From Gammaproteobacteria bacterium (GTDB lineage: Bacteria; Pseudomonadota; Gammaproteobacteria; JAJPIJ01), in contig JAJPIJ010000042.1 of assembly GCA_021324815.1 (NCBI GenBank), positions 9,505 through 73,504 of the forward strand: a stretch of 64,000 nt of DNA, in the 5' to 3' direction. The translations under genes were made by a program, and so were the position numbers. Under the pieces are notes generated by a model. The model searched no databases and was not told the origin of the DNA. It saw only the letters and a list, made by a program, of their open reading frames with translations. This document shows positions 1-64,000 of the stretch, one piece after another (the stretch's first letter is position 1; the number at the start of each line of letters is the position of its first letter).

Positions 1-422
1 GCATCACCAGCTGGACCGGGCTGTGCCGGCTGCTGCGCGGCGAGGCGTTGAAGCTGCGCGAGTCGGACTTCGTGCAGGCGGCCCGGGCGCTGGGCGTCGG
101 GCATTTCGTCCTCCTGGGGCGCCACATCGTCCCCAACGTGATGCACATCGTCATGATCACCGTGGTGCTGGACTTCAGCGGCCTGGTGCTGGCCGAGGCG
201 GTGCTGTCCTACATCAACATCGGCGTGGACCCGGCCATGAACAGCTGGGGCAACATGATCAACGGCGCGCGCCTGGAGATGGCGCGCGATCCGGTGGTGT
301 GGTGGTCGCTCGCCGCCGCCTTCAGCTTCATGTTCGTGCTGGTGCTGGCGGCGAACCTGTTCGCCGACGTCGTGCGCGACGCCTTTGACCCGCGCCTGCG
401 TCGCGGAGGGCGGGGCACATGA
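1..422 (+). CDS. Peptide-type ABC transporter permease (DppC/OppC/YejE family), 5'-truncated at the window edge.
   Basis: The frame is open from the window edge (codon phase begins at nt 3) to TGA at 420-422. The translation ...ITSWTGLCRLLRGEALKLRESDFVQAARALGVGHFVLLGRHIVPNV... matches the conserved C-terminal membrane segments of DppC-type permeases. The stop overlaps the next start in an ATGA arrangement. Confidence 0.8.
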   Translation, partial: ITSWTGLCRLLRGEALKLRESDFVQAARALGVGHFVLLGRHIVPNVMHIVMITVVLDFSGLVLAEAVLSYINIGVDPAMNSWGNMINGARLEMARDPVVWWSLAAAFSFMFVLVLAANLFADVVRDAFDPRLRRGGRGT

Positions 423-2446
423 CGGCGCCGCTGCTCGAAGTCGAGGGGCTGCGGGTGCATCTGGGCGATCCGGCGCGGCCGGTGCGCGCGGTCGAGGGCG
501 TCGATTTCATGCTGCGACGGGGCGAGATCTTCGCGCTGCTCGGCGAGTCCGGCTGCGGCAAGTCCATGACGGCCTTCGCGCTGCTGCGCCTGCTGCCGCC
601 CTCCGGACGTTTCATCGCCGGCAGCGTCCGCCTGGACGGGCGGGACCTGCTGCGCCTGCCCGAGCACGCCATGCGCGAAGTGCGCGGGCGCCGCATCGCC
701 ATGATCTTCCAGGAGCCGCAGACGGCGCTCAATCCGGTGATGACGGCGGGCGCGCAGATCGAGGAAGTGCTGAACTGCCATCGCCACCTGCGCGGCGCGG
801 CGGCGCGGCGGCGGACCGTTGAACTGCTGGCCGAGGTCGGCATCCCGGATCCGGAGCGGCGCTGCGACGAGTATCCGCACCAGCTCTCCGGCGGCATGAA
901 GCAGCGGGTGTTGATCGCCATGGCGCTGGCCGGCGAGCCGGACATTTTGATCGCCGACGAGCCGACCACGGCGCTGGACGTCACCATCCAGGCGCAGGTG
1001 CTGGAGCTGCTGCGGCGTCTGAAGCAGAAGACCGGCATGGCGGTGCTGCTCATCACGCACGATTTAGGCGTGGTGGCGGAAATGGCGGATCGCGTGGCGG
1101 TCATGTACGCCGGCCACATCGTCGAGCAGGCGGATCGCGAAACCTTCTTCCGCAGCCCGGCGCATCCCTACACCCGGCGGCTGTTCGATTCGGTGCCCAC
1201 GCTCGACAAGCGCGCCGGACGCCTTGCCGTCATCGCCGGCGCCGTGCCGCCGCTGACGCAGGTGTTCCGCGGTTGCCGTTTCGAGTCGCGCTGCGAACTG
1301 CGCATGGACGTGTGCGCGGAGCAGCCGCCGCGATGGTGGGCGGGCGAGGGGACGCAACGGGTGCGTTGCCACCTGTTCGATCCGAAAATCGCCGCGGGTG
1401 TGCGCGTCACCGCGGCGGCCGCGGTGACGCCGGCCGCCGCACCGGCGATGGCGCCGCCATCCGATCAAACGCCGCTGCTGAGCGTGCGTGATCTGAAGGT
1501 CCATTTCCCCATCCAGCGCGGCCTGTTCCGCCGCACGGTGGGCCGGGTGTATGCCGTCGATGGCGTGTCGCTCGATATCGCGCCGGGCAGAACGCTGGCG
1601 CTGGTGGGGGAATCCGGCTGCGGCAAGACCACGGCGGGCAAGGCCATCGTCCAGTTGCTGCCGCTGACGGCGGGCCGGGTCCGTTTCCAGGGGCGGGAGC
1701 TGACGCAGATCGACGCCCGCCGGTTGCGGCGGCTGCGCGCCGACATCCAGTTCATCTTCCAGGATCCCTACGCCGCCATGAACCCGCGCATGATGGTGGG
1801 CGACATCGTCGCCGAGGGCATGGTGGCGCAGGGCATCGGCGCCAGCCGGCGCGAGCGCATGCAGCGCGTGGATGAGCTGCTGCAGCAGGTGGGTCTGCCG
1901 CCAGACATCAAGTCCCGCTACCCGCACGAATTCTCCGGCGGCCAGCGCCAGCGCATCTGCATCGCCCGGGCGCTGGCGGTGAATCCCAGGCTCATCATCT
2001 GCGACGAGCCGACCAGCGCGCTGGACGTGTCCGTGCAGGCGCAGATCCTGAATCTCCTGAAGGAGCTCCAGGATCGCCGGGGTCTGAGCTATCTCTTCAT
2101 CACCCATAATCTCGCGGTGGTGGAATATCTGGCCCATCACGTGGCGGTCATGTACCTGGGGCGCATCGTCGAGCACGGCACGGTGGAGGACGTGCTTCAG
2201 CGGCCGCAGCATCCCTACACCCGCGCGCTGCTTTCCGCCGTGCCGCAGATCGATCCCCGCACCCGGCGCGAGGTCATCCGGCTTGCCGGCGAGCTGCCAT
2301 CGCCATCGGCGCCGCCGCGCGGCTGCCACTTCCATCCACGCTGCCCGCAGGCCATGCCGCAATGTCGCGCGACATATCCGGGAAAGGTCGCCGTCAGCGG
2401 CTCGCATTCCGTGCACTGCCTGCTTTACGGCCCCGGACAGTCCTGA
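419..2446 (+). CDS. ABC transporter ATP-binding protein with two tandem ATPase cassettes (DppD/DppF-fused, YejF/GsiA-like).
   Basis: The 675-aa protein carries two Walker A motifs (GESGCGKS twice), two LSGG signatures (LSGGMKQRV and FSGGQRQRI) and two Walker B/H-loop regions. The start overlaps the stop of the upstream permease (ATGA). Confidence 0.9.
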   Translation: MTAPLLEVEGLRVHLGDPARPVRAVEGVDFMLRRGEIFALLGESGCGKSMTAFALLRLLPPSGRFIAGSVRLDGRDLLRLPEHAMREVRGRRIAMIFQEPQTALNPVMTAGAQIEEVLNCHRHLRGAAARRRTVELLAEVGIPDPERRCDEYPHQLSGGMKQRVLIAMALAGEPDILIADEPTTALDVTIQAQVLELLRRLKQKTGMAVLLITHDLGVVAEMADRVAVMYAGHIVEQADRETFFRSPAHPYTRRLFDSVPTLDKRAGRLAVIAGAVPPLTQVFRGCRFESRCELRMDVCAEQPPRWWAGEGTQRVRCHLFDPKIAAGVRVTAAAAVTPAAAPAMAPPSDQTPLLSVRDLKVHFPIQRGLFRRTVGRVYAVDGVSLDIAPGRTLALVGESGCGKTTAGKAIVQLLPLTAGRVRFQGRELTQIDARRLRRLRADIQFIFQDPYAAMNPRMMVGDIVAEGMVAQGIGASRRERMQRVDELLQQVGLPPDIKSRYPHEFSGGQRQRICIARALAVNPRLIICDEPTSALDVSVQAQILNLLKELQDRRGLSYLFITHNLAVVEYLAHHVAVMYLGRIVEHGTVEDVLQRPQHPYTRALLSAVPQIDPRTRREVIRLAGELPSPSAPPRGCHFHPRCPQAMPQCRATYPGKVAVSGSHSVHCLLYGPGQS

Positions 2447-2455
2447 CGGAGAGAC

Positions 2456-2851
2456 ATGTCCCGCCGCCGCTTGAAGACCACCGCGCGTGGACGCGCCCGT
2501 CCCACCCTGCGGGTGCTGCTCGGCGCCGTCATCGCCATCGGCCCGGGCAAGGCCGATTTGCTTTCGGCGATCGCCAAGACCGGCTCCATCTCCGCGGCCG
2601 CCAAGCGCATGGGCATGAGCTACCGCCGCGCCTGGCTGCTGGTGGATACCATGAACCGCTGCTTTCGCGCGCCGCTGGTGACGGCGGCCGCCGGCGGGCG
2701 GCGCGGCGGCGGCGCGCGGGTCACGCCGCAGGGAATGGAAATCCTGCGGCGCTACCGGGCCATGGAGGCGCGTGCGATCTCGGCAATCCAGCCTGATTTG
2801 CGCGCCTTCACCTCCCGATTGCGTGATCACCCCCGCCGGCCCGGCGGCTGA
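2456..2851 (+). CDS. ModE-family molybdate-responsive transcriptional regulator, N-terminal winged-helix DNA-binding domain only.
   Basis: The 131-aa protein contains ...LLGAVIAIGPGKADLLSAIAKTGSISAAAKRMGMSYRRAWLLVDTMNRCF...VTPQGMEILRRY..., typical of the ModE N-terminal domain. It sits directly upstream of modABC and a ModE box. GAGAG/GGAGAG precedes the ATG at 2456. Confidence 0.75.
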   Translation: MSRRRLKTTARGRARPTLRVLLGAVIAIGPGKADLLSAIAKTGSISAAAKRMGMSYRRAWLLVDTMNRCFRAPLVTAAAGGRRGGGARVTPQGMEILRRYRAMEARAISAIQPDLRAFTSRLRDHPRRPGG

Positions 2852-2884
2852 TTGACCGGTGGTTGCCGTTGCTTTTGCCGGTTT

Positions 2885-2908
2885 CGATATATACGATGGA
2901 ATATAACG
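2885..2908 (+). promoter_or_regulatory. ModE-type operator (inverted repeat CGATATATA-N7-ATATAACG) upstream of modA.
   Basis: CGATATATAcgatggaATATAACG lies 36 nt upstream of the modA start. It resembles the E. coli modA operator half-sites (CGTTATAT ... ATATAACG). Confidence 0.6.
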
Positions 2909-2943
2909 ATACCGGCCTGCGAGCGCGGGAACGGAAAACAGCG

Positions 2944-3747
2944 ATGCTAGTCCCTGAACACAGCGCATGCGGGCGTTTATGGGCCGTCATTGCCGGACTG
3001 CTCTGCGCCCTGTTGCCGCAGATCGGTGCGGCCGCCGACGTTCCCATCGTCGCCGCCGCCTCCGATTTGAAGTTCGCCCTGGAGGAAGCCGCCGCGGCCT
3101 TCACCCGCACCACCGGCCGGTCGGTCAGGCTGGTGTTTGGCTCCTCGGGAAATTTCCGCAGTCAGATCGCAGCGGGGGCGCCGATCGAACTTTTCCTGTC
3201 GGCGGACGAAGACCTCGTGACGGCTTTGCAGCATGAGGGACGCACCGCCGGCGGCGGCCGTCTCTACGCCATCGGCCGGCTGGCCTTGATGATACCGCGC
3301 GGTTCGCCACTCAAGGTCGATCCCGGGCTCGGTAACCTGCGCGTCGCCTTGACGGACGGACGCCTGCAAAAATTCGCCATCGCCAACCCCGATCATGCGC
3401 CCTACGGCAAACGGGCGAAGGAGGCGTTGCAGCATGCCGGTCTGTGGGGGGCGATCCAGCCGTTTCTGGTGCTGGGCGAGAATGTCGCCCAGGCCGCGGC
3501 GTATGCCACCTCGGGCTCGGCACAGGGCGGTCTCATCGCCTGGTCGCTGGCACGCTCACCGGGCATCGGCAGGCTTGGCGAAGCCGTCCTCATCCCCGCC
3601 GGGTGGCACTCGCCGCTCAGGCAGCGCATGGTTTTGATCAAGGGAGCGGGGTCCACCGCAGAGGCGTTTTACGCCTTCCTCACGCAGCCCGAGGCGCGGG
3701 CGATCTTTGAGCGCTACGGTTTCACGTTGCCCTCGGATGCCGACTGA
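2944..3747 (+). CDS. modA: Molybdate ABC transporter substrate-binding protein ModA.
   Basis: Signal-peptide-like N-terminus (MLVPEHSACGRLWAVIAGLLCALLPQIGAAA) followed by ModA-like sequence (...VRLVFGSSGNFRSQIAAGAPIELFLSADEDLV...AIANPDHAPYGKRAKEAL...). The gene is adjacent to modB and modC. Confidence 0.85.
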   Translation: MLVPEHSACGRLWAVIAGLLCALLPQIGAAADVPIVAAASDLKFALEEAAAAFTRTTGRSVRLVFGSSGNFRSQIAAGAPIELFLSADEDLVTALQHEGRTAGGGRLYAIGRLALMIPRGSPLKVDPGLGNLRVALTDGRLQKFAIANPDHAPYGKRAKEALQHAGLWGAIQPFLVLGENVAQAAAYATSGSAQGGLIAWSLARSPGIGRLGEAVLIPAGWHSPLRQRMVLIKGAGSTAEAFYAFLTQPEARAIFERYGFTLPSDAD

Positions 3748-3753
3748 AACGAC

Positions 3754-4414
3754 ATGGACTGGCAGGCGCTGTCGCTGTCGCTAAAACTGTCCACTTGGAC
3801 GGTGATCGTGCTGCTGCCGGCCGGCCTGCTGCTGGCACGCGAACTGGCCTGGCGCCGTTTTCGCGGCAAGAACTTGATCGAAGCCACGCTGTCGTTGCCG
3901 TTGGTGCTGCCGCCGACGGTACTCGGCTACTACTTGCTGGTGGCGATGGGCGGCAACGCGCCGGTGGGCCGATGGTACCAGCAATGGTCCGGTCACCCGC
4001 TGGTATTTTCCTTTGAGGGACTGCTGATTGCCTCCCTCATTTTCAACATGCCGTTTGCCGTGCCGCCCATGCAGCGGGCACTTGAAACCATTCCGAAGGA
4101 GATGCGCGAAGCCGCCGCCGTGTGCGGCTTGTCGCCGTGGCGGATATTTCGACTTGTCGAACTGCCGCTGGCCTGGAATGGCATTTTAACAGCCGCCGTG
4201 CTGACCTTCGCGCATACGCTGGGCGAGTTCGGCGTGGTGCTGATGGTGGGCGGCAGCATCCCCGGCGAGACGCGTACCATCGCAATCGCCATCTACGATC
4301 GCGTGCAGGCCTTCGACCGCGACGCCGCCAACAGCATGGCCGCATTGCTGCTGGCGTTGTCGTTTGTGGCAATCGTTGTCGCCCAACTGGGTGGTGGATA
4401 CCTCAGTCGCCGTC

Positions 4415-4425
<11 letters not shown>
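3754..4425 (+). CDS. modB: Molybdate ABC transporter permease ModB.
   Basis: The 223-aa polytopic membrane protein (...LSLPLVLPPTVLGYYLL...EAAAVCGLSPWRIFRLVELPLAWNGILTAAVLTFAHTLGEFGVVLMVGG...) has the ModB/CysT-type EAA loop. Confidence 0.9.
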
Positions 4426-5575
<1,150 letters not shown>

Positions 5576-6928
5576 TCACGCCTCACCGGCGGTATCGCGC
5601 AGGGTGAGAAACTCCTCGGCGACGGTGGGATGGATGCCGATGATGGCGTCGATCTGCGACTTGGTGGCGCCGCACTTGATGGCGATGGCGAGCCCCTGGA
5701 TCACCTCGGCGGCGCCATCGCCGACCATGTGCGCGCCGAGCACGCGATCGTTCGAGGCATCGACGACGAGTTTCACCAGCACGCGCTGTTCGCTGTCGGT
5801 CAGCAGCTCGCGCGTGGGCTTGAACCGCGAACGAAAAACCTTGATGCGCCTGTGCCGCTCGCGGGCGCGCTCCTCGCTCAGGCCCACCGACGCCAGTTCC
5901 GGCGTGGCGAACACGGCCGTGGGAACGGCGTGATAGTCCATGCGCCCGCGGCCTTCGCCGAAAAGATTGCGGGCGAAGACCTCGGCTTCGGCGATGGCCA
6001 CCGGCGTCAGCCGCATGCGATCAATCACGTCGCCCAGCGCGAAGATCGAGGGCGCGGAGGAGCGGAAGCCGTCATCGACCTGCACGGCGCCGCTCCCGGT
6101 CAGCTCCACGCCGGCCCGCTCCAGTCCCAGGCCGGCGGTGTTGGGCAGGCGGCCGGTCGCGCAGAGGATGAGGTCGGCGTGCATTTGCCGGCCGCCGGCC
6201 AGTATGGCCGTCAGGCCCGCGGCGCCGCGCTCGACGGCAGACACGCGACTGTCCAGTAACAGGGTGACGCCGCGCGCGCGCAGGGCCCCACCCAAGTGTT
6301 TGCGCGCCTCGTCATCGAAGCCGCGCAGGATGGAATCGCCGCGGTGGATCAGCGTGGTCTCCACGCCCAGGCCGTGGAAGATGCTGGCGAACTCGACGGC
6401 GATGTAACCGCCGCCCACCACCAGCGCGCGCCGCGGCAGTTGATCGAGGTGAAAGGCGTCGTCGGAGGTGATGACGAGTTCACGACCGGGGAAATCCGGC
6501 ACCGACGGCCGGCCGCCGGTGGCGATCAGGATGTGGCGGGCACGGAGCGATTGTGCGCCCACGGCGACGGTATGCGCGTCCAGCAGCCGCGCCCAACCGC
6601 GCACGAGGGACACGCCGGCGCCGGTCAGCAGGCGTTCGTAGAGATCATTCAGCCGTCGTATGGCGGCGTCCTTGTTGTGAATCAACGCCGGCCAGTCGAA
6701 CTGCGCCGGGGAGCCGCGCCAGCCGTAGGCGACGGCGTCCTCGAATTCCCGCCGGAAGCGGGAGGCGTAGACCAGCAGCTTCTTGGGGATGCAGCCCGCG
6801 TTGACGCAGGTGCCTCCGAGCGCGCCTCCCTCCACCAGCGCGACGCGGGCGTGCAGGCGGGCGGCCGCGCGCGCGGCGCGGACTCCGCCGGAGCCGCCGC
6901 CGATCACGATCAAATCGAATTCACTCAC
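5576..6928 (-). CDS. gor: Glutathione-disulfide reductase.
   Basis: The 450-aa flavoprotein has redox-active GGTCVNAGCIPKK, ILIATGGRPS, and C-terminal IHPTVAEEFLTLR motifs. These closely parallel E. coli Gor. Confidence 0.85.
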   Translation of the reverse strand: MSEFDLIVIGGGSGGVRAARAAARLHARVALVEGGALGGTCVNAGCIPKKLLVYASRFRREFEDAVAYGWRGSPAQFDWPALIHNKDAAIRRLNDLYERLLTGAGVSLVRGWARLLDAHTVAVGAQSLRARHILIATGGRPSVPDFPGRELVITSDDAFHLDQLPRRALVVGGGYIAVEFASIFHGLGVETTLIHRGDSILRGFDDEARKHLGGALRARGVTLLLDSRVSAVERGAAGLTAILAGGRQMHADLILCATGRLPNTAGLGLERAGVELTGSGAVQVDDGFRSSAPSIFALGDVIDRMRLTPVAIAEAEVFARNLFGEGRGRMDYHAVPTAVFATPELASVGLSEERARERHRRIKVFRSRFKPTRELLTDSEQRVLVKLVVDASNDRVLGAHMVGDGAAEVIQGLAIAIKCGATKSQIDAIIGIHPTVAEEFLTLRDTAGEA

Positions 6929-7007
6929 GAACCAGCCCGACTATTGTTTCGTTTGCCCTGAGGCCTGTCCTGAGGTACCGGAGGGCGAATGACATTTTGC
7001 GGTGGGT

Positions 7008-8039
7008 TCAGCCACGCAATCGCCGAACGACGGCGCGGGTGAAGTCGCGGGTGGAGGCCTGTCCGCCGAGATCGCGGGTGCGCACGTGGTCCTGCCGCAG
7101 AACGCCGTCGATGGCGTCGCGCAACCGCCGTGCGCGATCGTGCTCGTCGACGTGATCCAGCATCATCGCCGCCGCCAGCATGAGCGCCACGGGATTGGCC
7201 ACGCCTTGGCCCGCGATGTCCGGCGCCGAGCCGTGCACCGCCTCGAAGATGGCGGCGTCCCGGCCGATGTTGGCGCCCGGCGTCATCCCCAGGCCGCCGA
7301 CCAGCCCGGCGATCAGATCCGAGAGGATGTCGCCGAACATGTTGGTGGTGAGCAGGATGTCGAACTGGGCGGGATTCAGCACCAGTTGCATGGCGCAGGC
7401 GTCGACGATGCGATCCTCAATCTCGATTCTGCCCTCGTACTGCCGGCCGACCTCGCGCACGGTCTCGAGAAAAATTCCGGTGAGCGCCTTCAGGATGTTG
7501 GCCTTGTGCACGATGGTGAGCTTGCGGCGTTTGTGCCTGACCGCGTAATCGAACGCGAACTCGGCGATGCGGCGGCAGCCGGCGCGCGTGTTGACCCCCG
7601 CGCCGATGGCCACCGCGTGCGGATCGCCGCCGATGGGGACGTAGTGCTCGAAGCCGACGTAGTAACCCTCCGTGTTCTCGCGCACCAGCACCAGGTCGAT
7701 GTCCTCATACCGGCCGCCGGGGAGCAGTGTGCGCGCGGGCCGCACGTTGGCGTACAAGTCGAAAGTCTGCCTCAATGCGACGTTGGATGAGCGGTAGCCG
7801 CCGCCGACCGGCGTGGTCAGCGGCCCCTTGAGCGCCAGTTTCGTGCGCCGGATGCTGTCGAGGGTTTCCGCCGGCAGCGGATCGCCGTGCCGCTCGACGC
7901 CGGCCATGCCCGCCGCCCGCGTTTCCCATTCCAGCGGGGCTTGCAGCGCCTCCAGCACCTCGACGGTGGCCTCGACGATCTCGGGACCGATGCCGTCGCC
8001 GGGGATGAGCGTGGCCGGGTGTTTTGCTGCGCGCGTCAT
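7008..8039 (-). CDS. Isocitrate/isopropylmalate dehydrogenase family protein (NAD-dependent beta-decarboxylating dehydrogenase).
   Basis: The 343-aa protein has LIPGDGIGPEI, YANVRP, ENTEGYY and NMFGDILSDL motifs diagnostic of the IDH/IPMDH/tartrate dehydrogenase superfamily. Substrate cannot be assigned from sequence alone. Confidence 0.8.
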   Translation of the reverse strand: MTRAAKHPATLIPGDGIGPEIVEATVEVLEALQAPLEWETRAAGMAGVERHGDPLPAETLDSIRRTKLALKGPLTTPVGGGYRSSNVALRQTFDLYANVRPARTLLPGGRYEDIDLVLVRENTEGYYVGFEHYVPIGGDPHAVAIGAGVNTRAGCRRIAEFAFDYAVRHKRRKLTIVHKANILKALTGIFLETVREVGRQYEGRIEIEDRIVDACAMQLVLNPAQFDILLTTNMFGDILSDLIAGLVGGLGMTPGANIGRDAAIFEAVHGSAPDIAGQGVANPVALMLAAAMMLDHVDEHDRARRLRDAIDGVLRQDHVRTRDLGGQASTRDFTRAVVRRLRG

Positions 8040-8135
8040 GACGATGAAAAGTTTTTATTTTCGAAGCATTATACGTTAGTTTTACATCTTGAAGACGGAC
8101 GGGATTTCAACCAGTCAAGCCAGGGGGAGAATCGC

Positions 8136-9008
8136 ATGAGCCAAAAGACCAAACCCACCCGCCGGTTGCGGGAATTGATGCAGATGCCCGGCATCATCCG
8201 CTCGCTGGGCGCCCACGACGTGCTGACGGCGGTGCTGATCGAGCAGGCCGGGTTCGAGACGGTGTTCATCGGCGGCTTCGGCACCAGCGCCAGCCTCTAC
8301 GGCCTGCCGGACTTGAACTTCCTCGGCATGCAGGAGATGGCCGACGCCGTGCGGCGCATGGCGCACCGCGTGTCGATCCCGGTCATCGCCGACGGCGACA
8401 CCGGTCACGGCGACCTGCACAACGTCATGCGCTGCGTGGAGGAGTTCGAGGGCGCCGGCGCCGCCGGCATCATCCTCGAGGATCAAATTTTCCCCAAGCG
8501 CTGCGGCCATTTCGAGGGCAAGCAGGTGATCCCGGCGGATGAGATGGTGCGCAAGTTCAAGGCCGCCGTGCGCGCCCGCAACGACAAGGATTTCGTCTTC
8601 ATCGCCCGCACCGACGCCCGCGAGCCGAACGGGCTGGAGGACGCCATCAACCGCATCAACAGCTACTGCGAGGCCGGGGCCGATGTCGCCTTCATCGAGG
8701 CGCCGCTGGCGATGGCGGAGCTGGAACTCATCTGCCGCAAGGTGCCGTATCCCAAGTTCGTCAACATGCTGGCCTTCGGCAAGACGCCCATCCTGAGCGT
8801 GAAGGAACTGGAGGAGATGGGCTTTAAGATGATGGTGGCGCCGATCGATTCGGTGCTGCTGACCGCCAAGGTCATGCGCGACATGGCCGAGGTCTTTGCC
8901 CGCGACGGTCATACGTTGGCGCTTCAGGATCAGATGCTGCGCTTCGACGAGATCAAGAAGATCCTGGGCGTGCAGCAATTCCTGTCGCTGCGCGATTCCC
9001 TTGAATAG
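8136..9008 (+). CDS. Isocitrate lyase/PEP mutase family protein (2-methylisocitrate lyase-like / carboxyvinyl-carboxyphosphonate phosphorylmutase-like).
   Basis: The 290-aa protein contains ...IADGDTGHG...EDQIFPKRCGHFEGKQVIPADEMV...ARTDA...EAGADVAFIEA..., matching PrpB/ICL-family catalytic motifs. An RBS (GGGGGAGA) precedes the ATG at 8136. The gene is divergent from the IDH-like gene. Confidence 0.8.
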   Translation: MSQKTKPTRRLRELMQMPGIIRSLGAHDVLTAVLIEQAGFETVFIGGFGTSASLYGLPDLNFLGMQEMADAVRRMAHRVSIPVIADGDTGHGDLHNVMRCVEEFEGAGAAGIILEDQIFPKRCGHFEGKQVIPADEMVRKFKAAVRARNDKDFVFIARTDAREPNGLEDAINRINSYCEAGADVAFIEAPLAMAELELICRKVPYPKFVNMLAFGKTPILSVKELEEMGFKMMVAPIDSVLLTAKVMRDMAEVFARDGHTLALQDQMLRFDEIKKILGVQQFLSLRDSLE

Positions 9009-9017
9009 CCGTGGCGT

Positions 9018-10811
9018 TCAGCCGCTGGTGCCGGTCAGACGCTTGTACAGAGCTTCAGTGGAGTACATCGGCAGCGAGCAGTTGTTATTCGTGCAGACAA
9101 AGACCGCGGTCCTGGCGAGCTTGGGGTATTGCACGTCCGGATTTGGCAGCGGCCCCTCGCCGCGGTCCCACCATTCCAGCCGTTTGTAAATTACCGGCCA
9201 GCGTCTGGCCGCATCGAAGAGTCCCCGCGCCGCGGCGTCGGATTTGACGCCGACCACGGTGATGTGCAGCGGCGCCTCCGAGAGTTCCTGATCAGCGAGC
9301 AGCAGGCCAGGCAATAAGCGCCGTTTGGCGATGACGCCGGGCGCCGTCAGATAGCGCATGGCGTGTTGCGCCAGCGCCTGATAACGCTCTTCGCCGGTGT
9401 AGTGGAACAGCAGGTTGGCGGTGCGCGCGACGGTCACGTTCTCGTCGATTTGCCGCACACCGCTGCGGAACACGCCCACCGCGCCTGCCGCCACCGGCGC
9501 GGTCAGGAAACCACCGTCATCCGCCTTGAAGCTGCGTTCAATAAAGTCCATGGCCGCGCGCGCCTGCGCCAGCCAGTCGCGCTTCCCGGTGGCGGCGTAG
9601 AGATCAAGGAAAGCGCGCGCCATGTAGATGCTGTCGCCCAGTTGCGGCGCTGAATTCGCGTCGGCTTTCAATTCGCTGTGACTGAATCCACCGGCGGGCA
9701 ATTGCCGCTGCGCCAGCACCCAGCGGGCTGCATTCTCCGCCAGTGACAGGGCCCCGCTGTCGCCCGTGGCGTTGGCATGGGTGACCAGTGCGTGGATGGC
9801 CCAGCCGTTTTCGCTCCCGTAGATATGACGATCGATGGGTGGCCAGGCGTGGGCGCGGCGCTCGGCGTCACTCCAACCATAAAATGTCCTGCCCATGAGT
9901 TCCATCGAGACGTCGGCGTCCTGGCTCGTGTAAAACGCGCCCTCCGGCGTGCGCAGAAAGTCGCGGAGATAGTGATAGATCAATTGCGCGGCCTTCAAAT
10001 CGCGCGGCTCGTGCCACTGCGCCCAGGCCAGCGAATAGTGCTGCAAATACTGCGACTGGAAGGACATGATCTTTTCAAAGTGCGGGTCGTTCCAGGTGGG
10101 GCCGGCGGAGTACTGATACACCCCGCCCCACACGGGATCGATGAGAGCCTGCCCGGCATCCAGCGTCTGCCGCGCCATTTGCCGGTATCGCTGGTCACCG
10201 GCACCGGCCCGGAGCAGCGCCAATTCCATGCTGTCGCCGTCGATGTATTTCTGCTCCGTGCCCCAGCCACCGTATTGCCGGTCGTACAGCGAGAGGTAAT
10301 CATCCATTATTTCCCCGCGGGCTTCGGCGTTGAGCAGGTGTGATTGGGCGGTCTCCAGCGGCTGTTCGGAGAACACGGAAGGACCGGGCGTGGGGTCGCC
10401 GATGACGGCCTGGAGGAGGGCGGCGAACCGATCCGGCGGGATGTAGCCGCGGCGTTTGACGATCTCGGTGCCGTCCGGCGCGAACACCACCGTGGCCGGC
10501 CAGCCGTAGTCCTCGTAGCGGTTGGAGAGCTCCGGGTTGGCGTCCTGATCGACGCGCACCGGCAGGTAGCGGGACTGCACCAGTTTAATCACCGCCGGAT
10601 CGCGATAAGTGGTCTCCTCCATGACGTGGCACCAGTGGCACCACACCGCGCCCAAGTCGAGCAGCACGAAGCGGTGCTCCCGCCGGGCGCGCTCGAACAG
10701 GCCGGGATCCCACCCCTGCCACTCAATGCCGGCGCCACGGGCGCCGTCCGCGCCCGCCACCAGCAGTATGCACAACGTCAATACCCTGCCCATGCGACCA
10801 TCCCCCTGCAT
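9018..10811 (-). CDS. Thioredoxin-domain protein of the DUF255 / YyaL / N-acylglucosamine 2-epimerase-like family, with a signal peptide.
   Basis: The 597-aa protein has a signal-like N-terminus (MGRVLTLCILLVAGADG) and the thioredoxin-like WCHWCHVME motif of DUF255. A long alpha/alpha-toroid-like C-terminal region follows. An alternative start at 10793 is possible. Confidence 0.8.
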   Translation of the reverse strand: MQGDGRMGRVLTLCILLVAGADGARGAGIEWQGWDPGLFERARREHRFVLLDLGAVWCHWCHVMEETTYRDPAVIKLVQSRYLPVRVDQDANPELSNRYEDYGWPATVVFAPDGTEIVKRRGYIPPDRFAALLQAVIGDPTPGPSVFSEQPLETAQSHLLNAEARGEIMDDYLSLYDRQYGGWGTEQKYIDGDSMELALLRAGAGDQRYRQMARQTLDAGQALIDPVWGGVYQYSAGPTWNDPHFEKIMSFQSQYLQHYSLAWAQWHEPRDLKAAQLIYHYLRDFLRTPEGAFYTSQDADVSMELMGRTFYGWSDAERRAHAWPPIDRHIYGSENGWAIHALVTHANATGDSGALSLAENAARWVLAQRQLPAGGFSHSELKADANSAPQLGDSIYMARAFLDLYAATGKRDWLAQARAAMDFIERSFKADDGGFLTAPVAAGAVGVFRSGVRQIDENVTVARTANLLFHYTGEERYQALAQHAMRYLTAPGVIAKRRLLPGLLLADQELSEAPLHITVVGVKSDAAARGLFDAARRWPVIYKRLEWWDRGEGPLPNPDVQYPKLARTAVFVCTNNNCSLPMYSTEALYKRLTGTSG

Positions 10812-10871
10812 CAGATGCCGCAGCGAATACGTGACGTTACAATAACCGGACGCAGGATGGAGTCAGCGGCC

Positions 10872-10881
10872 GGGGGGGGGG
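10872..10881. repeat. G10 homopolymeric tract in the divergent promoter region between the DUF255 gene and dapB.
   Basis: Ten consecutive G residues (ccGGGGGGGGGGc), read directly from the sequence. Confidence 0.9.
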
Positions 10882-10915
10882 CGGCAGGCTGCGGGGCTTC
10901 ATCACCGCCTGCTAA

Positions 10916-11761
<846 letters not shown>

Positions 11762-11838
11762 CGGCTGGCTCCGTGTAACGAACGGCGATGGTTCGTCATC
11801 TTTGATTTCAGGCTGGCGGCAACATTCACCGGCAAATC

Positions 11839-12708
11839 ATGTCCAATCCAACCATGACCAAATCCGGAACATCCGCCGAGCGGCCTTACCTCGGTTTCGG
11901 ACTGGGACTGCGTCCCGATCACTACGAAACCATTCTGAACGAACGCCCGGCCGTGGACTGGTTCGAGATCATTTCCGAGAACTACATGGTGGACGGCGGC
12001 AAGCCGTTGCATATGCTCGATCGCATCCGCGCCGATTACCCCATGGTCATGCACGGCGTGTCGCTGTCCATCGGCGGCAGCGATCCGCTGGACCGCGAAT
12101 ACCTGAAGCGGCTCAAGGCGCTGGCCGCGCGCGTCGAGCCGCGCTGGATTTCCGATCATTTGTGCTGGACCGGCCTCGACGGGAAAAACATGCACGACCT
12201 GCTGCCGCTGCCCTACACCGCGGAGGCGGTGGCGCACGTCGCCGCGCGCGTGCGGGAGGTGCAGGATTTTCTCGGCCGGCGCATTCTGTTGGAGAACGTG
12301 TCGAGTTACGTCACCTACAAACACTCGACGATGAGCGAATGGGAATTTCTGGCGGCGATCGCCGCGCGCGCCGACTGCCTCATCCTGCTCGATGTCAACA
12401 ACATCTACGTGAGCGCGCACAACCACGGCTTCGACCCGCACGATTTTCTCCGCGGCATCCCGCCGGAGCGGGTCTGGCAGTTCCATCTTGCCGGACATTC
12501 CCATGACGGCCCCCTCATCGTGGACACGCACGATCACTCCATCATCGATCCGGTGTGGGAGCTCTACCGCGCCGCCGTGCGCCGCTTCGGGCGCGTCTCC
12601 ACCATGATCGAGCGCGACGATCACATCCCGCCGCTGGCGGAGCTGCTGGCGGAACTCGATCACGCCCGCCGCATCGCCGCGCCGGTGCTGGCGGAGCTGG
12701 CCGCATGA
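11839..12708 (+). CDS. MNIO (multinuclear non-heme iron oxidative enzyme) of the DUF692/UPF0276 family (MbnB/TglH/BufB-like).
   Basis: The 289-aa protein has the DUF692 hallmark blocks [11 protein letters not shown]...[10 protein letters not shown]...[11 protein letters not shown]...SDHLCWTG...LLPLPYT...LLENVSSY...[18 protein letters not shown]...FHLAGH...DTHD. Its stop overlaps the start of the DUF2063 partner (ATGA). Confidence 0.85.
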
Positions 12709-13487
12709 CCGCATTGCGACGGCTGCAGGAGGATTTCCAGTCCTATCTGCTGGAAGGCCGCACCGCCGTCGAAACGCGGGTGGTCGATGCGCCGCCGGCA
12801 TCCGCCGCCGAGCGGCTGGCGGTGTACGGCCATGCCTACCGCGCGCGGCTGGTTGAGGCCCTGGGCAAGGATTTTCCCGTGCTCAAGACATTGTTCGGTG
12901 ACGAGGAGTTTCAGGCCATGGGGGCAGCCTACGTCGCGGCTCATCCCTCGCGCCATCCCTCCATTCGCTGGTTCGGGCGTCATCTCGCCGGCTTCTTGCG
13001 TGACAACGATCCCTACCGCTTCCGGCCGGCGCTGGCGGAGATCGCGGCCTTCGAATGGGCGCAGGGCGAGGTCTTCGACGGTTTGGATGCGCCGGCGGTG
13101 ACCGTCGAGGCGATGGCCGCAATCCCGCCGCCACGGTGGGCGGCGCTGCGGCTGGGTTTCCAGCCCACGCTGCGGCAGTTGGAGCTGTACTGGAACGTTC
13201 CCGCGCTGGTGCAGGCGGCGCAGAAACAAGAGTCGTTGCCGGCGCCCGAACGAAGCGATGCGCCGGTCCGCTGGCTTTTATGGCGGCGGGAGTTGCTCAT
13301 CTACTGGCGTTCCATCCCCGATGACGAACGTTGGGGTCTCGATCTGTGCCGGCGCGGCGGCACGTTCGGCGAACTGTGCGAATTTTTGAGCAAGCGCACG
13401 GCGGCGGAGGAGACTCCGGCGCGGGCGGCCGGCATGCTCAAACAGTGGCTCACGGACGGCTTGGTGTGCCGTCTGAATCTTGATTGA
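12705..13487 (+). CDS. DUF2063-family protein (MNIO partner; BufC/HvfC-like putative RiPP recognition/DNA-binding-like domain).
   Basis: The 260-aa protein contains ...[12 protein letters not shown]...[46 protein letters not shown]...[11 protein letters not shown]..., typical of DUF2063. It is translationally coupled to the DUF692 gene. Confidence 0.8.
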
Positions 13488-14079
13488 CCCGGGTCTTGCG
13501 CTCGTAGGCGATCCGTCGCGATTGCCAGTCGTACGCCGCCTCGATGCGCGCGGTTGCCGTGGTGAAGAGATCATCGCCCGCGCCGTACTCCCGCAACAAC
13601 CGCTCTTCCGCGGCCGCGTTGGTTTCCAGCGCGCCATCCGCGAGGATGTGTTGGATGGGCAGTGCCCCATCCCGCAACTGGCGCGTCACCAGAATCATGC
13701 GGTGACAGGTGATCGGATCGCGCTCCGCGCACAGCAGCGCGGCGCGCTCCGACCCGGCATAGGTGATCAACTCCGCCAGCCCGCGCCGGAACGCCGTGGT
13801 GGCTGCGAGGCGCGAATACACCACCCCGCCGTCCTGATAGCACGAGGCATCCCTTGTTCTGGCGCCCAGCGCATCGCCCATGAAGCGATAATGGATGCGT
13901 GCCTGTGCCAGGTTCTTCTGCAACGCTTCGCGGCGGTATTGCGGGTGACGCCGGCTGTAGGGTGACGAGCGGGCGTCACAGATCAGCGTGATCCGGTGCC
14001 GGCGCAGCAGTTCCAGGAAATAATCCCACGGATGGTTGGAATGGCCGGCGGTGAAGAGACCGGCGGTGGCTGAAGCCAT
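13450..14079 (-). CDS. DUF488 family protein.
   Basis: The 209-aa protein has the DUF488 N-terminal block [50 protein letters not shown]. Its 3' end overlaps the DUF2063 gene convergently by 38 nt. Confidence 0.7.
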
Positions 14080-14143
14080 GGCGTATGTTCGGCGGGCTAA
14101 TCAGGCGGCGTATGATGGCCTCTTTCGACCAGGAGGGCACAAC

Positions 14144-14548
14144 ATGGGTTTCATTGAGGAATTCAGAGAATTCGCCGTCAAGGGCAACGTCGTGGACATG
14201 GCGGTCGGCATCGTCGTCGGCGCGGCCTTCGGCAAGATCGTTTCCTCATTCGTCGGCGACGTCCTGATGCCGCCCATCGGCCTGCTGCTCGGCGGCGTCG
14301 ATTTCACCGGACTCAAGATCACGCTCAAACAGGCGGCCGGCGGAACGCCGGCGGTGACGCTCAATTACGGCAGCTTCATCCAGACCGTGGTGGACTTCAC
14401 CATCATCGCCTTTGCCATCTTTCTGCTCGTCAAGGCCGTCAACCGGCTCAAACGCACGGACGAGCAGGCGCCCGCCGCACCGGCGCCGACCCATGAGGAA
14501 AAGCTGCTGGCCGAGATCCGCGATCTGCTCAAGAAAGGCGGCTCGTAA
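14144..14548 (+). CDS. mscL: Large-conductance mechanosensitive channel.
   Basis: [46 protein letters not shown]... is the canonical MscL N-terminus and TM1. An RBS (AGGAGGG) precedes the ATG at 14144. The longer ORF starting at 14036 is rejected. Confidence 0.9.
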
Positions 14549-14613
14549 CCCCTGCATTGCCCGAATATTGAAGAAACGGCTCGCGGCAGTTCACGGGAGG
14601 GTCTCGCCAACGG

Positions 14614-14712
14614 CTATTTTTTCTTGGGCGTGGGACGTTTGTGCGGGCGGGTTTTGCCATAGCTGCCCCTGAATAATTTGCCGCGACGGGTGCTTCGGTC
14701 ACCTTTGCCCAT
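14614..14712 (-). CDS. 30S ribosomal protein bTHX (32 aa), below the ORF-track size cutoff.
   Basis: The minus-strand ORF translates to [32 protein letters not shown]. This is close to Thermus Thx ([27 protein letters not shown]). An RBS (GGGAGGA) lies 7 nt upstream of the ATG. The gene sits immediately downstream of fmdB on the same strand. Confidence 0.65.
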
Positions 14713-14729
14713 GAGAGTCCTCCCGATGG

Positions 14730-14945
14730 TTAATTGACGGCGCAGGAACCGGGCGCGTTGCCACAGCGCCCGCAGACTTCATCGCCGGATGATTCAACGC
14801 CGCTGCCGCCGCCGACGGCAAAGGCGGACATCTGCCTGCGCAGCGCCCGGCCGCCGCAGCCGGGGCATTGCGCCTCGGCATCCGTGCGTACCAATGTTTC
14901 GAACTGGCAGCCGCAATGGTCGCATTTGTATTCGTGGATGGGCAT
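14730..14945 (-). CDS. FmdB-family zinc-ribbon protein.
   Basis: The 71-aa protein has [18 protein letters not shown]...CPGCGG...SAFAV... plus a Cys/Gly-rich tail. This is the classic FmdB putative-regulatory zinc-ribbon architecture. Confidence 0.8.
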
Positions 14946-15055
14946 GGGCCTTGAGGCTTTCCGCAGTTTCCAATTTTTTTATCCTAACCCCGCCGCGTCG
15001 TCATGTGAATCCGGGAACATTCCCGCACAAAAGCGTGGCATCCCGCCCGCCGACA

Positions 15056-15071
15056 ACACCATTTCGGTGCG
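15056..15071 (+). promoter_or_regulatory. NtrC-like enhancer site (aCACCAtttcGGTGCg), about 55 bp upstream of the -24 element.
   Basis: The dyad CACCA-N3-c-GGTG resembles the NtrC consensus TGCACCA-N3-TGGTGCA. It lies upstream of a sigma54-type -24/-12 motif. Confidence 0.4.
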
Positions 15072-15125
15072 TTAAGCCAGCCAAGCGCGTTATTTAATTA
15101 CATGAATAATCAATGAGATGTAAAT

Positions 15126-15141
15126 TGGCTTGGATATTGCA
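15126..15141 (+). promoter_or_regulatory. Sigma54 (-24/-12) promoter TGGC-N7-TTGCA for the porin-nasT-nasS operon.
   Basis: TGGCttggataTTGCA matches TGGCAC-N5-TTGCW spacing exactly (GG and GC 10 bp apart). The expected transcription start is near 15153. An AT-rich tract lies upstream (possible IHF site). Confidence 0.55.
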
Positions 15142-15278
15142 ATGCAGCAACCTGAAGTTCCTGCCTGATGAAGGGCCGAGATCGCAAAGAAGCGACGATT
15201 TACTCAACAACCACTGAATCCGCGTCCGCGGAGAGGAGGTTGCCATGAATAAATTTCACATTGAAAGGAAGGAATTTT

Positions 15279-16673
15279 ATGGCTCTTCATGGCATGGCCC
15301 GCTTGGGGGCGCATGTGTGGTGCAGGCGGGTGGTCGCGTGCAGTCTTCTGATGATGGTGGTCGACAGGGTTCGCGCGGATGATCTCTGGGGGGCGTTGAC
15401 CGGTGGCAAGCCGGATTTGTATCTGCGCTATCGTTACGAGCAGGTCCATGACGGGCAGACGCCGTCGCTCAAGGACGCCTATGCCAACACGCTGCGCACC
15501 GCGCTGGGCTACAACACGGGGCTGTATCACGATTTCGGCGCCTATGTGCAATTTCAGGATGTGCGCGTGATTGGCAATGATCATCTTTTCAACGACGGCG
15601 GCATCAACGGCGTGACCCACCGCGCCACGGTGGTCGATCCGGAGCAGACCGAACTGCACCAGGCCAACTTGCGTTACCGCGGCCTGCCGAAGACGACGCT
15701 GATCCTGGGCCGGCAGGAAATCCTGGATCACGGCCAGCCGCCCTTCAACCGTTACCTCGGCAACGTCCTGTGGCGGCAGAACTGGCAGAGTTTCGACGCC
15801 TTGCGCGCCGTCAACCAATCCCTGCCCGCAACCAAGATTGACTATGCCTACATCTGGAACGTCAACCGCGTCTTCGGCCAGGACAATCCAATCCCGGACC
15901 GCGCCAACTTCCGGATGGACAGCCACGCCGTGGACATCACCTACTCCGGTTTCACCTGGGGCACTTTCTATCCCTATGCCTACCTGCTGGATTTCGACAG
16001 CGATGTTGCGGCCACGCAGGTGATGACCACCGCCACGTATGGGTTGCGCTTCTCTGGCGCCTACGATCTCGTCACCCAGGCCGCCAAGATTCTCTACACC
16101 GGCGAGTTCGCGCACCAGCAGGACTGGCGCGGCAATCCCGTCAAGGTCGACGAAAATTACTACCTCGGCGAGCTGGGCTTTTCCAAGCTGTTCAACAATC
16201 CCGCGTTTCAATCGGTGACGATCAAGGGCAGCTACGAGGTGCTGGAAGGCGGCGGCCCCGCAACCGTCACCATCGGCAAGACCACCTCGACGGTCGCCGT
16301 CGCCTTCCAGACGCCGTTGGGGACGAACCACGCCTACCAGGGCTGGGCGGATCGCTTCCTCATCACGCCGAAGGACGGCGTGAACGATCTTTACGGCACC
16401 ATGAGCGCGCAGGTGTACGGCGCCAATCTGGCGGTCGTCTACCATGATCTTTCCGCCAACAATCTGGAGTATGACTACGGCACGGAGTGGGATCTGCAGC
16501 TCACCCGCACGTTCGGCGAGCATTACACCTTCGGCCTGAAATATGCGGATTACAACGCCGACCGGAACGCCACCAACCTGGCCCGCAACGCGCCGAAAAA
16601 CACCGCCACCGACCAGTTCAAACAGGCCTTCGATCTGACCAAGTTCTGGGCCTGGATCGAGGTCAAATTCTGA
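15279..16673 (+). CDS. Alginate-export (AlgE)-family outer-membrane beta-barrel porin, first gene of the nasTS unit.
   Basis: The 464-aa protein has a signal peptide and beta-strand-rich sequence ending with a C-terminal Phe (..WIEVKF), typical of an OMP. The N-terminal region (DLWGALTGGKPDLYLRYRYEQV...) resembles AlgE/alginate export family proteins. An RBS (AGGAAGGA) precedes the ATG at 15279. Confidence 0.7.
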   Translation: MALHGMARLGAHVWCRRVVACSLLMMVVDRVRADDLWGALTGGKPDLYLRYRYEQVHDGQTPSLKDAYANTLRTALGYNTGLYHDFGAYVQFQDVRVIGNDHLFNDGGINGVTHRATVVDPEQTELHQANLRYRGLPKTTLILGRQEILDHGQPPFNRYLGNVLWRQNWQSFDALRAVNQSLPATKIDYAYIWNVNRVFGQDNPIPDRANFRMDSHAVDITYSGFTWGTFYPYAYLLDFDSDVAATQVMTTATYGLRFSGAYDLVTQAAKILYTGEFAHQQDWRGNPVKVDENYYLGELGFSKLFNNPAFQSVTIKGSYEVLEGGGPATVTIGKTTSTVAVAFQTPLGTNHAYQGWADRFLITPKDGVNDLYGTMSAQVYGANLAVVYHDLSANNLEYDYGTEWDLQLTRTFGEHYTFGLKYADYNADRNATNLARNAPKNTATDQFKQAFDLTKFWAWIEVKF

Positions 16674-16681
16674 GGGTTCAA

Positions 16682-17308
16682 ATGCCGGCGATGCCACGAC
16701 CCACCGAGCAGGCGGTGACCGAACAGCAGCGGCCGCTGCGCGTCATGCTGGTCGACGATTATCCGGAGCGGGCGGAGGTGCTGGAGCGCGCCTTGACCGC
16801 CTCCAGCCACCAGATCGTCGCCCGCCTGGGCAGCGGCGCCAACCTGCGCGCGGAGGTGACCCGTCTCGCCCCCGACGTGGTCATCATCGACCTCGATTCG
16901 GCGGATCGCGACATCCTCGAGGACATGCACGCCATCAATCGCGAGCAGCCGCGGCCGGTGGTGATGTTCACCCGCGATGACGACCCGGCGCTGATCAAGA
17001 GCGCCGTGCACGCGGGGGTGAGCGCCTACGTGGTCGGCGGCCTCGACCCGCGGCGGGTGCTGCCGATCCTGAACGTCGCCATCGCCCGCTTCGAGCAGTT
17101 CCAGGCGTTGCAGCGCGAGCTGGACGACGCGCGCACGGCGCTGGCCGAGCGTAAATGCATCGAGCGCGCCAAGGGCATCCTCATGAAGCAGCGGCGGATG
17201 GATGAGGAGGCCGCCTACGCCGCCATGCGCAAGATGGCCATGGATCGCAACCTCAAGCTGGTGGACCTGGCCCGCAGCCTGATCGCGGCGGCGGATCTGC
17301 TGGTATGA
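16682..17308 (+). CDS. nasT: Nitrate-responsive antiterminator NasT (response-regulator receiver plus ANTAR RNA-binding domain).
   Basis: A receiver domain (LRVMLVDDYPERAEVLERAL...VVIIDLD...) is followed by an ANTAR domain (...ARTALAERKCIERAKGILMKQRRMDEEAAYAAMRKMAMDRNLKLVDLARSLI). Confidence 0.9.
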   Translation: MPAMPRPTEQAVTEQQRPLRVMLVDDYPERAEVLERALTASSHQIVARLGSGANLRAEVTRLAPDVVIIDLDSADRDILEDMHAINREQPRPVVMFTRDDDPALIKSAVHAGVSAYVVGGLDPRRVLPILNVAIARFEQFQALQRELDDARTALAERKCIERAKGILMKQRRMDEEAAYAAMRKMAMDRNLKLVDLARSLIAAADLLV

Positions 17309-17321
17309 AAGGACCACGGGC

Positions 17322-18590
17322 ATGAGCGGCGGATCCGCCGGCAATGCGCCGCCGCGGCCGCGGGCGACGGTGACGCCGCTGCGGCCGAGATTGCGGACGG
17401 CCCTGCGCGTCGGCGGCTCGGATGCGCCCGAACGGCGCGAGGTGACCGTCGGTTTCATCCCACTCACGGATTGCGCGCCCATCGCCGTGGCCTCGGCGCT
17501 GGGATTCGACCGCAAGCACGGAATTGTCATCCGGCCGCGGCGGGAAGGCTCGTGGGCCGCGGTGCGCGACAAGCTGGTGAACGGCGCCATCGACGTCGCC
17601 CACAGTCTCTACGGCCTTATTTACGGCATACAGCTCGGCATCGGCGGAACGCGCCATGACATGGCGGTGCTGATGACGTTGAACCAAAACGGCCAGGCGA
17701 TCACGCTCGGCAATCACCTGCGCGACGCCGGCGTCACCGATGCCGTCGCGCTGGCGCGGCACATCGCCGGCCGGCGCGGCGAACTGGTGTTCGCCCACAC
17801 CTTTCCCACCGGCACGCACGCCATGTGGCTGTATTACTGGCTGGCGGCGCACGGCATCGATCCGCTCGCGGACGTGCAGACGCTCACCGTCCCGCCGCCG
17901 CAGATGGTCACCCAGCTCCGCTTGTCGGACATCGACGGCTACAGCGCCGGCGAGCCGTGGAACGCGCACGCGGTGCAGGAGGGCGTGGGATTCACCGTCG
18001 CCACCTCGCAGCAGGTGTGGCCGGATCACCCGGAGAAGGTGCTGGCCGCCACCGCCGACTTCGCGCGCCAGAACCCGAACACCGCGCGGGCGCTGGTGAT
18101 GGCCCTGCTGGAGGCGGCGCGTTACATCGACAATCCCGCGCACCATGAGATGGTGGCGCACGTGCTGGCCGCGCGCGGCTGCATCAACACCGACACCGGC
18201 CTGCTGCTGCCGCGACTGCGGGGTGACTACAAGGACGGCCTCGGCCGCCGCTGGCACGACGGGCGGGCGGTGCGGTTCCACGGCGACGGCAGCGTCAACT
18301 ATCCGTATCTGTCGGACGGCATGTGGTTCATCACCCAGCACCGGCGCTGGGGACTGCTGCGGCAGGATCCGGACTATCTGGCGATCGCGCAACAGGTGAA
18401 CCGCATCGATCTGTACGCGCAGGCGGCCGCGGCCGTCGGCGTGCCGCTGCCGTCGTCACCGTTGCGCAGTTCGACGCTGATCGACGGGCGGTTCTGGAAC
18501 GGCGGTGACCCGGCGGCTTACGCCCGCGGCTTTCCCATCATGGCGGCGGTGCGGGTCGGACAAGTCTCATCCAAAAGCGCCCATGACTGA
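17322..18590 (+). CDS. nasS: Nitrate/nitrite sensor NasS (NrtA-like periplasmic-binding fold, cytoplasmic partner of NasT).
   Basis: The 422-aa NrtA/SsuA-like protein has no signal peptide (...VTVGFIPLTDCAPIAVASALGFDRKHGIV...). It is positioned directly after nasT, as in Azotobacter/Pseudomonas nasST. Confidence 0.85.
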   Translation: MSGGSAGNAPPRPRATVTPLRPRLRTALRVGGSDAPERREVTVGFIPLTDCAPIAVASALGFDRKHGIVIRPRREGSWAAVRDKLVNGAIDVAHSLYGLIYGIQLGIGGTRHDMAVLMTLNQNGQAITLGNHLRDAGVTDAVALARHIAGRRGELVFAHTFPTGTHAMWLYYWLAAHGIDPLADVQTLTVPPPQMVTQLRLSDIDGYSAGEPWNAHAVQEGVGFTVATSQQVWPDHPEKVLAATADFARQNPNTARALVMALLEAARYIDNPAHHEMVAHVLAARGCINTDTGLLLPRLRGDYKDGLGRRWHDGRAVRFHGDGSVNYPYLSDGMWFITQHRRWGLLRQDPDYLAIAQQVNRIDLYAQAAAAVGVPLPSSPLRSSTLIDGRFWNGGDPAAYARGFPIMAAVRVGQVSSKSAHD

Positions 18591-18606
18591 TCATTGCGGT
18601 GCTGCA

Positions 18607-18625
18607 GTGCACTGAATCGGTGCAC
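18607..18625 (+). promoter_or_regulatory. NtrC-like enhancer site GTGCAC-N7-GTGCAC upstream of the second sigma54 promoter.
   Basis: In tGCACtgaatcgGTGCac, the GCAC and GTGC half-sites are separated by 7 nt as in TGCACCANNNTGGTGCA. The site is 63 bp upstream of the -24 element. A second weaker copy lies at 18620-18640. Confidence 0.4.
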
Positions 18626-18687
18626 CAAGCCACGTGGTGGAAGAGTGCGGAGTAAATAAGGCCTTGTATTTCTGCATGTTGTAATGA

Positions 18688-18703
18688 TGGCAAGGGGTTT
18701 GCA
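18688..18703 (+). promoter_or_regulatory. Sigma54 (-24/-12) promoter TGGC-N7-TTGCA for the nrtABCD-nirBD-nasA operon.
   Basis: TGGCaaggggtTTGCA matches the sigma54 consensus spacing. It lies about 220 nt upstream of the nrtA start, consistent with a regulated leader. Confidence 0.55.
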
Positions 18704-18720
18704 AAGGCGGTAACTCGGAA

Positions 18721-18810
18721 CCGGCAGTGTGTGCACACCGCTGCCGGCACATAGGCTCATCACCCAACGGCGGGTTGTGCGGCTGAAGCGAACGGCGGGG
18801 AAATCCCCGC
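18721..18810 (+). other. Leader RNA hairpins (candidate NasT/ANTAR binding stem-loops) in the nrtA 5'-UTR.
   Basis: Stem-loop 1 is CCGGCAGtgtgtgcacaccgCTGCCGG (18721-18747). Stem-loop 2 is GCGGGGaaatCCCCGC (18795-18810). Both lie between the sigma54 promoter and a terminator hairpin. Confidence 0.5.
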
Positions 18811-18826
18811 GGTGTCGCTAGCGGAC

Positions 18827-18880
18827 AAAGGCGTCCGGCAGGTGGCGGAAGGTTCGCCCCCGCCGACGCCTTTTTCATTT
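18827..18880 (+). terminator. Rho-independent leader terminator (attenuator) upstream of nrtA, the expected target of NasT antitermination.
   Basis: AAAGGCGTCcGGCaggtggcggaaggttcgcccccGCCGACGCCTTTTTcaTTT forms a GC-rich stem followed by a T-run, 30 nt before the nrtA RBS. Confidence 0.6.
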
Positions 18881-18909
18881 GTGACTGAAACCATGAACCG
18901 TAGGAGGAT

Positions 18910-20295
18910 GTGATGAACAAATTGTTTTCAATCGTACCTGGCGCGACCCGCCGTCGCCTCGGGAGACTTTCGTATTTATTGCCGGCCGCGCTGGCCCTGC
19001 TGCTGGGCGCCATGAGCAGCGGCGCGCCGGCGGCGGAAAATGTGGAGAAGGCCGAACTCAAGTTCGGTTTCATCAAGCTGACCGACATGGCGCCGCTCGC
19101 CATCGCCTATGAAAAGGGCTTCTTCGAGGACGAGGGCCTGTACGTGACCCTGGAGGCGCAGGCCAACTGGAAGGTGCTGATTGACCGGGTGATCGACGGC
19201 TCGCTCGACGGCGCCCACATGCTCGCCGGCCAGCCCATCGGCGCGACCATCGGCATCGGCACCCAGGCCGATGTCATTACTCCGTTCAGCATGGACCTGA
19301 ACGGCAACGCCATCACGGTATCGAACGAAATCTGGAATGCGATGAAGGCCAACATCAAGATGGGCGCCGACGGCAAGCCCGAACATCCCATCTCGGCGGC
19401 GGCGCTGAAGCCCGTCGTCGACAAGTACAAGGCCGAGGGCAGGAAGTTCAACATGGGCATGGTGTTCCCGGTGTCCACGCACAATTACGAACTGCGCTAT
19501 TGGCTGGCAGCCGGCGGCATCAATCCGGGCGCCTACTCGCCGACCGACATTTCAGGCCAGATCAACGCCGACGTGTTGTTGTCGGTGACGCCGCCGCCAC
19601 AGATGCCGGCCACGCTGGAGGCGGGCACTATCCTGGGCTATTGCGTGGGCGAACCGTGGAACCAGCAGGCCGTCTTCAAGGGCATCGGCGTGCCCGTCAT
19701 CACCGACTACGAGATCTGGAAGAACAATCCGGAAAAGGTGTTCGGCATGACCCGGGCCTTCGCGGAAAAGTATCCCCGCACCACGATCGCCATCACCAAG
19801 GCGCTGATCCGGGCCGGCATGTGGCTGGATGCCGACAACGGGAAAAACCGCGCCGAGGCGGTGAAGATCCTGTCGCGCCCGGAATACGTCGGCGCCGACG
19901 CCGACGTCATTGCCAACAGCATGACCGGCACCTTCGAGTATGAAAAGGGCGACAAGCGCTCGTTGCCCGACTTCAATGTATTTTTCCGCTACAACGCAAC
20001 CTATCCGTACTACTCCGACGCGGTGTGGTACCTGACCCAGATGCGCCGCTGGGGCCAGATCAGCGAGGCCAAGCCGGATTCCTGGTATGACGAAGTGGCG
20101 AAGAAAGTCTACCGTCCCGACATCTACAAAGCCGCCGCCGAGGCGCTCATCAAGGAGGGCAGGATGAAGGCCGGGGATCTGCCGCAGACCGACGGCTACA
20201 AGCCGCCGACCAGCGCTTTCATCGACGGCATCGAGTACGACGGCAGGAAACCCAACGATTATCTGGCGAAGTTCGCCATCGGCAACAAGAAATAA
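18910..20295 (+). CDS. nrtA: Nitrate ABC transporter periplasmic substrate-binding protein (NrtA/NasF).
   Basis: The 461-aa protein has a signal peptide (..[20 protein letters not shown]) and an NrtA-like fold (...[29 protein letters not shown]...). An RBS (AGGAGGA) is present. Confidence 0.9.
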
Positions 20296-20357
20296 CCGGA
20301 CGCGCCGCAGAGGAAGATACTCGCGGCCCGGATTGATGCAGTGAGGAGATCGATGAA

Positions 20358-21383
20358 ATGAAGATGAACCTGACACGGCTGGCCCATTTTCTTGACCAGG
20401 CCGGCCTGACCTGGTTCGCGCCGGTCATCCGGTTGTGCGCCGGCGAGGATCCAGGCGCGCAGTTGAAAAGCCTGTGGATGCTGATCGGCGTGCCGCTCGT
20501 GGCGCTGGTGATGTTCCTGGGCTTGTGGAACGCCACCGCCGCCGGCGTGCAGACCAGTCTCGGCGCCATCCCGGGTCCGGCGCAGGTGTGGCGGGAGTTC
20601 CGCAACCTGGTGGAAAGCCATCACGAGGAGCGGGCCAAGGCGCAGGCCTTCTACGACCGGCAGCGGGCGCGCAACGCGGAGCTGCTGGCCCAGGACCCCG
20701 GCGCCAGGGTCGAGATCCGGCCATGGACCGGCAAGCCGACGTTCTTCGATCAGATCCTGACCAGTCTCAAGACGGTGTTCACCGGCTTCCTGCTGGCCTC
20801 GCTGGTGGCGGTGCCGCTCGGCATCCTCTGCGGCACCAGTCGCGTCGTCATGGCGGCGCTGAATCCGCTCATCCAGATATTCAAGCCGGTGTCGCCACTC
20901 GCCTGGCTGCCGATCGTGACCCTGATTGTCAGCGCGGCGTACGCGAGCAACGACGGCTGGGTGCCCAAGTCGTTCATCGTTTCGGCGATCACGGTGACGC
21001 TCTGCTCGCTGTGGCCGACGGTGATCAACACCGCCGTCGGCGTCGCCTCGGTGGACAGGGACCTCATCAACGTCGCGCGCGTGCTGCAACTGTCGTGGAC
21101 CACGCGCATCGTCAGGATCGTCATTCCCTCGGCCCTGCCGCTCATCTTCACCGGCCTGCGCCTGTCGCTGGGCGTGGGCTGGATGGTGCTGATCGCCGCC
21201 GAGATGCTGGCGCAGAATCCGGGCTTGGGCAAGTTCGTGTGGGATGAGTTCCAGAACGGCAGCTCGCAGTCGCTGGGCCGCATCATGGTGGCGGTGCTGA
21301 CCATCGGCCTCATCGGCTTTCTGCTCGACCGCCTCATGCTGACGCTGCAGCAATTGTTCAGCCACGGTGAGCAGCGCTCGTGA
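20358..21383 (+). CDS. nrtB: Nitrate ABC transporter permease (NrtB/NasE).
   Basis: The 341-aa polytopic membrane protein has an ABC permease EAA-like region (...[45 protein letters not shown]...). Confidence 0.9.
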
Positions 21384-23148
21384 GCGGCCGTCCGGGATGA
21401 GGATGACCATGATGCTGTCACCGTTGAAAAGAAGGGAAATCGCGGCGCCGGAGACGACACCGGCGACTGCGCAATTATCCGCGCCAGCGCTGCTGGAACT
21501 GAAGGGCGTCGGCAAGTCCTACGGGCGCGGCGCGCAGGCCACCCCCGTGCTCAAGGACATCAATCTTGCCATCCGCGAGGGGGAGTTCATCGCCATCGTC
21601 GGATTCTCCGGCAGCGGCAAGACCACGCTCATCTCGCTCGTCGCCGGCCTGATCCGGCCGGATGCGGGGGCGGTGCTGAAGAACGGCCGTCCCGTCACGG
21701 GGCCGGGACCGGATCGCGGCGTGGTGTTCCAGAATTATTCGCTGATGCCGTGGATGACGGTGTACCAGAACGTGGCCCTGGCGGTGAACCAGGTCCACCG
21801 GCATCTGCCGCCGGCGGAACGCCGGGCGCGCATCGAAAAGTACATTGGCATGGTGAACCTGACGCCGGCGATGGAGAAAAGGCCGGCGGAGCTGTCCGGC
21901 GGCATGCGCCAGCGCGTGGCGGTGGCCCGCGCCCTTGCCATGAGCCCGGACATCCTGCTGCTTGACGAGCCGCTGTCGGCGCTCGACGCGCTGACGCGCG
22001 CGAAATTGCAGGATGAAATCATCCGCATCTGGGAGCAGGAAAAAAAGACGGTGATCCTCATCACCAACGACGTCGACGAGGGGCTCATGCTCGCCGACCG
22101 CATCATTCCGCTTCAGCCCGGCCCCGGCGCAACGCTGGGACCCGCGTTTCCGGTCGATCTGCCGCGGCCGCGCGATCGCAGGGCGATGAACCATGATCCG
22201 GCCTTCAAGCGCCTGCGCCGCGAAGTGACCCAGTACCTGATGGACGCGGGCATGGCGCGTCAGCAGGCCGCGGATCAGGAGGTCAGGCTGCCCGACGTGC
22301 TGCCCGTCACCGCGCGGGAGCTGCAGCCGATCGGCACCGTCCATCATGACGCGCTGTCGGAGTTGGAGCTTGAACGCTATGTCGATTTCGCCGGGGTGTC
22401 GAAGATTTATCCCACGCGCAAGGGGCCGGTGAAGGTGGTGAAGGATTTCAATCTGCACGTCCGCAAGGGCGAGTTCATCTCCATCATCGGCCGCTCCGGC
22501 TGCGGCAAGTCCACGGTGCTGTCGATGGTCGCCGGCCTGAACGACATCAGCGCGGGCGGCATCACCCTCAATTACCGCGAAATCGACGCCGCCGGGCCGG
22601 ACCGTGGCATCGTCTTCCAGTCGCCGAGCCTGGTGCCGTGGCTGTCGGCCTACGACAACGTCCGCCTCGGCGTCGATCGCGTCTATCCGCACGTCTCCGC
22701 GCGGGAGCGCCGCGACATCATCACCTATTACCTGACCCGCGTCGGCCTGGCGAATGCCATGGACAGGAAGGCGGCGGAACTTTCCAACGGCATGAAGCAG
22801 CGCGTCGGCATCGCCCGCGCCTTCGCCCTGTCGCCCAAGCTGCTGCTGCTGGACGAGCCCTTCGGCATGCTGGATTCGCTGACGCGCTGGGAGTTGCAGG
22901 AGGTGTTGATGGAGGTGTGGACGCGCAGCCGGCTCACCGCCATCATCGTCACGCACGACGTCGACGAGGCCATCCTGCTCGCCGATCGCGTGGTGATGAT
23001 GACCAACGGTCCGAACGCACGCGTCGGCAGGATCATGAACGTGGACCTGCCGCGCCCGCGCACCCGCAGGCAACTGCTCGATCACCCGGATTACTACCGC
23101 CTGCGCGAGGGTCTCATCGACTTCCTCGCCGCATGCGATCACCCCTGA
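21367..23148 (+). CDS. Nitrate ABC transporter ATP-binding protein with two fused ATPase cassettes (NrtD-NrtC-like fusion).
   Basis: Two Walker A motifs (GFSGSGKTT and GRSGCGKST), two LSGGM/LSNGM signatures and two Walker B regions are present. The start is ambiguous: GTG at 21367 overlaps nrtB, and ATG at 21397 is an alternative. Confidence 0.85.
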
Positions 23149-23162
23149 ACAAAGGAGGCGCC

Positions 23163-25646
23163 ATGAACAGGGAAAAGCTCGTGTTGGTCGGCAACGGCAT
23201 GGCCGGCGTGCGCACGCTGGAGGAGCTGCTGAAGCTCGCGCCAGACAAGTACGACGTCACCGTCTTCGGCGCCGAGCCGCACCCGAACTACAACCGCATC
23301 CTGCTGTCGCCGGTGCTGGCCGGCGAGAAGACCGTGGATCAGATCATCCTCAATGACGAGGCATGGTACGACGGGCACGGGATCACCCTGCACAAAGGCA
23401 GAATGGTCACGCGCATCGACCGCAGGCAGCGGCGCGTGCGCACGGCGGACGGACTGGAGGCCGCCTATGACCGGCTTATTCTGGCGACCGGCTCGCATCC
23501 CTTCATGCTGCCCGTCCCGGGGCGCGACCTGCCGGGCGTGGTGACCTTCCGCGACATCCACGACGTCGATCGCATGCTGGCGGCGGCGGCGCGGGGCGGC
23601 AGGGCGGTGGTCATCGGCGGGGGGCTGCTGGGCCTCGAAGCGGCGAGCGGCCTTTCCAAACGCGGCATGGACGTGACCGTGGTGCATCTGCTGGAGACGC
23701 TCATGGAGCGGCAACTCGATGCCGCCGCCGCGGCGCTGCTCAAACAATCGCTGGAAGCGCGCGGGATCAAGTTCCTCACCGGCCGCGAGACCCAGGCCAT
23801 ACTCGGCGATGATCATGTGCGCGGCGTGCGTTTCAAGCCTGCCCTGAGCAAAGTCGAAGGGGACGGCGGGGAGGTTGCCGCCGATCTGGTGGTGATGGCC
23901 GTCGGCATCAAGCCGAACATTGATCTGGCGAAGTCCGCGGGCCTGTACTGCGAGCGCGGCGTCATCGTCAACGACACCATGCAAACCTACGACCCCCGCA
24001 TCTACGCGGTCGGCGAATGCGTGCAGCACCGCGGCCGGAGCTACGGGCTGGTGGCGCCGCTCTTCGAGCAGGCCAGGGTCTGCGCCAATCATCTGGCCGA
24101 GCTCGGCTTCGCGCGCTACGGCGGCTCCGTCACCTCCACCAAGCTCAAGGTCACCGGCATCGATCTGTTTTCCGCCGGCGATTTTCAGGGCGGCGCCGGC
24201 ACCGAGGAGATCGTGCTCAAGGACGCCACCCGCGGCGTCTACAAGAAACTGGTGCTGAAGGACAACCGCATCGTCGGCGGCGTGCTGTACGGCGACACCG
24301 TCGACGGCTCGTGGTACTTCCAGTTGATGAAGGACGGCACCGACGTCGCGCACCTGCGCGATCATCTGCTGTTCGGCCAGGCGCATCTTGGCGATTCGGG
24401 CCACGGCGAGAAGGTGAGCCAGGTGGCGGCGATGCCGGACCACGCCGAGATCTGCGGCTGCAACGGCGTCTGCAAGGGCGCAATCGTCCGCGCCATCATC
24501 GATAGGAAGCTGTTCACGCTGGACGAAGTGCGCGCCCACACCAAGGCCTCGAGCTCCTGCGGCTCCTGCACCGGCCTGGTCGAGGAACTGCTGGCCTCGA
24601 CCGTCGGCGCCGATTACACGCAGACGCCCAAGACCCGGCCGCTGTGCCCCTGCACCCATTACACGCACGAGGAGGTGCGTCGCGCTATCCTCGACAACGA
24701 ACTCAAAACCATTCCCGCCGTGCGCGCGTTTATGGAATGGAAGACGCCGGACGGCTGCCACATCTGCCGGCCCGCGCTCAACTATTACCTGATTTGCGCC
24801 TGGCCGGGCGAATATGCGGACGACGCCCAGTCGCGCTTCATCAACGAGCGCGCCCACGCCAACATCCAGAAGGACGGCACCTACTCGGTGGTGCCGCGCA
24901 TCTGGGGCGGCATCACCAGCCCGCAGCAGTTGCGCGCCATCGCCGACGTCGCCGAGAAATACCGGGTGCCGACGGTGAAGATCACCGGCGGCCAGCGCAT
25001 CGATCTCCTGGGCGTGAAGAAGGAGGACCTGCCGAAGGTGTGGGGCGATCTCGCTGAAGCGGGCTTCGTCTCCGGCCATGCCTACGGCAAGGCGCTGCGC
25101 ACGGTCAAGACCTGCGTCGGCTCCGAGTGGTGCCGCTTCGGCACGCAGGACTCGACCACCATGGGCATCCGGCTGGAGAAAATGACCTGGGGCGCGTGGA
25201 CGCCGCACAAGGTCAAAATGGCGGTGTCCGGCTGCCCGCGCAACTGCGCCGAGGCCACCATCAAGGACTTCGGCGTGGTCGCCGTGGATTCCGGCTGGGA
25301 ACTGCACGTCGGCGGCAACGGCGGCGTCAAGGTGCGCGCCACCGATCTGTTGTGCAAGGTGGAAACCATGGAGGAGGTGGAGGAATACTGCGCCGCCTTT
25401 CTGCAGCTCTACCGCGAGGACGCGCGCTATCTCGAGCGCACCGCGCCCTGGATCGAGCGCGTGGGGCTTGAATTCGTCAGGAAATCCATCGTTGACGATG
25501 AGGAAAACCGCCGGCGCCTGGCGGCGCGGTTCCGCGATTCGCAGCAGCACGCGCAAAAGGATCCCTGGGCCGAGCGCGCCGCCGGCGTGCAGCGCCAGGA
25601 ATTTGCGCCGCTCAAGACCGTTCCGGCAGTCCGCGCGGTCGCGTAA
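23163..25646 (+). CDS. nirB: Assimilatory nitrite reductase [NAD(P)H] large subunit.
   Basis: The 827-aa protein has an FAD/NAD fold at the N-terminus (KLVLVGNGMAGVRTLEELL), BFD-like [2Fe-2S] Cys pairs, and siroheme/[4Fe-4S] cysteine clusters (..KTCVGSEWCRFG.. and ..SGCPRNCAEA..). An RBS (AAAGGAGG) precedes the ATG at 23163. The upstream in-frame extension to 22638 is an artefact. Confidence 0.9.
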   Translation: MNREKLVLVGNGMAGVRTLEELLKLAPDKYDVTVFGAEPHPNYNRILLSPVLAGEKTVDQIILNDEAWYDGHGITLHKGRMVTRIDRRQRRVRTADGLEAAYDRLILATGSHPFMLPVPGRDLPGVVTFRDIHDVDRMLAAAARGGRAVVIGGGLLGLEAASGLSKRGMDVTVVHLLETLMERQLDAAAAALLKQSLEARGIKFLTGRETQAILGDDHVRGVRFKPALSKVEGDGGEVAADLVVMAVGIKPNIDLAKSAGLYCERGVIVNDTMQTYDPRIYAVGECVQHRGRSYGLVAPLFEQARVCANHLAELGFARYGGSVTSTKLKVTGIDLFSAGDFQGGAGTEEIVLKDATRGVYKKLVLKDNRIVGGVLYGDTVDGSWYFQLMKDGTDVAHLRDHLLFGQAHLGDSGHGEKVSQVAAMPDHAEICGCNGVCKGAIVRAIIDRKLFTLDEVRAHTKASSSCGSCTGLVEELLASTVGADYTQTPKTRPLCPCTHYTHEEVRRAILDNELKTIPAVRAFMEWKTPDGCHICRPALNYYLICAWPGEYADDAQSRFINERAHANIQKDGTYSVVPRIWGGITSPQQLRAIADVAEKYRVPTVKITGGQRIDLLGVKKEDLPKVWGDLAEAGFVSGHAYGKALRTVKTCVGSEWCRFGTQDSTTMGIRLEKMTWGAWTPHKVKMAVSGCPRNCAEATIKDFGVVAVDSGWELHVGGNGGVKVRATDLLCKVETMEEVEEYCAAFLQLYREDARYLERTAPWIERVGLEFVRKSIVDDEENRRRLAARFRDSQQHAQKDPWAERAAGVQRQEFAPLKTVPAVRAVA

Positions 25647-25668
25647 TTGCGCGTGGAGTCGAAACAAC

Positions 25669-25725
25669 CCCTCTCCCCGGGACCTGCCTTGGGCGGCGTC
25701 GAAGGGGGAGGGGAAGGGTGGGGGG
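25669..25725. repeat. GGGAGAGGG-type palindromic REP-like element copy (G-rich) in the nirB-nirD spacer.
   Basis: CCCCTCTCCCCgggacctgccttgggcggcgtcgaaGGGGGAGGGGaagggtggggggg contains the CCCTCTCCCC / GGGGAGGGG inverted pair shared with copies at 27751-27840, 33028-33080 and 34064-34100. Confidence 0.5.
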
Positions 25726-26097
25726 GTGACGGTGAAAGAAAACTGGATCGAAATCGGGCCATTGCAGGATATCCCGCGGCTGGGCGCGCGGGTGGTGCGC
25801 ACGCCGCAAGGCGACATCGCCGTGTTCCGCGCCGCCGATGACGCCGTGTTCGCGCTCGACGATCGCTGCCCGCACAAGGGCGGGCCGCTGTCGCAGGGCA
25901 TCGTCTACGACCGCCGCGTGGCCTGCCCCCTGCACAACTGGGTGATTTCGCTGGAAAGCGGCGAGGCCACCGGCGCCGACAGGGGCTGCACCCGCCGTCA
26001 CGAGGTCAAAATCGAGAACGGCCGCATCCTGTTGCGGCTGGCCGCGGCGCACGGCGCCGGACCGGCGGCGGAGCCACGTTGCGCCTCCGCGCGGTAG
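25726..26097 (+). CDS. nirD: Nitrite reductase small subunit (Rieske-like).
   Basis: ...AVFRAADDAVFALDDRCPHKGGPLSQGIVYDRRVACPLHNWVISLESGEA... carries the CPH...CPLH Rieske-type motif of NirD. The start is a GTG after GAAGGGGGAGGGG. Confidence 0.8.
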   Translation: MTVKENWIEIGPLQDIPRLGARVVRTPQGDIAVFRAADDAVFALDDRCPHKGGPLSQGIVYDRRVACPLHNWVISLESGEATGADRGCTRRHEVKIENGRILLRLAAAHGAGPAAEPRCASAR

Positions 26098-26103
26098 CTT
26101 GAA

Positions 26104-28866
26104 ATGAGTGCCACAGCCGTCGCCACCACGTGCCCTTACTGCGGGGTGGGCTGCGGCGTTCTGGCCGAGCGCCGGCCGGACGGCGGCTGGCGGGTGCGCG
26201 GCGATCCGGACCATCCCGCCAATGCCGGCCGGCTGTGCTCCAAGGGCGCGGCGCTGGCGGAAACCCTGGACCTCGAGGACCGGCTGCTGCATCCCGAGCT
26301 GCGCGGGCGGCGCGTGTCATGGAATGTCGCGCTCGATCACGTCGCCGCGGAGTTCAAGCGCATCATCCAGGCGCACGGCCCGCAGGCCGTGGCCTTCTAT
26401 GTCTCCGGCCAGCTATTGACCGAGGATTATTACGTCGCCAACAAGCTGATGAAAGGCTACCTCGGCGCCGCCAACATCGACACCAACTCGCGGCTGTGCA
26501 TGTCCTCCAGCGTGGCCGGCCACCAGCGCGCCTTCGGCGCCGACGCGGTGCCGTGCAGCTACGCCGATCTGGAACTGGCCGATCTGCTGGTGCTGGTCGG
26601 CTCCAACGCCGCCTGGTGCCATCCGGTGCTGTGGCAGCGCATGTTGGAGTCACGCCGCGCCCGGCCGGAGGTGAAGATTGTCGTCATCGATCCACGCCGC
26701 ACCGCCACCGCCGCCGAGGCGGATTTGTTTCTGCCCCTCCGCTCCGGCACGGACACGATGCTGTTCAATGGCCTGCTGCACCACTTGAACCGGGAGTCGG
26801 CGCTCAACTGGAGTTTTCTCGAGCATCGCACCGAGGGCTACGCGGCGGCTTTCGCCGCCGCCCGCGACAGCGCGCCGTCGATCCCGGCGGTGGCCGCGGC
26901 CTGCGGACTGGACGCGGAGGACGTGGCACGGTTCTACCGCATGTTCACGCGCACCGAACGGGTGGTCACCTGCTATTCCCAGGGCGTCAACCAGTCCTCC
27001 AGCGGCACCGACAAGGTCAACAGCATCATCAACTGCCATCTTGCCACCGGTCGCATCGGCAGGCCGGGCATGGGGCCGTTCTCGCTCACCGGCCAGCCCA
27101 ACGCCATGGGCGGGCGCGAGGTCGGCGGTCTCGCCAATCAGCTGGCCGCGCACATGCACCTCGACAATCCCGATCACCGCGACTGCGTGCAGCGTTTCTG
27201 GAAATCGCCGGTGATCGCGCAAACGGCGGGATTGAAGGCCGTCGACATGTTCCGGGCCGTCGGCCGCGGCGAGATCAAGGCGGTGTGGATCATGGCCACC
27301 AACCCGGTGGTGAGCCTGCCCGACGCCGACGCCGTGCGCGCGGCGCTCGCCGGCTGCGAACTGGTGGTGGTTTCCGATTGCGTGCGCCACACCGACACCA
27401 CCGCGCTCGCGCACGTGCTGCTGCCGGCCCAGGCCTGGGGCGAGAAGGAGGGCACGGTGACCAACTCCGAGCGCCGCATCTCGCGCCAGCGCGCCTTCCT
27501 GGCGCCGCCGGGCGAGACCCGGCCGGACTGGTGGATCGTGAGTGAGGTGGCGCGCCGCATGGGCTTCGGCGACGCCTTCCGCTATCAAAGCGCCGCCGAC
27601 ATCTTCCGCGAGCATGCCGCGCTCAGCGCCTACGAGAATCACAATCGCCGCGATTTCGATCTGGGCGGGCTCGCCGGCATCGATGACGACAGCTACGACG
27701 CGCTGCGCCCGGTGCAGTGGCCTCTGCCTGCAGCCATGCGCGAGAGACTCCCTCTCCCCTTGCGGGAGAGGGCGGGGGGGAGGGGGAAACCATCCCCGGC
27801 TGACTCTCCACCCTCTCCCCGCAAGGGGGTGGGGGTCGAAAGCCGGGGCACCGCAAGGATGTTTGCGGACGGTCGCTTTTTCCATCCGGGCGGCCGGGCG
27901 CGCCTGGTGCCGATCCAGCCGCGGCCGCCCGCTTGCGCGCCTGATGAGGAATATCCATTGGCGCTCAACACCGGCCGCGTGCGCGACCACTGGCACACCA
28001 TGACGCGCACCGGCAAATCGGCGCGGCTGTCGGCACATGCGCCGGAGCCCTGCATCGACATCCATCCCGCCGATGCGGAGCGGTCAGGCCTGGTCAGAGA
28101 TCAACTCGCCTGCATCGAAAGCCGCTGGGGCAGCGCCGTCGGACGGGTCCGCATCAGCGACGCGCAGCGGCCGGGCGAAGTGTTCATGCCCATGCACTGG
28201 AATGATCAGTACGCAGCCAGGGCGCGCGTCGACGCCGTGGTGAATCCCGCCGTCGATCCGCATTCCGGCCAGCCGGAATTGAAGCATACGCCGGTGCGCA
28301 TCGCGCCGCTCAGGCCGGCGTGGGAGGCGGTGCTGTTCGGGGTCGCCGACCCGCCCGCGGAAAGCGCGCACTGGGTGCGGGTGCGCGGCAACGGCGGCGG
28401 GCGCGTGCACGCCGCCGGCCTCCAATGGCCGCGGGCGGGGCCGCCGGTCGCGGCGGGCTGGCTGCCGCCGCCGGCCCCCGGCGAGGAGCTGATCGAATAC
28501 GCGGACGTGGCCGCCGGCCGCTACCGCGCCGCGCTGCTGCGCGGCGGCCGGCTGCGCGCCTGCGTCTTTGCCATGCGCGGCGGCGATCTCCGTCCGCACA
28601 TCGAATGGCTGGACGGATTGATGGGACACCAGCAGCCGTTGAGCGTCGCTGATCGAATGGCGCTGCTGTCGGGCCAGCCCCCGCGCAACGGCGTCGACGC
28701 GGGCCCGCTGGTATGCGCATGTTTTGGCGTCGGTCGCAACACCATTCTCAAGGCGGCCAGGGACGGCTGCCGTTCGGTGGACGACATCGGTCGCGCGCTC
28801 AACGCCGGCAGCAACTGCGGCTCCTGCCGTGCCGAAATCCGCGAACTCCTCAATGCCGCATCGTGA
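26104..28866 (+). CDS. nasA: Assimilatory nitrate reductase catalytic subunit (molybdopterin oxidoreductase with a C-terminal BFD-like 2Fe-2S domain).
   Basis: N-terminal [4Fe-4S] motif TTCPYCGVGCGV is followed by MGD-binding folds. A C-terminal CACFGVG...CGSCRAEI BFD-like domain is present. The gene contains a roughly 38-codon in-frame repeat-derived insertion at 27737-27850. Confidence 0.9.
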   Translation: MSATAVATTCPYCGVGCGVLAERRPDGGWRVRGDPDHPANAGRLCSKGAALAETLDLEDRLLHPELRGRRVSWNVALDHVAAEFKRIIQAHGPQAVAFYVSGQLLTEDYYVANKLMKGYLGAANIDTNSRLCMSSSVAGHQRAFGADAVPCSYADLELADLLVLVGSNAAWCHPVLWQRMLESRRARPEVKIVVIDPRRTATAAEADLFLPLRSGTDTMLFNGLLHHLNRESALNWSFLEHRTEGYAAAFAAARDSAPSIPAVAAACGLDAEDVARFYRMFTRTERVVTCYSQGVNQSSSGTDKVNSIINCHLATGRIGRPGMGPFSLTGQPNAMGGREVGGLANQLAAHMHLDNPDHRDCVQRFWKSPVIAQTAGLKAVDMFRAVGRGEIKAVWIMATNPVVSLPDADAVRAALAGCELVVVSDCVRHTDTTALAHVLLPAQAWGEKEGTVTNSERRISRQRAFLAPPGETRPDWWIVSEVARRMGFGDAFRYQSAADIFREHAALSAYENHNRRDFDLGGLAGIDDDSYDALRPVQWPLPAAMRERLPLPLRERAGGRGKPSPADSPPSPRKGVGVESRGTARMFADGRFFHPGGRARLVPIQPRPPACAPDEEYPLALNTGRVRDHWHTMTRTGKSARLSAHAPEPCIDIHPADAERSGLVRDQLACIESRWGSAVGRVRISDAQRPGEVFMPMHWNDQYAARARVDAVVNPAVDPHSGQPELKHTPVRIAPLRPAWEAVLFGVADPPAESAHWVRVRGNGGGRVHAAGLQWPRAGPPVAAGWLPPPAPGEELIEYADVAAGRYRAALLRGGRLRACVFAMRGGDLRPHIEWLDGLMGHQQPLSVADRMALLSGQPPRNGVDAGPLVCACFGVGRNTILKAARDGCRSVDDIGRALNAGSNCGSCRAEIRELLNAAS
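27737..27850. repeat. REP-like palindromic element (two GGGAGAGGG-type hairpin units) inserted in-frame inside nasA.
   Basis: CCTCTCCCCttgcGGGAGAGG ... CCACCCTCTCCCCgcaaGGGGGTGGG reads through as ...AMRERLPLPLRERAGGRGKPSPADSPPSPRKGVGVESRGTA... The same motif family occurs in intergenic regions elsewhere in the window. Confidence 0.55.
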
Positions 28867-29105
28867 ATTCCATGCGGATGGAAGCTCGGTGTTCACTGAC
28901 GGGCCGGCAACTTTCAGGAGAATCTGATGCAGCGCAAACGAAGTGTTTCATCGCCTGCCAATTGACTTGAGCAGGCAGTTCCATAAGAATTGCCCGTCAG
29001 GGTGAGTCAGACGCGGCCGGGCATTGGCTTGCGTCGCCATAATCAACCAAAATCGAGCGGATAGGGGAGTGTTTCGGCTGTTTCTGACCGAAACAAGCAA
29101 ACCAC

Positions 29106-30350
29106 ATGATGAGTCGCGGCTCCCGTTCAACAACCTTGACCTCCTTACGCCGCACCGTACTCGCCGCCTTCTGCATATCAAGTCTCGCCGTGTCCGCCGG
29201 CGGCGAACCCAATATCGTCGAGCCCAAGTACCCCGCGCCCGCCGAGCCCCCCGTGCTGCCGCCTCCCACCCCGGAACCGGCGTCCCAAGGGGTGCTTCCA
29301 CCCCCGGCCGCCGAAACGCCTCCGTCCGCGCCCGGCGCCCCACCGGCCCAGTCCGAGGCAGCGGCTCCCGCCGCGCCGGCCGGCAATGGGCCGCAGCCCA
29401 CGGCCGCCACCGAGGGCGCCGCCGGCGCGGCAGTCGCGCCCGCCGAGCCGGAATCTGACGAGCCACCGCCCACGGCCAAGCCCGGCGAGTGTTATGCCCG
29501 CGTCAACATACCGCCCGAGGTGGTGACCGTGCAGGAACAGGTGCTCAAGCACGAGGCCTATCAGAAAGTCGAGGTCGTTCCGCCCGTTTTCCAGACCACG
29601 GAGGAGACCGTGCTGGTGAAGGATGCCTCCAAGCGCATCGAGGTCGTCCCGGCGGAATACGAAACCAAGACCGAGCAGGTGCTGGTGCGCCCCGCCACGA
29701 CCCGCCTGGAAATCGTTCCGGCGGAGTATGAGGAAGTGAAGGAGCAGGTCCTGGTGCGCGCCGGCTACAACAAGTGGGAGAAATGCCCGCCGACGGGCGG
29801 CAAGAGCAGGAAAACCAGGGGAGAGAACGATGACACGGAAGTGCTCTGCCTGGTGGAAGTACCCCCCGAGTATCAGACCGTGACCAAACAGGTGGTGAAA
29901 AAACCGGAGACGACGCGCCAGGTGACGGTGCCCGCCGAATACACCACCGTGACCAGGAGCGTGCTGAAAACCCCGGCGACGACGCGCGAGGTGGATGTGC
30001 CGGCGGAATACAAGAAAGTGCTCGTCACCAAGGAGGTGAGTCCGGCGCGGGAAGTGAAAGTGGACGTGCCGGCGGAATACGAGACGGTGACGCGCTTGAA
30101 GCGCATCAACAACGGGCGCATCGAGTGGCGTTCAATCCTCTGCCGCGCCGACGCCACGCCGGCGAAGATCATGGAGATCCAGAAGGCGCTGAAAGAGGCC
30201 GGCTACGATCCCGGCAAGATTGACGGCGTGCTCAGCACCAGGACGTTCGCGGCGATCTACGCCTATCAAAAAGCCAAGAATCTGCCGCAAGACTACGGCA
30301 ATTATCTCAACATCGACACCGTCAACGCGCTCGGCATCCAGCCGCATTAA
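29106..30350 (+). CDS. Secreted or lipid-anchored tandem-repeat protein with a Pro/Ala-rich linker and a C-terminal peptidoglycan-binding (PG_binding_1-like) domain.
   Basis: The protein has a signal peptide and a PAPAEPPVLPPPTPEP... low-complexity region. About eight 22-24-aa repeats of the type VPAEYxTVTxxVLxxPATTRxV follow. The C-terminal ...IMEIQKALKEAGYDPGKIDGVLSTRTFAAIYAYQKAKNLPQDG... resembles PG_binding_1. Confidence 0.7.
   Translation: MMSRGSRSTTLTSLRRTVLAAFCISSLAVSAGGEPNIVEPKYPAPAEPPVLPPPTPEPASQGVLPPPAAETPPSAPGAPPAQSEAAAPAAPAGNGPQPTAATEGAAGAAVAPAEPESDEPPPTAKPGECYARVNIPPEVVTVQEQVLKHEAYQKVEVVPPVFQTTEETVLVKDASKRIEVVPAEYETKTEQVLVRPATTRLEIVPAEYEEVKEQVLVRAGYNKWEKCPPTGGKSRKTRGENDDTEVLCLVEVPPEYQTVTKQVVKKPETTRQVTVPAEYTTVTRSVLKTPATTREVDVPAEYKKVLVTKEVSPAREVKVDVPAEYETVTRLKRINNGRIEWRSILCRADATPAKIMEIQKALKEAGYDPGKIDGVLSTRTFAAIYAYQKAKNLPQDYGNYLNIDTVNALGIQPH
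29505..30110 (+). repeat. Tandem coding repeats (about 69-nt units, roughly 8 copies) within the PG-binding repeat protein gene.
   Basis: Recurrent GT(G/C)CC(G/C)GCGGAATAC(G/A)A... units encode VPAEY-type repeats. Confidence 0.6.
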
Positions 30351-30431
30351 GCAGTCCCCGCGCGATACCCGCGGCCCCCGGTTTCCGGCCGCTGAAATCC
30401 GCGGACTCCACAACTCCCTTTCCTCACACCG

Positions 30432-31661
30432 TCAGAACAGCGTCACCACAACCGAGGCGCCGACGCACAGAACGACCACGGCGATGGGCGGCACGCGCCA
30501 CCGCTCGAGCAGCAGCAGACCCGCCGCGGCGATGATCACGTCCCGGTAATCGCGCACGGAGGTCGTCCACACGGGGTTGTACAGCGCCGCGCCCAGCACG
30601 CCCACCACGGCGGCGTTGACGCCGGCCAGCGCCCCTTTCGCCGGCGGGGCGGCGTTGATGAGCGCCCACAGGCGCAGGCCGGCGACGGCGATCAAAAGAC
30701 CCGGCAGGAACATGAAACCGAGCGCAACGGCCGCGCCGGGCAGCATGCTTCCGTGGGGCGCGGTCACGGCGCCGAGGTAGGCGGCGACCGCGAACAACGG
30801 TCCCGGCATCGCCTGGGCGAAGCCGTAGCCGGCGAGGAAGGCGTCGTCCGTCATCCAGCCGCCCGGCACCAGCGCGTCACGCAGCAACGGCAGCACCACG
30901 TGCCCGCCGCCGAACACCAGCGCCCCGGCGCGGTAAAAAATATCCGCCAGCGCCGTCATCCCGCCGGGCGTCGACGCCGCCGCCAGCGGCAGGCCCGCCA
31001 GCAGGATGAGAAACAGCGCCAGCGCCGCTCCGGCGGCGCGATTGCCGATGGAACCGTGCAGGCGCACGGCCGGCCCGCGCACGTTCCGGCACCAGATCAG
31101 GCCGCCGACAGCGCCCAGAACAAGGACCCCCATCTGCATCAAGGTCCCGCCGTTGAACAATAATATGGCCATCGCCGTGACGGCGATGAGCGCGCGGGCG
31201 GGATCGGGGCAGAGTCGCCGCGCCATGCTCAAGACCGCCTGCGCCACGACCGCGACCGCCACCAGCTTGAGGCCGTGCAGCACGCCGCCCATCATCGAGT
31301 CCTGCACCCTGGGCGCGTACACCGCGAAAAGATACATCAGCAGCGCGGACGGCAGCGTGAAACCCAGAAAGGCCGCGATCGCGCCGGGCCATCCCGCGCG
31401 GCGGAGTCCGATTAGAAAGCCGACCTGGCTGCTGGCGGGGCCGGGCAGCAACTGGCAGAGCGCCACCAGCCCCGCGTATTCCTCCGCGCTAAGCCAGCGC
31501 CGCCGTTGGACGTAAGTGCGCTCGTAGTAGCCCAGATGCGCGATCGGCCCGCCGAACGAGGTCAGACCGAGCTTGAGCGCCTCGATCAGGACCTCCGCGG
31601 CACAGCCTTTCCCGGCGGTAATGCTCCGCGTGTCGCTTGCTTGGCGCGCGTCATCATTCAC
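30432..31661 (-). CDS. chrA: Chromate efflux transporter ChrA (CHR family).
   Basis: The 409-aa protein has duplicated CHR halves (...LKLGLTSFGGPIAHLGYYERTYVQRRRWLSAEEYAGLVALCQLLPGPASSQVG... and ...FYRAGALVFGGGHVVLPLL...). Confidence 0.85.
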   Translation of the reverse strand: MNDDARQASDTRSITAGKGCAAEVLIEALKLGLTSFGGPIAHLGYYERTYVQRRRWLSAEEYAGLVALCQLLPGPASSQVGFLIGLRRAGWPGAIAAFLGFTLPSALLMYLFAVYAPRVQDSMMGGVLHGLKLVAVAVVAQAVLSMARRLCPDPARALIAVTAMAILLFNGGTLMQMGVLVLGAVGGLIWCRNVRGPAVRLHGSIGNRAAGAALALFLILLAGLPLAAASTPGGMTALADIFYRAGALVFGGGHVVLPLLRDALVPGGWMTDDAFLAGYGFAQAMPGPLFAVAAYLGAVTAPHGSMLPGAAVALGFMFLPGLLIAVAGLRLWALINAAPPAKGALAGVNAAVVGVLGAALYNPVWTTSVRDYRDVIIAAAGLLLLERWRVPPIAVVVLCVGASVVVTLF

Positions 31662-31724
31662 GGAGTCATCTTAGAACAAATGGAGGTACGCCCCCAATGT
31701 GTACCGGCTGTTCGTGAAAATTTT

Positions 31725-32936
31725 CTACTCGGTTTTGGGATCGGGAATGCGGGTGAAGGCGATGCGCAACGGCGCCTCGCGCAGGGCGCGGTGGGCGCCG
31801 CCGAAGTAAACCGCGTTCTTGCCATGGCGCAGATTGAGTTTGTCGAGGCTCGCGGTGAGCGCGGCGCGCCTCGGCTCCTCGTCAAATAATCCAGGCGTGT
31901 GATGGGCCGCGTCCACCAGATTGAGCATGGTTACGCCCACGCGCATGAGTTTCGTGCGCAGCCGCGGACGCTGCTCCCACAGCGCGTTCAGGGCATGAAT
32001 TAATTCCAGCGTGTCCTGCGTCTCGCCGATGCGCATTTCCGTGTGCCAGCGCCGGCCTTCTGCGTAACTCAAGCCCAACGCCATGCCGGCGGCGTAGTAG
32101 CCCTGTTTGCGCAGCCGCATCGCCGCCTTTTGCGTCAGCCGGTGCAACACGGCGAAGGCGTCCTTGTCATTGCGCAAATCCGGCGGCAGGACATGCGAAT
32201 GGCCGAGCGTCACCTGCCCGGCGTGGGCCCGGCGCTCGACGCGTTCGCCGCGCAACTGCCGCCAGAATCGCTCGCCCTCGACGCCGCCCCAGACGTTGCG
32301 AAGTTTTTCCTTGCTCGCGTTGCATAACTTCTCGACGCTGGTGATACCGTGTTTGCGCAGCCGCGCCTCCATGCGCGGGCCGATGCCGTAGAGATCGCGC
32401 AGTTCGAGGCCGTACAGCGCCTGGGGGAGGGCATCGGGTTCGATGACCGTCAAGCCATCAGGTTTTTGCATGTCGCTCGCGGTCTTGGCGATGAAGACAT
32501 TGGGGCCGATGCCGATGGAGCACTTGAGGTACGGACTCACCTCTTTGGCGATGCTTTGCTTGACGCGCTTGGCCAGCGCCTCGGCGGTCGCGCGCTCGCG
32601 CCAACTGCCGGTGAGCTCGCACCACATCTCGTCGATGGACATCACCTCGGCGACCGGCGCGCAGCGCTCGACCGCGTCGATCAGTTTGTAGTGATACTCC
32701 ACATAGGTTTCATGCCGGGCCGGTACTATTTGCAGATCAGGGCACAGGCGCCTGGCGTCGCTGACGCGCGTGCCGGTCTTGACGCCATAGGCCCTGGCCT
32801 CGTAGCTCGCGGCGATTCAGCAGGTGGTGTCGGCCATCACCGGCACGACGGCCACGGGGCGGCCGCGCAGCTCTTCCTTTTCCGCCTGCTCCACGGAGGC
32901 GAAGTAGGAATTGAAATCCAGGAACAGCACGTTCAT
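31725..32936 (-). pseudogene. Y-family DNA polymerase (DinB/ImuB-like) disrupted by a single in-frame TGA at codon 40.
   Basis: The ATG at 32936 gives MNVLFLDFNSYFASVEQAEKEELRGRPVAVVPVMADTTC, then TGA at 32817-32819. The same frame continues as IAASYEARAYGVKTG...SIDEMWCELTG... to the stop at 31725. Total length (about 403 codons) fits an intact Y-family polymerase. Confidence 0.65.
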
Positions 32937-33027
32937 GCAATCAAGGTAGCACAACAGATATGTATCGAAGTAACAGGTTGATTCAAAACGTCACGAGACA
33001 GCCAGGTGACAGTGGAAAATGGGAAAT

Positions 33028-33080
33028 CCCTCACCCGCTCACGCCGCCCTCTCCCGCAGCAGAGGAATCACTCGCGGGGG
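33028..33080. repeat. GGGAGAGGG-type REP-like element copy (degenerate) at the 3' end of the YVTN gene.
   Basis: CCCTCACCCgctcacgccgCCCTCTCCCGCagcagaggaatcactcGCGGGGGG shares the CCCTCTCCCGC core with the other copies. Confidence 0.35.
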
Positions 33081-34030
33081 GCGATGAAAAGGCCGAAGGC
33101 CCGGCTGCCGTTTCCCGTTTTTATGCTTTGCGTGATTTCGAGGGTTTCGGTGTCGATCATATCCAGTTGATCGCCGAACCAGTTGGCGACGGCGACGCGC
33201 CGGCCGCCCGGCTCCAGCATGATGCCTTCCGGATAGCCGCTGACGTCGAGGGTCTTGATGACGGTGTTGGTCCTGAGATCGATCACCGACACGGTGTCGT
33301 CGTGCTGGTTGGTGACGAACAAATGTTGATGCACTGGATCGACGGCACTGGCGTAGGGGAACTCCTGCACGCCGACGGTAGCAGTGACTTTCAAGGTCGT
33401 AGCGTCGATGATGCTGATGCTGTTGTTCTGCACGTTTGCGGCGTAGAGCGTTTTGTCATCCGGTGACACAGTCACACCGAACGGCGCCTTGCCGGTCTGT
33501 ATCAGCGCTAGTTGTTTGTAGCTCCTCGTGTCGAACACGGCAAGATTGTTGTCATCGCGGTTGGTGACATACACGCGCGTGCCCTTGCTGTTGTAGGCGA
33601 TGCCGGAGGGCGACCTGCCGGTCGGGAAGGTCCTGGTAACGGCGAGTTTCCGGGTGTCAATGACGAATATCCTGTCGTCATACCAATCGGCCACCAACAG
33701 TGGATTGCCGCTGGGATGCAGGGCGATGCCGAGCGGCCCGCTGCCCGCGGGAATCGTCGCGATGACTTTTTGCGCGGCGGGGTCGATGACGGAAACAGTT
33801 TTGCCGACGGGGTTGGTGACATAAACACGGCTGTTGTCCGCCGCCGCCGCGACACCGGCCGGTTTCTCGCCGACCTTGATGGTGGCGATGGATTTGTTTT
33901 GCGCCAGATCAACGACCGAAATGGTGTTATCACCTTGATTGGTGACGTAGGCGAACGGCGCAGCCGGACTCGATTGCATCAGCAAAGACGCAGCGAGCGC
34001 TACCATTGGCATCGATCGGTGTGGCGTCAT
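33068..34030 (-). CDS. Secreted YVTN-family beta-propeller repeat protein.
   Basis: The 320-aa protein has a signal peptide and repeated ~40-aa units with YVTN/YVAN cores (..RVYVTNPVGKTVSVID.., ..TRVYVTNRDDNNLAVFD.., ..HLFVTNQHDDTVSVID..). Confidence 0.8.
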   Translation of the reverse strand: MTPHRSMPMVALAASLLMQSSPAAPFAYVTNQGDNTISVVDLAQNKSIATIKVGEKPAGVAAAADNSRVYVTNPVGKTVSVIDPAAQKVIATIPAGSGPLGIALHPSGNPLLVADWYDDRIFVIDTRKLAVTRTFPTGRSPSGIAYNSKGTRVYVTNRDDNNLAVFDTRSYKQLALIQTGKAPFGVTVSPDDKTLYAANVQNNSISIIDATTLKVTATVGVQEFPYASAVDPVHQHLFVTNQHDDTVSVIDLRTNTVIKTLDVSGYPEGIMLEPGGRRVAVANWFGDQLDMIDTETLEITQSIKTGNGSRAFGLFIAPRE

Positions 34031-34063
34031 AAATTAGGAAAATTACAGCAAATCATTCAAGCC

Positions 34064-34100
34064 CGCCCACCCTGGCCCTCTCCCGCGAGGGGAGAGGGTG
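34064..34100. repeat. GGGAGAGGG-type REP-like palindrome (CCCTCTCCCGCGAGGGGAGAGGG) adjacent to a terminator.
   Basis: The near-perfect inverted repeat CCCaCCCtggCCCTCTCCCgcgaGGGGAGAGGGtg is in the intergenic space between the YVTN and SRPBCC genes. Confidence 0.5.
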
Positions 34101-34103
34101 CAA

Positions 34104-34140
34104 TAAAAAACCCGCTCCACCTTGCGATAGAGCGGGTTTG
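34104..34140 (-). terminator. Rho-independent terminator for the minus-strand SRPBCC gene.
   Basis: The minus strand reads AAACCCGCTCtatcgcaaggtgGAGCGGGTTTTTTATTG, a 7-8 bp GC-rich stem followed by a T6 run, 20 nt after the stop at 34160. Confidence 0.75.
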
Positions 34141-34159
34141 TTCTGACAACAATCCAAAA

Positions 34160-34705
34160 TTACTTCCCGCCGGCAAACAGGGCCTTGATCTTGCCGAGTC
34201 CGGCGTCGTAGATGCCGTTGATGGCGCTGGTCGCGGCCTCGTCGTCCTGGCCCTTCTTGGGATTGTTGGTGGGATCGACGCGATAAAAGCCGCCTTTCCA
34301 CGTGACCCTGGAGCCGCCCTTGCCGTCATCCTCGACCTGGATCTGCGAGGCGTAGTTGGCGACCGGCACCACGGCGGGGTCAACCTTGGTGATCTTGTAC
34401 TTGTAGAACATCTTGGCGTCATCGTACTTCAGCAATTCCTCGTCGATGGTTGGCCCCGTGTTGGGATCGTTCAGGCGCAGTTCGCGGGTGGCGCCGACGG
34501 CATTGCCGCCGCTGCCGGTGCACTTGGCGACCGCGGGATGCCATTTTTCGATGGCGCAGAAATCCTTGAGCAGTCCCCAGACCTTGGCCGGCGGGGCGTT
34601 GACGTCGACTTCCTTCTCCACCTTGAGGCGCGAGGGGCCGTGGGCCAGCGCCAGGGCGGGGGTGAGCAGCAGGGTGACAGCGAGGGACTTCAAAATCTTG
34701 GACAT
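34160..34705 (-). CDS. Secreted SRPBCC (Bet v1-like / polyketide cyclase-dehydrase fold) protein.
   Basis: The 181-aa protein has a signal peptide (MSKILKSLAVTLLLTPALALAHG) and an SRPBCC-like core (..VWGLLKDFCAIEKWHPAVAKC...). The longer N-terminal extension to 34900 is rejected. Confidence 0.65.
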   Translation of the reverse strand: MSKILKSLAVTLLLTPALALAHGPSRLKVEKEVDVNAPPAKVWGLLKDFCAIEKWHPAVAKCTGSGGNAVGATRELRLNDPNTGPTIDEELLKYDDAKMFYKYKITKVDPAVVPVANYASQIQVEDDGKGGSRVTWKGGFYRVDPTNNPKKGQDDEAATSAINGIYDAGLGKIKALFAGGK

Positions 34706-34813
34706 GACTCTCTCCATTCGGTGATGATTCAAGTTGTCTGGCGGCTGATGGGTCGCCGTGGGCGCATCATTGTACTGAAAATCAACCACCGTGGGTTGGA
34801 GTCGGCTTTGTTC

Positions 34814-35320
34814 ATGGGGTTCCGTGGATTTTTGATTGCCGCGCTGTTCGCTTCCGCGGCCTGGGCGCAGCCGCCGGAGCAGGCCATGCTGGCGGTTCAA
34901 ACCGCTGCCGGCGGGCGCGTCGAATTTCAGGTCGAAATCGCCGACACGCCGGGCAGGCGCCAGCAGGGACTGATGTCCCGCCGCGCGCTGGCCGGAAATG
35001 CCGGCATGCTGTTCATATTCGGGGAGGTCGGGCCGGTGTCGATGTGGATGAAGGGCACGTTGTTGTCGCTGGACGTGCTGTTTATCGACGATGACGGGCG
35101 CATCGTCCGCATTGCGCCCGAGACCTCGCCGGAATCGACGGCCTTGATTCCATCGGGCAAGCCGGTGCGGGCGGTGCTGGAGATCAACGCCGGCGTTTGC
35201 CGCCGGCTCGGCATCCGCGTAGGCGATCAGATCGACAGGGGCGCGCTCAGGGCCTGGTGGCCGGCGCCGTCAGCGCCGCAAACGCGGTACCGAAGCCCTT
35301 CAGCGATAGCGGCACCTTGA
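34814..35320 (+). CDS. DUF192 (COG1430) family secreted protein.
   Basis: A signal peptide (MGFRGFLIAALFASAAWAQP) is followed by ..FQVEIADTPGRRQQGLMSRRALAGNAGMLFIF...MWMKGTLLSLDVLFIDDDGRIV...AVLEINAG..., characteristic of DUF192. The 602-aa ORF-track entry is antisense readthrough of the YVTN gene except for this C-terminal segment. Confidence 0.7.
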   Translation: MGFRGFLIAALFASAAWAQPPEQAMLAVQTAAGGRVEFQVEIADTPGRRQQGLMSRRALAGNAGMLFIFGEVGPVSMWMKGTLLSLDVLFIDDDGRIVRIAPETSPESTALIPSGKPVRAVLEINAGVCRRLGIRVGDQIDRGALRAWWPAPSAPQTRYRSPSAIAAP

Positions 35321-35861
35321 CCTCCCGGCGGCCGGCGCCGTGAAATGCAACCTCCGCCTTGGCGCCCTTTTTGAGTTTGTCAAGGGTGGCGTCGTCCAGT
35401 CTGAGCACCGCCTTGCAACCATCGGGCTGGCAGATTTCATAGGGGAACGGCAGCAGCTCGCCCTCGTCGATTTTGAGCGACACGCCGGGCGGCAGCAGGA
35501 CCCCCAGCGGCAGGGTGAAGAGCGCAAAGGGCTGGTTCTGCTCCGGCGCCAATGCAATGATCACGCGCATAATAATTTGTCCGCCCTGCTTCAACGCCAA
35601 ATTTTGCTCGATGGCGCATTGCTTTTTGTTGTCCGCCTTGTCGCTGTTCTGATCCTTGTTTCCCGAGAGGAATTTGCACCGGTAAGTCCAGTTCTCGTAG
35701 GTCTTGGTTTCTACATTGGGCCTGTCGGCGGCGGTCTTGTCCTCTGATTTGGTCGTCTTGGATTCAGCGAGGATCTCCACCGGTGCGCAGATCAGACACA
35801 GGGTGAGCGCCAGTTTGAAAACCCGTTTGCAGCCTTCCTGCTCGGGCATGGAAGGATTCAT
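35247..35861 (-). CDS. Invasion-associated locus B (IalB)-family secreted protein.
   Basis: A signal peptide (..FKLALTLCLICAPVEILAES) is followed by IalB-like blocks (..YENWTYRCK...QCAIEQNL...IMRVIIALAPEQNQPFALFTLPLGVLLPPGVSLKIDEGELLPFPYEICQPDGCKAVLRLDDATLDKLKKGAKAEVAF..). The gene overlaps the DUF192 gene convergently by 74 nt. Confidence 0.75.
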   Translation of the reverse strand: MNPSMPEQEGCKRVFKLALTLCLICAPVEILAESKTTKSEDKTAADRPNVETKTYENWTYRCKFLSGNKDQNSDKADNKKQCAIEQNLALKQGGQIIMRVIIALAPEQNQPFALFTLPLGVLLPPGVSLKIDEGELLPFPYEICQPDGCKAVLRLDDATLDKLKKGAKAEVAFHGAGRREVKVPLSLKGFGTAFAALTAPATRP

Positions 35862-35998
35862 GTCGATCCCTGTGATGTGGAGTGGGCGGCAGCCTAGCAG
35901 CAAGACCGTTTCGCGGCAACCCGTCGCGCCCCTCAACCCTTTCCGCCGCCGCCCGCGTTTATAGGGGGACACTCACCTTGTATTGAAAGGAGTTTGTC

Positions 35999-36805
35999 AT
36001 GAACTTGAAAGCAGTGGCTTTGGCGGTATTGATGGCGACTCTGGCGCAGCAGGCCCAGGCGATCGGCTCGCTCACTGACATCAGCATATATGATCGACGG
36101 GAGCACCGGACGCTGCCGGTCTATGAGCACGACGGCCGCTATTACGTCGCGGGCCGGCCGGGCAATGAATACCAGATCAATCTCCGCAACCAGAGCGGTG
36201 GCGACGTGCTGACGGTCATCTCGGTCGACGGCGTCAACGCCGTCACCGGCGAGACCGCCGGCTGGGGCCAGACCGGCTACGTGCTGGGCGCGGGCGCGTC
36301 GGCGGAGATCGCCGGCTGGCGCAAGAGCCAGGATCGGATCGCCGCGTTCTACTTCACGCGCCTGCCGGATTCCTACGCGGCCCGCACCGACCGGCCGGAC
36401 AATGCCGGCGTCATCGGCGTGGCGGTGTTCCGCCGCAAGATCGAACCGCCGCCCGTGCCGTATCCGGCATTCGGCCGCGAGGACGGGCGCGGCTACTACG
36501 ACGGCGGGGCCGCCGCCGGCGAGGCCGCCGCTTCCAGCGCGCTGGCGAATCAGGCGCCGGCCGCGCCGCGCTCCGACGCCCCCGAACGCAAGGCCATGCG
36601 CGACGGAAGCCGGCTTGGCACCGGTCACGGCCGCGGCGAGTATTCCCATGTCACCTACACGGACTTCGAACGCGCCACCGAAGCGCCCGCCGAGATCATC
36701 TCCATCTATTACGACAGCTACAGCAACCTGGTGGCGCAGGGCGTGATCCCGTCCCGGCCGCCGGCGATCCGCCCCTTTCCCGGCAATTTCGTCCCGGATC
36801 CGTGA
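35999..36805 (+). CDS. Secreted hypothetical protein encoded immediately upstream of the ECF sigma/anti-sigma pair.
   Basis: The 268-aa protein has a signal peptide (MNLKAVALAVLMATLAQQAQA) and an RBS (AAAGGAG). No recognisable domain was identified. Confidence 0.55.
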   Translation: MNLKAVALAVLMATLAQQAQAIGSLTDISIYDRREHRTLPVYEHDGRYYVAGRPGNEYQINLRNQSGGDVLTVISVDGVNAVTGETAGWGQTGYVLGAGASAEIAGWRKSQDRIAAFYFTRLPDSYAARTDRPDNAGVIGVAVFRRKIEPPPVPYPAFGREDGRGYYDGGAAAGEAAASSALANQAPAAPRSDAPERKAMRDGSRLGTGHGRGEYSHVTYTDFERATEAPAEIISIYYDSYSNLVAQGVIPSRPPAIRPFPGNFVPDP

Positions 36806-36820
36806 GGGGCGGCGCGGAGG

Positions 36821-37444
36821 GTGGATTTTGCCCACGGATACCGCGCCTCCGCTACACTGATGTATGTGGATGCCGGGGCCGCCAGTGACGAGGACTTGAT
36901 GCTGCGCTACGCCGCGGGTCAGGCGGTGGCCTTCGACGCGCTGTACCGGCGCCACAAGGGCGGCATATATCGCTACTTCCTCCGCCAGCTCCGGGATCGG
37001 TCGCTGGCGGAGGAATTGTTCCAGGACGTGTGGCTGAACCTGATCAACGCGCGCGGCCGCTACCGCGTACAGGCGAAGTTCACGACCTGGCTGTACGCGC
37101 TGGCGCACAACCGCCTCATGGATCATTATCGCCGCCGGCGGGGCGTGGTGGCGATCAGTTTCGCCGCGCCCGAGGATGAGGAGAGGAGTGACACGCCGGA
37201 ACCCGCGGCGGCGGAGTCGGAGCAGCCGGAGCGTCGGCTGGAGGCGCAGCGGCAACTGGCGCGGTTGATCGCATTGGTCGAAAATCTGCCAATGGCGCAG
37301 CGCGAGGCGTTTTTGTTGCATGAAGAAGGCGGCCTCGGGATCGACGAGATCGCCGAGGCCACCGGCGTCAACCGCGAGACCGCCAAGAGCCGCCTGCGTT
37401 ACGCCGTCGCCAAACTGAAGGCGGGGATGGGGGATTGCCTATGA
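36821..37444 (+). CDS. ECF-type RNA polymerase sigma-70 factor.
   Basis: Region 2 (..LMLRYAAGQAVAFDALYRRHKGGIYRYFLRQLRDRSLAEELFQDVWLNLINARGRYRVQAKFTTWLYALAHNRLMDHYRRRRG..) and a region 4 helix-turn-helix (..ENLPMAQREAFLLHEEGGLGIDEIAEATGVNRETAKSRLRYAVAKLKA..) are present. The start is ambiguous: GTG at 36821 or ATG at 36860. Confidence 0.85.
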   Translation: MDFAHGYRASATLMYVDAGAASDEDLMLRYAAGQAVAFDALYRRHKGGIYRYFLRQLRDRSLAEELFQDVWLNLINARGRYRVQAKFTTWLYALAHNRLMDHYRRRRGVVAISFAAPEDEERSDTPEPAAAESEQPERRLEAQRQLARLIALVENLPMAQREAFLLHEEGGLGIDEIAEATGVNRETAKSRLRYAVAKLKAGMGDCL

Positions 37445-38187
37445 CCGACGCCAGGGACAAAGACGGGGAATTGGACAATCATCTGCGCGGCGGATCGGCG
37501 CTGTCGCGGCAATACGGCGCAGCCTCGACCGAGACGCCGCCCGCCGGGATCGACGCGCGCATACTCGCCGCCGCCCGGCAGGCGCTGCAGGCCGGCCCGT
37601 CGCCGCGGCCGGTGAGGAAAAGATCATGGCGATGGCGGGTCCCCGTGGCGGCCGTCGCCGCGATCGTTTTGAGCGTCACGCTCACCCTGCGTCTTGAGGA
37701 ACAGAAGACGCACGAGCAATCCGTGCTGCAGGAAGCCGCCGCTCCCGCGGCTGTTGAAGCCAAACGCGCCGCGGAATCCGCGGCGCGTGTCGTCGGGACG
37801 GATGAGCGGAAGGATCGTCTGAACGCGGGAGCCCCGCCGTTGCCGCGGGAGAAGACGGCGACACCGGCTGAATCCGCCGCTGTTCCGGCGGCGCCCGTGG
37901 AAAGCGCGGCCGGTTCACTGGCGCGACCCCTGCGCGATGAGTCGCTGTCAAGGGGAGCGGAAGGAGCACGCAAACCAAAACAGGAATTGTTTCAGGAATT
38001 CAACGCGCCGGTGATGAAACCGCCGGCCTCGCCGGTGGTTCAACCGCCGGAGTTCAGGACGCCGGAAGCCTGGCTCGATCACATCCGCGAATTGCGCAAG
38101 GCGGGCAGGCTCGCGGAGGCGGCCGCCGTCCTCGATCAGTTCAAGAAGGCCCATCCAGACTACGCGCTGCCCGCCGATTTGCGCTGA
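37441..38187 (+). CDS. Anti-sigma factor (single-pass membrane protein) cognate to the ECF sigma.
   Basis: The ATGA overlap with the sigma gene indicates translational coupling. An N-terminal cytoplasmic anti-sigma domain is followed by a TM segment (WRVPVAAVAAIVLSVTLTL) and a Pro/Ala-rich periplasmic tail. Confidence 0.7.
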   Translation: MTDARDKDGELDNHLRGGSALSRQYGAASTETPPAGIDARILAAARQALQAGPSPRPVRKRSWRWRVPVAAVAAIVLSVTLTLRLEEQKTHEQSVLQEAAAPAAVEAKRAAESAARVVGTDERKDRLNAGAPPLPREKTATPAESAAVPAAPVESAAGSLARPLRDESLSRGAEGARKPKQELFQEFNAPVMKPPASPVVQPPEFRTPEAWLDHIRELRKAGRLAEAAAVLDQFKKAHPDYALPADLR

Positions 38188-38191
38188 AAAA

Positions 38192-38665
38192 TCATCGCTG
38201 CTTCAATTGCGTCCACCAGTCCGGCAGGCGCAGATCGGTGAACACGTCGTCGCTATCGTAGGGTTTGATGTCGAGCACCGGCGTGCCGTCATACGCGTCC
38301 AGCCGCCGCACCCTGAGCCTGGTGCCCTCGCGTCCCAGCAGCTCCACGACCGCGAGACCGATGGGATTGGGCCGGTCGCGGCCGCGGGCGGCGAACACGC
38401 CCTGCAAGGGGATGTCTTCGCGCCCGCGCGGATGCGTTTGCAGCTTCATCCGCGCGCGGTCGTCGACCTTGTGCATGTAAAACAGGACGAACAGGTGCGA
38501 CCAGTGTTCGATGCCCTCCAGCGCCGGCGCGCAGGCCTCGTCGATGATGATCTCCGACTCCAGCGTGCGGCGCAGGCGCGGAATGTCGGCGTCGGCCGCC
38601 GCCGTGCGCACGTGGCCGATGGGCCGCAGGGTGATTGAGGACGGCGTGGATTTATGTCGGGACAT
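38192..38665 (-). CDS. tsaA: tRNA m6t6A37 methyltransferase TsaA/TrmO (YaeB/UPF0066 family).
   Basis: ...IGHVRT...FVLFYMHKVDD...THPRGREDIPLQGVFAARGRDRPNPIGLAVVELLGREGTRLRVRRLDAYDGTPVLDIKPY... matches the conserved TsaA beta-barrel. Confidence 0.8.
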   Translation of the reverse strand: MSRHKSTPSSITLRPIGHVRTAAADADIPRLRRTLESEIIIDEACAPALEGIEHWSHLFVLFYMHKVDDRARMKLQTHPRGREDIPLQGVFAARGRDRPNPIGLAVVELLGREGTRLRVRRLDAYDGTPVLDIKPYDSDDVFTDLRLPDWWTQLKQR

Positions 38666-39365
38666 CGCCGGTCAATATTCTGTGCACGTCGTGGGTCATG
38701 ATCGCGAGATACGCGGTGAGTCCGAGATACCAGAGGCCGTAATGGATGCGCGTCCGCATCGGCACATCGTAGTAGCGCGCCGGCATGGCGCCCTCGCCGC
38801 GCAGCGTGGCGAGCAGATGCGGCAGGGCCAGGATGGCGATCAGGATCAGCATGGGGCTGGGATTCAGCAAAAACAGGCCGAGCAGCGCCGGCGCGCCCAG
38901 CCACCAGATTTTGGGCGACAGGATGGCGGTGATGCGGCCGCCGTCCAGCGGCGACAGCGGGATGAGATTGAACAGGTTGATCATGAAGCCGGCGTAGGCC
39001 AGCGCCATCAGCAGGCCGCTTTGCTGCTCGCGCGCCAGCGCGTAGCACAACACCGAGGCGATGGTGCCGGCGACCGGCCCGGCGATGCCGACGTAGGCCT
39101 CGGTCTCCACGTCATGCGGGATCTCCTTCATCTGGATCCAGGCGCCGACGAAGGGGATGAAGGTCGGCGCGCCGACCTTGAGACCGCGTTGCCGCGCGGC
39201 GAGGAAGTGCCCCATCTCGTGGAAGAAGATGAGCAGCACGAAACCGACCGAATAGCGCCAGCCGAAGAGAAGGGAATAGGTCAGCATCGACAGCAGCATG
39301 GTGCCGCTGGTGGTCAGCACCGGGCCGAGCTTGAGCGCCTTCAGCAGCAGGAACAGGACCTTCAC
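38652..39365 (-). CDS. Site-2 protease family (M50) zinc metalloprotease, membrane-embedded.
   Basis: The HExxH motif (FFHEMGHFLAARQRG) is followed by multiple TM helices and a downstream LSPLDGGR-type motif (NLIPLSPLDGGR). The GTG start overlaps the stop of the upstream DUF2167 gene (GTGA). Confidence 0.75.
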   Translation of the reverse strand: MKVLFLLLKALKLGPVLTTSGTMLLSMLTYSLLFGWRYSVGFVLLIFFHEMGHFLAARQRGLKVGAPTFIPFVGAWIQMKEIPHDVETEAYVGIAGPVAGTIASVLCYALAREQQSGLLMALAYAGFMINLFNLIPLSPLDGGRITAILSPKIWWLGAPALLGLFLLNPSPMLILIAILALPHLLATLRGEGAMPARYYDVPMRTRIHYGLWYLGLTAYLAIMTHDVHRILTGDVPT

Positions 39366-40222
39366 GTCGGTTTCTTCTTCCCGGTCAGGGTGCGGTAGAG
39401 GGCGATGACCGCGGCGAGGATCACCACGCCCAGCTTCTTGAGCAGGATCAGCAGCGGCCCCAGCAGGCCGGCCAGCTTGCCGAGCAGGCCGGTCTTGGCG
39501 GCGGCACCGGCCACCAGCGCCGCCAGGCCCACGGCGGCGACCTTGTCGGTGGCGCTGTTGAAGTCGGCGTAGCGCCTGCCCTCGACGAAACGCAGCCGCT
39601 TGAGCAGGATTTCGACGTGGGGTTTGCGCTGCGCCAGTGCCTCGAGCCCGGTGACCAGGTTCATGCTGATGTAGCCGTGCCGGCCCAGGGAGAGCGTGTT
39701 GAAGTTGACGAACTCGTGATCCGCGCTTTTGCCGGCGACGGCCCACAGCACCTTGTTCGTGGCGGCGTCGTAATGCGGCTTCTCCGCCCACCCCGTGACC
39801 ACGAGCGGCGGCAGGTTTTTCTCCCTGCGCCGTTCGTTGACCACCTCCGTGCCGTCCTGCATGACCTTGAGCATGGCGTCGGCGTCCCAGCTGCGGGCGT
39901 CGTCGTCCTTGACGTGGCCGCTGTCGTTGTATTCCAGAAACACGCTCCAGTCGGCGTCGGGGTTTTCGGAGACGAGTCCCAGCACGCCGCCGACCTCGGA
40001 ATGCCCGGCGCCGCGCAGCACCTGGCGGGTCTGGTCGGCGTCGAGAAACACGTAGCCCGCCGGCAGCTCCAGCACCGCCTGGTCGGCGAGCGGGATCGAC
40101 AGCGGGCCGGACTGCCAGCGCAGCTCGGCGCCGGTTCGAGAGGGCGCCGATTCCGCGGCGCCGGGCGACGGCCACAGGCCCGCGCACACGAGCAATGCGA
40201 TGCAGCGGTAATCACGCATCAA
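39362..40222 (-). CDS. DUF2167 (COG4714) membrane-anchored protein with a signal peptide.
   Basis: The 286-aa protein has an N-terminal signal peptide (ALLVCAGLWPSPGAA) and a C-terminal hydrophobic anchor (..VAAVGLAALVAGAAAKTGLLGKLAGLLGPLLILLKKLGVVILAAVIALY..). It is translationally coupled to the M50 protease gene. Confidence 0.7.
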   Translation of the reverse strand: MMRDYRCIALLVCAGLWPSPGAAESAPSRTGAELRWQSGPLSIPLADQAVLELPAGYVFLDADQTRQVLRGAGHSEVGGVLGLVSENPDADWSVFLEYNDSGHVKDDDARSWDADAMLKVMQDGTEVVNERRREKNLPPLVVTGWAEKPHYDAATNKVLWAVAGKSADHEFVNFNTLSLGRHGYISMNLVTGLEALAQRKPHVEILLKRLRFVEGRRYADFNSATDKVAAVGLAALVAGAAAKTGLLGKLAGLLGPLLILLKKLGVVILAAVIALYRTLTGKKKPT

Positions 40223-40228
40223 GCGGTT

Positions 40229-41719
40229 TCAGTGTTTGCCGAGATTTTTTTCAAGGGCCTCGCAGAGGGTGCGGAGCACCATTACACGGCCGTAACGTTT
40301 GTCATTGGCGGCGACCAGCGTCCATGGCGCGTGGGCGGTGCTGGTGCGCGCCACCATTTCGTCCACCGCCTCCTCGTAGGCGCCCCATTTGTTGCGATTG
40401 CGCCAGTCCTCCTCGGTGATCTTGTGGCGCTTGTAGGCCAGCCGCTGGCGCTCCTCGAACCGTTTCAATTGCTCGTCCGGGGAGATGTGCAGCCAGAATT
40501 TCGCGAGACAAATGCCGTGGTCGCTGAGCTGCTCCTCGAAGGCGTTGATCTCGCCATAGGCGCGCCCCCATTCCTCGGGGGTGGCGAAGCCCTCGACGCG
40601 CTCGACCATGACCCGGCCGTACCAGGAGCGATCATAAATGGTCATGTAGCCGGCGCGGGGCAGATGCCGCCAGAAGCGCCAGAGATAATGCTGCGCCCGC
40701 TCCTCGTCGGTGGGCGCCGCCACCGGGATCACTTGGATCAAGCGCGCGTCCGTGGCGGCGGCGACGCGGCGGATGGCGCCGCCCTTGCCGGCGGCGTCCC
40801 AGCCCTCGAAGATCGCCACGCTGGAGCGCTTCATTTCCCACGCCTTCCAGGTGAGTTTGTTCAGCCGGCTCTGCAACTCGGCCAGCTCGCGGTCATATTG
40901 ATCGGGGGTGAGTCTGGCCGTGACGTCCACCGTGTCCAGGATAGTGCGGCGCTTAGTGGCGCTGCGTCCGGTCTTCTCCGGCTGGGGTGGGTCTGCCGGC
41001 TTGGCGGCCGGGGCTTTCGCCGCCAGTTTCCGCTCCAGCAACTTCAACAGCAGCCGGCCGGTGGTCAGGTCGCGGTGGCGCGTGTACTTGGCGTCGATGA
41101 TGTGCCACGGCGCGTTGCCGGTGTCCGTCGCCCGTATGGCCTCTTCGGAGATCTTGGCGAACCGATCGTACATTTTATTGAAGCGTTTCTCCCATGGCGT
41201 CAGTTTCCGTTTTTGCTTGCGGAGGCTCTGCTTCAGCCTTCTCGCCTGCTCCTTCTTTGAAATGTGAAACCAGAGCTTGACGATGAGGGCGCCGCCGTCG
41301 GTGAGGGTGCGTTCCAGCGCGGCGATGTGCGCCAGATCGTCGTGGTAGTCCGTGCGGCGGGTTTCGCGGAACGCGCGCCGGACGATGGGGGCGGTGTACC
41401 AGCTGCCGAACAGGATGCCGATGGTGCCCGCCGGCGGCAATTTCCGCCAGAACCGCCAGTGCCGCGGCCGCTCGCGCTCCTCGTCGCTCTCGTCCCAGAA
41501 CGCCACCGAGCGGATGCCGCGGGCGTCCAGCCATTCGCACAACCGGTTGACCACCTCGCTCTTGCCCGCCGCCTCCACGCCGGACACGATGACGATGACC
41601 GGGAATCCGGCCTCGCGCAATCGCCGCTGCGCCTCCAGCAGCCGCGCCCGCAGTTCAGGCTCGGCCCTGGCGAATTCCGCCTTGCTGACCTTTTGTCCAA
41701 TTTCCGCCGTCTCAAACAT
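40229..41719 (-). CDS. Two-domain polyphosphate kinase 2 (polyphosphate:AMP/ADP phosphotransferase, PPK2 class II/III).
   Basis: Two PPK2 modules are present, each with Walker A ([10 protein letters not shown] and [11 protein letters not shown]) and lid motifs (..WRFW.., ..IFDRSWY..). The protein is 496 aa. Confidence 0.85.
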
Positions 41720-41749
41720 TTGCGCATCCTCCGCATCGTCCCCCGGGAT

Positions 41750-41848
41750 GGACGGAAATGCGCACTAGTTGCGCACGAAGCCGCGGCATTGTCAACGCAG
41801 GCGCTTGATCCATATCAACCGGCGCAGCGGTACAATGCATTTCCGTCC
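41750..41848. repeat. 99-bp segment bounded by perfect 12-bp inverted repeats (GGACGGAAATGC ... GCATTTCCGTCC); MITE-like or cruciform-forming regulatory cassette.
   Basis: Arms at 41750-41761 and 41837-41848 are exact reverse complements. The segment encloses TGCGCActagtTGCGCA and an FNR-type box. Confidence 0.5.
41805..41818. promoter_or_regulatory. FNR/CRP-family binding site TTGAT-N4-ATCAA in the ppk2/lhr divergent region.
   Basis: TTGATccatATCAA is a perfect match to the FNR/Dnr/NNR consensus. It is centred 52 bp upstream of the lhr ATG and about 92 bp from the ppk2 ATG. Confidence 0.5.
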
Positions 41849-41863
41849 CCATTCTGCCAGACC

Positions 41864-44800
41864 ATGCCGTTGACTCCCTTTCATCCCGCCGTCGCCGGCT
41901 GGTTCGAGCGGACCTTCGGCGCCGCCACCGACTGCCAGCGGCGGGCCTGGCCGGCGATCCGCGAGCGGCGCCACGCCCTCGTCGCGGCGCCGACCGGCTC
42001 GGGCAAGACGCTGGCGGCGTTCCTGTGCGCCATCGATGATCTGGTGCGCCGGGGGCTGGACGGCGGACTCGATGACCTGCCGCAGGTGGTGTACGTCTCG
42101 CCGCTGCGGGCGCTCGGCAACGACGTGCAGCGCAATCTCATGGCGCCGCTCGCCGGCATCCGCGATGAATTGCTGCACAGGGGGCTGCCGGACGTCGACA
42201 TCCGCACCTTCGTGCGCACCGGCGACACGCCGCCCGCCGGCCGCGCGCTGATGAAGCGCCACCCGCCGCACATCATCGTCACCACGCCCGAATCGCTGTA
42301 TCTGCTGCTGACCAGCGACGGCGGCAGCGCGCTGCTGAAGAGCGTCAGAACGGTCATCGTCGATGAGATCCACGCCATCATCGGCACCAAACGCGGCGCG
42401 CACTTGAGCTTGAGCCTGGAGCGGCTGGCGGCATTGACCGGCGCGCCGCCGGTGCGCATCGGCCTGTCCGCGACCCAGCGACCCATCGAGCAGGCGGCGG
42501 CATTCCTGACCGGCGCCGACGGGCAGGGCGCGCCGCTGCCGTGCACGGTGATCGACCTCGGCCACCACCGGCGGCGCGATCTCGCCATCGAAATGCCGCG
42601 CTCGCCGCTGGAGGAGGTGATGTCCGGCGAGGTGTGGAATGAAACCTACGATCGCCTGGCGGAGCTGATCCGCGGGCATAAAAGCACGCTGGTGTTCGTC
42701 AACACCCGGCGGCTGGCCGAGCGGCTGGCGCGCCATCTGAGCGAGCGGCTGGGCGGGGACGTGGTGGCCGCGCATCACGGCTCGCTGTCGCGCGAGCAGC
42801 GCCTCGGCGCCGAGCAGCGGCTGAAGGAGGGCGGATTGCGCGTGCTGGTGGCGACTTCCTCGCTCGAGCTCGGCATCGACATCGGCCAGGTGGATCTGGT
42901 CTGCCAGATCGGCGCGACGCGATCCATCGGCGCCTTTCTCCAGCGCGCCGGCCGCGCCGGCCACGCCGTGCACGGCACGCCCAAGGCGCGGCTGTTCCCG
43001 TTGAGCCGCGATGAGCTGGTGGAGGGCATCGCGCTGCTCGACGCGGTGCGGCGGGAGGAACTCGACGCGCTGCGGCTGCTGGAGGCGCCGCTCGACGTGC
43101 TGGCGCAGCAGATCGTCGCCGCTGTGGCGATGCGTGAGTGGGACGAGCAGGCGTTGTACATGCTCGTGCGCCGGGCCTGGCCGTATCGTGATCTGGCCCG
43201 CGACGATTTCGACGCGGTGGTGCACATGCTGGCGGAGGGGTTCAGCGCCCGGCGCGGCCGCATGGCGGCGCATCTGCACCGTGACGCCGTCCACAGTGTG
43301 CTTCGTGCCCGCCGCGGCGCGAAACTCACGGCGGTGACCTGCGGCGGTGCCATCCCCGACAACGCCGACTACGAGGTGCGCGAGCAGCCGCAGGACGTTT
43401 TCGTCGGCACCGTCAATGAGGATTTCGCCGTTGAAAGCATGGCGGGCGACATCTTCCAGCTCGGCAACACCTCCTGGCGCATCCAGCGCATCGAACCCGG
43501 CGTGGTGCGCGTGGAAAACGCCCGCGGCCAGCCGCCGACGATCCCGTTCTGGTTCGGCGAGGCGCCGGCGCGCACCGAGGAACTGTCGCGCGCGGTTTCG
43601 CGTTTGCGCGCCGGGCTGGCGCGCCGGTTCGCCGCGGCGGACGGTGGCGACGCCGCGCGCATTTGCGACGAGGCGGCGGCATGGCTGATGGCGCAGACCG
43701 GCGTCAGCGAGCCGGCGGCGCGGCAGGCGGTCGAGTATTCATGGTGCGCGTGGCGCACGCTGGGCGCGCTGCCCACGCGCGAGCAGCCCGTCCTGGAACG
43801 GTTTTTCGACGAGTCCGGCGGCATGCAGCTGGTGCTGCCCGCGCCTTATGGTGGACGCCTCAACCGCGCCTGGGGCCTGAGCCTGCGCAAGTGCTTCTGC
43901 CGCCGGTTCAACTTCGAGTTGCAGGCGGCGGCGACCGAGGACGCCATCGTGTTGTCGCTCGGCGAGACGCACAGCTTTCCGCTGGAGGAGGTCTGGCGTT
44001 ATCTGCATTCCGCCTCGGTGCGCGACGTCCTGACGCAGGCGGTGCTGGACGCGCCGCTGTTCAACGCGCGCTGGCGGTGGGTGGCGGCCGTCGCGCTGGC
44101 GATCCCGCGCTTTCGCGGCGGCAAAAAAGTGCCGCCGCGTTTGCAGCGCATGCTGGCGGAGGACCTGTCTGCCGTCGTGTTCCCGGACCAGCTGGCCTGC
44201 CTCGAGAACGTCGCCGGCCGCCGCGAGATTCCCGATCATCCCTTGGTCAAACAAACGCTGCGTGATTGCCTGACCGAGGCGATGGACATCGACGCGCTGG
44301 AACGGCTGTTGAAGGACATGGAACGGGGCGCGGTTCGTGGACTGGCGCGCGATCTCGCCGCGCCGTCGCCGCTGGCGGCGGAGATCCTGAACGCGCGCCC
44401 CCACGCCTTCCTCGACGACGCGCCGCTGGAGGAACGCCGCACGCAGGCGGTCATCAGCCGGCGCTGGTTCGACCCGCAGTCGGCCTCGGATTTGTCGCAA
44501 CTCGATCCGCAGGCCATCGCCCGCGTCCGCGCCGAGAGCCAGCCGGAGTTTTCCAACGCCGATGAATTGCACGACGCCTTGCTGAGTTACGGCTTCCTGT
44601 CCGAGGCCGAGTTGCAAGGCGCGCAGGCCTGGTTGCGGGATTTGCACGCGGCACGGCGCGCCTGGCGGATGGAGGGCCACGGCGGCGCGCCACTGTGGCT
44701 GGCGGTGGAGCGCCTGCCACGGTTTGCCGCCCTGTTCCCGTCGCTGCGGCACGACCTCGCGGTGCCCGCGGAATACGCGCGCGAATCGTGGACGGGGGAT

Positions 44801-46171
44801 ACGGCGCTCACGGCCGTATTGCGCGATCGATTGCAGGCGCTGGGGCCGGTGACCGCGGCGCAGCTCGCCGCCCCCCTCGGCCTGCCGGCCACGGCCATCA
44901 CCGCGGCGCTTCTGCAACTGGAGGCGGAAGGGGTGATCCTGCGCGGCCGCTTCACGCCCGGCACGGACGGGGAGGAATGGTGCGAGCGGCGGCTGCTGGC
45001 GCGCATTCATCGTTACACCGTCGAGCAATTGCGCGCGCAAATCGCGCCGGTGAGTGCATCCGTCTATCTGCGGTTTCTGTTCCGCTGGCAGCATGTGGCG
45101 CCGGAAGGCAGGCTGGAAGGCGCGCGGGCGCTGGCCGCGGTGCTGGGGCAACTGGAGGGATTCATCGCGCCGGCGGCGGCATGGGAGCAGGCCATCCTGC
45201 CGGTGCGGGTGCGTGATTACCATGCGGGCATGGTGGATGAACTGGGCCTGTCCGGACGCTATGGCTGGGCGCGGCCGGTGCAGGCGACGCCCGCCGCCAC
45301 GGCGGTGCAGGTGATCCCGGTGGCGTTCTTCAGCCGCCGCCTGATGTCCCAGTGGCGCAACGTATATGCACGTGCGCTGCCCGCCGGCGCCGGTGCGCCG
45401 TCGGCCGCCGCGGCGCGGGTGTTGGACGCCCTGCGCCGGCAGGGCGCCGCATTCACCGACGATCTGATCGACGCCTCGGGCCTCCTTGCCGCACAGGTCG
45501 AGGAGGCGCTGGTGGAGTTGATCGCCCGGGGGCTCGTGACGGCCGACAGTTTCGGTTCGTTGCGAACGCTCGCGCGCCGCGGTGAGCGCCGCCGCCGGCC
45601 GGGCGGCCTGATGTCGAGCGGACGCTGGGTGGCCCTGCCGCCGGTGGCCGCCGGTCCGCTCACGCCGGATATCCTCGAAATGGTCGCCCGCACTCTTCTG
45701 GGGCGCTATGGCGTCGTATTTCGCAGGCTTTGTGAACGCGAGCCGGAATTGCCGCCCTGGCGGCTGCTGCTGGACTGCTTAAGGCGGCTGGAGGCGCGTG
45801 GCGAAATCCGCGGCGGGCAGTTTGTCGCCGGTTTTGCCGGCGAACAGTTCGCCCTGAACGAGGCGGTGGCCGAATTGCGCCGTCCGCAGGCGCCCGCGGC
45901 GGGCGCGGGGCGGTGGGTGGTGCTGTCCGCCGCCGATCCGCTGAACCTGATCGGCCTGCTCACGCCGGGCCCGCGCGTGCCGGCGGTGACGGCGCATCGC
46001 GTGCTGTATGAGGACGGTACGCCGATCGCCGGCCTCAAGGGCGGCGAGGTTCACCATTTTGCCGACGTTGACCCGCGGCAGGCGTGGCGCATCCGCGATC
46101 GGCTGGCCGGGCCGCTGGCGCCGGCCCCGGAACGCGCCCGCACGCGGCACCCACGCCCGCGCATCTACTGA
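41864..46171 (+). CDS. lhr: ATP-dependent helicase Lhr (large helicase-related protein, SF2).
   Basis: Strong collinear similarity to E. coli Lhr over 1435 aa, with Walker [42 protein letters not shown] and QRAGRAGH. The ORF-track N-terminal extension to 41264 is rejected. Confidence 0.9.
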
Positions 46172-46229
46172 CGCTCCCGCCCGCCGGCTTTTGTTGGTGG
46201 CCGCGGTGAAAGGGTATCATACACAGCTT

Positions 46230-49200
46230 ATGGCTGCGGCACCCACACAAAAAACAACGGCGGGCGGTGGCGTCGAGCATCGCGCCCATCCACGCTACGC
46301 GGTCAACATCAACGCCCTGCTGACCGGCCGCGGTTTTGAATCGCGGGTCTGCACCATCCGCGATTTCTGCGCGGTCGGCATGTTCATCTCCTTCGAGTCC
46401 AGCGGCGGAAACGTGGCGTTCTCGTCGCAGCAGCCGATCGAGAAAGGCGACATGGTGCAGGTGCATTTTTTCCTCAAGGTGGGGACGCGCGACATGACCT
46501 TCGATCTGCAGGCACGGGTGGAGCGGGTGTTGCCCACGGGCATTGGTGTCGCGCTGATCGATCCTCATCCCGATTCCGTCGACGCCCTGATGCACGCGGC
46601 GCGCATGGCGCAGCCGGCGGCGCAGGCCGCTGAGCACGCGGAGCCACCCGCCGCCGCGGCGGCGGGATTCGATCGCGCGCGGCTGAGGAAACAGGTGCTG
46701 GAGACCCTGAACCGCGAATGCGGGCACTGGTTCACGAATTTCTTCAAAAAGGCGGAGGAGACGCTGTTCATCGCCTCCCGCGAGTCCACCTCCGCCGCCG
46801 AGCAGCGGCTGTACTGGGACACCGGCGGCCTGCTCAAATCGAAACGGCCGGCGATTGAGGAGGAGGTGCGCAAGACGCTCAATGAACAACTGAACAGCTT
46901 CGGCACCGGCCAGGCCGGGACGGCGGACAGCGATCGGAAAAAGGAGCCGGCTTACGGCGGCGGCGAACTTTCCCTCGTCGAGTCACGCGAATTCGAGGAA
47001 TTCCTGACCGTGAACGAGGCCATCGACAAGGCCGAGACCCTCTACAAGGCCAGGCTCAACGAACTGGAACAGCGGCTGACGCGGGTCTACGGCCAGAACG
47101 TCGACATGATTAACAATCCCATCGGCCCCCGGGCGGTGACCCGCGCCTTCAGCGACGCCATCGTCATGGCGGGCATCGAGGGAAGCCCCATGCGTTTCGT
47201 CCTGCAGGCCCTGCAGGAGACGGTGATCACGGAGCTCAGCACGTTTTATGAATCGATCAACGCCGAGCTGAAGCGCCAGGGCGTCGGCCTGCTGGAACCC
47301 GCCAAGACCAAACCCAAAATCGTGCAGGCCCGTACGCGGCCGGGAACGCCGGCCCCCGCCACGGCGCCAGCTCCGGAACAAAAGGGGGTGGCGGCGGCCG
47401 GAGCGGCCGCGGCGCCCGGCGGCCAGTGGTCTGGAGCAGCGGCGCATCCGCCCGCGGGCCAGTGGGCCGGAGGCGCCGCCGTCCCGCCAGCCGGCGGGCC
47501 CTGGCCGGCCGGGCCGGTGCCGGGCCCCTGGGCAGGTGCGGCCGCGCCCCCGGCCGCCCCCGCGGCTCCCTGGGGAGGCGTCGCCACGCCTCCGCCCGGC
47601 ATGGTTCCGGCGGGCTACCTGCCGCCGACGCCGGGCAGTTTCCGCGTGGCGCAGAACCTCTTGGAACTGCAACGACAATTCCAGGCGCCGTCGATGCCGC
47701 CTTCAGGCGGATCAGCCGCCGAGCTGGCGTCAACGGCGCCGCTGCCGGGCGCGCCGTCCCCGCCACTCACGGCGACGGTGCAGGAATTGCAAAACGCCAT
47801 GGAGGCGGTCAATCCGGGAAGCCTCGAGCGATCCGACGGCCTGCTGCCGGCGGATTACCGCCAGTTGCTGAGCGCCGCAGTGGCCTCGCAATCGCCGGGC
47901 AGGACGCCGAAGCAGATGAGCGATCACGACTGGGACACGCTGCAACTGGTGGTGGAAATCTTCAACGCCATGATCAACGACCCGCGCGTCAACGACGACG
48001 TCAAGCCGCTGATTCGCCGCCTGCGCACGCCGGTGAACCAGATTGCGCTTTCCGATCCCACCTTCTTTGAAAACCCGGCACATCCCGTCCGCCAGGTGTT
48101 GAACAAAATCACGGCGGTGCCCGGCGTCAGCAAGGACCCCGGCGATCCGGTGCGCCAGCGCCTTGACGACGTCGTCAAGCTGCTTTGCCGCACCGGCCGC
48201 CAGCATCCGGCCGCCTTCGCCGAGGTGGCCTCCGAACTCGACGCCATCATCGCGGAGCAGACGCACAGGTACGAGGCCAACATCGCGGAGCTGGTCAAGG
48301 TCAGCGAGGAGCAGCAGCGGGTGATCAAGGAGCGCCGCAAGGCGGCGGGCGAGCCCGCGAAGCCCCACGTCAGCCTGAGCGGCGAATGGCTGGAGTGGAT
48401 CAATCGGGCCAAGCGGCTCAAGGTCGGCGACCGGCTGGAATTGATCAGCGGATCGCAGAAACAGCGGGTGGGCGTGGCCTGGATCGGCGAGGACCAGGGC
48501 AGCTTCGTGCTGTCCGACACGCTGGGGAGAAGGGTCGCGAACCTGGGCATCCAGGAGCTGGCCATGCAGTTGCGGCGCGGTTCCGCCCGGGTGCTGCAGC
48601 AGGACGCCCTGCCCGCCGTCGAGCGCGGCATGTACGCCTCCATGCAGAAGCTGCACGAGCAGCTGGGCCAGCGTGTCAGCTCGGACCCGCGGACGCAACT
48701 GCTGAATGAAAAGAGCCTCCGTCATGAGATCGAAAAGGCCATGCAGGCCGCGCAGCAGGACAACATCAGCCACGCACTGGCGGTCCTCGCCGCGTCGCCG
48801 CCCCGCGGCGCCGCGGCCGCGGACAGGGCCGAATTGATCGCGGAACTGGCGGCGCGCCTGCGGACGCAGGCCGCCGCCGCCGAGGCACGTCTCGGGCGCC
48901 TGGGCGAGGATCGGCTCGCCGTGCTGCTGACGGACGTCTCCCAGGGGCAGGGCTATGAGATGGTCGAGCGGTTGCGCGCGGCCCTCGCCGAAAAGCCGTG
49001 GAAGGAGGGCAAACTCACCCTCAGCGCCGGCATGGCCCTGTTCGGCGCCGATGTCCACACCGTGGATTGCATCCTGCAGGCCGCCGACAAGGCGCTGGAA
49101 TTCGCGCTGCAGGCCGGCGCCGTGACCCGCATCGTGCACGCCGAGGACACCGATCAGGCCGCGGCCCGATCGCGCGAATTGCTGGCCGAGCAACTCACCC

Positions 49201-49919
49201 GCGCGCTGGCGGATGACCGGCTGCAGCTGGCGGCGGTGAGGGTGGTGCCGCAGCGCCCGGACCCCCGTCTGCCCGAACACATTGAACTGGTCGCCACGCT
49301 GGAATTGGACGCCGGCATCCAGGTGGAACCGGCGGCATTGCGGTGCGCGGCCGAACAGACCAAATCCGACCGCGAACTGGATCGCTGGCTGATCCGCGCC
49401 GGCCTGCGCTGGGCCGCGGGCAACATCGAGACCATGCCGGGCCAGGGCTGGATCATCCTGCGATTGTCGCCCGCCTCGCTGCATGATCCCGAGGCGGCGG
49501 CGCACATCACCAGCATCCTGATGGAAAGCGCCGTGCCGCCGGGACGGCTGTGCTTTGAACTGTCCCGCACCACGGAACTGGGCCAGCGCTCGGAGGCCGA
49601 TGAACTGGTGCGGTCATTGCGTGAATTCGGCTGTCATTTCATCTTCGGCGACTTCGGCAGCGGCCGATCCTCCTTCGCCAACGCCAAGGATTTGCAGATC
49701 GAATTGATCAAGATCGGCGATCTGGCCAGCCGCGACATCGTCAACGATCGCGCCGACGCCGCGCTGGTGCGCTCCACGGTGGAGATGGCCCATTTTGTCG
49801 GCATTCCCGTGATCGCCGATCCCGTGGACAAGCCCGCCGCGCTCACCCTCCTGCGCGAATTGGGCGTGGAATACGCGCAGGGCGCGGCGGTGGCGGCGCT
49901 GTTGCCGCTGTCATCGTAG
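46230..49919 (+). CDS. Large multidomain c-di-GMP-related protein: N-terminal PilZ, DUF1631, a Pro/Gly/Ala-rich linker, a second PilZ-like barrel, a degenerate GGDEF and a degenerate EAL domain.
   Basis: PilZ motifs RAHPRY...DFCAVG are at the N-terminus, followed by a DUF1631-like region. The low-complexity segment at 47330-47720 has GQW(S/A)G..PPAG repeats. The C-terminus carries GGDEF remnants (RLGEDRLAVLL... in place of RxGGDEF) and an EAL-type fold with a substituted signature (ELV; ...FGDFGSGRSSFANAKDLQIELIKIGDL...YAQG). The protein is 1229 aa. Confidence 0.75.
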   Translation: MAAAPTQKTTAGGGVEHRAHPRYAVNINALLTGRGFESRVCTIRDFCAVGMFISFESSGGNVAFSSQQPIEKGDMVQVHFFLKVGTRDMTFDLQARVERVLPTGIGVALIDPHPDSVDALMHAARMAQPAAQAAEHAEPPAAAAAGFDRARLRKQVLETLNRECGHWFTNFFKKAEETLFIASRESTSAAEQRLYWDTGGLLKSKRPAIEEEVRKTLNEQLNSFGTGQAGTADSDRKKEPAYGGGELSLVESREFEEFLTVNEAIDKAETLYKARLNELEQRLTRVYGQNVDMINNPIGPRAVTRAFSDAIVMAGIEGSPMRFVLQALQETVITELSTFYESINAELKRQGVGLLEPAKTKPKIVQARTRPGTPAPATAPAPEQKGVAAAGAAAAPGGQWSGAAAHPPAGQWAGGAAVPPAGGPWPAGPVPGPWAGAAAPPAAPAAPWGGVATPPPGMVPAGYLPPTPGSFRVAQNLLELQRQFQAPSMPPSGGSAAELASTAPLPGAPSPPLTATVQELQNAMEAVNPGSLERSDGLLPADYRQLLSAAVASQSPGRTPKQMSDHDWDTLQLVVEIFNAMINDPRVNDDVKPLIRRLRTPVNQIALSDPTFFENPAHPVRQVLNKITAVPGVSKDPGDPVRQRLDDVVKLLCRTGRQHPAAFAEVASELDAIIAEQTHRYEANIAELVKVSEEQQRVIKERRKAAGEPAKPHVSLSGEWLEWINRAKRLKVGDRLELISGSQKQRVGVAWIGEDQGSFVLSDTLGRRVANLGIQELAMQLRRGSARVLQQDALPAVERGMYASMQKLHEQLGQRVSSDPRTQLLNEKSLRHEIEKAMQAAQQDNISHALAVLAASPPRGAAAADRAELIAELAARLRTQAAAAEARLGRLGEDRLAVLLTDVSQGQGYEMVERLRAALAEKPWKEGKLTLSAGMALFGADVHTVDCILQAADKALEFALQAGAVTRIVHAEDTDQAAARSRELLAEQLTRALADDRLQLAAVRVVPQRPDPRLPEHIELVATLELDAGIQVEPAALRCAAEQTKSDRELDRWLIRAGLRWAAGNIETMPGQGWIILRLSPASLHDPEAAAHITSILMESAVPPGRLCFELSRTTELGQRSEADELVRSLREFGCHFIFGDFGSGRSSFANAKDLQIELIKIGDLASRDIVNDRADAALVRSTVEMAHFVGIPVIADPVDKPAALTLLRELGVEYAQGAAVAALLPLSS

Positions 49920-49929
49920 GGAAGACGCC

Positions 49930-51216
49930 GTGGACGATCAAACGCCGGAATACATCGGCAAGTACAGGATCGTCGGCATCGCCGGCCGCGGCGCCATGGG
50001 CGTGGTCTACATCGGCCACGATCCACTGCTGGACCGCAAGGTGGCCATCAAGGTGGCGTCCAAGGCCGACATGGGCGACGAGCACGCCGCCCGGCAGGCG
50101 TTCAAGATGTTTTTGAACGAGGCGCAGACGGCCGGCGCGCTCGATCACACCCACATCCTCAAGGTCTTTGATGCCGGCGAAGTGGACAACAGCATGTACA
50201 TGGTGATGGAGTACGTCGACGGCGCCGACACGCTCAAGTCGTTCATCGAGCCCGGCAAGCTCCTGCCCGTCGACGTGCTGGCGGGCTATTTCCGCCAGTG
50301 CGCGGACGCGCTCGACTACGCCCACGGCCACGGCGTGGTGCATCGGGACATCAAGCCCGCCAACCTCATGCTGACGCGGGACGGCAAGGTCAAGATCGGC
50401 GACTTCGGCATCGCCAGGCGCGTGGCGGCCGATCAGACCCAGGTGATGGGCTGGTTCGGCTCGCCCATGTACATGTCGCCGGAACAGGCCCGCGACGAGG
50501 AAATCACGGGGCAGTCCGACCTGTTTTCACTGGGCGCGGTGATGTACGAGCTGTTGAGCGGTTCGCCGCCGTTCGTGGCGCGCGGCATCTCTGGACTCAT
50601 CCACAAGGTGCTGCACGAGGAGCCCAAGCCGCTGCGCGATCGACGGCCGGAGGTGCCGGAGAGGCTCGCCGCCATCGTCCACCGCTGCCTGCAGAAAGAC
50701 AGGGGCAGGCGTTACCAGACCGGCGCCGAGATCGTCCGCGATCTGGACGCATTTCTCGCCAGCGGCGAGACCGAGCCCGAACCGCCGGCGGAGGAGAAAC
50801 TCGAGCTGCTGAAGGCGCTGGCCTTCTTCGAGGGTTATTCCCCGGCGATGATCAAGGAGGTGTTGAAGGTGGCCCAATGGCGGGTCTTCGCCCCCGAGTC
50901 GGTGTTGATCCGGGAGGGCTATCAGGAGGCGGGCTTTTTCATCGTCATCGACGGGCAATTGAGCATGCTGCGCGATGACCGGCCGATCGGCACGGTGGAG
51001 GGCGGCGAGTGCGCGGGCGAGATCGGATATCTGACGGGCGGCAAGCGGGCGGTCACCGTCAAGGCCCTGACCAAGGTCAGGGCGTTTTTCATCGAGGCCA
51101 AACTGACGGAATGGGCCTCGCTGCCGCTGCAGATGCGTCTCCAGCGCTCCTTTCAGTCGGTGCTCATCAATCGCCTCGTGCGGGCCTATGAGCGGCTGGC
51201 GCGCCACCGGGCGTGA
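49930..51216 (+). CDS. Ser/Thr protein kinase fused to a C-terminal cyclic-nucleotide-binding (cNMP) domain.
   Basis: Hanks kinase motifs are present: GxGxxG ([11 protein letters not shown]), [17 protein letters not shown] and SPEQ. A C-terminal CAP-family cNMP domain follows (..[49 protein letters not shown]...[10 protein letters not shown]..). Confidence 0.85.
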
Positions 51217-51251
51217 AGGAATATTTCGAGAATCCATGGGAAGAAGCGTTC

Positions 51252-52415
51252 ATGAAAATCATACTTGCGCCGGATTCATTCAAGGAGAATCTCACCTCAC
51301 TGGAGGTGGCCGGTGAAATCGAAAAGGGCATCCGCCGGGTGCTCCCCGGGGCCCGTTGCATCAAGGTGCCGATGGCCGACGGCGGCGAGGGGACCGTGCA
51401 GTCGATGGTGGACGCCACCGGCGGCCGGGTGGTGCGCTGCCGCGTCAAGGCACCGCTCGGCAACGTCGTGACCGCGCGCTACGGTCTGCTGGGCGGCGGC
51501 CGCACCGCGGTCATCGAAATGGCCGAGGCCTCCGGGCTGCACCTGGTGCCGCCCCGCCGGCGCAATCCACTGCTGACCAGCACCTTCGGCACGGGCCAGT
51601 TGCTGCTGGACGCGCTCAATCGAGGCGTGCGCACCATCATCATCGGCATCGGCGGTTCGGCGACCAACGACGGCGGGGCCGGCATGGCCCAGGCGCTGGG
51701 CGCACGTTTTCTCGACGCCGCGGGCCGGCCGCTGCGAGGCCCCGCCTGCGGCGGCATGCTCGACAGGATCCGGGCGCTGGATGTGAGCGGCATGGACCCG
51801 CGCCTACGCCGCGTGAAGATTCTGGTCGCCTGCGACGTGACCAACCCCTTGTACGGCCCGCGGGGCGCCTCGCATGTGTACGGCCGGCAGAAGGGGGCGA
51901 CGCCGGCGATGGCGGCGAAGCTGGATCGCAATCTCCGGCATTTCGCGCGGATCATCAAGCGCGATCTCGGCGTGGACGTGGCCCGGCGGCCCGGCGCGGG
52001 CGCCGCCGGCGGGCTGGGCGCGGGGCTCATGGCCTTCACGCGCGCGCAACTCAAACGCGGCGTGGAACTGGTGGTCAAGGCCACCCGGCTCGAGTCGCGC
52101 ATGAGGGGCGCGGATCTCGCCATCACCGGCGAGGGGCGCGTGGATTTCCAGACCGCCTTCGGCAAGACACCCGCCGGCGTGGCCGCCGCGGCGCGCCGCC
52201 ACGGCGTGCCGGTCGTCGCCATCGGCGGGGGGCTTGCGGACGACGCCCGCGGCGTGTTCGCGCACGGCATCGACGGCCTGGAGTCCGCCACGCCCGACGC
52301 CATGCCGCTCCCGGTGGCCATCCGCAAATCGCGGCAATACCTTCAAGACGCCGGCGAGCGCGTGGCGCGGCTCATTCTCATCGGTCGCAACATGCGGCGC
52401 CGGCGTGGACGGTGA
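51252..52415 (+). CDS. glxK: Glycerate kinase.
   Basis: Collinear with E. coli GlxK: MKIILAPDSFKENL..., ..IGIGGSATNDGGAGMAQALGA.., ..GAGAAGGLGAGLMAF.., ..ITGEGRVDFQT.. The start at 51252 was chosen over the 51213 extension. Confidence 0.9.
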   Translation: MKIILAPDSFKENLTSLEVAGEIEKGIRRVLPGARCIKVPMADGGEGTVQSMVDATGGRVVRCRVKAPLGNVVTARYGLLGGGRTAVIEMAEASGLHLVPPRRRNPLLTSTFGTGQLLLDALNRGVRTIIIGIGGSATNDGGAGMAQALGARFLDAAGRPLRGPACGGMLDRIRALDVSGMDPRLRRVKILVACDVTNPLYGPRGASHVYGRQKGATPAMAAKLDRNLRHFARIIKRDLGVDVARRPGAGAAGGLGAGLMAFTRAQLKRGVELVVKATRLESRMRGADLAITGEGRVDFQTAFGKTPAGVAAAARRHGVPVVAIGGGLADDARGVFAHGIDGLESATPDAMPLPVAIRKSRQYLQDAGERVARLILIGRNMRRRRGR

Positions 52416-52419
52416 TCCC

Positions 52420-52626
52420 ATGAACAACCGCGATCAACTCATCGATCTCATGATCACGCACAAGCTGGAGCGTCGCGACGTGGCGCAACTGGTGCATGTT
52501 CCCATCGACACCGTGCATCACTGGCTGCTGCCGATGGAAGCGCATGGCCGGGTGGAGATCCCGGACATGGCCATCGAACTGCTGAACCTCAAACTCGAAC
52601 GGCGTAGCCAGCTGCCATTAACTTAA
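52420..52626 (+). CDS. Small hypothetical protein (68 aa) with a possible helix-turn-helix.
   Basis: MNNRDQLIDLMITHKLERRDVAQLVHVPIDTVHHWL... has a candidate HTH (RRDVAQLVHVPIDTVHHWL). It lies 5 nt after the glxK stop. No family assignment was possible. Confidence 0.4.
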   Translation: MNNRDQLIDLMITHKLERRDVAQLVHVPIDTVHHWLLPMEAHGRVEIPDMAIELLNLKLERRSQLPLT

Positions 52627-52672
52627 GGGAACCCGGCATAAGCTGAGTTTCCTGCGGCACATGGAAGTGCCG

Positions 52673-52731
52673 CCGCGAGCGATGGCGCATGCCATCGCTC
52701 GCGAAGGTGCGCAAAAACCACGCTTTTTGCG
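52673..52731. other. Two adjacent perfect hairpins in the convergent intergenic region (candidate bidirectional terminator).
   Basis: CGCGAGCGATGGCgcatGCCATCGCTCGCG is a 13-bp stem. GCGCAAAAAccacgcTTTTTGCGC is a 9-bp stem. No flanking T-run is present on either strand. Confidence 0.35.
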
Positions 52732-52775
52732 CGCCGTGCGCTGAGAAGTCCAGGATGGACTTATTCAGAGCTTCC

Positions 52776-53690
52776 CTAATGGATGGTGAGGAACTGCGGC
52801 GGCAGAAAGGTGCCGTGCGCGGATAGATCGGTCAGGCGCGCGACGTTGTCGCTGATGGGCTCGATGATGACGTGACGCCGGGAGATGGAGCGGAAGTCGT
52901 TGCTCAGGGTCACGTCGCTGCCGTGCTCGCGGCCCAGCACGTTCTTGCCGGGGTGCAGCAGATAGAGGTTGCCCTGCTCATCGACCAGCCGGTAGGTCTT
53001 GCCGGCAAACAGTTTGAAGTGATGGCGGGCCAGCAGCAGGTCGACCGGCTTGCCGGCATCGAGTCGTAACAATACCGCCTGTCCGTGCGGCAGCCGCTCG
53101 AAGGGATTGTACAGTCGCGCCGGCTCCGGCGCCGGCGGCGCTTCGTAAACGGCCGTTGCCCCGGCATCGATGTCCGCCCGCCCCGCCGCGCGCGATTTCC
53201 GGCTTTCCTCCTCGACGGGCAGGTTGGTCTTGAATTCGAAGAGGTCCTGCATCAGCTCATGCCGCGCGCTCAGGTACTGCAAATACTTGGCCAGCGCGAT
53301 GCGGCGGTAGGCGTCGCGCTCGGGGCCGCCTTCCCTGAGCGTGGTGATGATTTCGCGCCAGTGGTAGTCCGTGGAGAATTGCTCGGGCTCGAGCTCCCTG
53401 AGCAGCGTGCCGGCGGCGGCCGGGTGGGCCAGGCAGGCCTTCACGACCTCGAGAAAGCGCCCCTCGACGCTTTTCAGATTGATGACCTCCTTGTACAGCA
53501 TCGCCGGCGGCTGCCGCATCCATTCCAGCAACTTGTTCACCGGCAGGTATTTGCGTCCGGCCAGCGCGAATTCGAAATCGAGCGGGCTGTGAAAACAGTA
53601 ATCACGCCCCTCGAGGGTCAGGCGCAGGCTCGCCGCCGGCCGGACCAGCCGCCACAACGTGCGTACCGCTTGACGCAGCGATTGGAACAT
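52776..53690 (-). CDS. FHA-domain protein with an N-terminal domain of unknown function.
   Basis: The C-terminal FHA core is ...GKNVLGREHGSDVTLSNDFRSISRRHVIIEPISDNVARLTDLSAHGTFL... The protein is 304 aa. Confidence 0.7.
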   Translation of the reverse strand: MFQSLRQAVRTLWRLVRPAASLRLTLEGRDYCFHSPLDFEFALAGRKYLPVNKLLEWMRQPPAMLYKEVINLKSVEGRFLEVVKACLAHPAAAGTLLRELEPEQFSTDYHWREIITTLREGGPERDAYRRIALAKYLQYLSARHELMQDLFEFKTNLPVEEESRKSRAAGRADIDAGATAVYEAPPAPEPARLYNPFERLPHGQAVLLRLDAGKPVDLLLARHHFKLFAGKTYRLVDEQGNLYLLHPGKNVLGREHGSDVTLSNDFRSISRRHVIIEPISDNVARLTDLSAHGTFLPPQFLTIH

Positions 53691-53779
53691 GCGAGCGCGC
53701 CGCTTACTGTGCCATTCCTTTCAGGGAAAATGTAATCAATTCATGCACCCGCGTCAACTTGCTGAGAAGCCGTCCAGGT

Positions 53780-56689
53780 TCAGGATTGGGAACCCTTGAT
53801 CTCAAAAAAGCGCTTGCCGACGGCGAAGGCATCCGGCTCGAGGATGGCCTCCGATCCCGCCGGCTCCGCCGCCGCGACCGGCGCGTGATTCTTGCCCAGG
53901 TTGCGCACCAGCAGCCGCCGGCGCTCCGGCGCCAGCAATATTTGATCATAGGCGGCCAGCAGGTCCTCCTTGCTCATGCGCAACACCGCCTGGACGATCC
54001 GCTCGCGGGTGTCGAAATGATATTGCTTCAGATCGAGCTCCTTCCAGTAACGATCGGTGCGCGTCGTCAGGCTGTCGTCCTGTGTCAGGATGCGCGTGAT
54101 GACGCCCTGCTTCTGGCGCCGGAAGTCGGCGTCGCTCATGGCGGCCAGACGCGGGCGGTAGCCGCGCAGGAAGGCCTCTATGCGCTGTTCCAGCGCGCCG
54201 GCCGAGGCGTGCGGAGACTGCACGAGGAAGACCATGCCCGGCACGTCGAGGAGTGGCAGCGCGTTCGCCGACACGACGTAACCCAGTTGCTGCTCCGTGC
54301 GCAGATCGCTGTAGAAAGGCGCGCTGACCACCTGCACCAGCAGCTCCACGCGGGCGTGGCTGCCGGCGGTTTGATCGTCGCCCTGAAAATAAGCGGCCAG
54401 CGAGGAATCGGAGTGATCGATGGCCAGGTCGCGGACGTAGCGCACGCCGTCCTCCAGGCGCACGACCCGCGCGCCGGCCACCGCCACCGGCCGCGCCGGT
54501 TGCACCAGCTCCTTTTTCAAGACCGCAGCCAGCGCCCCGGCGCCGGCGCGATCCAGGTTGCCATGGGCCATGGCGATGACATAAATCCTGCCCATGAGCT
54601 CGGGAATGAAGGTGCGCAGATCGGCGGCGGTGAGCGGCTCGGCGGCCCGCATCCGCTCCTCCTCGCTCCAGGACGGGCGCACCAGCAGCTTGGAAATCTC
54701 CGCCGTGGTCTGCTCGTAGGGATCCTCGTGGCGCACGTTGGCCAGCTCGCGCAAATAGACGTCCTTGATCTCGGCAAAGCGCTCGTCGACAATCCTGGGC
54801 TCGCGCAGGGTGCGGGCAATCTGCTCAAGCAGCAGCGACTGCTTGTCGTTGTAGCCGGAGATGCGCACCGTGAAACCGCGGACATGCGGATAGATTTTGT
54901 ACGACAACCCCGCCAGCTGCGCCGGGTAGGCATATTCGTTCAATTGATCGCTGATGAGGCGCGTGTAGAGCGCGGTGAGCGCCGAGTGCGCGGCGCTGTC
55001 GTTGGCCACCGGCGAACGGACGGAAAAATAAAAATCGGCAATCGGCAGGCGGAAGGTGTCATCCTGCTTGAACCACAATTCGAATCCCGGCTGCTCGTCG
55101 ATGCGCACGGGCACCGGCGTGGCATCCGCCGCTAGCGGCAGCACGGCGGTGTTCTCGGGGATGAACGGGTTTTTCTCCGGCAGGACCAGCGCCGCGTCCA
55201 CGGAGGAGGGGCTGCGCCACGCCGACAGCTCCCGCGGCGAAAGGTGCTGCACCTGGTAGGCGGCGTGGTACCACGGATCCTCCCTGTCCGTCTTCACGCC
55301 GTGCGCCAGCACCGCGATGATGACGTTTTCCGGCGTCAGCTTGTCCAGATAGGCGCGGATCAGGGGTTCATCATAGTTCTCCATCAGATAATCCGCCCGC
55401 AGCACGTCCCGGACGGCCACCCGCTGCAGCTCCGCGGCGAGTTCAATCACCGTTTCCAGCGGCGGCGGGTTCTGTCTGAATTCAAAGCTGATATCGGCCA
55501 GCCGGGCCTGCTCCCGGTAGCGCCAGGCCTCCACGCCGTGCGCGCGCAGGAGGGCGATGTCCTGGAAGACCAGCCCCACCACGTCGTCAACGTGCTGCAA
55601 ACCCGTCTCGGTCAGTTTGATCGAGATGGCGAACGCCGATTCGGTGGTGTCGTCCACCACGGTGCCGGCGGACAATTGCTCGCCCCAGCCGCGCTTCTTG
55701 AGCAGCGACAGCAGGCTGCCCGTGCCTTCGTGGCCCAGCAGGTTGCCGATGTAGTGCAGCGGCTTCTCGCGGTAATGGCTGCGCACCGGCGGCAGGGGAA
55801 AGATCAATTGCAGCTCGCGTTCGTCCTTGACGGGCTCGATGTTGACGCGCACGGGCAGCCGCCCCGCGAGCACGGGCGGCACGTTCACCTGCCGGGGTTT
55901 GGCGTCGGTGTTGCGGACCGCGCCGAATTTTTCCGTCACCCAGCGCCTGAGCACGGGCAGCGGCTCGACGCCGAGCACCGTCAGGGTCATCAGGTTGGCG
56001 GAATAATGCTCCTGGTAGAAGCGCAGCAGTTCGTCGCGCACCGGCCGGCCGTCGCGGTCGGCCAGCGTGGCCAGGCTGCCGACCGTGAAGCGCGACATCG
56101 GATGCGCGGGGTTGAGCAGCTGCTGGAGGACGGAGTAGCTGCGCCGCTCGTCCTCCGTGATGCGCGCCTGGTATTCGGAATCCACGGCGTTTTTTTCGCG
56201 CGCGACGTATTCGGCGGTGAACAGCGGCGCGATAAAGAACTGGCTGAAGCGGTCCAGCGCCGGTTCGAGAAAGCGCTTGTCGATGTCGAAATGAAAGTTG
56301 GTCTCCTCGTAACCCGTGAAGGCGTTGTGGTTGCCGCCGTGCGCGGTGATGAAGTCCTGGTATTCGCCCGGCTGCGGATATTTTTGGGTGCCCAGAAACA
56401 GCATGTGTTCCAGGAAATGCGCCAGCCCCAGGCGATCCGCGGGATCACTGCTGCTGCCGATGCCCACCTCCAGCGCCGCCGCCGCGTGATCCGCGCCGGC
56501 ATCCGAGATGAGCAGCACCCGCATCTTGTTGGGGAGCACGAGATACTCGTATTGACGCTGGTCGTGCGGGCTCTGGACAATCGCCCCGGCCGGCGGCGCA
56601 AGGGCCCGGGCCGCGCCGCAATAATAAAGACCCACCGCCGCCGCGGCCAGGATGAGCAAACGGCGGGCAGTCATGGAGAAATCGCGCAT
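53780..56689 (-). CDS. Secreted M16-family zinc metallopeptidase (pitrilysin/insulinase-like, about 970 aa).
   Basis: The protein has a signal peptide and the inverted zinc motif HFLEHMLFLGT (HxxEH) with a downstream E (..NAFTGYEETNF..). Its size and organisation resemble PtrA-like proteins. Confidence 0.85.
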   Translation of the reverse strand: MRDFSMTARRLLILAAAAVGLYYCGAARALAPPAGAIVQSPHDQRQYEYLVLPNKMRVLLISDAGADHAAAALEVGIGSSSDPADRLGLAHFLEHMLFLGTQKYPQPGEYQDFITAHGGNHNAFTGYEETNFHFDIDKRFLEPALDRFSQFFIAPLFTAEYVAREKNAVDSEYQARITEDERRSYSVLQQLLNPAHPMSRFTVGSLATLADRDGRPVRDELLRFYQEHYSANLMTLTVLGVEPLPVLRRWVTEKFGAVRNTDAKPRQVNVPPVLAGRLPVRVNIEPVKDERELQLIFPLPPVRSHYREKPLHYIGNLLGHEGTGSLLSLLKKRGWGEQLSAGTVVDDTTESAFAISIKLTETGLQHVDDVVGLVFQDIALLRAHGVEAWRYREQARLADISFEFRQNPPPLETVIELAAELQRVAVRDVLRADYLMENYDEPLIRAYLDKLTPENVIIAVLAHGVKTDREDPWYHAAYQVQHLSPRELSAWRSPSSVDAALVLPEKNPFIPENTAVLPLAADATPVPVRIDEQPGFELWFKQDDTFRLPIADFYFSVRSPVANDSAAHSALTALYTRLISDQLNEYAYPAQLAGLSYKIYPHVRGFTVRISGYNDKQSLLLEQIARTLREPRIVDERFAEIKDVYLRELANVRHEDPYEQTTAEISKLLVRPSWSEEERMRAAEPLTAADLRTFIPELMGRIYVIAMAHGNLDRAGAGALAAVLKKELVQPARPVAVAGARVVRLEDGVRYVRDLAIDHSDSSLAAYFQGDDQTAGSHARVELLVQVVSAPFYSDLRTEQQLGYVVSANALPLLDVPGMVFLVQSPHASAGALEQRIEAFLRGYRPRLAAMSDADFRRQKQGVITRILTQDDSLTTRTDRYWKELDLKQYHFDTRERIVQAVLRMSKEDLLAAYDQILLAPERRRLLVRNLGKNHAPVAAAEPAGSEAILEPDAFAVGKRFFEIKGSQS

Positions 56690-56773
56690 GGAGGAGTTTC
56701 TGGGACGGGTTCTGGGGTTGGACAGTCTCGCCTCACCGTGGTTCGCCCGTGATCCGGGGTTTCGCGAAGGCGG

Positions 56774-57100
56774 CTATCCGCGTCGCGTGATGGCAAGCAT
56801 GTACGGCGTCCAGGCCAGCAGCATGAGCATCCACAGCACGATCTCGATGCGGATGATGCGACGGTAACGGGCGCGGACGGCGCCCGCCGCATCCGCCATG
56901 AACACGCGGGCCATGGTGATGTCGAGCGGCAGGCTGAAGGCGAGCATGGCCATGAAGGTGGGGGCGATGACCGAGGGCCACAGATGCCATCCATGTTGCA
57001 GCCTCATGTCCGCCAGCGGCGCGCAGGCGATGACCAGCAGCGTCACGCACACCAGCAGAAATCGCAGCCAGCCGAGATCGGCGATCAGGCGTTTCAACAT
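56774..57100 (-). CDS. Small integral membrane protein (108 aa, three predicted TM helices).
   Basis: MLKRLIADLGWLRFLLVCVTLLVIACAPLADMRLQHGWHLWPSVIAPTFMAMLAFSLPLDITMARVFMADAAGAVRARYRRIIRIEIVLWMLMLLAWTPYMLAITRRG is hydrophobic throughout. The ATG is at 57100. The longer 227-aa ORF is rejected. Confidence 0.5.
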   Translation of the reverse strand: MLKRLIADLGWLRFLLVCVTLLVIACAPLADMRLQHGWHLWPSVIAPTFMAMLAFSLPLDITMARVFMADAAGAVRARYRRIIRIEIVLWMLMLLAWTPYMLAITRRG

Positions 57101-57215
57101 GATTTGACTTGGCGCTCGGAATTTCCGTCCCGCGGGAGCGACGGCACAATCACGGTTTGTGTCAGGCGTGTAGCATAGCATTGTGCGAGAGTGGATGGTA
57201 AAGGATGAGACCGTT

Positions 57216-58523
57216 ATGCTGTCGGTGGCGATGTCCATATCAGGAGCGTTGCGGTTGAAATTCTCCCTGTTTGGAGAGCGGCTCGGCGGCCGATCCGCCA
57301 TCCGCGAATTGATGGAGGACCTGGGCGCGGCGCTGGCGGGCGGCCGCGAGGTGTGCATGCTGGGCGGCGGCAATCCCGCCCACATCCCGGCGGTGGAGGA
57401 GCGGCTGCGCCGGCGCTGGCGGGAGGTGGCGGAGGACCCCGTTGCCTTTGCCCGCATGATCGGCGACTACGATGAGCCCCAGGGCGAACGCGGATTCATC
57501 GGGGCGCTGGCCGATCTGCTCCGTCGCACGCAGGGATGGCGGCTCGGCCCGCGCAACATCCTGCTGACGCACGGCAGCCAGTCGGCGTTTTTCATGCTCT
57601 TCAACCTGTTCGCCGGATCTCGGGCCGACGGCGGGCGGCGCCGTGTCTTTCTGCCGCTGACGCCGGAATATGTCGGTTACGGCGATGTCGGGGTGGAGGA
57701 GGACTTTTTGATCGCCCGGCGGCCGCAGGTGACCCTGTTGAACGAACCTTACTTCAAATACCACCTCGATCTGCACGACCTGCCGGCGGCGGAGGAGGTC
57801 GGCGCCATCTGCCTGTCGCGCCCCTCCAATCCCACCGGCAACGTGGTGACGGACGCCGAACTCGCGCAACTGCACGCGCTGGCGCGGCGCTGGGACGTGC
57901 CGTTGATTGTCGACGGCGCCTATGGCCCGCCGTTCCCGGACATCGTCTTCACCGACGCCGAGCCGCACTGGGACGAACGGATGATTCTCTGCCTGAGCCT
58001 CTCGAAACTGGGGCTGCCCGCGGCGCGCACCGGCATCATCATCGCCGCCGAGCCGATCATCGACATGCTGACCGGCATGAACGCGGTGCTGCATCTGGCC
58101 ACCGGCAGCGTGGGCGCGGCGCTGGCCCGCGACTGGGTGAGAAGCGGCGAGATTCTCACCCTGTCGCGCGAACACATACAGCCCTACTATCGCCGGCGCC
58201 TCGATCACGCCCTGCGGACGATGCAACGGGCGCTGCGGGGGTGTGCCTACCGCGTGCACCAGCCGGAGGGCGCGATTTTTCTCTGGCTGTGGTTTCCCAA
58301 CCTCCCCATCACGAGCGATGAACTGTACCGGCGGTTGAAGGCGCGCGGCGTGCTGGTATTGCCGGGACACTATTTTTTCCCCGGCCTGCCGGAGGATCCG
58401 GGCGATCCCTGGCCCCACCGCCATGAATGCATCCGGCTGACCTACGCGCAGGATGAGGCCGTGGTGGAGCGCGGAATCACCATACTGGCGGAGGAAATCA
58501 AACGTGCTTGCTCGTCGGCCTGA
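57216..58523 (+). CDS. avtA: Valine-pyruvate aminotransferase (transaminase C).
   Basis: Collinear with E. coli AvtA: KFSLFGERL.., ..LGGGNPAHIP.., ..GSQSAFFMLFNLFAG.., ..EGAIFLWLWFPNLPITSDELYRRLKARGVLVLPGHYFFPGL..WPH.HECIRLTY.. The ATG at 57216 was chosen; alternatives are 57183 and 57231. Confidence 0.85.
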   Translation: MLSVAMSISGALRLKFSLFGERLGGRSAIRELMEDLGAALAGGREVCMLGGGNPAHIPAVEERLRRRWREVAEDPVAFARMIGDYDEPQGERGFIGALADLLRRTQGWRLGPRNILLTHGSQSAFFMLFNLFAGSRADGGRRRVFLPLTPEYVGYGDVGVEEDFLIARRPQVTLLNEPYFKYHLDLHDLPAAEEVGAICLSRPSNPTGNVVTDAELAQLHALARRWDVPLIVDGAYGPPFPDIVFTDAEPHWDERMILCLSLSKLGLPAARTGIIIAAEPIIDMLTGMNAVLHLATGSVGAALARDWVRSGEILTLSREHIQPYYRRRLDHALRTMQRALRGCAYRVHQPEGAIFLWLWFPNLPITSDELYRRLKARGVLVLPGHYFFPGLPEDPGDPWPHRHECIRLTYAQDEAVVERGITILAEEIKRACSSA

Positions 58524-58535
58524 CGGGGGGAATCC

Positions 58536-59393
58536 ATGAAACGCGTCATCAGTGGAATGAATTTGAGCGTTTACGCCATCGGCCTCGGCGCCATGCCGCT
58601 GTCACTGGAACGCCGGCCCGACGAAGCGCGGGCCCTGGAGGTGTTCCGCGCCTTCATCGACGGCGGCGGGGATTTCATCGACACCGCCAACGTCTATTGC
58701 CTCGACAACGACGACATCGGCCACAACGAGCGGCTGGTTGCACGGGCGCTCACGACGCTTGGCTGCCGCGACCGGATCACGGTGGCGACCAAGGGCGGCG
58801 TCACGCGCCCGCGCGGCGCGTGGGAGACCGACGGCCGCCCCGCCTTCATCCGCGCCTCCTGCGAGCGCAGCCTGCGCGACCTCGGCACCGACTGCATCGC
58901 GCTCTATCAATTGCACGCCGTCGACCCCAGGGTGCCGCTGGAGGACACCGTGGGCGAACTCGCGCGCCTGCAGGCGGAGGGCAAGATCCGGCACATCGGG
59001 CTCTCCAACGTGCGCGCGGCGCAACTGGAGGCGGCGCTGCGCGTGGCGCGCATCGTGTCGGTGCAGAACCGCTGCAACGTGCTGGAGCAGAGGGATTTCC
59101 GCAATGGCCTGGTGGATGTGTGCGGCCGCCTCGGCGTGACCTACATCCCGCACAGCCCGGTCGGCGGCTACTTCGGCCACCGGCAACTGGGCTCACATCC
59201 GTTGTTGCGGAAACTGGCGCAGGCGCATGATTGTTCGCCGCAGGCCGTCGCGCTGGCCTGGCTGCTCGCCCGGGGGGACCACCTCCTGCCGATCCCGGGC
59301 GCCAGCCGCCCGGAGAGCATCCGCGACAGCCTGACCGCCGTGTCCGTGGCGTTGACCGCGGAGGACATGCGCGCCCTCGACGCGCTGGGTTGA
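58536..59393 (+). CDS. Aldo/keto reductase family oxidoreductase.
   Basis: AKR blocks are present: ..LGAMPLS..., ..FIDTANVY.., ..ALYQLHAVDPRVPLEDTVGELARLQAEGKIRHIGLSNV.., ..VQNRCNVLEQ.. Confidence 0.85.
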   Translation: MKRVISGMNLSVYAIGLGAMPLSLERRPDEARALEVFRAFIDGGGDFIDTANVYCLDNDDIGHNERLVARALTTLGCRDRITVATKGGVTRPRGAWETDGRPAFIRASCERSLRDLGTDCIALYQLHAVDPRVPLEDTVGELARLQAEGKIRHIGLSNVRAAQLEAALRVARIVSVQNRCNVLEQRDFRNGLVDVCGRLGVTYIPHSPVGGYFGHRQLGSHPLLRKLAQAHDCSPQAVALAWLLARGDHLLPIPGASRPESIRDSLTAVSVALTAEDMRALDALG

Positions 59394-59528
59394 GTGAGTT
59401 GTAACGTGAAAAACGTAACGAGCGAAGGCAGAACGAGGCGCGAGTGTCCGAAAAACCGGAGTATACAAGTCAGTAAATGAGGATTTTGAGGACACGAGCA
59501 ACACTGTTATGCCGAGCGCAGTAGTTTT

Positions 59529-60674
59529 TCAGGCGACGCGGTTGCGGCCGGCACCCTTGGCGTTGTAGAGCGCCGTGTCCGCCAGCTTCACCAGTTGCGC
59601 GGCCAGCACGCCGGTGGACTGGTCCGTCGGAAAACTGTTCAAAGTGCCGACGCCGAGGGACGCGGTCAGGGACAGGGTGGCCTGGTCCAGCAGGTTGACG
59701 GGCGCGCCGGCGATGCGCTGCCGTATGCGTTCGGCCACCTCGCGCGCGAGCTTCTCCGGCGTGCCGGACAGCAGCACGGTGAATTCCTCGCCGCCGTAGC
59801 GCGCCACGAAATCGATGCTGCGCAGCTGCTCGCGGATGCGCAGCGCCACGGTGCGCAGGACCTCGTCGCCCACCAGATGGCCGTGCTGATCGTTGATGCG
59901 CTTGAAGTGATCGATGTCGATGAACAGGCAGGAGAGCGGCTGGCGCGCGCGGCGGGCCCGCGCGATCTCCTCCGGCAGGCGCTGGTCGAAGTAACGGCGG
60001 TTGTTGATGCCGGTGAGCGGATCGATGAGGCCGAGGTGCTTGAGCTGTTCACGGTTGCAGGCGTTTTCCAGCGACAGGGCGATGACGGCGGCGATGTGTT
60101 GCAGGAAATCCGTGGCGCTGCCGGCCTCGAAGCGGTCCGCCTGCCGGCTGCCGAGATTCAGGCTGCCGAGGTATTCCTGGCCGCGCATCAGCGGCAGCAG
60201 CGCCACGCTGGCGGGCGCCGGCACGCCGGTGGTGCGGAAACAATCGGCGTGCCGCCTGGGATCATAAGGACCGAGCACGGGGATGGTCAGTCCCTCGTAG
60301 AGGGAAAGAAAATGCTGCTGGTTGTCGTGGTAGATGATCTCCAGCACCTGGCTTTCCAGCGTCCGGCTGATTTCAATCAACACGCGCTGGATCTCGAATT
60401 GCGGATCGAAAATTTCCAGGGAAACCACGTCGCAGTCGAAGCGCTCGGGGGCGTTGCGCAGCAGGCGTTCGAGCAGCGTGGGCAGATCCGCGCTGCCCAT
60501 CAATTCCAGCTCCAGCGTCTGGAATTTTTTCAGCGTGATTTCATTCTCCCGCGCCGCGGTCAGCAGCGCGTCCAGCCGCTGTTTCAGGACGGCCTCGCCG
60601 GCGGTTTCCGTGGCGGGGAGCATCGGGGGGGCGGTCACGTCTGAAAAAGGGGCCGCGGGGAAAAGCGGCGTCAA
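59529..60674 (-). CDS. Diguanylate cyclase (GGDEF) with an N-terminal GAF/DUF484-like sensory domain.
   Basis: The C-terminal ..RYFDQRLPEEIARARRARQPLSCLFIDIDHFKRINDQHGHLVGDEVLRTVALRI...ARYGGEEFTVLL.. has an intact GGEEF active-site motif and an RxxD I-site-like segment. Confidence 0.85.
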   Translation of the reverse strand: MTPLFPAAPFSDVTAPPMLPATETAGEAVLKQRLDALLTAARENEITLKKFQTLELELMGSADLPTLLERLLRNAPERFDCDVVSLEIFDPQFEIQRVLIEISRTLESQVLEIIYHDNQQHFLSLYEGLTIPVLGPYDPRRHADCFRTTGVPAPASVALLPLMRGQEYLGSLNLGSRQADRFEAGSATDFLQHIAAVIALSLENACNREQLKHLGLIDPLTGINNRRYFDQRLPEEIARARRARQPLSCLFIDIDHFKRINDQHGHLVGDEVLRTVALRIREQLRSIDFVARYGGEEFTVLLSGTPEKLAREVAERIRQRIAGAPVNLLDQATLSLTASLGVGTLNSFPTDQSTGVLAAQLVKLADTALYNAKGAGRNRVA

Positions 60675-62815
60675 TCGGCGTGCGTGGCCAAGCCGTTCCG
60701 CGGCACGCCGGAGCCCGCCTGCTGGGGTGTCGGGACGATCAAATCGCTCAGCACGTGCGCGGCCTCGTTCAGGACGATGTCCACCGGCTTGGCCGCGTCC
60801 TTGCGCGGCGGATTGTCCGCGCCGTCGTCATCGGTCTTGTCCTCGTCGGGGGGCGGCGGGGGCTGGCCGGTGGCCGCGCGGAACGCCGCCTCGCGCTGCT
60901 TGAGCTCCTGCTGCGTTCGTTCCTGCTCCTGCCGGCGCACGGATTCCACCAGCGAGAGGCGCGTCCTGGCGCGCGCCTCGCGCACGGCCTTGTCCTGCTC
61001 GAGCAGCAGCTGGAAGGCGCGATCCTCCTGCAGGCGCTGTTCGTGCCTGCTGCGCTCGGAGGCATAGGCGCCGACCGGCGCCTGGGCGGCGACGAAATTG
61101 GCCGGATCGATGTGCGCCCACGGCAGCGCGTTGGGCAGCGAACGTTCGCCATCCTCCACGGTTTCCAGCTCGGGGGGGAAGGGCACGTCCGGCAGTACGC
61201 CGCGGTGCTGGGTGCTGTCGCCGTTGATGCGGAAGAACTGCGCGATGGTGGCCTTGAGCTGGCCGAGGTGGCCCGCGTTCTTGCGATCATACTGGTCCAG
61301 ATCGACGAGGTTCTGCACGGTGCCCTTGCCGAAGGTGGGCTCGCCGATGATGACGCCGCGGCGGTAGTCCTGGATGGCGGCGGCGAAGATTTCCGAGGCC
61401 GAGGCGCTGTTGCCGTCGACCAGCACCGCCAGCGGACCGCCGTAGGCGATGCCCGGGTCGTCGGCGCGCTCCACGTGCAGCGAGCCGTCGGCGCTCTTCA
61501 CCTGCACCACCGGGCCGCTGCCGATGAACAGGCCCGTCAGTTCGGTGGCCTCCGACAGCGAGCCGCCGCCGTTGCCGCGCAGGTCGATGAGCAGGCCGTC
61601 GATGCCTGCCGCGGTCAGTTCGTTGATGAGCTTGCGCACGTCGCGCGTGGTGCTGCGGTAATTCTTGTCGCCGCGCGCCCGCGCCTCGAAATCCTGGTAG
61701 AAAGTCGGCAGGTTGATGACGCCGATTTTGATCTTTCTGCCGCCGTCCGCCACCTCGATGACGGATTTCTTGGCGGCCTCGTCCTCCAGCTCGATCTTGT
61801 TGCGGACCAGGGTGATGGTGCGCGTGGGGCCGCCGGGACCGGCGCCCTTGGGCAGGACCTGCAGGCGCACGGTGGAGCCCTTCTTGCCGCGGATGAGATC
61901 GACCACGTCATCGAGCCGCCAGCCGACGACGTCCACGATCGGCTCGGTGGCGCCCTGGCCCACGCCGGTGATGCGATCATCCTCGTGCAGCAGGCCGCTC
62001 TTGTCCGCGGGACCGCCCTTCAGGATCTGCCGCACCTGGGTGTACTCGTTGTCGGATTGCAGCACCGCCCCGATGCCCTCCAGCGACAGGCTCATGCGGA
62101 TGCGGAAATTCTCCGACGTGCGCGGCGAGAAATACGCCGTGTGCGGCTCGATGGCGGTGAGATAGGCGTTGATGAACAGCTCGAACACGTCCTCCGAGTT
62201 CAATTGATCCATGCGCCGCTGCATGTCCTCGTACCGGCGCGTGAGGATTTTCTTGATGTCGTCCATGGACGTCTTTCCGGACAGGCGCAGGCTCAGGACG
62301 TCGTTCTTCACCCGCTTGCGCCAGTACTCGTCCAGTTCGGCGCGCCCGGCCCAGGGCGATTTGCTGCGGTCGAAGACGTAGTCCTCGTTGACGGTGAAAT
62401 CCATGGGCCGGTTCAGCAATTCCAGTTCGGCGCGGGTGCGCTCGTCGAGGCGGTCACGAAAGCGGATGAAGATGGCAAAGGCGGTGTCCAGCCTGGCCTC
62501 GCGCAACTGGTCATCCAGCTGATCGCGGGCCGGGGAAAACTCCTTGATGTCACTGTCGAGAAAATAGCTGTGGTTGGGATCGAGGCTGTCCAGGTAGCGG
62601 TCGAATATCTGCCGCGACAGCGCGTCGTCCAGCGGCACCTTCTTGTAATGATAGTTGGCGATGAAATCGGTGATGAGCTCGGTGGCCCGGGTCTGGCTCT
62701 CGGTCGGCACGAGGTCGGCCTTGTTGACCACGGGCACAAGGGCGCACACGCCCGCCGCCGCGGCGAGCAGCAATCCCAGGAGCGGCAGACGCAAATGGCG
62801 TGCGGAGAACGACAT
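60671..62815 (-). CDS. prc: Carboxy-terminal processing (tail-specific) protease Prc, S41A family.
   Basis: The 714-aa protein has a signal peptide, a PDZ region and an S41 catalytic core (..GVIIGEPTFGKGTVQ.., ..DGNSASASEIFAAAIQDY..). Its overall size matches Prc/Tsp. Confidence 0.9.
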   Translation of the reverse strand: MSFSARHLRLPLLGLLLAAAAGVCALVPVVNKADLVPTESQTRATELITDFIANYHYKKVPLDDALSRQIFDRYLDSLDPNHSYFLDSDIKEFSPARDQLDDQLREARLDTAFAIFIRFRDRLDERTRAELELLNRPMDFTVNEDYVFDRSKSPWAGRAELDEYWRKRVKNDVLSLRLSGKTSMDDIKKILTRRYEDMQRRMDQLNSEDVFELFINAYLTAIEPHTAYFSPRTSENFRIRMSLSLEGIGAVLQSDNEYTQVRQILKGGPADKSGLLHEDDRITGVGQGATEPIVDVVGWRLDDVVDLIRGKKGSTVRLQVLPKGAGPGGPTRTITLVRNKIELEDEAAKKSVIEVADGGRKIKIGVINLPTFYQDFEARARGDKNYRSTTRDVRKLINELTAAGIDGLLIDLRGNGGGSLSEATELTGLFIGSGPVVQVKSADGSLHVERADDPGIAYGGPLAVLVDGNSASASEIFAAAIQDYRRGVIIGEPTFGKGTVQNLVDLDQYDRKNAGHLGQLKATIAQFFRINGDSTQHRGVLPDVPFPPELETVEDGERSLPNALPWAHIDPANFVAAQAPVGAYASERSRHEQRLQEDRAFQLLLEQDKAVREARARTRLSLVESVRRQEQERTQQELKQREAAFRAATGQPPPPPDEDKTDDDGADNPPRKDAAKPVDIVLNEAAHVLSDLIVPTPQQAGSGVPRNGLATHAD

Positions 62816-62925
62816 GGCGGCGTTTATTGAATCATCCTCGAAGGGGCAATTTTAACCGAAAACATGAGCGGCTGCTGCATTTGATCCGGGTGCCCGCCGC
62901 CGCGGAGTGATACACTTTCACGCAT

Positions 62926-64000
62926 GTCATCTCTCCACGTTGACCGGCGCGCCCGCCACAGGTTCCTGGCGGCGGCCATCGCCGCCGCCGTGGCGCTGCT
63001 GCCGGCGGCTTGCGGCCGCAAGCAGGTTCCGGCGCCCGCGGTTCCGGCGGCCCGGACAGCCCCGGCCTGCGATCCGGACAACGGCGGATTGAAACTCCCG
63101 CCGGGTTTTTGCGCCCTCATCGTCGCCGATCATTTCGCCAATCTTCACGACATCGTGGTGACGGCGCGGGGGGATATTTACGGTTCCATGCTCAACCGGC
63201 GGCTGGGCTTCGGACGTCTGGTGGCCTTGCGGGACAGCGACGGCGACGGACGCGCCGATCAGATCCAGGAATTCGGCGATCGCGGCGGCGTGGGCCTGGC
63301 GCTTTGGAACAATCATCTGTATCTCGGCGCCGACGACGCCGTGTGGCGTTATCCATTGCAGGAATGGCTACCGTCGGCGCCGGCGGAACTCGTGGTGGGC
63401 GATCTGCCGGCCAGTGACGTGCTGGCCTCCAAGACGCTGGCCTTCGACGACGACGGTGGCTTGTACGTCAGCGTCGGCGCGCCGTCGAACGCCTGCCAGC
63501 AGGTCGATCGCGGCCCCGGTTCGCCGGGACTGGATCCCTGCCCGCAACTCGATCGGCACGCCGGCATCTGGCGTTTCACCGCCGATCGGCCCGGCCAGAC
63601 ATTCGACGCGGATGGGAGCAAGTACGCCGGCGGCATACGCCATGCGCTGGCCATGGCCTGGCACCGGCAGACGCGGGCGCTGTACGTGGTCCAGCATGGC
63701 CGCGATGAGCTCAGCGAATTGTGGCCGGATCGCTTCACCTCGGAACAGGGCGAGCTGCTGCCGGCCGAGGAAATGTTGAAGATCACGCCGGGCGCGCAGT
63801 TCAGCTGGCCGTATTGTTACTATGACGGCTTCCAGCGGCGCCGGGTGCTGGCGCCGGAATACGGCGGCGACGGGCTGCGCACCGATCGCTGCACGGACTA
63901 TCCGGCGCCGGTGGTGGCCTTTCCGGCGCATTACGGCCCCAACGGCATGCTGTTTTATCAGGGCGGACAGTTCCCCGCGCGCTATCGCGGCGGCGCCTTC
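62926..64000 (+). CDS. PQQ-dependent sugar dehydrogenase-like lipoprotein (glucose/sorbosone dehydrogenase family), 3'-truncated at the window edge.
   Basis: The ATG at 62926 is followed by a lipoprotein-like signal (..AAVALLPAACG). Beta-propeller sugar-dehydrogenase blocks (..LAFDDDGGLYVSVGAPSNAC.., ..GIRHALAMAWHRQTRALYVVQHGRDEL..) are present. The frame remains open to the window end. Confidence 0.65.

Follow-up and report, generated by a model that had tools for sequence, protein, structure and literature searches.

A Buf2-type bufferin maturase pair, very probably orphaned by deletion of its precursor genes, that may still act in trans

The 64 kb stretch of DNA analysed here (the window) carries two adjacent plus-strand genes, bufB and bufC, between dapB and a convergent gene. 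dapB (10952–11761) is recognized by TIGR00036 with 331.9 bits. bufB (11854–12708) encodes an MNIO (DUF692) bufferin maturase of 284 amino acids when read from the conserved ATG, and bufC (12705–13487) encodes its DUF2063-domain partner of 260 amino acids (PF09836, E = 1.7e-24). The DUF488 gene (13450–14079) lies on the minus strand and shares 38 nt with the end of bufC. The first-pass annotation had placed the pair between dapB and this convergent gene, and all of its coordinates and features are confirmed. It had also described the two maturase genes as coupled; the start of bufC indeed lies inside the stop codon of the MNIO gene (gccgcATGAccgc), and this ATGA overlap is the arrangement expected of translational coupling. 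An in-frame ATG upstream, at 11839, opens a longer plus-strand reading frame for bufB (11839–12708, 289 amino acids). The gap from dapB to this first ATG is exactly 77 nt, as had been reported, and grows to 92 nt should the second ATG (11854) be the true start. The latter is the likelier start because close homologues (P0001–P0003, 87–100% identical) are annotated at 284 amino acids, which corresponds to the second ATG, and because a syntenic orthologue, L004, has its upstream ATG/GTG in another frame, as read from the alignment. The earlier remark that 17 residues precede the LGFGLGLR motif is literally true of the 11839 reading frame, but these residues form no special feature, position 11854 being the likelier start.

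The MNIO protein covers positions 2–262 of the 263 positions of the PF05114 profile (E = 8.1e-117). It scores 401.9 bits against the MNIO_BufB equivalog model NF050167 (cut-off 310), the sole MNIO model that it passes, and its best match in the PDB is 3BWW (E = 5e-58). The iron ligands of MbnB are His54, His90, Glu133, Asp163, Asn166, His192, Asp208, His210 and Glu239 (PMC9060507). Equivalents of all nine, matched to the MbnB positions by alignment and spacing, are present in BufB as H67, H102, E147, D180, N183, H211, D224, H226 and E253, and these positions are invariant in six relatives. BufC, a partner protein of PME type 1, has the same length, 260 amino acids, as the orthologues in L004 and in a second relative, L001; its characterized relatives have an RRE-like C-terminal half. 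Both genes are free of internal stops and frameshifts, and both reading frames are intact in the window, in the independent assembly L172 and in L001 and its near-identical counterpart L002. The possibility raised earlier that the MNIO is a degenerate relic that has lost its iron ligands does not hold, and a degenerate enzyme is ruled out by the intact ligands, length and coupling. Read from their sequences, the two genes almost certainly encode a canonical BufBC pair, the maturase of a Buf2-type bufferin. The proposal that a DUF692/DUF2063 pair represents the enzymatic core of a RiPP system is thus borne out, the system being of the bufferin type, as indicated by the BufB equivalog score.

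In the characterized systems, BufB and BufC turn the cysteines of the small Sec-exported protein BufA into 5-thiooxazoles in the cytoplasm; once modified, BufA is exported to the periplasm, where it acts as a copper buffer. Both proteins are needed for this modification, and together they suffice for it; each Cys loses 4 Da to become a 5-thiooxazole, and the signal peptide is dispensable for the reaction. The conversion by both proteins is known solely from BufB1/BufC1 of Caulobacter vibrioides (PMC11626156). The Buf2 system of the same bacterium consists of BufA2, BufB2 and BufC2 (CCNA_03001–02999; PMC11626156). Like the window, it possesses an MNIO and DUF2063 pair assigned to the same equivalog family of NCBIfam, in an operon without DoxX and, like the orthologues of the window pair, it has a six-Cys Sec-exported BufA2 alongside. 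Unlike the C. vibrioides system, the window has no bufA2 in cis and its pair directly follows dapB. HvfB/HvfC of Haemophilus influenzae (oxazolin) and the H. somnus DUF692 protein 3BWW share with the window pair the MNIO fold, the ligand set and a DUF2063 partner. The window pair, however, falls below the Hvf equivalog cut-offs (NF003818/NF050145; HvfB, 287.5 against 360 bits; HvfC, a weak 48.5 against 142 bits), and the Hvf precursors belong to another type (EGKCG). MbnB/MbnC resemble the window pair in the nine iron-ligand positions of MbnB and, by analogy, probably in chemistry, the oxidation of Cys to a copper-binding heterocycle. They differ in that window BufB reaches only 69.8 bits against the MbnB model TIGR04159 (cut-off 325), its partner is a DUF2063 protein rather than MbnC, and an MbnA-type peptide is absent.

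Precursor genes were sought with BufA2 and BufA1 HMMs built in this analysis and run with --max on stop-to-stop segments of at least 25 amino acids; no precursor was detected in any of the six frames of the 64 kb window, whereas the same HMMs found one upstream in 70 of 80 related loci. Neither tblastn nor scans for Cys-rich or signal-peptide ORFs, regular expressions included, found a precursor in the window, in agreement with the earlier observation that no small Cys-rich secreted ORF is visible nearby. It had further been suggested that the substrate might be an unrecognized small ORF. This is essentially excluded, as is any precursor hidden within the locus or close to it: the six-frame scans are negative and the spacer of 77–92 nt is too short, has no significant structure (z = +0.9) and matches no Rfam family. 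DoxX was likewise without a match among the eight flanking proteins scanned. It is also missing beside the bufA2BC genes of four related loci (L003–L006), and its absence is not disqualifying because the C. vibrioides buf2 operon lacks DoxX too. An adjacent Cys-containing precursor with a Sec signal (BufA1, PF10048, or BufA2, NF050166) is found in L004 and not in the window; such a precursor characterizes the gene cluster and has no part in defining the enzyme family.

The syntenic orthologue L004 (JGI 3300038770, Ga0376158_058694) reads dapB, bufA2, bufA2, hairpin, bufB, bufC, DUF488, mscL. It shares with the window the flanking genes and their order, from a DsbH-like gene and dapB to DUF488 and mscL, and the conserved 40–70 nt or so upstream of bufB; its BufB and BufC are 87 and 75% identical to those of the window. 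Unlike the window, L004 carries two tandem precursor genes and a 15 bp terminator- or attenuator-like hairpin in a dapB–bufB interval of about 950 nt. The two BufA2 proteins have 81 and 89 amino acids and six Cys each; one has a Sec signal and the other is a lipoprotein with a lipobox. In Sulfuricaulis limicola the upstream 93-amino-acid protein scores 89.9 bits against the BufA2 model NF050166 (cut-off 60), and a BufA2 gene lies immediately upstream in 70 of the 80 closest homologous loci with sufficient upstream sequence. Since L004 keeps the bufA2 genes between dapB and bufB, the orphan state is best read as a secondary deletion and not as a distinct architecture, and on this comparison the window pair was very probably orphaned in that way. 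The idea that the pair represents an MNIO system variant not yet described is contradicted both by the BufB equivalog score and by the two BufA2 genes of the syntenic orthologue. The first-pass annotation had also considered that orthologous pairs might always adjoin dapB with a distant, already described substrate; they do adjoin dapB, but in L004 BufA2 is adjacent rather than distant. An ECF sigma/ChrR gene pair, present directly before dapB in both L001 and L004, is missing from the window as well, a loss compatible with erosion of the locus.

L001 is without precursor genes as well, and its dapB–bufB spacer measures 246 nt against 77 nt in the window, so the deletion end-points differ. In a tree of BufB plus BufC the window falls outside the (L001, L004) group in 297 of 300 bootstraps, which suggests two independent losses, in the window lineage and in that of L001/L002; a single deletion shared by the ancestor of the window and L001 appears in 3 of 300. 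Shared downstream synteny and the lower dS of the window–L001 comparison cast some doubt on the two-loss reading. A third group of precursor-less bufBC loci (L029, L035 and L049) is a clade next to uvrA. Could the precursor genes be present in the organism and have been collapsed or mis-joined in assembly or binning? The assemblies are derived from metagenomes, and short repeated bufA2 copies could collapse in principle. The independent assembly L172 (GCA_037025165.1), however, is 99.94% identical to window positions 11138–12726, including the dapB–MNIO junction, which is consequently no assembly artefact, and the precursor-less junction of L001 is reproduced at 99.8% identity by L002, which comes from a different archive. 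We regard such an artefact as extremely improbable.

The remaining spacer between dapB and bufB (11762–11853, plus strand), from which the bufA2 precursor genes are gone, can be read as the putative scar of the deletion. Only its bufB-proximal 40–70 nt or so can be aligned with relatives. Collinearity with L001 in blastn restarts at window position 11814, and the proximal spacers of the window and L001 reach a Smith–Waterman score of 35, against 13.7±2.5 for shuffled sequences. The spacer lacks a sigma-70 consensus, and the only hairpin in it (11778–11796) is weak. A bufA2 remnant was also sought in the longer spacer of L001 and was rejected, its local alignment to the bufA2 region of L004 scoring 19 against 17.9±2.3 for shuffles.

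Whether the pair has remained under selection was judged from NG86 dN/dS values and three-taxon branch decomposition, which give rough estimates at the present GC3 and dS (0.35–1.2) and serve only for comparison with flanking genes. bufB shows no relaxation of selection and gives 0.09 against L001 (range 0.09–0.10), bufC gives 0.15–0.23 and dapB is higher than bufB at 0.16–0.20. On the window branch (star decomposition) omega is about 0.10 for bufB and 0.24–0.35 for the flanking genes, which makes bufB the gene under the strongest constraint in this neighbourhood. For bufC, omega is about 0.20–0.25 on the two orphan branches, about twofold above the L004 branch (about 0.09), and bufC may be slightly relaxed. 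In the uvrA-adjacent clade dN/dS is 0.18–0.28 with dS up to 0.8, and the ligands are intact in L029 and L035, the two members checked.

These values bear on the possibility that the pair is a young relic, made useless by the deletion of bufA2, still intact for lack of time and bound to decay. If the two losses are independent and possibly recent, the low pairwise dN/dS may largely reflect the time before the deletions. The tree and the different deletion end-points fit such a history, as do the concurrent loss of the neighbouring ECF sigma/ChrR pair from the window, the lack of a visible dedicated promoter upstream of bufB and the modestly raised omega of bufC on the orphan branches. No trans precursor has come to light in the 64 kb window either. 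For the relative GCA_035501935.1 (locus tag VMH34_), the best 120 of 758 BufA2 matches include no protein and the 600 rows listed from a scan of genome collections include no contig, listings too short to count against a precursor in that genome; two candidate trans precursors, P0237 and P0149, were rejected for it, as both belong to other assemblies. Against decay stand the intact reading frames in the window, L172 and L001/L002, the retention of all nine metal ligands and of the ATGA coupling, the strong constraint on bufB along the window branch and the purifying selection on another precursor-less bufBC clade at a dS of about 0.8. Stand-alone precursors in need of a trans maturase are, moreover, common. 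We consider a young relic possible but on the whole rather unlikely.

A substrate encoded in trans remains a live option. Among 80 genomic BufA2 loci, at least seven are free of an MNIO gene within 2 kb or more; a locus in a Sulfuricaulis MAG (L173) consists of ECF sigma/anti-sigma, BufA2 and DoxX genes without a maturase, and stand-alone BufA2 loci are present in the same bacterial family as the window. Sizeable proportions of precursor genes stand alone, some genomes combine several precursors with one MNIO–partner pair, and none of 864 genomes has Buf2 precursors without any MNIO (PMC12452194). Such stand-alone loci, L173 included, form the reciprocal half of the present case, precursor and maturase being at separate loci; that survey starts from precursors and does not draw attention to maturase pairs that have lost their cis precursors through deletion (PMC12452194).

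The pair might instead have acquired a new class of substrate, a non-bufferin or unrecognized Cys-containing protein. None of the known precursor types occurs within the 64 kb, and MNIO clusters lacking an identified precursor, the adjamnio-II and -III families, are found in the literature. One candidate would be a Cys-rich FmdB zinc-ribbon gene (14730–14945), which is also kept in L001/L002. The FmdB family, however, is ubiquitous and cytoplasmic; it is absent around L004, nothing supports the gene as an alternative substrate, and no other gene of the window is linked to the pair. BufB scores above its equivalog threshold, and its 87% identical orthologue has two BufA2 genes as neighbours; neofunctionalization is therefore not indicated, and we hold a new substrate class to be quite improbable.

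The reading that we favour, with modest confidence, is that of a Buf2-type BufBC whose cis precursors were deleted and which is functional on a precursor encoded elsewhere. The ancestral locus, as the syntenic orthologue L004 shows, very probably contained dapB, two bufA2 genes, the hairpin and bufB–bufC. A deletion of about 0.85 kb in the window lineage then removed both precursor genes, their promoter region and the hairpin, placing bufBC 77–92 nt behind dapB, where the pair is presumably now transcribed by read-through from dapB. Judging from gene integrity and constraint, it seems somewhat probable that bufBC is still active in trans, in which case it would mature at least one bufferin precursor encoded elsewhere in the genome. 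The ECF sigma/anti-sigma–bufA2–doxX arrangement without maturase, as in Sulfuricaulis, exemplifies the type of locus that could supply it. A further, unlikely extension is that precursor-less BufBC pairs are maintained as hub maturases for dispersed and separately regulated substrates, for instance ECF-sigma-controlled bufA2–doxX loci; more speculatively still, they might serve a non-bufferin Cys protein.

The locus guards against over-reading, in that a precursor-less MNIO/DUF2063 pair does not by itself denote a new RiPP class: comparison with one syntenic orthologue suffices to explain the present pair as what a deletion left of a standard Buf2 operon. The recurrent loss of cis precursors next to an apparently constrained maturase complements the stand-alone bufferin precursors already published, and action of BufBC in trans on dispersed precursors could suitably be examined in the window lineage, in L001 and in the uvrA-adjacent clade. 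Such action would matter for counting bufferin copies and for predicting copper-resistance capacity from genome sequences. If the pairs did serve as hubs, the repeated loss of cis precursors would represent a route by which a RiPP system uncouples the expression of its enzyme from that of its substrate.

The MNIO gene bufB (11839–12708, plus strand) follows dapB (10952–11761, plus strand; TIGR00036, 331.9 bits) after a gap of 77 nt and matches PF05114 (MbnB_TglH_ChrH) over its full length (E = 8e-117). Its stop codon shares an ATGA with the start codon of bufC, which begins at 12705 on the plus strand and encodes a 260-aa protein with a DUF2063 domain (PF09836, E = 1.7e-24). A convergent DUF488 gene (13450–14079, minus strand) overlaps bufC by 38 nt (13450–13487), and mscL lies beyond it. 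The pair reported in the first-pass annotation is thus real, its coordinates, translational coupling, 77-nt gap and convergent neighbour all being borne out, and the dapB–MNIO junction recurs at 99.94% identity in an independent assembly (L172; GCA_037025165.1). The N-terminal MNIO residues singled out in the same annotation are ordinary, since close homologues (87–100% identical) are called at 284 aa, the length obtained from the second ATG at 11854, and in the syntenic orthologue L004 (JGI 3300038770) the aligned upstream ATG/GTG is out of frame with the MNIO; the second ATG is the more likely start. The DUF488 ORF of the window carries a C-terminal extension that is absent from L004 and from L001 (a relative, GCA_035501935.1), where bufC and the DUF488 gene do not overlap. 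Further downstream on the minus strand, a 32-aa basic ORF (14614–14712) occupies the position of an L001 gene that matches Pfam Thx (ribosomal protein) and lies beside an eight-cysteine FmdB-family zinc-ribbon gene (14730–14945), and both are conserved in L001. The region 16487–28866 resembles an assimilatory nitrate/nitrite cluster, as judged from the L001 Pfam table and ORF sizes only, with an ANTAR response regulator, NMT1-type binding proteins, ABC permease components and large nirB- and nasA-like ORFs.

Against NCBIfam NF050167 (MNIO family bufferin maturase; equivalog cut-off 310) the MNIO reaches 401.9 bits, and it falls below the cut-offs of the HvfB (287.5 versus 360), ApyH (99.1 versus 400), MbnB (69.8 versus 325) and ChrH (45.4 versus 600) models. 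Among solved structures it matches the H. somnus DUF692 protein 3BWW best (E = 5e-58). In MbnB, iron is ligated at nine positions, His54, His90, Glu133, Asp163, Asn166, His192, Asp208, His210 and Glu239 (PMC9060507). Alignment and spacing place their equivalents in the 284-aa MNIO at H67, H102, E147, D180, N183, H211, D224, H226 and E253; all nine are present and are invariant in six relatives. The bufC product has the length of its orthologues and no internal stops. The score, the ligands and the full-length partner together indicate that this is a canonical and apparently intact BufB/BufC pair. A degenerate enzyme is ruled out by the nine ligand positions and by the intact bufC, and the relic lacking iron-ligating residues that the first-pass annotation had considered is not what was found.

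No precursor gene was detected adjacent to the pair or elsewhere within the 64 kb window, in agreement with the initial reading. A tblastn search with one related BufA2 as query gave matches at chance level only, none of them lying in an open reading frame that had a signal peptide or the cysteine pattern of BufA2, and two screens of the window for cysteine-rich or signal-peptide ORFs recovered no precursor. HMMs for BufA2 (built from five sequences) and BufA1 (from two), run with --max in all six frames on every stop-to-stop segment of 25 aa or more, gave no match in the window; the same models found a precursor in most related loci. Folding of the dapB–bufB spacer as RNA is not significant (z = +0.9), and the spacer matches no Rfam family and lacks a σ70 consensus.

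The window derives from an uncultured gammaproteobacterium for which Sulfuricaulis and Thiogranum are the closest named relatives. In S. limicola (MNIO 78% identical) a 93-aa protein encoded 60 nt upstream of the MNIO gene scores 89.9 bits on the BufA2 model NF050166 (cut-off 60), and three further loci (L005, L006 and L171) have the order DsbA, BufA2, BufB, BufC. The decisive comparison is with L004 (MNIO 87% identical), which shares synteny with the window on both sides, from a DsbH-like thioredoxin gene and dapB to bufB–bufC, the convergent DUF488 gene and mscL. Its dapB–bufB interval holds two BufA2 genes, encoding 81 aa with a Sec signal and 89 aa with a lipobox, each with six cysteines in the pattern CxGxNxCK...CKGQNxCKGKGF. 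Between the second bufA2 and bufB (L004 5853–5915) lies a 15-bp perfect hairpin, CAUGGGCCGGAUGUC-UUCG-GGCAUCCGGUCCGUG, followed by the U-run CGCUUUUAUG; it is missing from the window and resembles an intrinsic terminator or attenuator that would set the precursor:enzyme ratio. Only the 40–70 nt or so nearest bufB can be aligned among L004, L001 and the window. Taken with the L004 synteny, this indicates that the window arrangement is a deletion derivative of dapB-bufA2-bufA2-bufBC. The suggestion of an undescribed MNIO variant is not supported, given the NF050167 score and an orthologue with BufA2 genes in place; the locus is a standard Buf2-type bufferin maturase pair whose cis precursor genes have been lost by deletion.

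The precursors are likewise missing from L001 and L002 (GCA_035501935.1; MNIO 91% identical), where the spacer is 246 nt long, differs from that of the window and in L001 holds no detectable bufA2 remnant. A neighbour-joining tree of BufB plus BufC, rooted with L003, L005 and L006, groups (window,(L001,L004)) in 297 of 300 bootstraps. This topology and the differing end-points argue for two independent deletions, with some doubt because the window and L001 share downstream synteny and have the lower dS between them. Thioredoxin-fold or disulfide genes (DsbB, DsbA-like Thioredoxin_4, Thioredoxin_2, DsbH-like DUF255) repeatedly adjoin bufA2BC in this clade (L003 9792–11330; L005 4519–5280; L006 4371–5093; window 9018–10811), which may relate to the flanking cysteine pair of bufferins or may be coincidence.

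Both ORFs, their ATGA coupling and the ligands are intact in the window. Pairwise dN/dS is 0.09–0.10 for bufB and 0.15–0.23 for bufC, beside 0.10–0.20 for dapB and 0.10–0.22 for mscL. A three-taxon decomposition of pairwise distances gives window-branch ω values of about 0.10 (bufB) and 0.25 (bufC); those of four flanking genes are 0.24–0.35, so there is no specific relaxation. If the deletions are recent, however, the low dN/dS is mainly a record of the period preceding the loss, and bufBC could be a young relic left behind. The window has also lost a regulatory pair: in L001 (5538–6871), L002 and L004 (3074–4152), the interval from the DsbH-like thioredoxin gene to dapB holds an ECF σ70 gene and a ChrR-type (Cupin_7) anti-σ gene, whereas only about 88 nt (10792–10879) remain there in the window. 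A young relic is therefore a serious rival, if the less likely reading. Under the favoured reading of a functional pair, bufBC would be expressed by read-through from dapB and would mature a BufA encoded elsewhere in the genome.

Precursor-less pairs were surveyed in 87 loci, comprising the window, six relatives (L001–L006) and the 80 nearest MNIO loci from metagenomes. BufA2 lies immediately upstream of bufB in 70 of the 80 loci with enough upstream sequence, and no precursor was detected within 700 nt upstream in the other ten. The window, L001 and L002 account for three of these; in two (L019 and L063) BufA2 lies elsewhere in the locus, and L061, a short contig, has nothing recognizable upstream. 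Another, L033, encodes upstream of its MNIO a 99-aa lipoprotein (3612–3911) with a partial BufA2 motif (NACKNVSSCK) and then a seven-histidine run, which may represent a bufferin-like precursor, divergent and rich in histidine, that the BufA2 HMM misses. The last three, from soil metagenomes (L029 4001–5670; L035 3992–4882; L049 3992–4876), share a bufB–bufC pair with a GTGA overlap, divergent from a uvrA-like gene on the minus strand, and have no precursor within 4 kb. Their MNIOs are 76–88% identical, with dS up to 0.8 and dN/dS of 0.18–0.28, and the ligands are intact in the two members checked (L029 and L035); the clade seems to have kept its orphan maturase pair stably.

Stand-alone precursors also occur. 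Among the matches listed, an MNIO gene is adjacent in 66 of 80 genomic BufA2 loci and clearly absent in at least seven. In a Sulfuricaulis MAG (GCA_054638735.1; L173 3068–4911), ECF σ and zf-HC2 anti-σ genes on the minus strand diverge from BufA2 (91 aa) and DoxX; the locus adjoins ychF-pth-prs, and neither an MNIO gene nor a DUF2063 gene lies within 4 kb of it. Other Sulfuricaulis MAGs have a complete bufA2BC-dsbB operon. A stand-alone 85-aa BufA2 downstream of TPR genes (L167 3946–4203; locus GC 0.663) comes from JGI 3300005541, also the source of L029 (GC 0.670); the two contigs, though not linked, may represent one organism. Proteins of the L001 assembly (prefix VMH34_) do not appear among the 120 BufA2 matches listed, the two candidates followed belonging to other assemblies. 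According to the published MNIO survey, a substantial share of both Buf1 and Buf2 precursor genes is unlinked to MNIO genes, none of 864 genomes has Buf2 precursors without an MNIO, and some genomes have several precursors with a single MNIO–partner pair (PMC12452194).

In the characterized family, BufB contains two or three Fe ions, whereas BufC combines a DUF2063 N-domain with an RRE-like C-domain; together the two proteins are necessary and sufficient for turning precursor cysteines into 5-thiooxazoles, each Cys losing 4 Da, and the modified bufferin is exported and then binds copper in the periplasm (PMC11626156). By analogy, the window pair would perform the same cysteine-to-5-thiooxazole chemistry. 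The interest of the locus is modest and lies in its being one of several natural examples where BufBC may act in trans.

Follow-up and report, generated by a model that had tools for sequence, protein, structure and literature searches.

The gene for the catalytic subunit of the assimilatory nitrate reductase, nasA (26104-28866, plus strand), is the final gene of a nirB-nirD-nasA cluster in the window, that is, the whole 64-kb stretch of DNA analyzed here, and encodes an intact protein of 920 amino acids. The protein contains the Pfam domains Molybdop_Fe4S4, Molybdopterin, Molydop_binding and Fer2_BFD; among solved structures, NapA of D. desulfuricans is the best relative (E = 4.6e-109), and comparison of the AlphaFold2 model (mean pLDDT 89.6) with 2v45 yields a target-normalised TM-score of 0.89, that is, a NapA-like fold. 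Between the Mo-cofactor-binding core (Pfam match up to residue 484) and the Molydop_binding domain at the C terminus (from residue 619), NasA harbors an inserted segment (27736-27846, plus strand) that codon and homologue alignments delimit to 37 codons, M545-R581, as opposed to five codons (DLSSS) in L002, the closest relative without the insert. Thus, 111 nt take the place of 15 nt, for a net gain of 96 nt, or 32 codons, without a stop. An earlier note described a palindromic repeat that sits within this gene and leaves the frame unbroken, and both the sequence and the translation proved to be as described, with the frame open through ...AMRERLPLPLRERAGGRGKPSPADSPPSPRKGVGVESRGTA... and over all 920 codons; its count of 38 residues between PVQWP and RMFADGRFF has to be corrected to 44, of which about 32 are extra.

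The segment contains two hairpins, CCCTCTCCC-cttgc-GGGAGAGGG at 27750-27772 and CCCTCTCCCC-gcaa-GGGGGTGGG at 27811-27833. The first belongs to a unit on the plus strand (unit 1, 27750-27784) that consists of a C-arm (27750-27758), a loop (27759-27763), G-arm 1 (27764-27772), a second loop (27773-27775) and G-arm 2 (27776-27784), and the G-rich part of this unit comprises, on the sense strand, a G-quadruplex-type run, G3-N3-G3-N1-G7-N1-G5. The second hairpin belongs to an inverted and decayed partner on the minus strand (unit 2, 27799-27837), delineated by an inverted-repeat search and by folding, with the arms CCCTCTCCC (27811-27819) and GGGGGTGGG (27825-27833) and a degenerate third arm (about 27799-27810). 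The tails of the two units point inward across a gap of 38 nt, and the folds pair 27746-27837, so that the doublet forms one hairpin of about 92 nt. The predicted RNA fold of the 114-nt segment has an energy of -73.7 kcal/mol (z = -3.8), which was equaled in none of 200 shuffles; the corresponding DNA fold reaches -32 kcal/mol (z = -2.1). An Rfam search of positions 25000-35000 retrieved no RNA family, the only matches being those of the long hairpin to animal miRNA precursor models below the threshold (at most 31 bits versus gathering cutoffs of at least 70).

The layout of unit 1 is that of a known family of repeats, variously named BoxC, PIT and the TM_ECO intrastrand-triplex motif (hereafter TM; Bachellier et al.; Hoyne/Maher 2000; Holder et al., NAR 2015, PMC4666352). 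The published TM_ECO pattern, 5'-CCCTCNCCC N3-6 GGGNGAGGG N3 GGGNGAGGG-3', includes 27 specified bases and permits at most one mismatched triplet (Holder et al. 2015, PMC4666352), and positions 27750-27784 fit it without a single mismatch. The nasA segment is a copy of the BoxC/PIT/TM_ECO interspersed G/C-rich palindromic repeats, made of a perfect unit and a decayed, inverted one. For this family, the G-rich strand is reported to form a stable intrastrand purine-motif triplex in vitro. Inverted doublets are a regular configuration of TM_ECO, which is reported to be absent from Salmonella (Holder et al., PMC4666352), and the two nasA units conform to the single or inverted-pair arrangement of the family. 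Of the six frames of the TM motif, no more than one contains a stop codon, and the nasA copy has none because its G-arm 2 is GGGGGAGGG rather than the usual GGGTGAGGG; with the motif poor in stops and this copy free of them, the nasA frame remains open.

The earlier note called the element REP-like; membership in the classical REP/RAYT family was rejected because the nasA units, which begin GACTCCCTC... or CCACCCTC..., lack a GTAG or GTGG head. A conserved GT[AG]G tetranucleotide marks the 5' end of each REP, and REPs flank a cognate, single-copy RAYT gene; for the TM units, no association with a Y1 transposase was seen.

Related intergenic copies, also announced in the earlier note, are indeed present in the window. 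The nirB-nirD spacer, 76 nt long in the window versus 6 nt in L002 and L004, accommodates a TM-like unit with an expanded first loop (25669-25718, plus strand), immediately upstream of the nirD start as set by alignment. A second intergenic unit (34064-34098, minus strand), with two mismatches to the pattern, adjoins a terminator-like hairpin at 34107-34140, and its own hairpin shares 96% identity with that of nasA unit 1. The third (33028-33058, minus strand) is partial, with G-arm 1, the loop and the GGGTGAGGG tail retained and the C-arm lost, and is identical to nasA unit 1 at 15 of 15 nt. Altogether, the window contains four to five TM sites, whose loop 2 and arm 2 vary from copy to copy; with one mismatch per arm tolerated and a loop of 3-30 nt, three hairpins were counted in the 64 kb, compared to a mean of 0.03 and a maximum of one in 200 dinucleotide shuffles. 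The nasA copy departs from the intergenic location that is typical of the family, whereas the other copies in the window adhere to it.

Comparison with orthologues, the check recommended in the earlier note, shows that only a few of 119 homologues possess the segment and that L002 (83% amino acid identity) is without it. When the 120 best homologues are aligned, the window NasA spans 83 residues across the insert site, 114 other sequences span 46-52, and the remaining five span 54-60. Another relative, L004 (83% identity), carries a single canonical unit at this site, with matching orientation and frame. A homologous segment at the same position in orthologues from unrelated genera had been named in the earlier note as grounds for abandoning its reading; L004 goes part of the way toward this, but the repeat-element reading stands because what L004 carries there is again a canonical repeat copy.

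The length of the loop at this site differs among orthologues, and P0004 and P0007 have extensions of 7-11 residues without the motif. Together with the lack of a target-site duplication or direct repeat visible at the boundaries of the nasA insert, and with the replication slippage that has been proposed to occur at TM motifs (Holder et al., PMC4666352), these observations would fit a home-grown, lineage-specific, low-complexity expansion, produced by slippage or template switching in a G/C-rich variable loop, that resembles the repeat family without belonging to it. We consider such an expansion quite unlikely: a 35-nt, zero-mismatch match to a pattern of 27 specified bases is not expected from slippage, near-identical hairpins reside at unlinked intergenic sites both in the window and in L004, and the family is found in frame in unrelated genes of unrelated bacteria.

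Since L004 carries a unit at the same site, this position in nasA would seem to be either anciently occupied or a hotspot. Synonymous-site divergence places L004, weakly, outside the pair formed by the window and L002 (0.24 versus 0.29-0.30), which leaves two options: L002 lost the unit, or the site was hit twice independently. The closest allele with an empty site in the protein collection is only 83% identical, so the insertion is deduced from divergent relatives rather than from a before/after pair. Conceivably, a single minus-oriented unit, still present in L004, occupied the site first, and the perfect plus-oriented unit would then have been added in the lineage of the window.

Mis-assembly at the insert is unlikely. 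Short-read assemblers have difficulty with short G/C-rich palindromes, and the genome from which the window comes appears to be metagenome-derived, so one could imagine a repeat-induced chimera, or a binning artefact, that placed an intergenic repeat inside nasA; we find this extremely improbable. The identical NasA protein is present in NCBI, JGI and ENA records, on seven contigs, and a slightly different allele from another run (P0122, run SRR5579885) has the same insert; furthermore, the frame is maintained, the length is a multiple of three, and both flanks are collinear with the orthologues.

How the insert affects the enzyme can be gauged from the conservation pattern and the structural model. 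NasA keeps every residue that is invariant in the alignment, and pLDDT drops below 50 solely at residues 553-578, within the insert. Because the model is confident everywhere outside the insert, the latter is most likely a tolerated, disordered loop: the additional 32 residues, rich in Pro, Gly and Arg, would form a disordered excursion at the surface, with the enzyme presumably remaining functional. That the loop varies in length among orthologues and is longer in NapA also fits such tolerance. The suggestion in the earlier note that an extragenic-type repeat is tolerated here as a loop agrees with this picture, as well as with the orthologues that lack the segment and with the intergenic location of the sister copies. 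The same note called nasA essential; the gene is, rather, conditionally needed.

A dinB-like gene near nasA contains a premature stop, which indicates some gene decay in the region and lends a measure of support to the view that the insertion inactivated nasA, leaving a pseudogene with a frame that happens to be still open. This appears to be very unlikely, considering that the 920-codon frame is open, that all invariant residues are conserved, that the insert is located in a variable loop, away from the cofactor and Fe-S sites, and that the second allele retains the frame.

Another explanation to be weighed is that the element has been kept for a function, such as ribosome pausing by the mRNA hairpin or the G-quadruplex between two folding units of NasA, tuning of expression or mRNA stability, or provision of a functional peptide linker. 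The great stability of the RNA hairpin, the presence of a TM unit at this site in two lineages in the same frame, and the further unit that this operon contains just ahead of the nirD start all speak for such a role, as does the G run on the sense strand, which is of the kind reported as a G-quadruplex/hairpin switch. Nevertheless, the element is missing from L002 and from more than 110 other orthologues, unit 2 is decaying, and the peptide encoded by the insert is predicted to be disordered; moreover, the earlier work summarised by Holder et al. (PMC4666352) detected neither promoter or terminator activity nor a regulatory pattern for PIT elements. Functional retention is, in our opinion, quite unlikely, and the DNA of the insert is probably selfish or neutral rather than adaptive.

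The nasA insert is not the only TM copy that lies in frame within a gene. A hairpin scan of a genome collection found at least 120 loci, the source genome not being among them; these are informative on the breadth of the family rather than on how many copies a genome has, and chance may account for isolated hits in distant phyla. Among the 120 matches listed, in-frame copies with Pfam domains on both sides were identified in LigA, ValS (a doublet), IleS, MetG and terminase. Because in-frame copies are present in these five genes as well as in nasA, the intergenic location of the TM family looks like a tendency and not a defining rule. In one methionyl-tRNA synthetase, an entire DUF559 domain is carried in. 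Of the adjacent TM pairs among the matches listed that could be oriented, 29 of 35 are inverted, and these gene-less pairs include 16 with tails inward (gaps of 37-96 nt) and 13 with tails outward, a ratio that gives weak support to the notion, which we dropped, that gene-less doublets always have the tails inward. In-frame insertion of MITE-like repeats is documented, the Rickettsia palindromic elements (RPE) being the best-known case (PMC10969869). The nasA event is real, yet not unprecedented in kind, and the characterization of it as rare in the earlier note was overstated, given these documented inserts and the TM motif in five other conserved genes among the 120 loci listed.

To our knowledge, the BoxC/PIT/'triplex' motif has been without a known origin or mobility mechanism since the 1990s. 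Holder et al. (PMC4666352) found no mobility genes close to TM_ECO in E. coli, a point that counts against the origin proposed below. In six of the 120 hairpin-selected loci among the matches listed, the hairpin lies no more than 450 nt from a DUF559 gene. When 80 metagenome loci were chosen by DUF559 similarity only, with a two-sequence alignment as the query, a TM hairpin was found within 200 nt of the DUF559 gene in 69 of them, and on both sides in 40. The density of TM hairpins at these loci is 4.63 per kb near the gene versus 0.092 per kb beyond 200 nt, and the tails point inward in 39 of 42 cases upstream and 36 of 39 downstream. TM-DUF559-TM elements, which are common in metagenomes and genomes, have a median outer length of 433 bp and end in inverted repeats of 35-38 nt; no target-site duplication was detected at 11 element boundaries. 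In E. coli, TM-type hairpins are located both at the 3' end of the DUF559 gene ycjD and farther downstream. When the E. coli fabI-ycjD region is compared among genomes, homology breaks beside the TM unit. A tblastn search with the DUF559 domain gave nothing significant in the 64-kb window or in the loci and flanks of the relatives, and the library searched contained no literature that links DUF559 or ycjD to these repeats or to mobility.

These observations suggest that whole TM units are the terminal inverted repeats (TIRs) of elements of about 430 bp that encode only a DUF559 (Vsr-like) endonuclease; if whole units are indeed the TIRs of such elements, doublets like the one in nasA could be viewed as MITE-like derivatives. 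Such doublets, as gene-less derivatives of the TM-DUF559 (Vsr-like PD-(D/E)XK) elements, would have spread through mobilisation in trans or through repair-based copying that follows cleavage. The more general proposition, namely, that the BoxC motif is the TIR of a minimal, very widespread, selfish DUF559 element of about 430 bp, with the gene-less singles and doublets, in nasA and as E. coli BoxC, being its MITE-like offspring and with in-frame colonisation across phyla, we put forward tentatively, as a scenario that is possible but falls short of probable.

On the whole, the explanation that we favor, and consider quite probable, is that a BoxC/PIT/TM_ECO doublet resides in a variable loop of NasA and is tolerated there, with the TM-DUF559 origin and the two-step history as parts that we infer. 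Taken alone, the nasA case is another instance of selfish palindromic DNA absorbed into a protein as a disordered loop, and it widens the description of the BoxC/TM family, formerly 'always intergenic', to include copies that appear to be translated. Because the motif recurs in frame in core enzymes of bacteria that are not related to one another, namely, DNA ligase and three aminoacyl-tRNA synthetases, this family may quite generally, and so far unnoticed, give rise to loop insertions and odd annotations in GC-rich genomes. The close flanking of DUF559 genes by whole TM units, in a preferred orientation, provides a testable account of how these repeats spread, and it hints at what DUF559, a large domain family of unknown function, might do.

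Several known systems invite comparison. REPs are short extragenic palindromes whose mobile unit, the REPIN, is an inverted doublet of about 100 nt mobilised by RAYT transposases, a system said to have been described by Nunvar (2010) and by Bertels and Rainey (2011). The TM elements are similar in being short extragenic palindromes, in the inverted doublet of about 100 nt and in an enzyme gene flanked by the repeats; however, aside from the absence of the conserved head in the nasA element, the enzymes come from different superfamilies, the RAYT Y1 transposase in REPs and the DUF559 PD-(D/E)XK nuclease in TM elements. MITEs and the intragenic ERIC/RU repeats of enterobacteria (Delihas 2007, PMC2759123), in which BoxC is not mentioned, are likewise small, non-autonomous inverted-repeat elements with open frames that form in-frame fusions with host genes. 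The nasA doublet, which measures 84-92 nt between the outer edges, resembles MITEs in size (<200 bp), in the terminal inverted repeats and in having no transposase, but it differs from MITEs and from ERIC/RU in the lack of a target-site duplication, and its sequence family is not that of ERIC/RU.

The RPE (Ogata et al. 2000, as summarised in PMC10969869) are selfish palindromic repeats of about 100-150 nt that lie in frame in unrelated housekeeping genes, and they, as presumably the nasA-type inserts, are tolerated because they land in surface regions. The sequence family and the host range appear to be unrelated, and the likeness is a functional one; RPE encode conserved peptides and are largely limited to Rickettsia, whereas the TM motif is scattered across many phyla. 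BoxC/PIT/TM_ECO of E. coli shares with the nasA element the same pattern, what is probably an interspersed, multi-copy distribution, the inverted doublets, the lack of a recognisable mobility gene and an association with local indel variation. What sets the nasA doublet apart from the E. coli copies, which are reported to be always intergenic, K-12 included (Holder et al., PMC4666352), is its location inside a conserved enzyme gene and its host, an uncultured, GC-rich gammaproteobacterium rather than an enterobacterium.

The open reading frame at 26104-28866 (+), which encodes 920 amino acids, is the gene for the NADH-type assimilatory nitrate reductase NasA because its product contains the Molybdop_Fe4S4, Molybdopterin, Molydop_binding and C-terminal BFD-like [2Fe-2S] domains recognized by Pfam, has the periplasmic nitrate reductase NapA as its closest solved structure (E = 4.6e-109), and is encoded after nirB (end at 25646) and nirD (25723-26097, GTG start at 25723). 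Direct reading of the window recovered the sequence, the two hairpins and their translation within nasA, just as the earlier note had described them. When we aligned this NasA with its 119 best database homologues and measured the slice around the insert site, the slice comprised 83 residues in the window protein; 114 of the homologues have 46-52 residues there, and the five left over have 54-60. The closest relatives, about 83% identical, are encoded at the loci L002 (protein P0003), with no extension, and L004 (P0002), with 8 extra residues. At the codon level, the difference spans 27736-27846, where 37 codons (MRER...ESR) are aligned with 5 (DLSSS) in L002, a net +96 nt; the segment is thus extra relative to L002 and nearly all 119 homologues, as the earlier note expected. 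Mis-assembly, the artefact that might have produced such a picture, is very unlikely, because the identical protein is recorded at NCBI, JGI and ENA, on 7 contigs, and P0122, an allele from a separate sequencing run with a few residue differences elsewhere, contains the same insert.

The insert had been described as REP-like, which is correct in spirit; the exact family, as judged from the sequence pattern, is BoxC/PIT/TM_ECO. The BoxC repeat of E. coli is the PIT element, later termed the TM_ECO intrastrand-triplex motif, with the pattern CCCTCNCCC N3-6 GGGNGAGGG N3 GGGNGAGGG and 3610 occurrences in 262 proteobacterial genomes, some of them as inverted pairs (Holder et al. 2015, PMC4666352). 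Unit 1 (27750-27784, +) matches this pattern with zero mismatches, and unit 2 (27799-27837, -) is an inverted copy with an intact hairpin (27811-27833, -) and a degenerate third arm. The units lack a GT[AG]G head, which led us to reject classical REP membership. Scanning one genome per species for CCCTCTCCC-N3-6-GGGAGAGGG yielded at least 120 loci from many phyla, and most of the loci among the matches listed have NN(N)GGG(T/A)GAGGG after the hairpin. Allowing one mismatch per arm, the window contains 3 such hairpins compared to 0.03 in dinucleotide shuffles. The 114-nt segment folds into a single long imperfect hairpin, with pairing over 27746-27837 (RNA, -73.7 kcal/mol, z = -3.8, with 0 of 200 shuffles as good; DNA, z = -2.1), and an Rfam search identified no family for the insert, only sub-threshold matches to miRNA-precursor hairpins. 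The sense strand at 27764-27786 (+), GGGAGAGGGCGGGGGGGAGGGGG, contains four G-runs that fit a G-quadruplex motif within the nasA mRNA, and the predicted quadruplex would compete with the hairpin; sequences of this kind have been described as a G-quadruplex/hairpin switch (Kaplan et al. 2016).

The intergenic relatives to which the earlier note pointed are TM units as well, namely, one at 34064-34098 (-) with 2 mismatches to the pattern, a partial unit at 33028-33058 (-), and a TM-like unit with an expanded loop at 25669-25718 (+). The latter fills the nirB-nirD spacer (25647-25722), which is 76 nt long in the window versus 6 nt in L002 and L004; its G-rich arms, GGGGGAGGGGAAGGGTGGGGGGG, stop a few bases upstream of the nirD GTG start and could be a candidate ribosome-binding site. 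At 34064-34140, between a Polyketide_cyc2 gene and a beta-propeller gene, the TM unit adjoins a hairpin resembling a terminator, AAAAAACCCGCTC...GAGCGGGTTTGTT, with T-rich sequence to either side. The three 69-nt (23-codon) tandem repeats in the PG_binding_1 protein gene (29922-30089) and the 126-nt periodicity in the YNCE-like beta-propeller gene (33278-33955) look like ordinary protein repeats. The DinB/IMS-family polymerase gene (31728-32936, -), which shares 90% identity with its L002 counterpart over all 403 codons of a single frame, harbors an in-frame TGA at codon 40 (32817-32819; F-C-I in L002 and T-T-C-*-I in the window), which marks a pseudogene or a nonsense mutation, unless it is a sequencing error.

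In L004, the same place in nasA is occupied by a single complete minus-strand TM unit (11625-11659; CCCTCACCC-ccag-CCCCTCTCCC-ggc-GGGAGAGGGG), and a further locus, L005, has a unit at the same site as L004; L002 has none. L004 has an intergenic copy as well (15742-15777). The L004 unit shares the orientation and codon phase of window unit 2 (CCC TCT CCC = PSP), and its distance to the downstream GGC-ACN anchor is within one codon of that of unit 2. The earlier note considered that a homologous segment in orthologues from unrelated genera would refute its reading; L004 in part presents such a case but, being itself a canonical TM copy, its segment provides no argument for a native loop. The divergence at four-fold degenerate sites (window-L002, 0.24; window-L004, 0.29; L002-L004, 0.30) weakly places L004 outside the pair of the window and L002. 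Two histories fit these data: the site might have been occupied before the lineages split, with loss in L002, while here the old unit decayed and the perfect unit 1 joined it later; or else, the nasA site might have been hit more than once.

That the loop is tolerated, as originally suggested, is supported by the open frame, the modeled structure and the retention of every invariant alignment column in the window NasA. The TM motif is nearly stop-free, with one stop in six frames, from GGG|TGA|GGG, and the nasA copy reads GGGGGAGGG. The insert is located between two Pfam cofactor-binding domains, the first of which ends at residue 484 and the second starts at 619, at a site of variable length among orthologues, where NapA is longer. 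In an AlphaFold2 model built with 76 homologues (mean pLDDT 89.6, pTM 0.90), whose superposition on structures of NapA gives a TM-score of 0.89 (target-normalised), the sole segment with pLDDT below 50 is residues 553-578, within the insert. We infer that the insert probably protrudes as a disordered loop from the surface of an enzyme that still functions.

To call such an event rare is an overstatement. In-frame MITE insertions are documented, Rickettsia palindromic elements being the extreme case (PMC10969869), and intragenic ERIC-type repeats are known (PMC2759123); our literature search found no report of in-frame copies for the BoxC/TM family. Searching the hairpin-selected loci (at least 120) for long open frames across hairpins, we found about 7 of 162 hairpins in frame within conserved genes, among the matches listed. 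All five loci checked by Pfam, also among the matches listed, proved to be genuine genes in which domains flank the hairpin on either side: NAD-dependent DNA ligase (L125:3173-6157, -), valyl-tRNA synthetase with a doublet much like that of nasA (L120:2558-5464, -), isoleucyl-tRNA synthetase (L099:3574-6435, -), large terminase (L077:1676-4003, +) and methionyl-tRNA synthetase with two hairpins (L029:1777-4515, -). In-frame TM insertion in conserved genes is, then, uncommon but recurrent.

The methionyl-tRNA synthetase (MetG), from a MAG of an uncultured betaproteobacterium, contains a complete domain of the DUF559 family of Vsr-like endonucleases (aa 671-780, Pfam E = 1.2e-32) between the anticodon-binding and tRNA_bind domains, flanked by the hairpins at aa 622-629 and 794-801, all in one open frame. 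This looks like the translation of an entire endonuclease element as part of an essential enzyme. A DUF559 gene lies within 450 nt of a hairpin in 6 of the 120 listed loci (L025, L029, L064, L075, L082 and L093), usually bracketed by two hairpins; none was found in the 64-kb window. Among 80 metagenome loci (L129-L208) picked by DUF559 protein similarity alone, a TM-type hairpin lies no more than 200 nt from the gene in 69 and hairpins occur on both sides in 40, with a density of 4.63 per kb within this distance versus 0.092 beyond (50-fold). The third arm faces the gene in 39 of the 42 cases upstream and in 36 of the 39 downstream. The TM-DUF559-TM unit, with a median outer length of 433 bp and ends that are 35-38-nt inverted repeats, loops included, has the architecture of a minimal, putatively mobile TIR-bounded element; no target-site duplication was evident at these elements. 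The nasA doublet, with tails inward and a 38-nt gap, looks like a gene-less form of this element; among the matches listed, gene-less pairs are inverted in 29 cases versus 6 in tandem, with tails outward in 13 and inward in 16. A literature search, possibly incomplete, found no publication tying DUF559 to BoxC/TM repeats. In E. coli K-12, a TM-like hairpin overlaps the 3' end of the DUF559 gene ycjD (L128:5205-5419), and a full unit follows some 170 nt downstream. For L128:5160-5245, we compared the K-12 fabI-ycjD-sapF region with 5,426 complete E. coli genomes. In about 2,080 of them, less than 80% of the region is covered by the best match, which in all 10 low-coverage genomes listed ends some 40 nt short of the downstream TM unit; pieces of the region hit a median of 4 sites per genome. 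These patterns fit a role of TM units as markers of rearrangement boundaries.

The observation of the nasA insert is thus confirmed and its interpretation supported, with a sharpened family assignment. The wider pattern, in-frame colonisation of core genes together with DUF559-flanking TIRs, merits a dedicated study; the nasA event itself belongs to known kinds, combining a BoxC/TM repeat with an in-frame palindromic insert.
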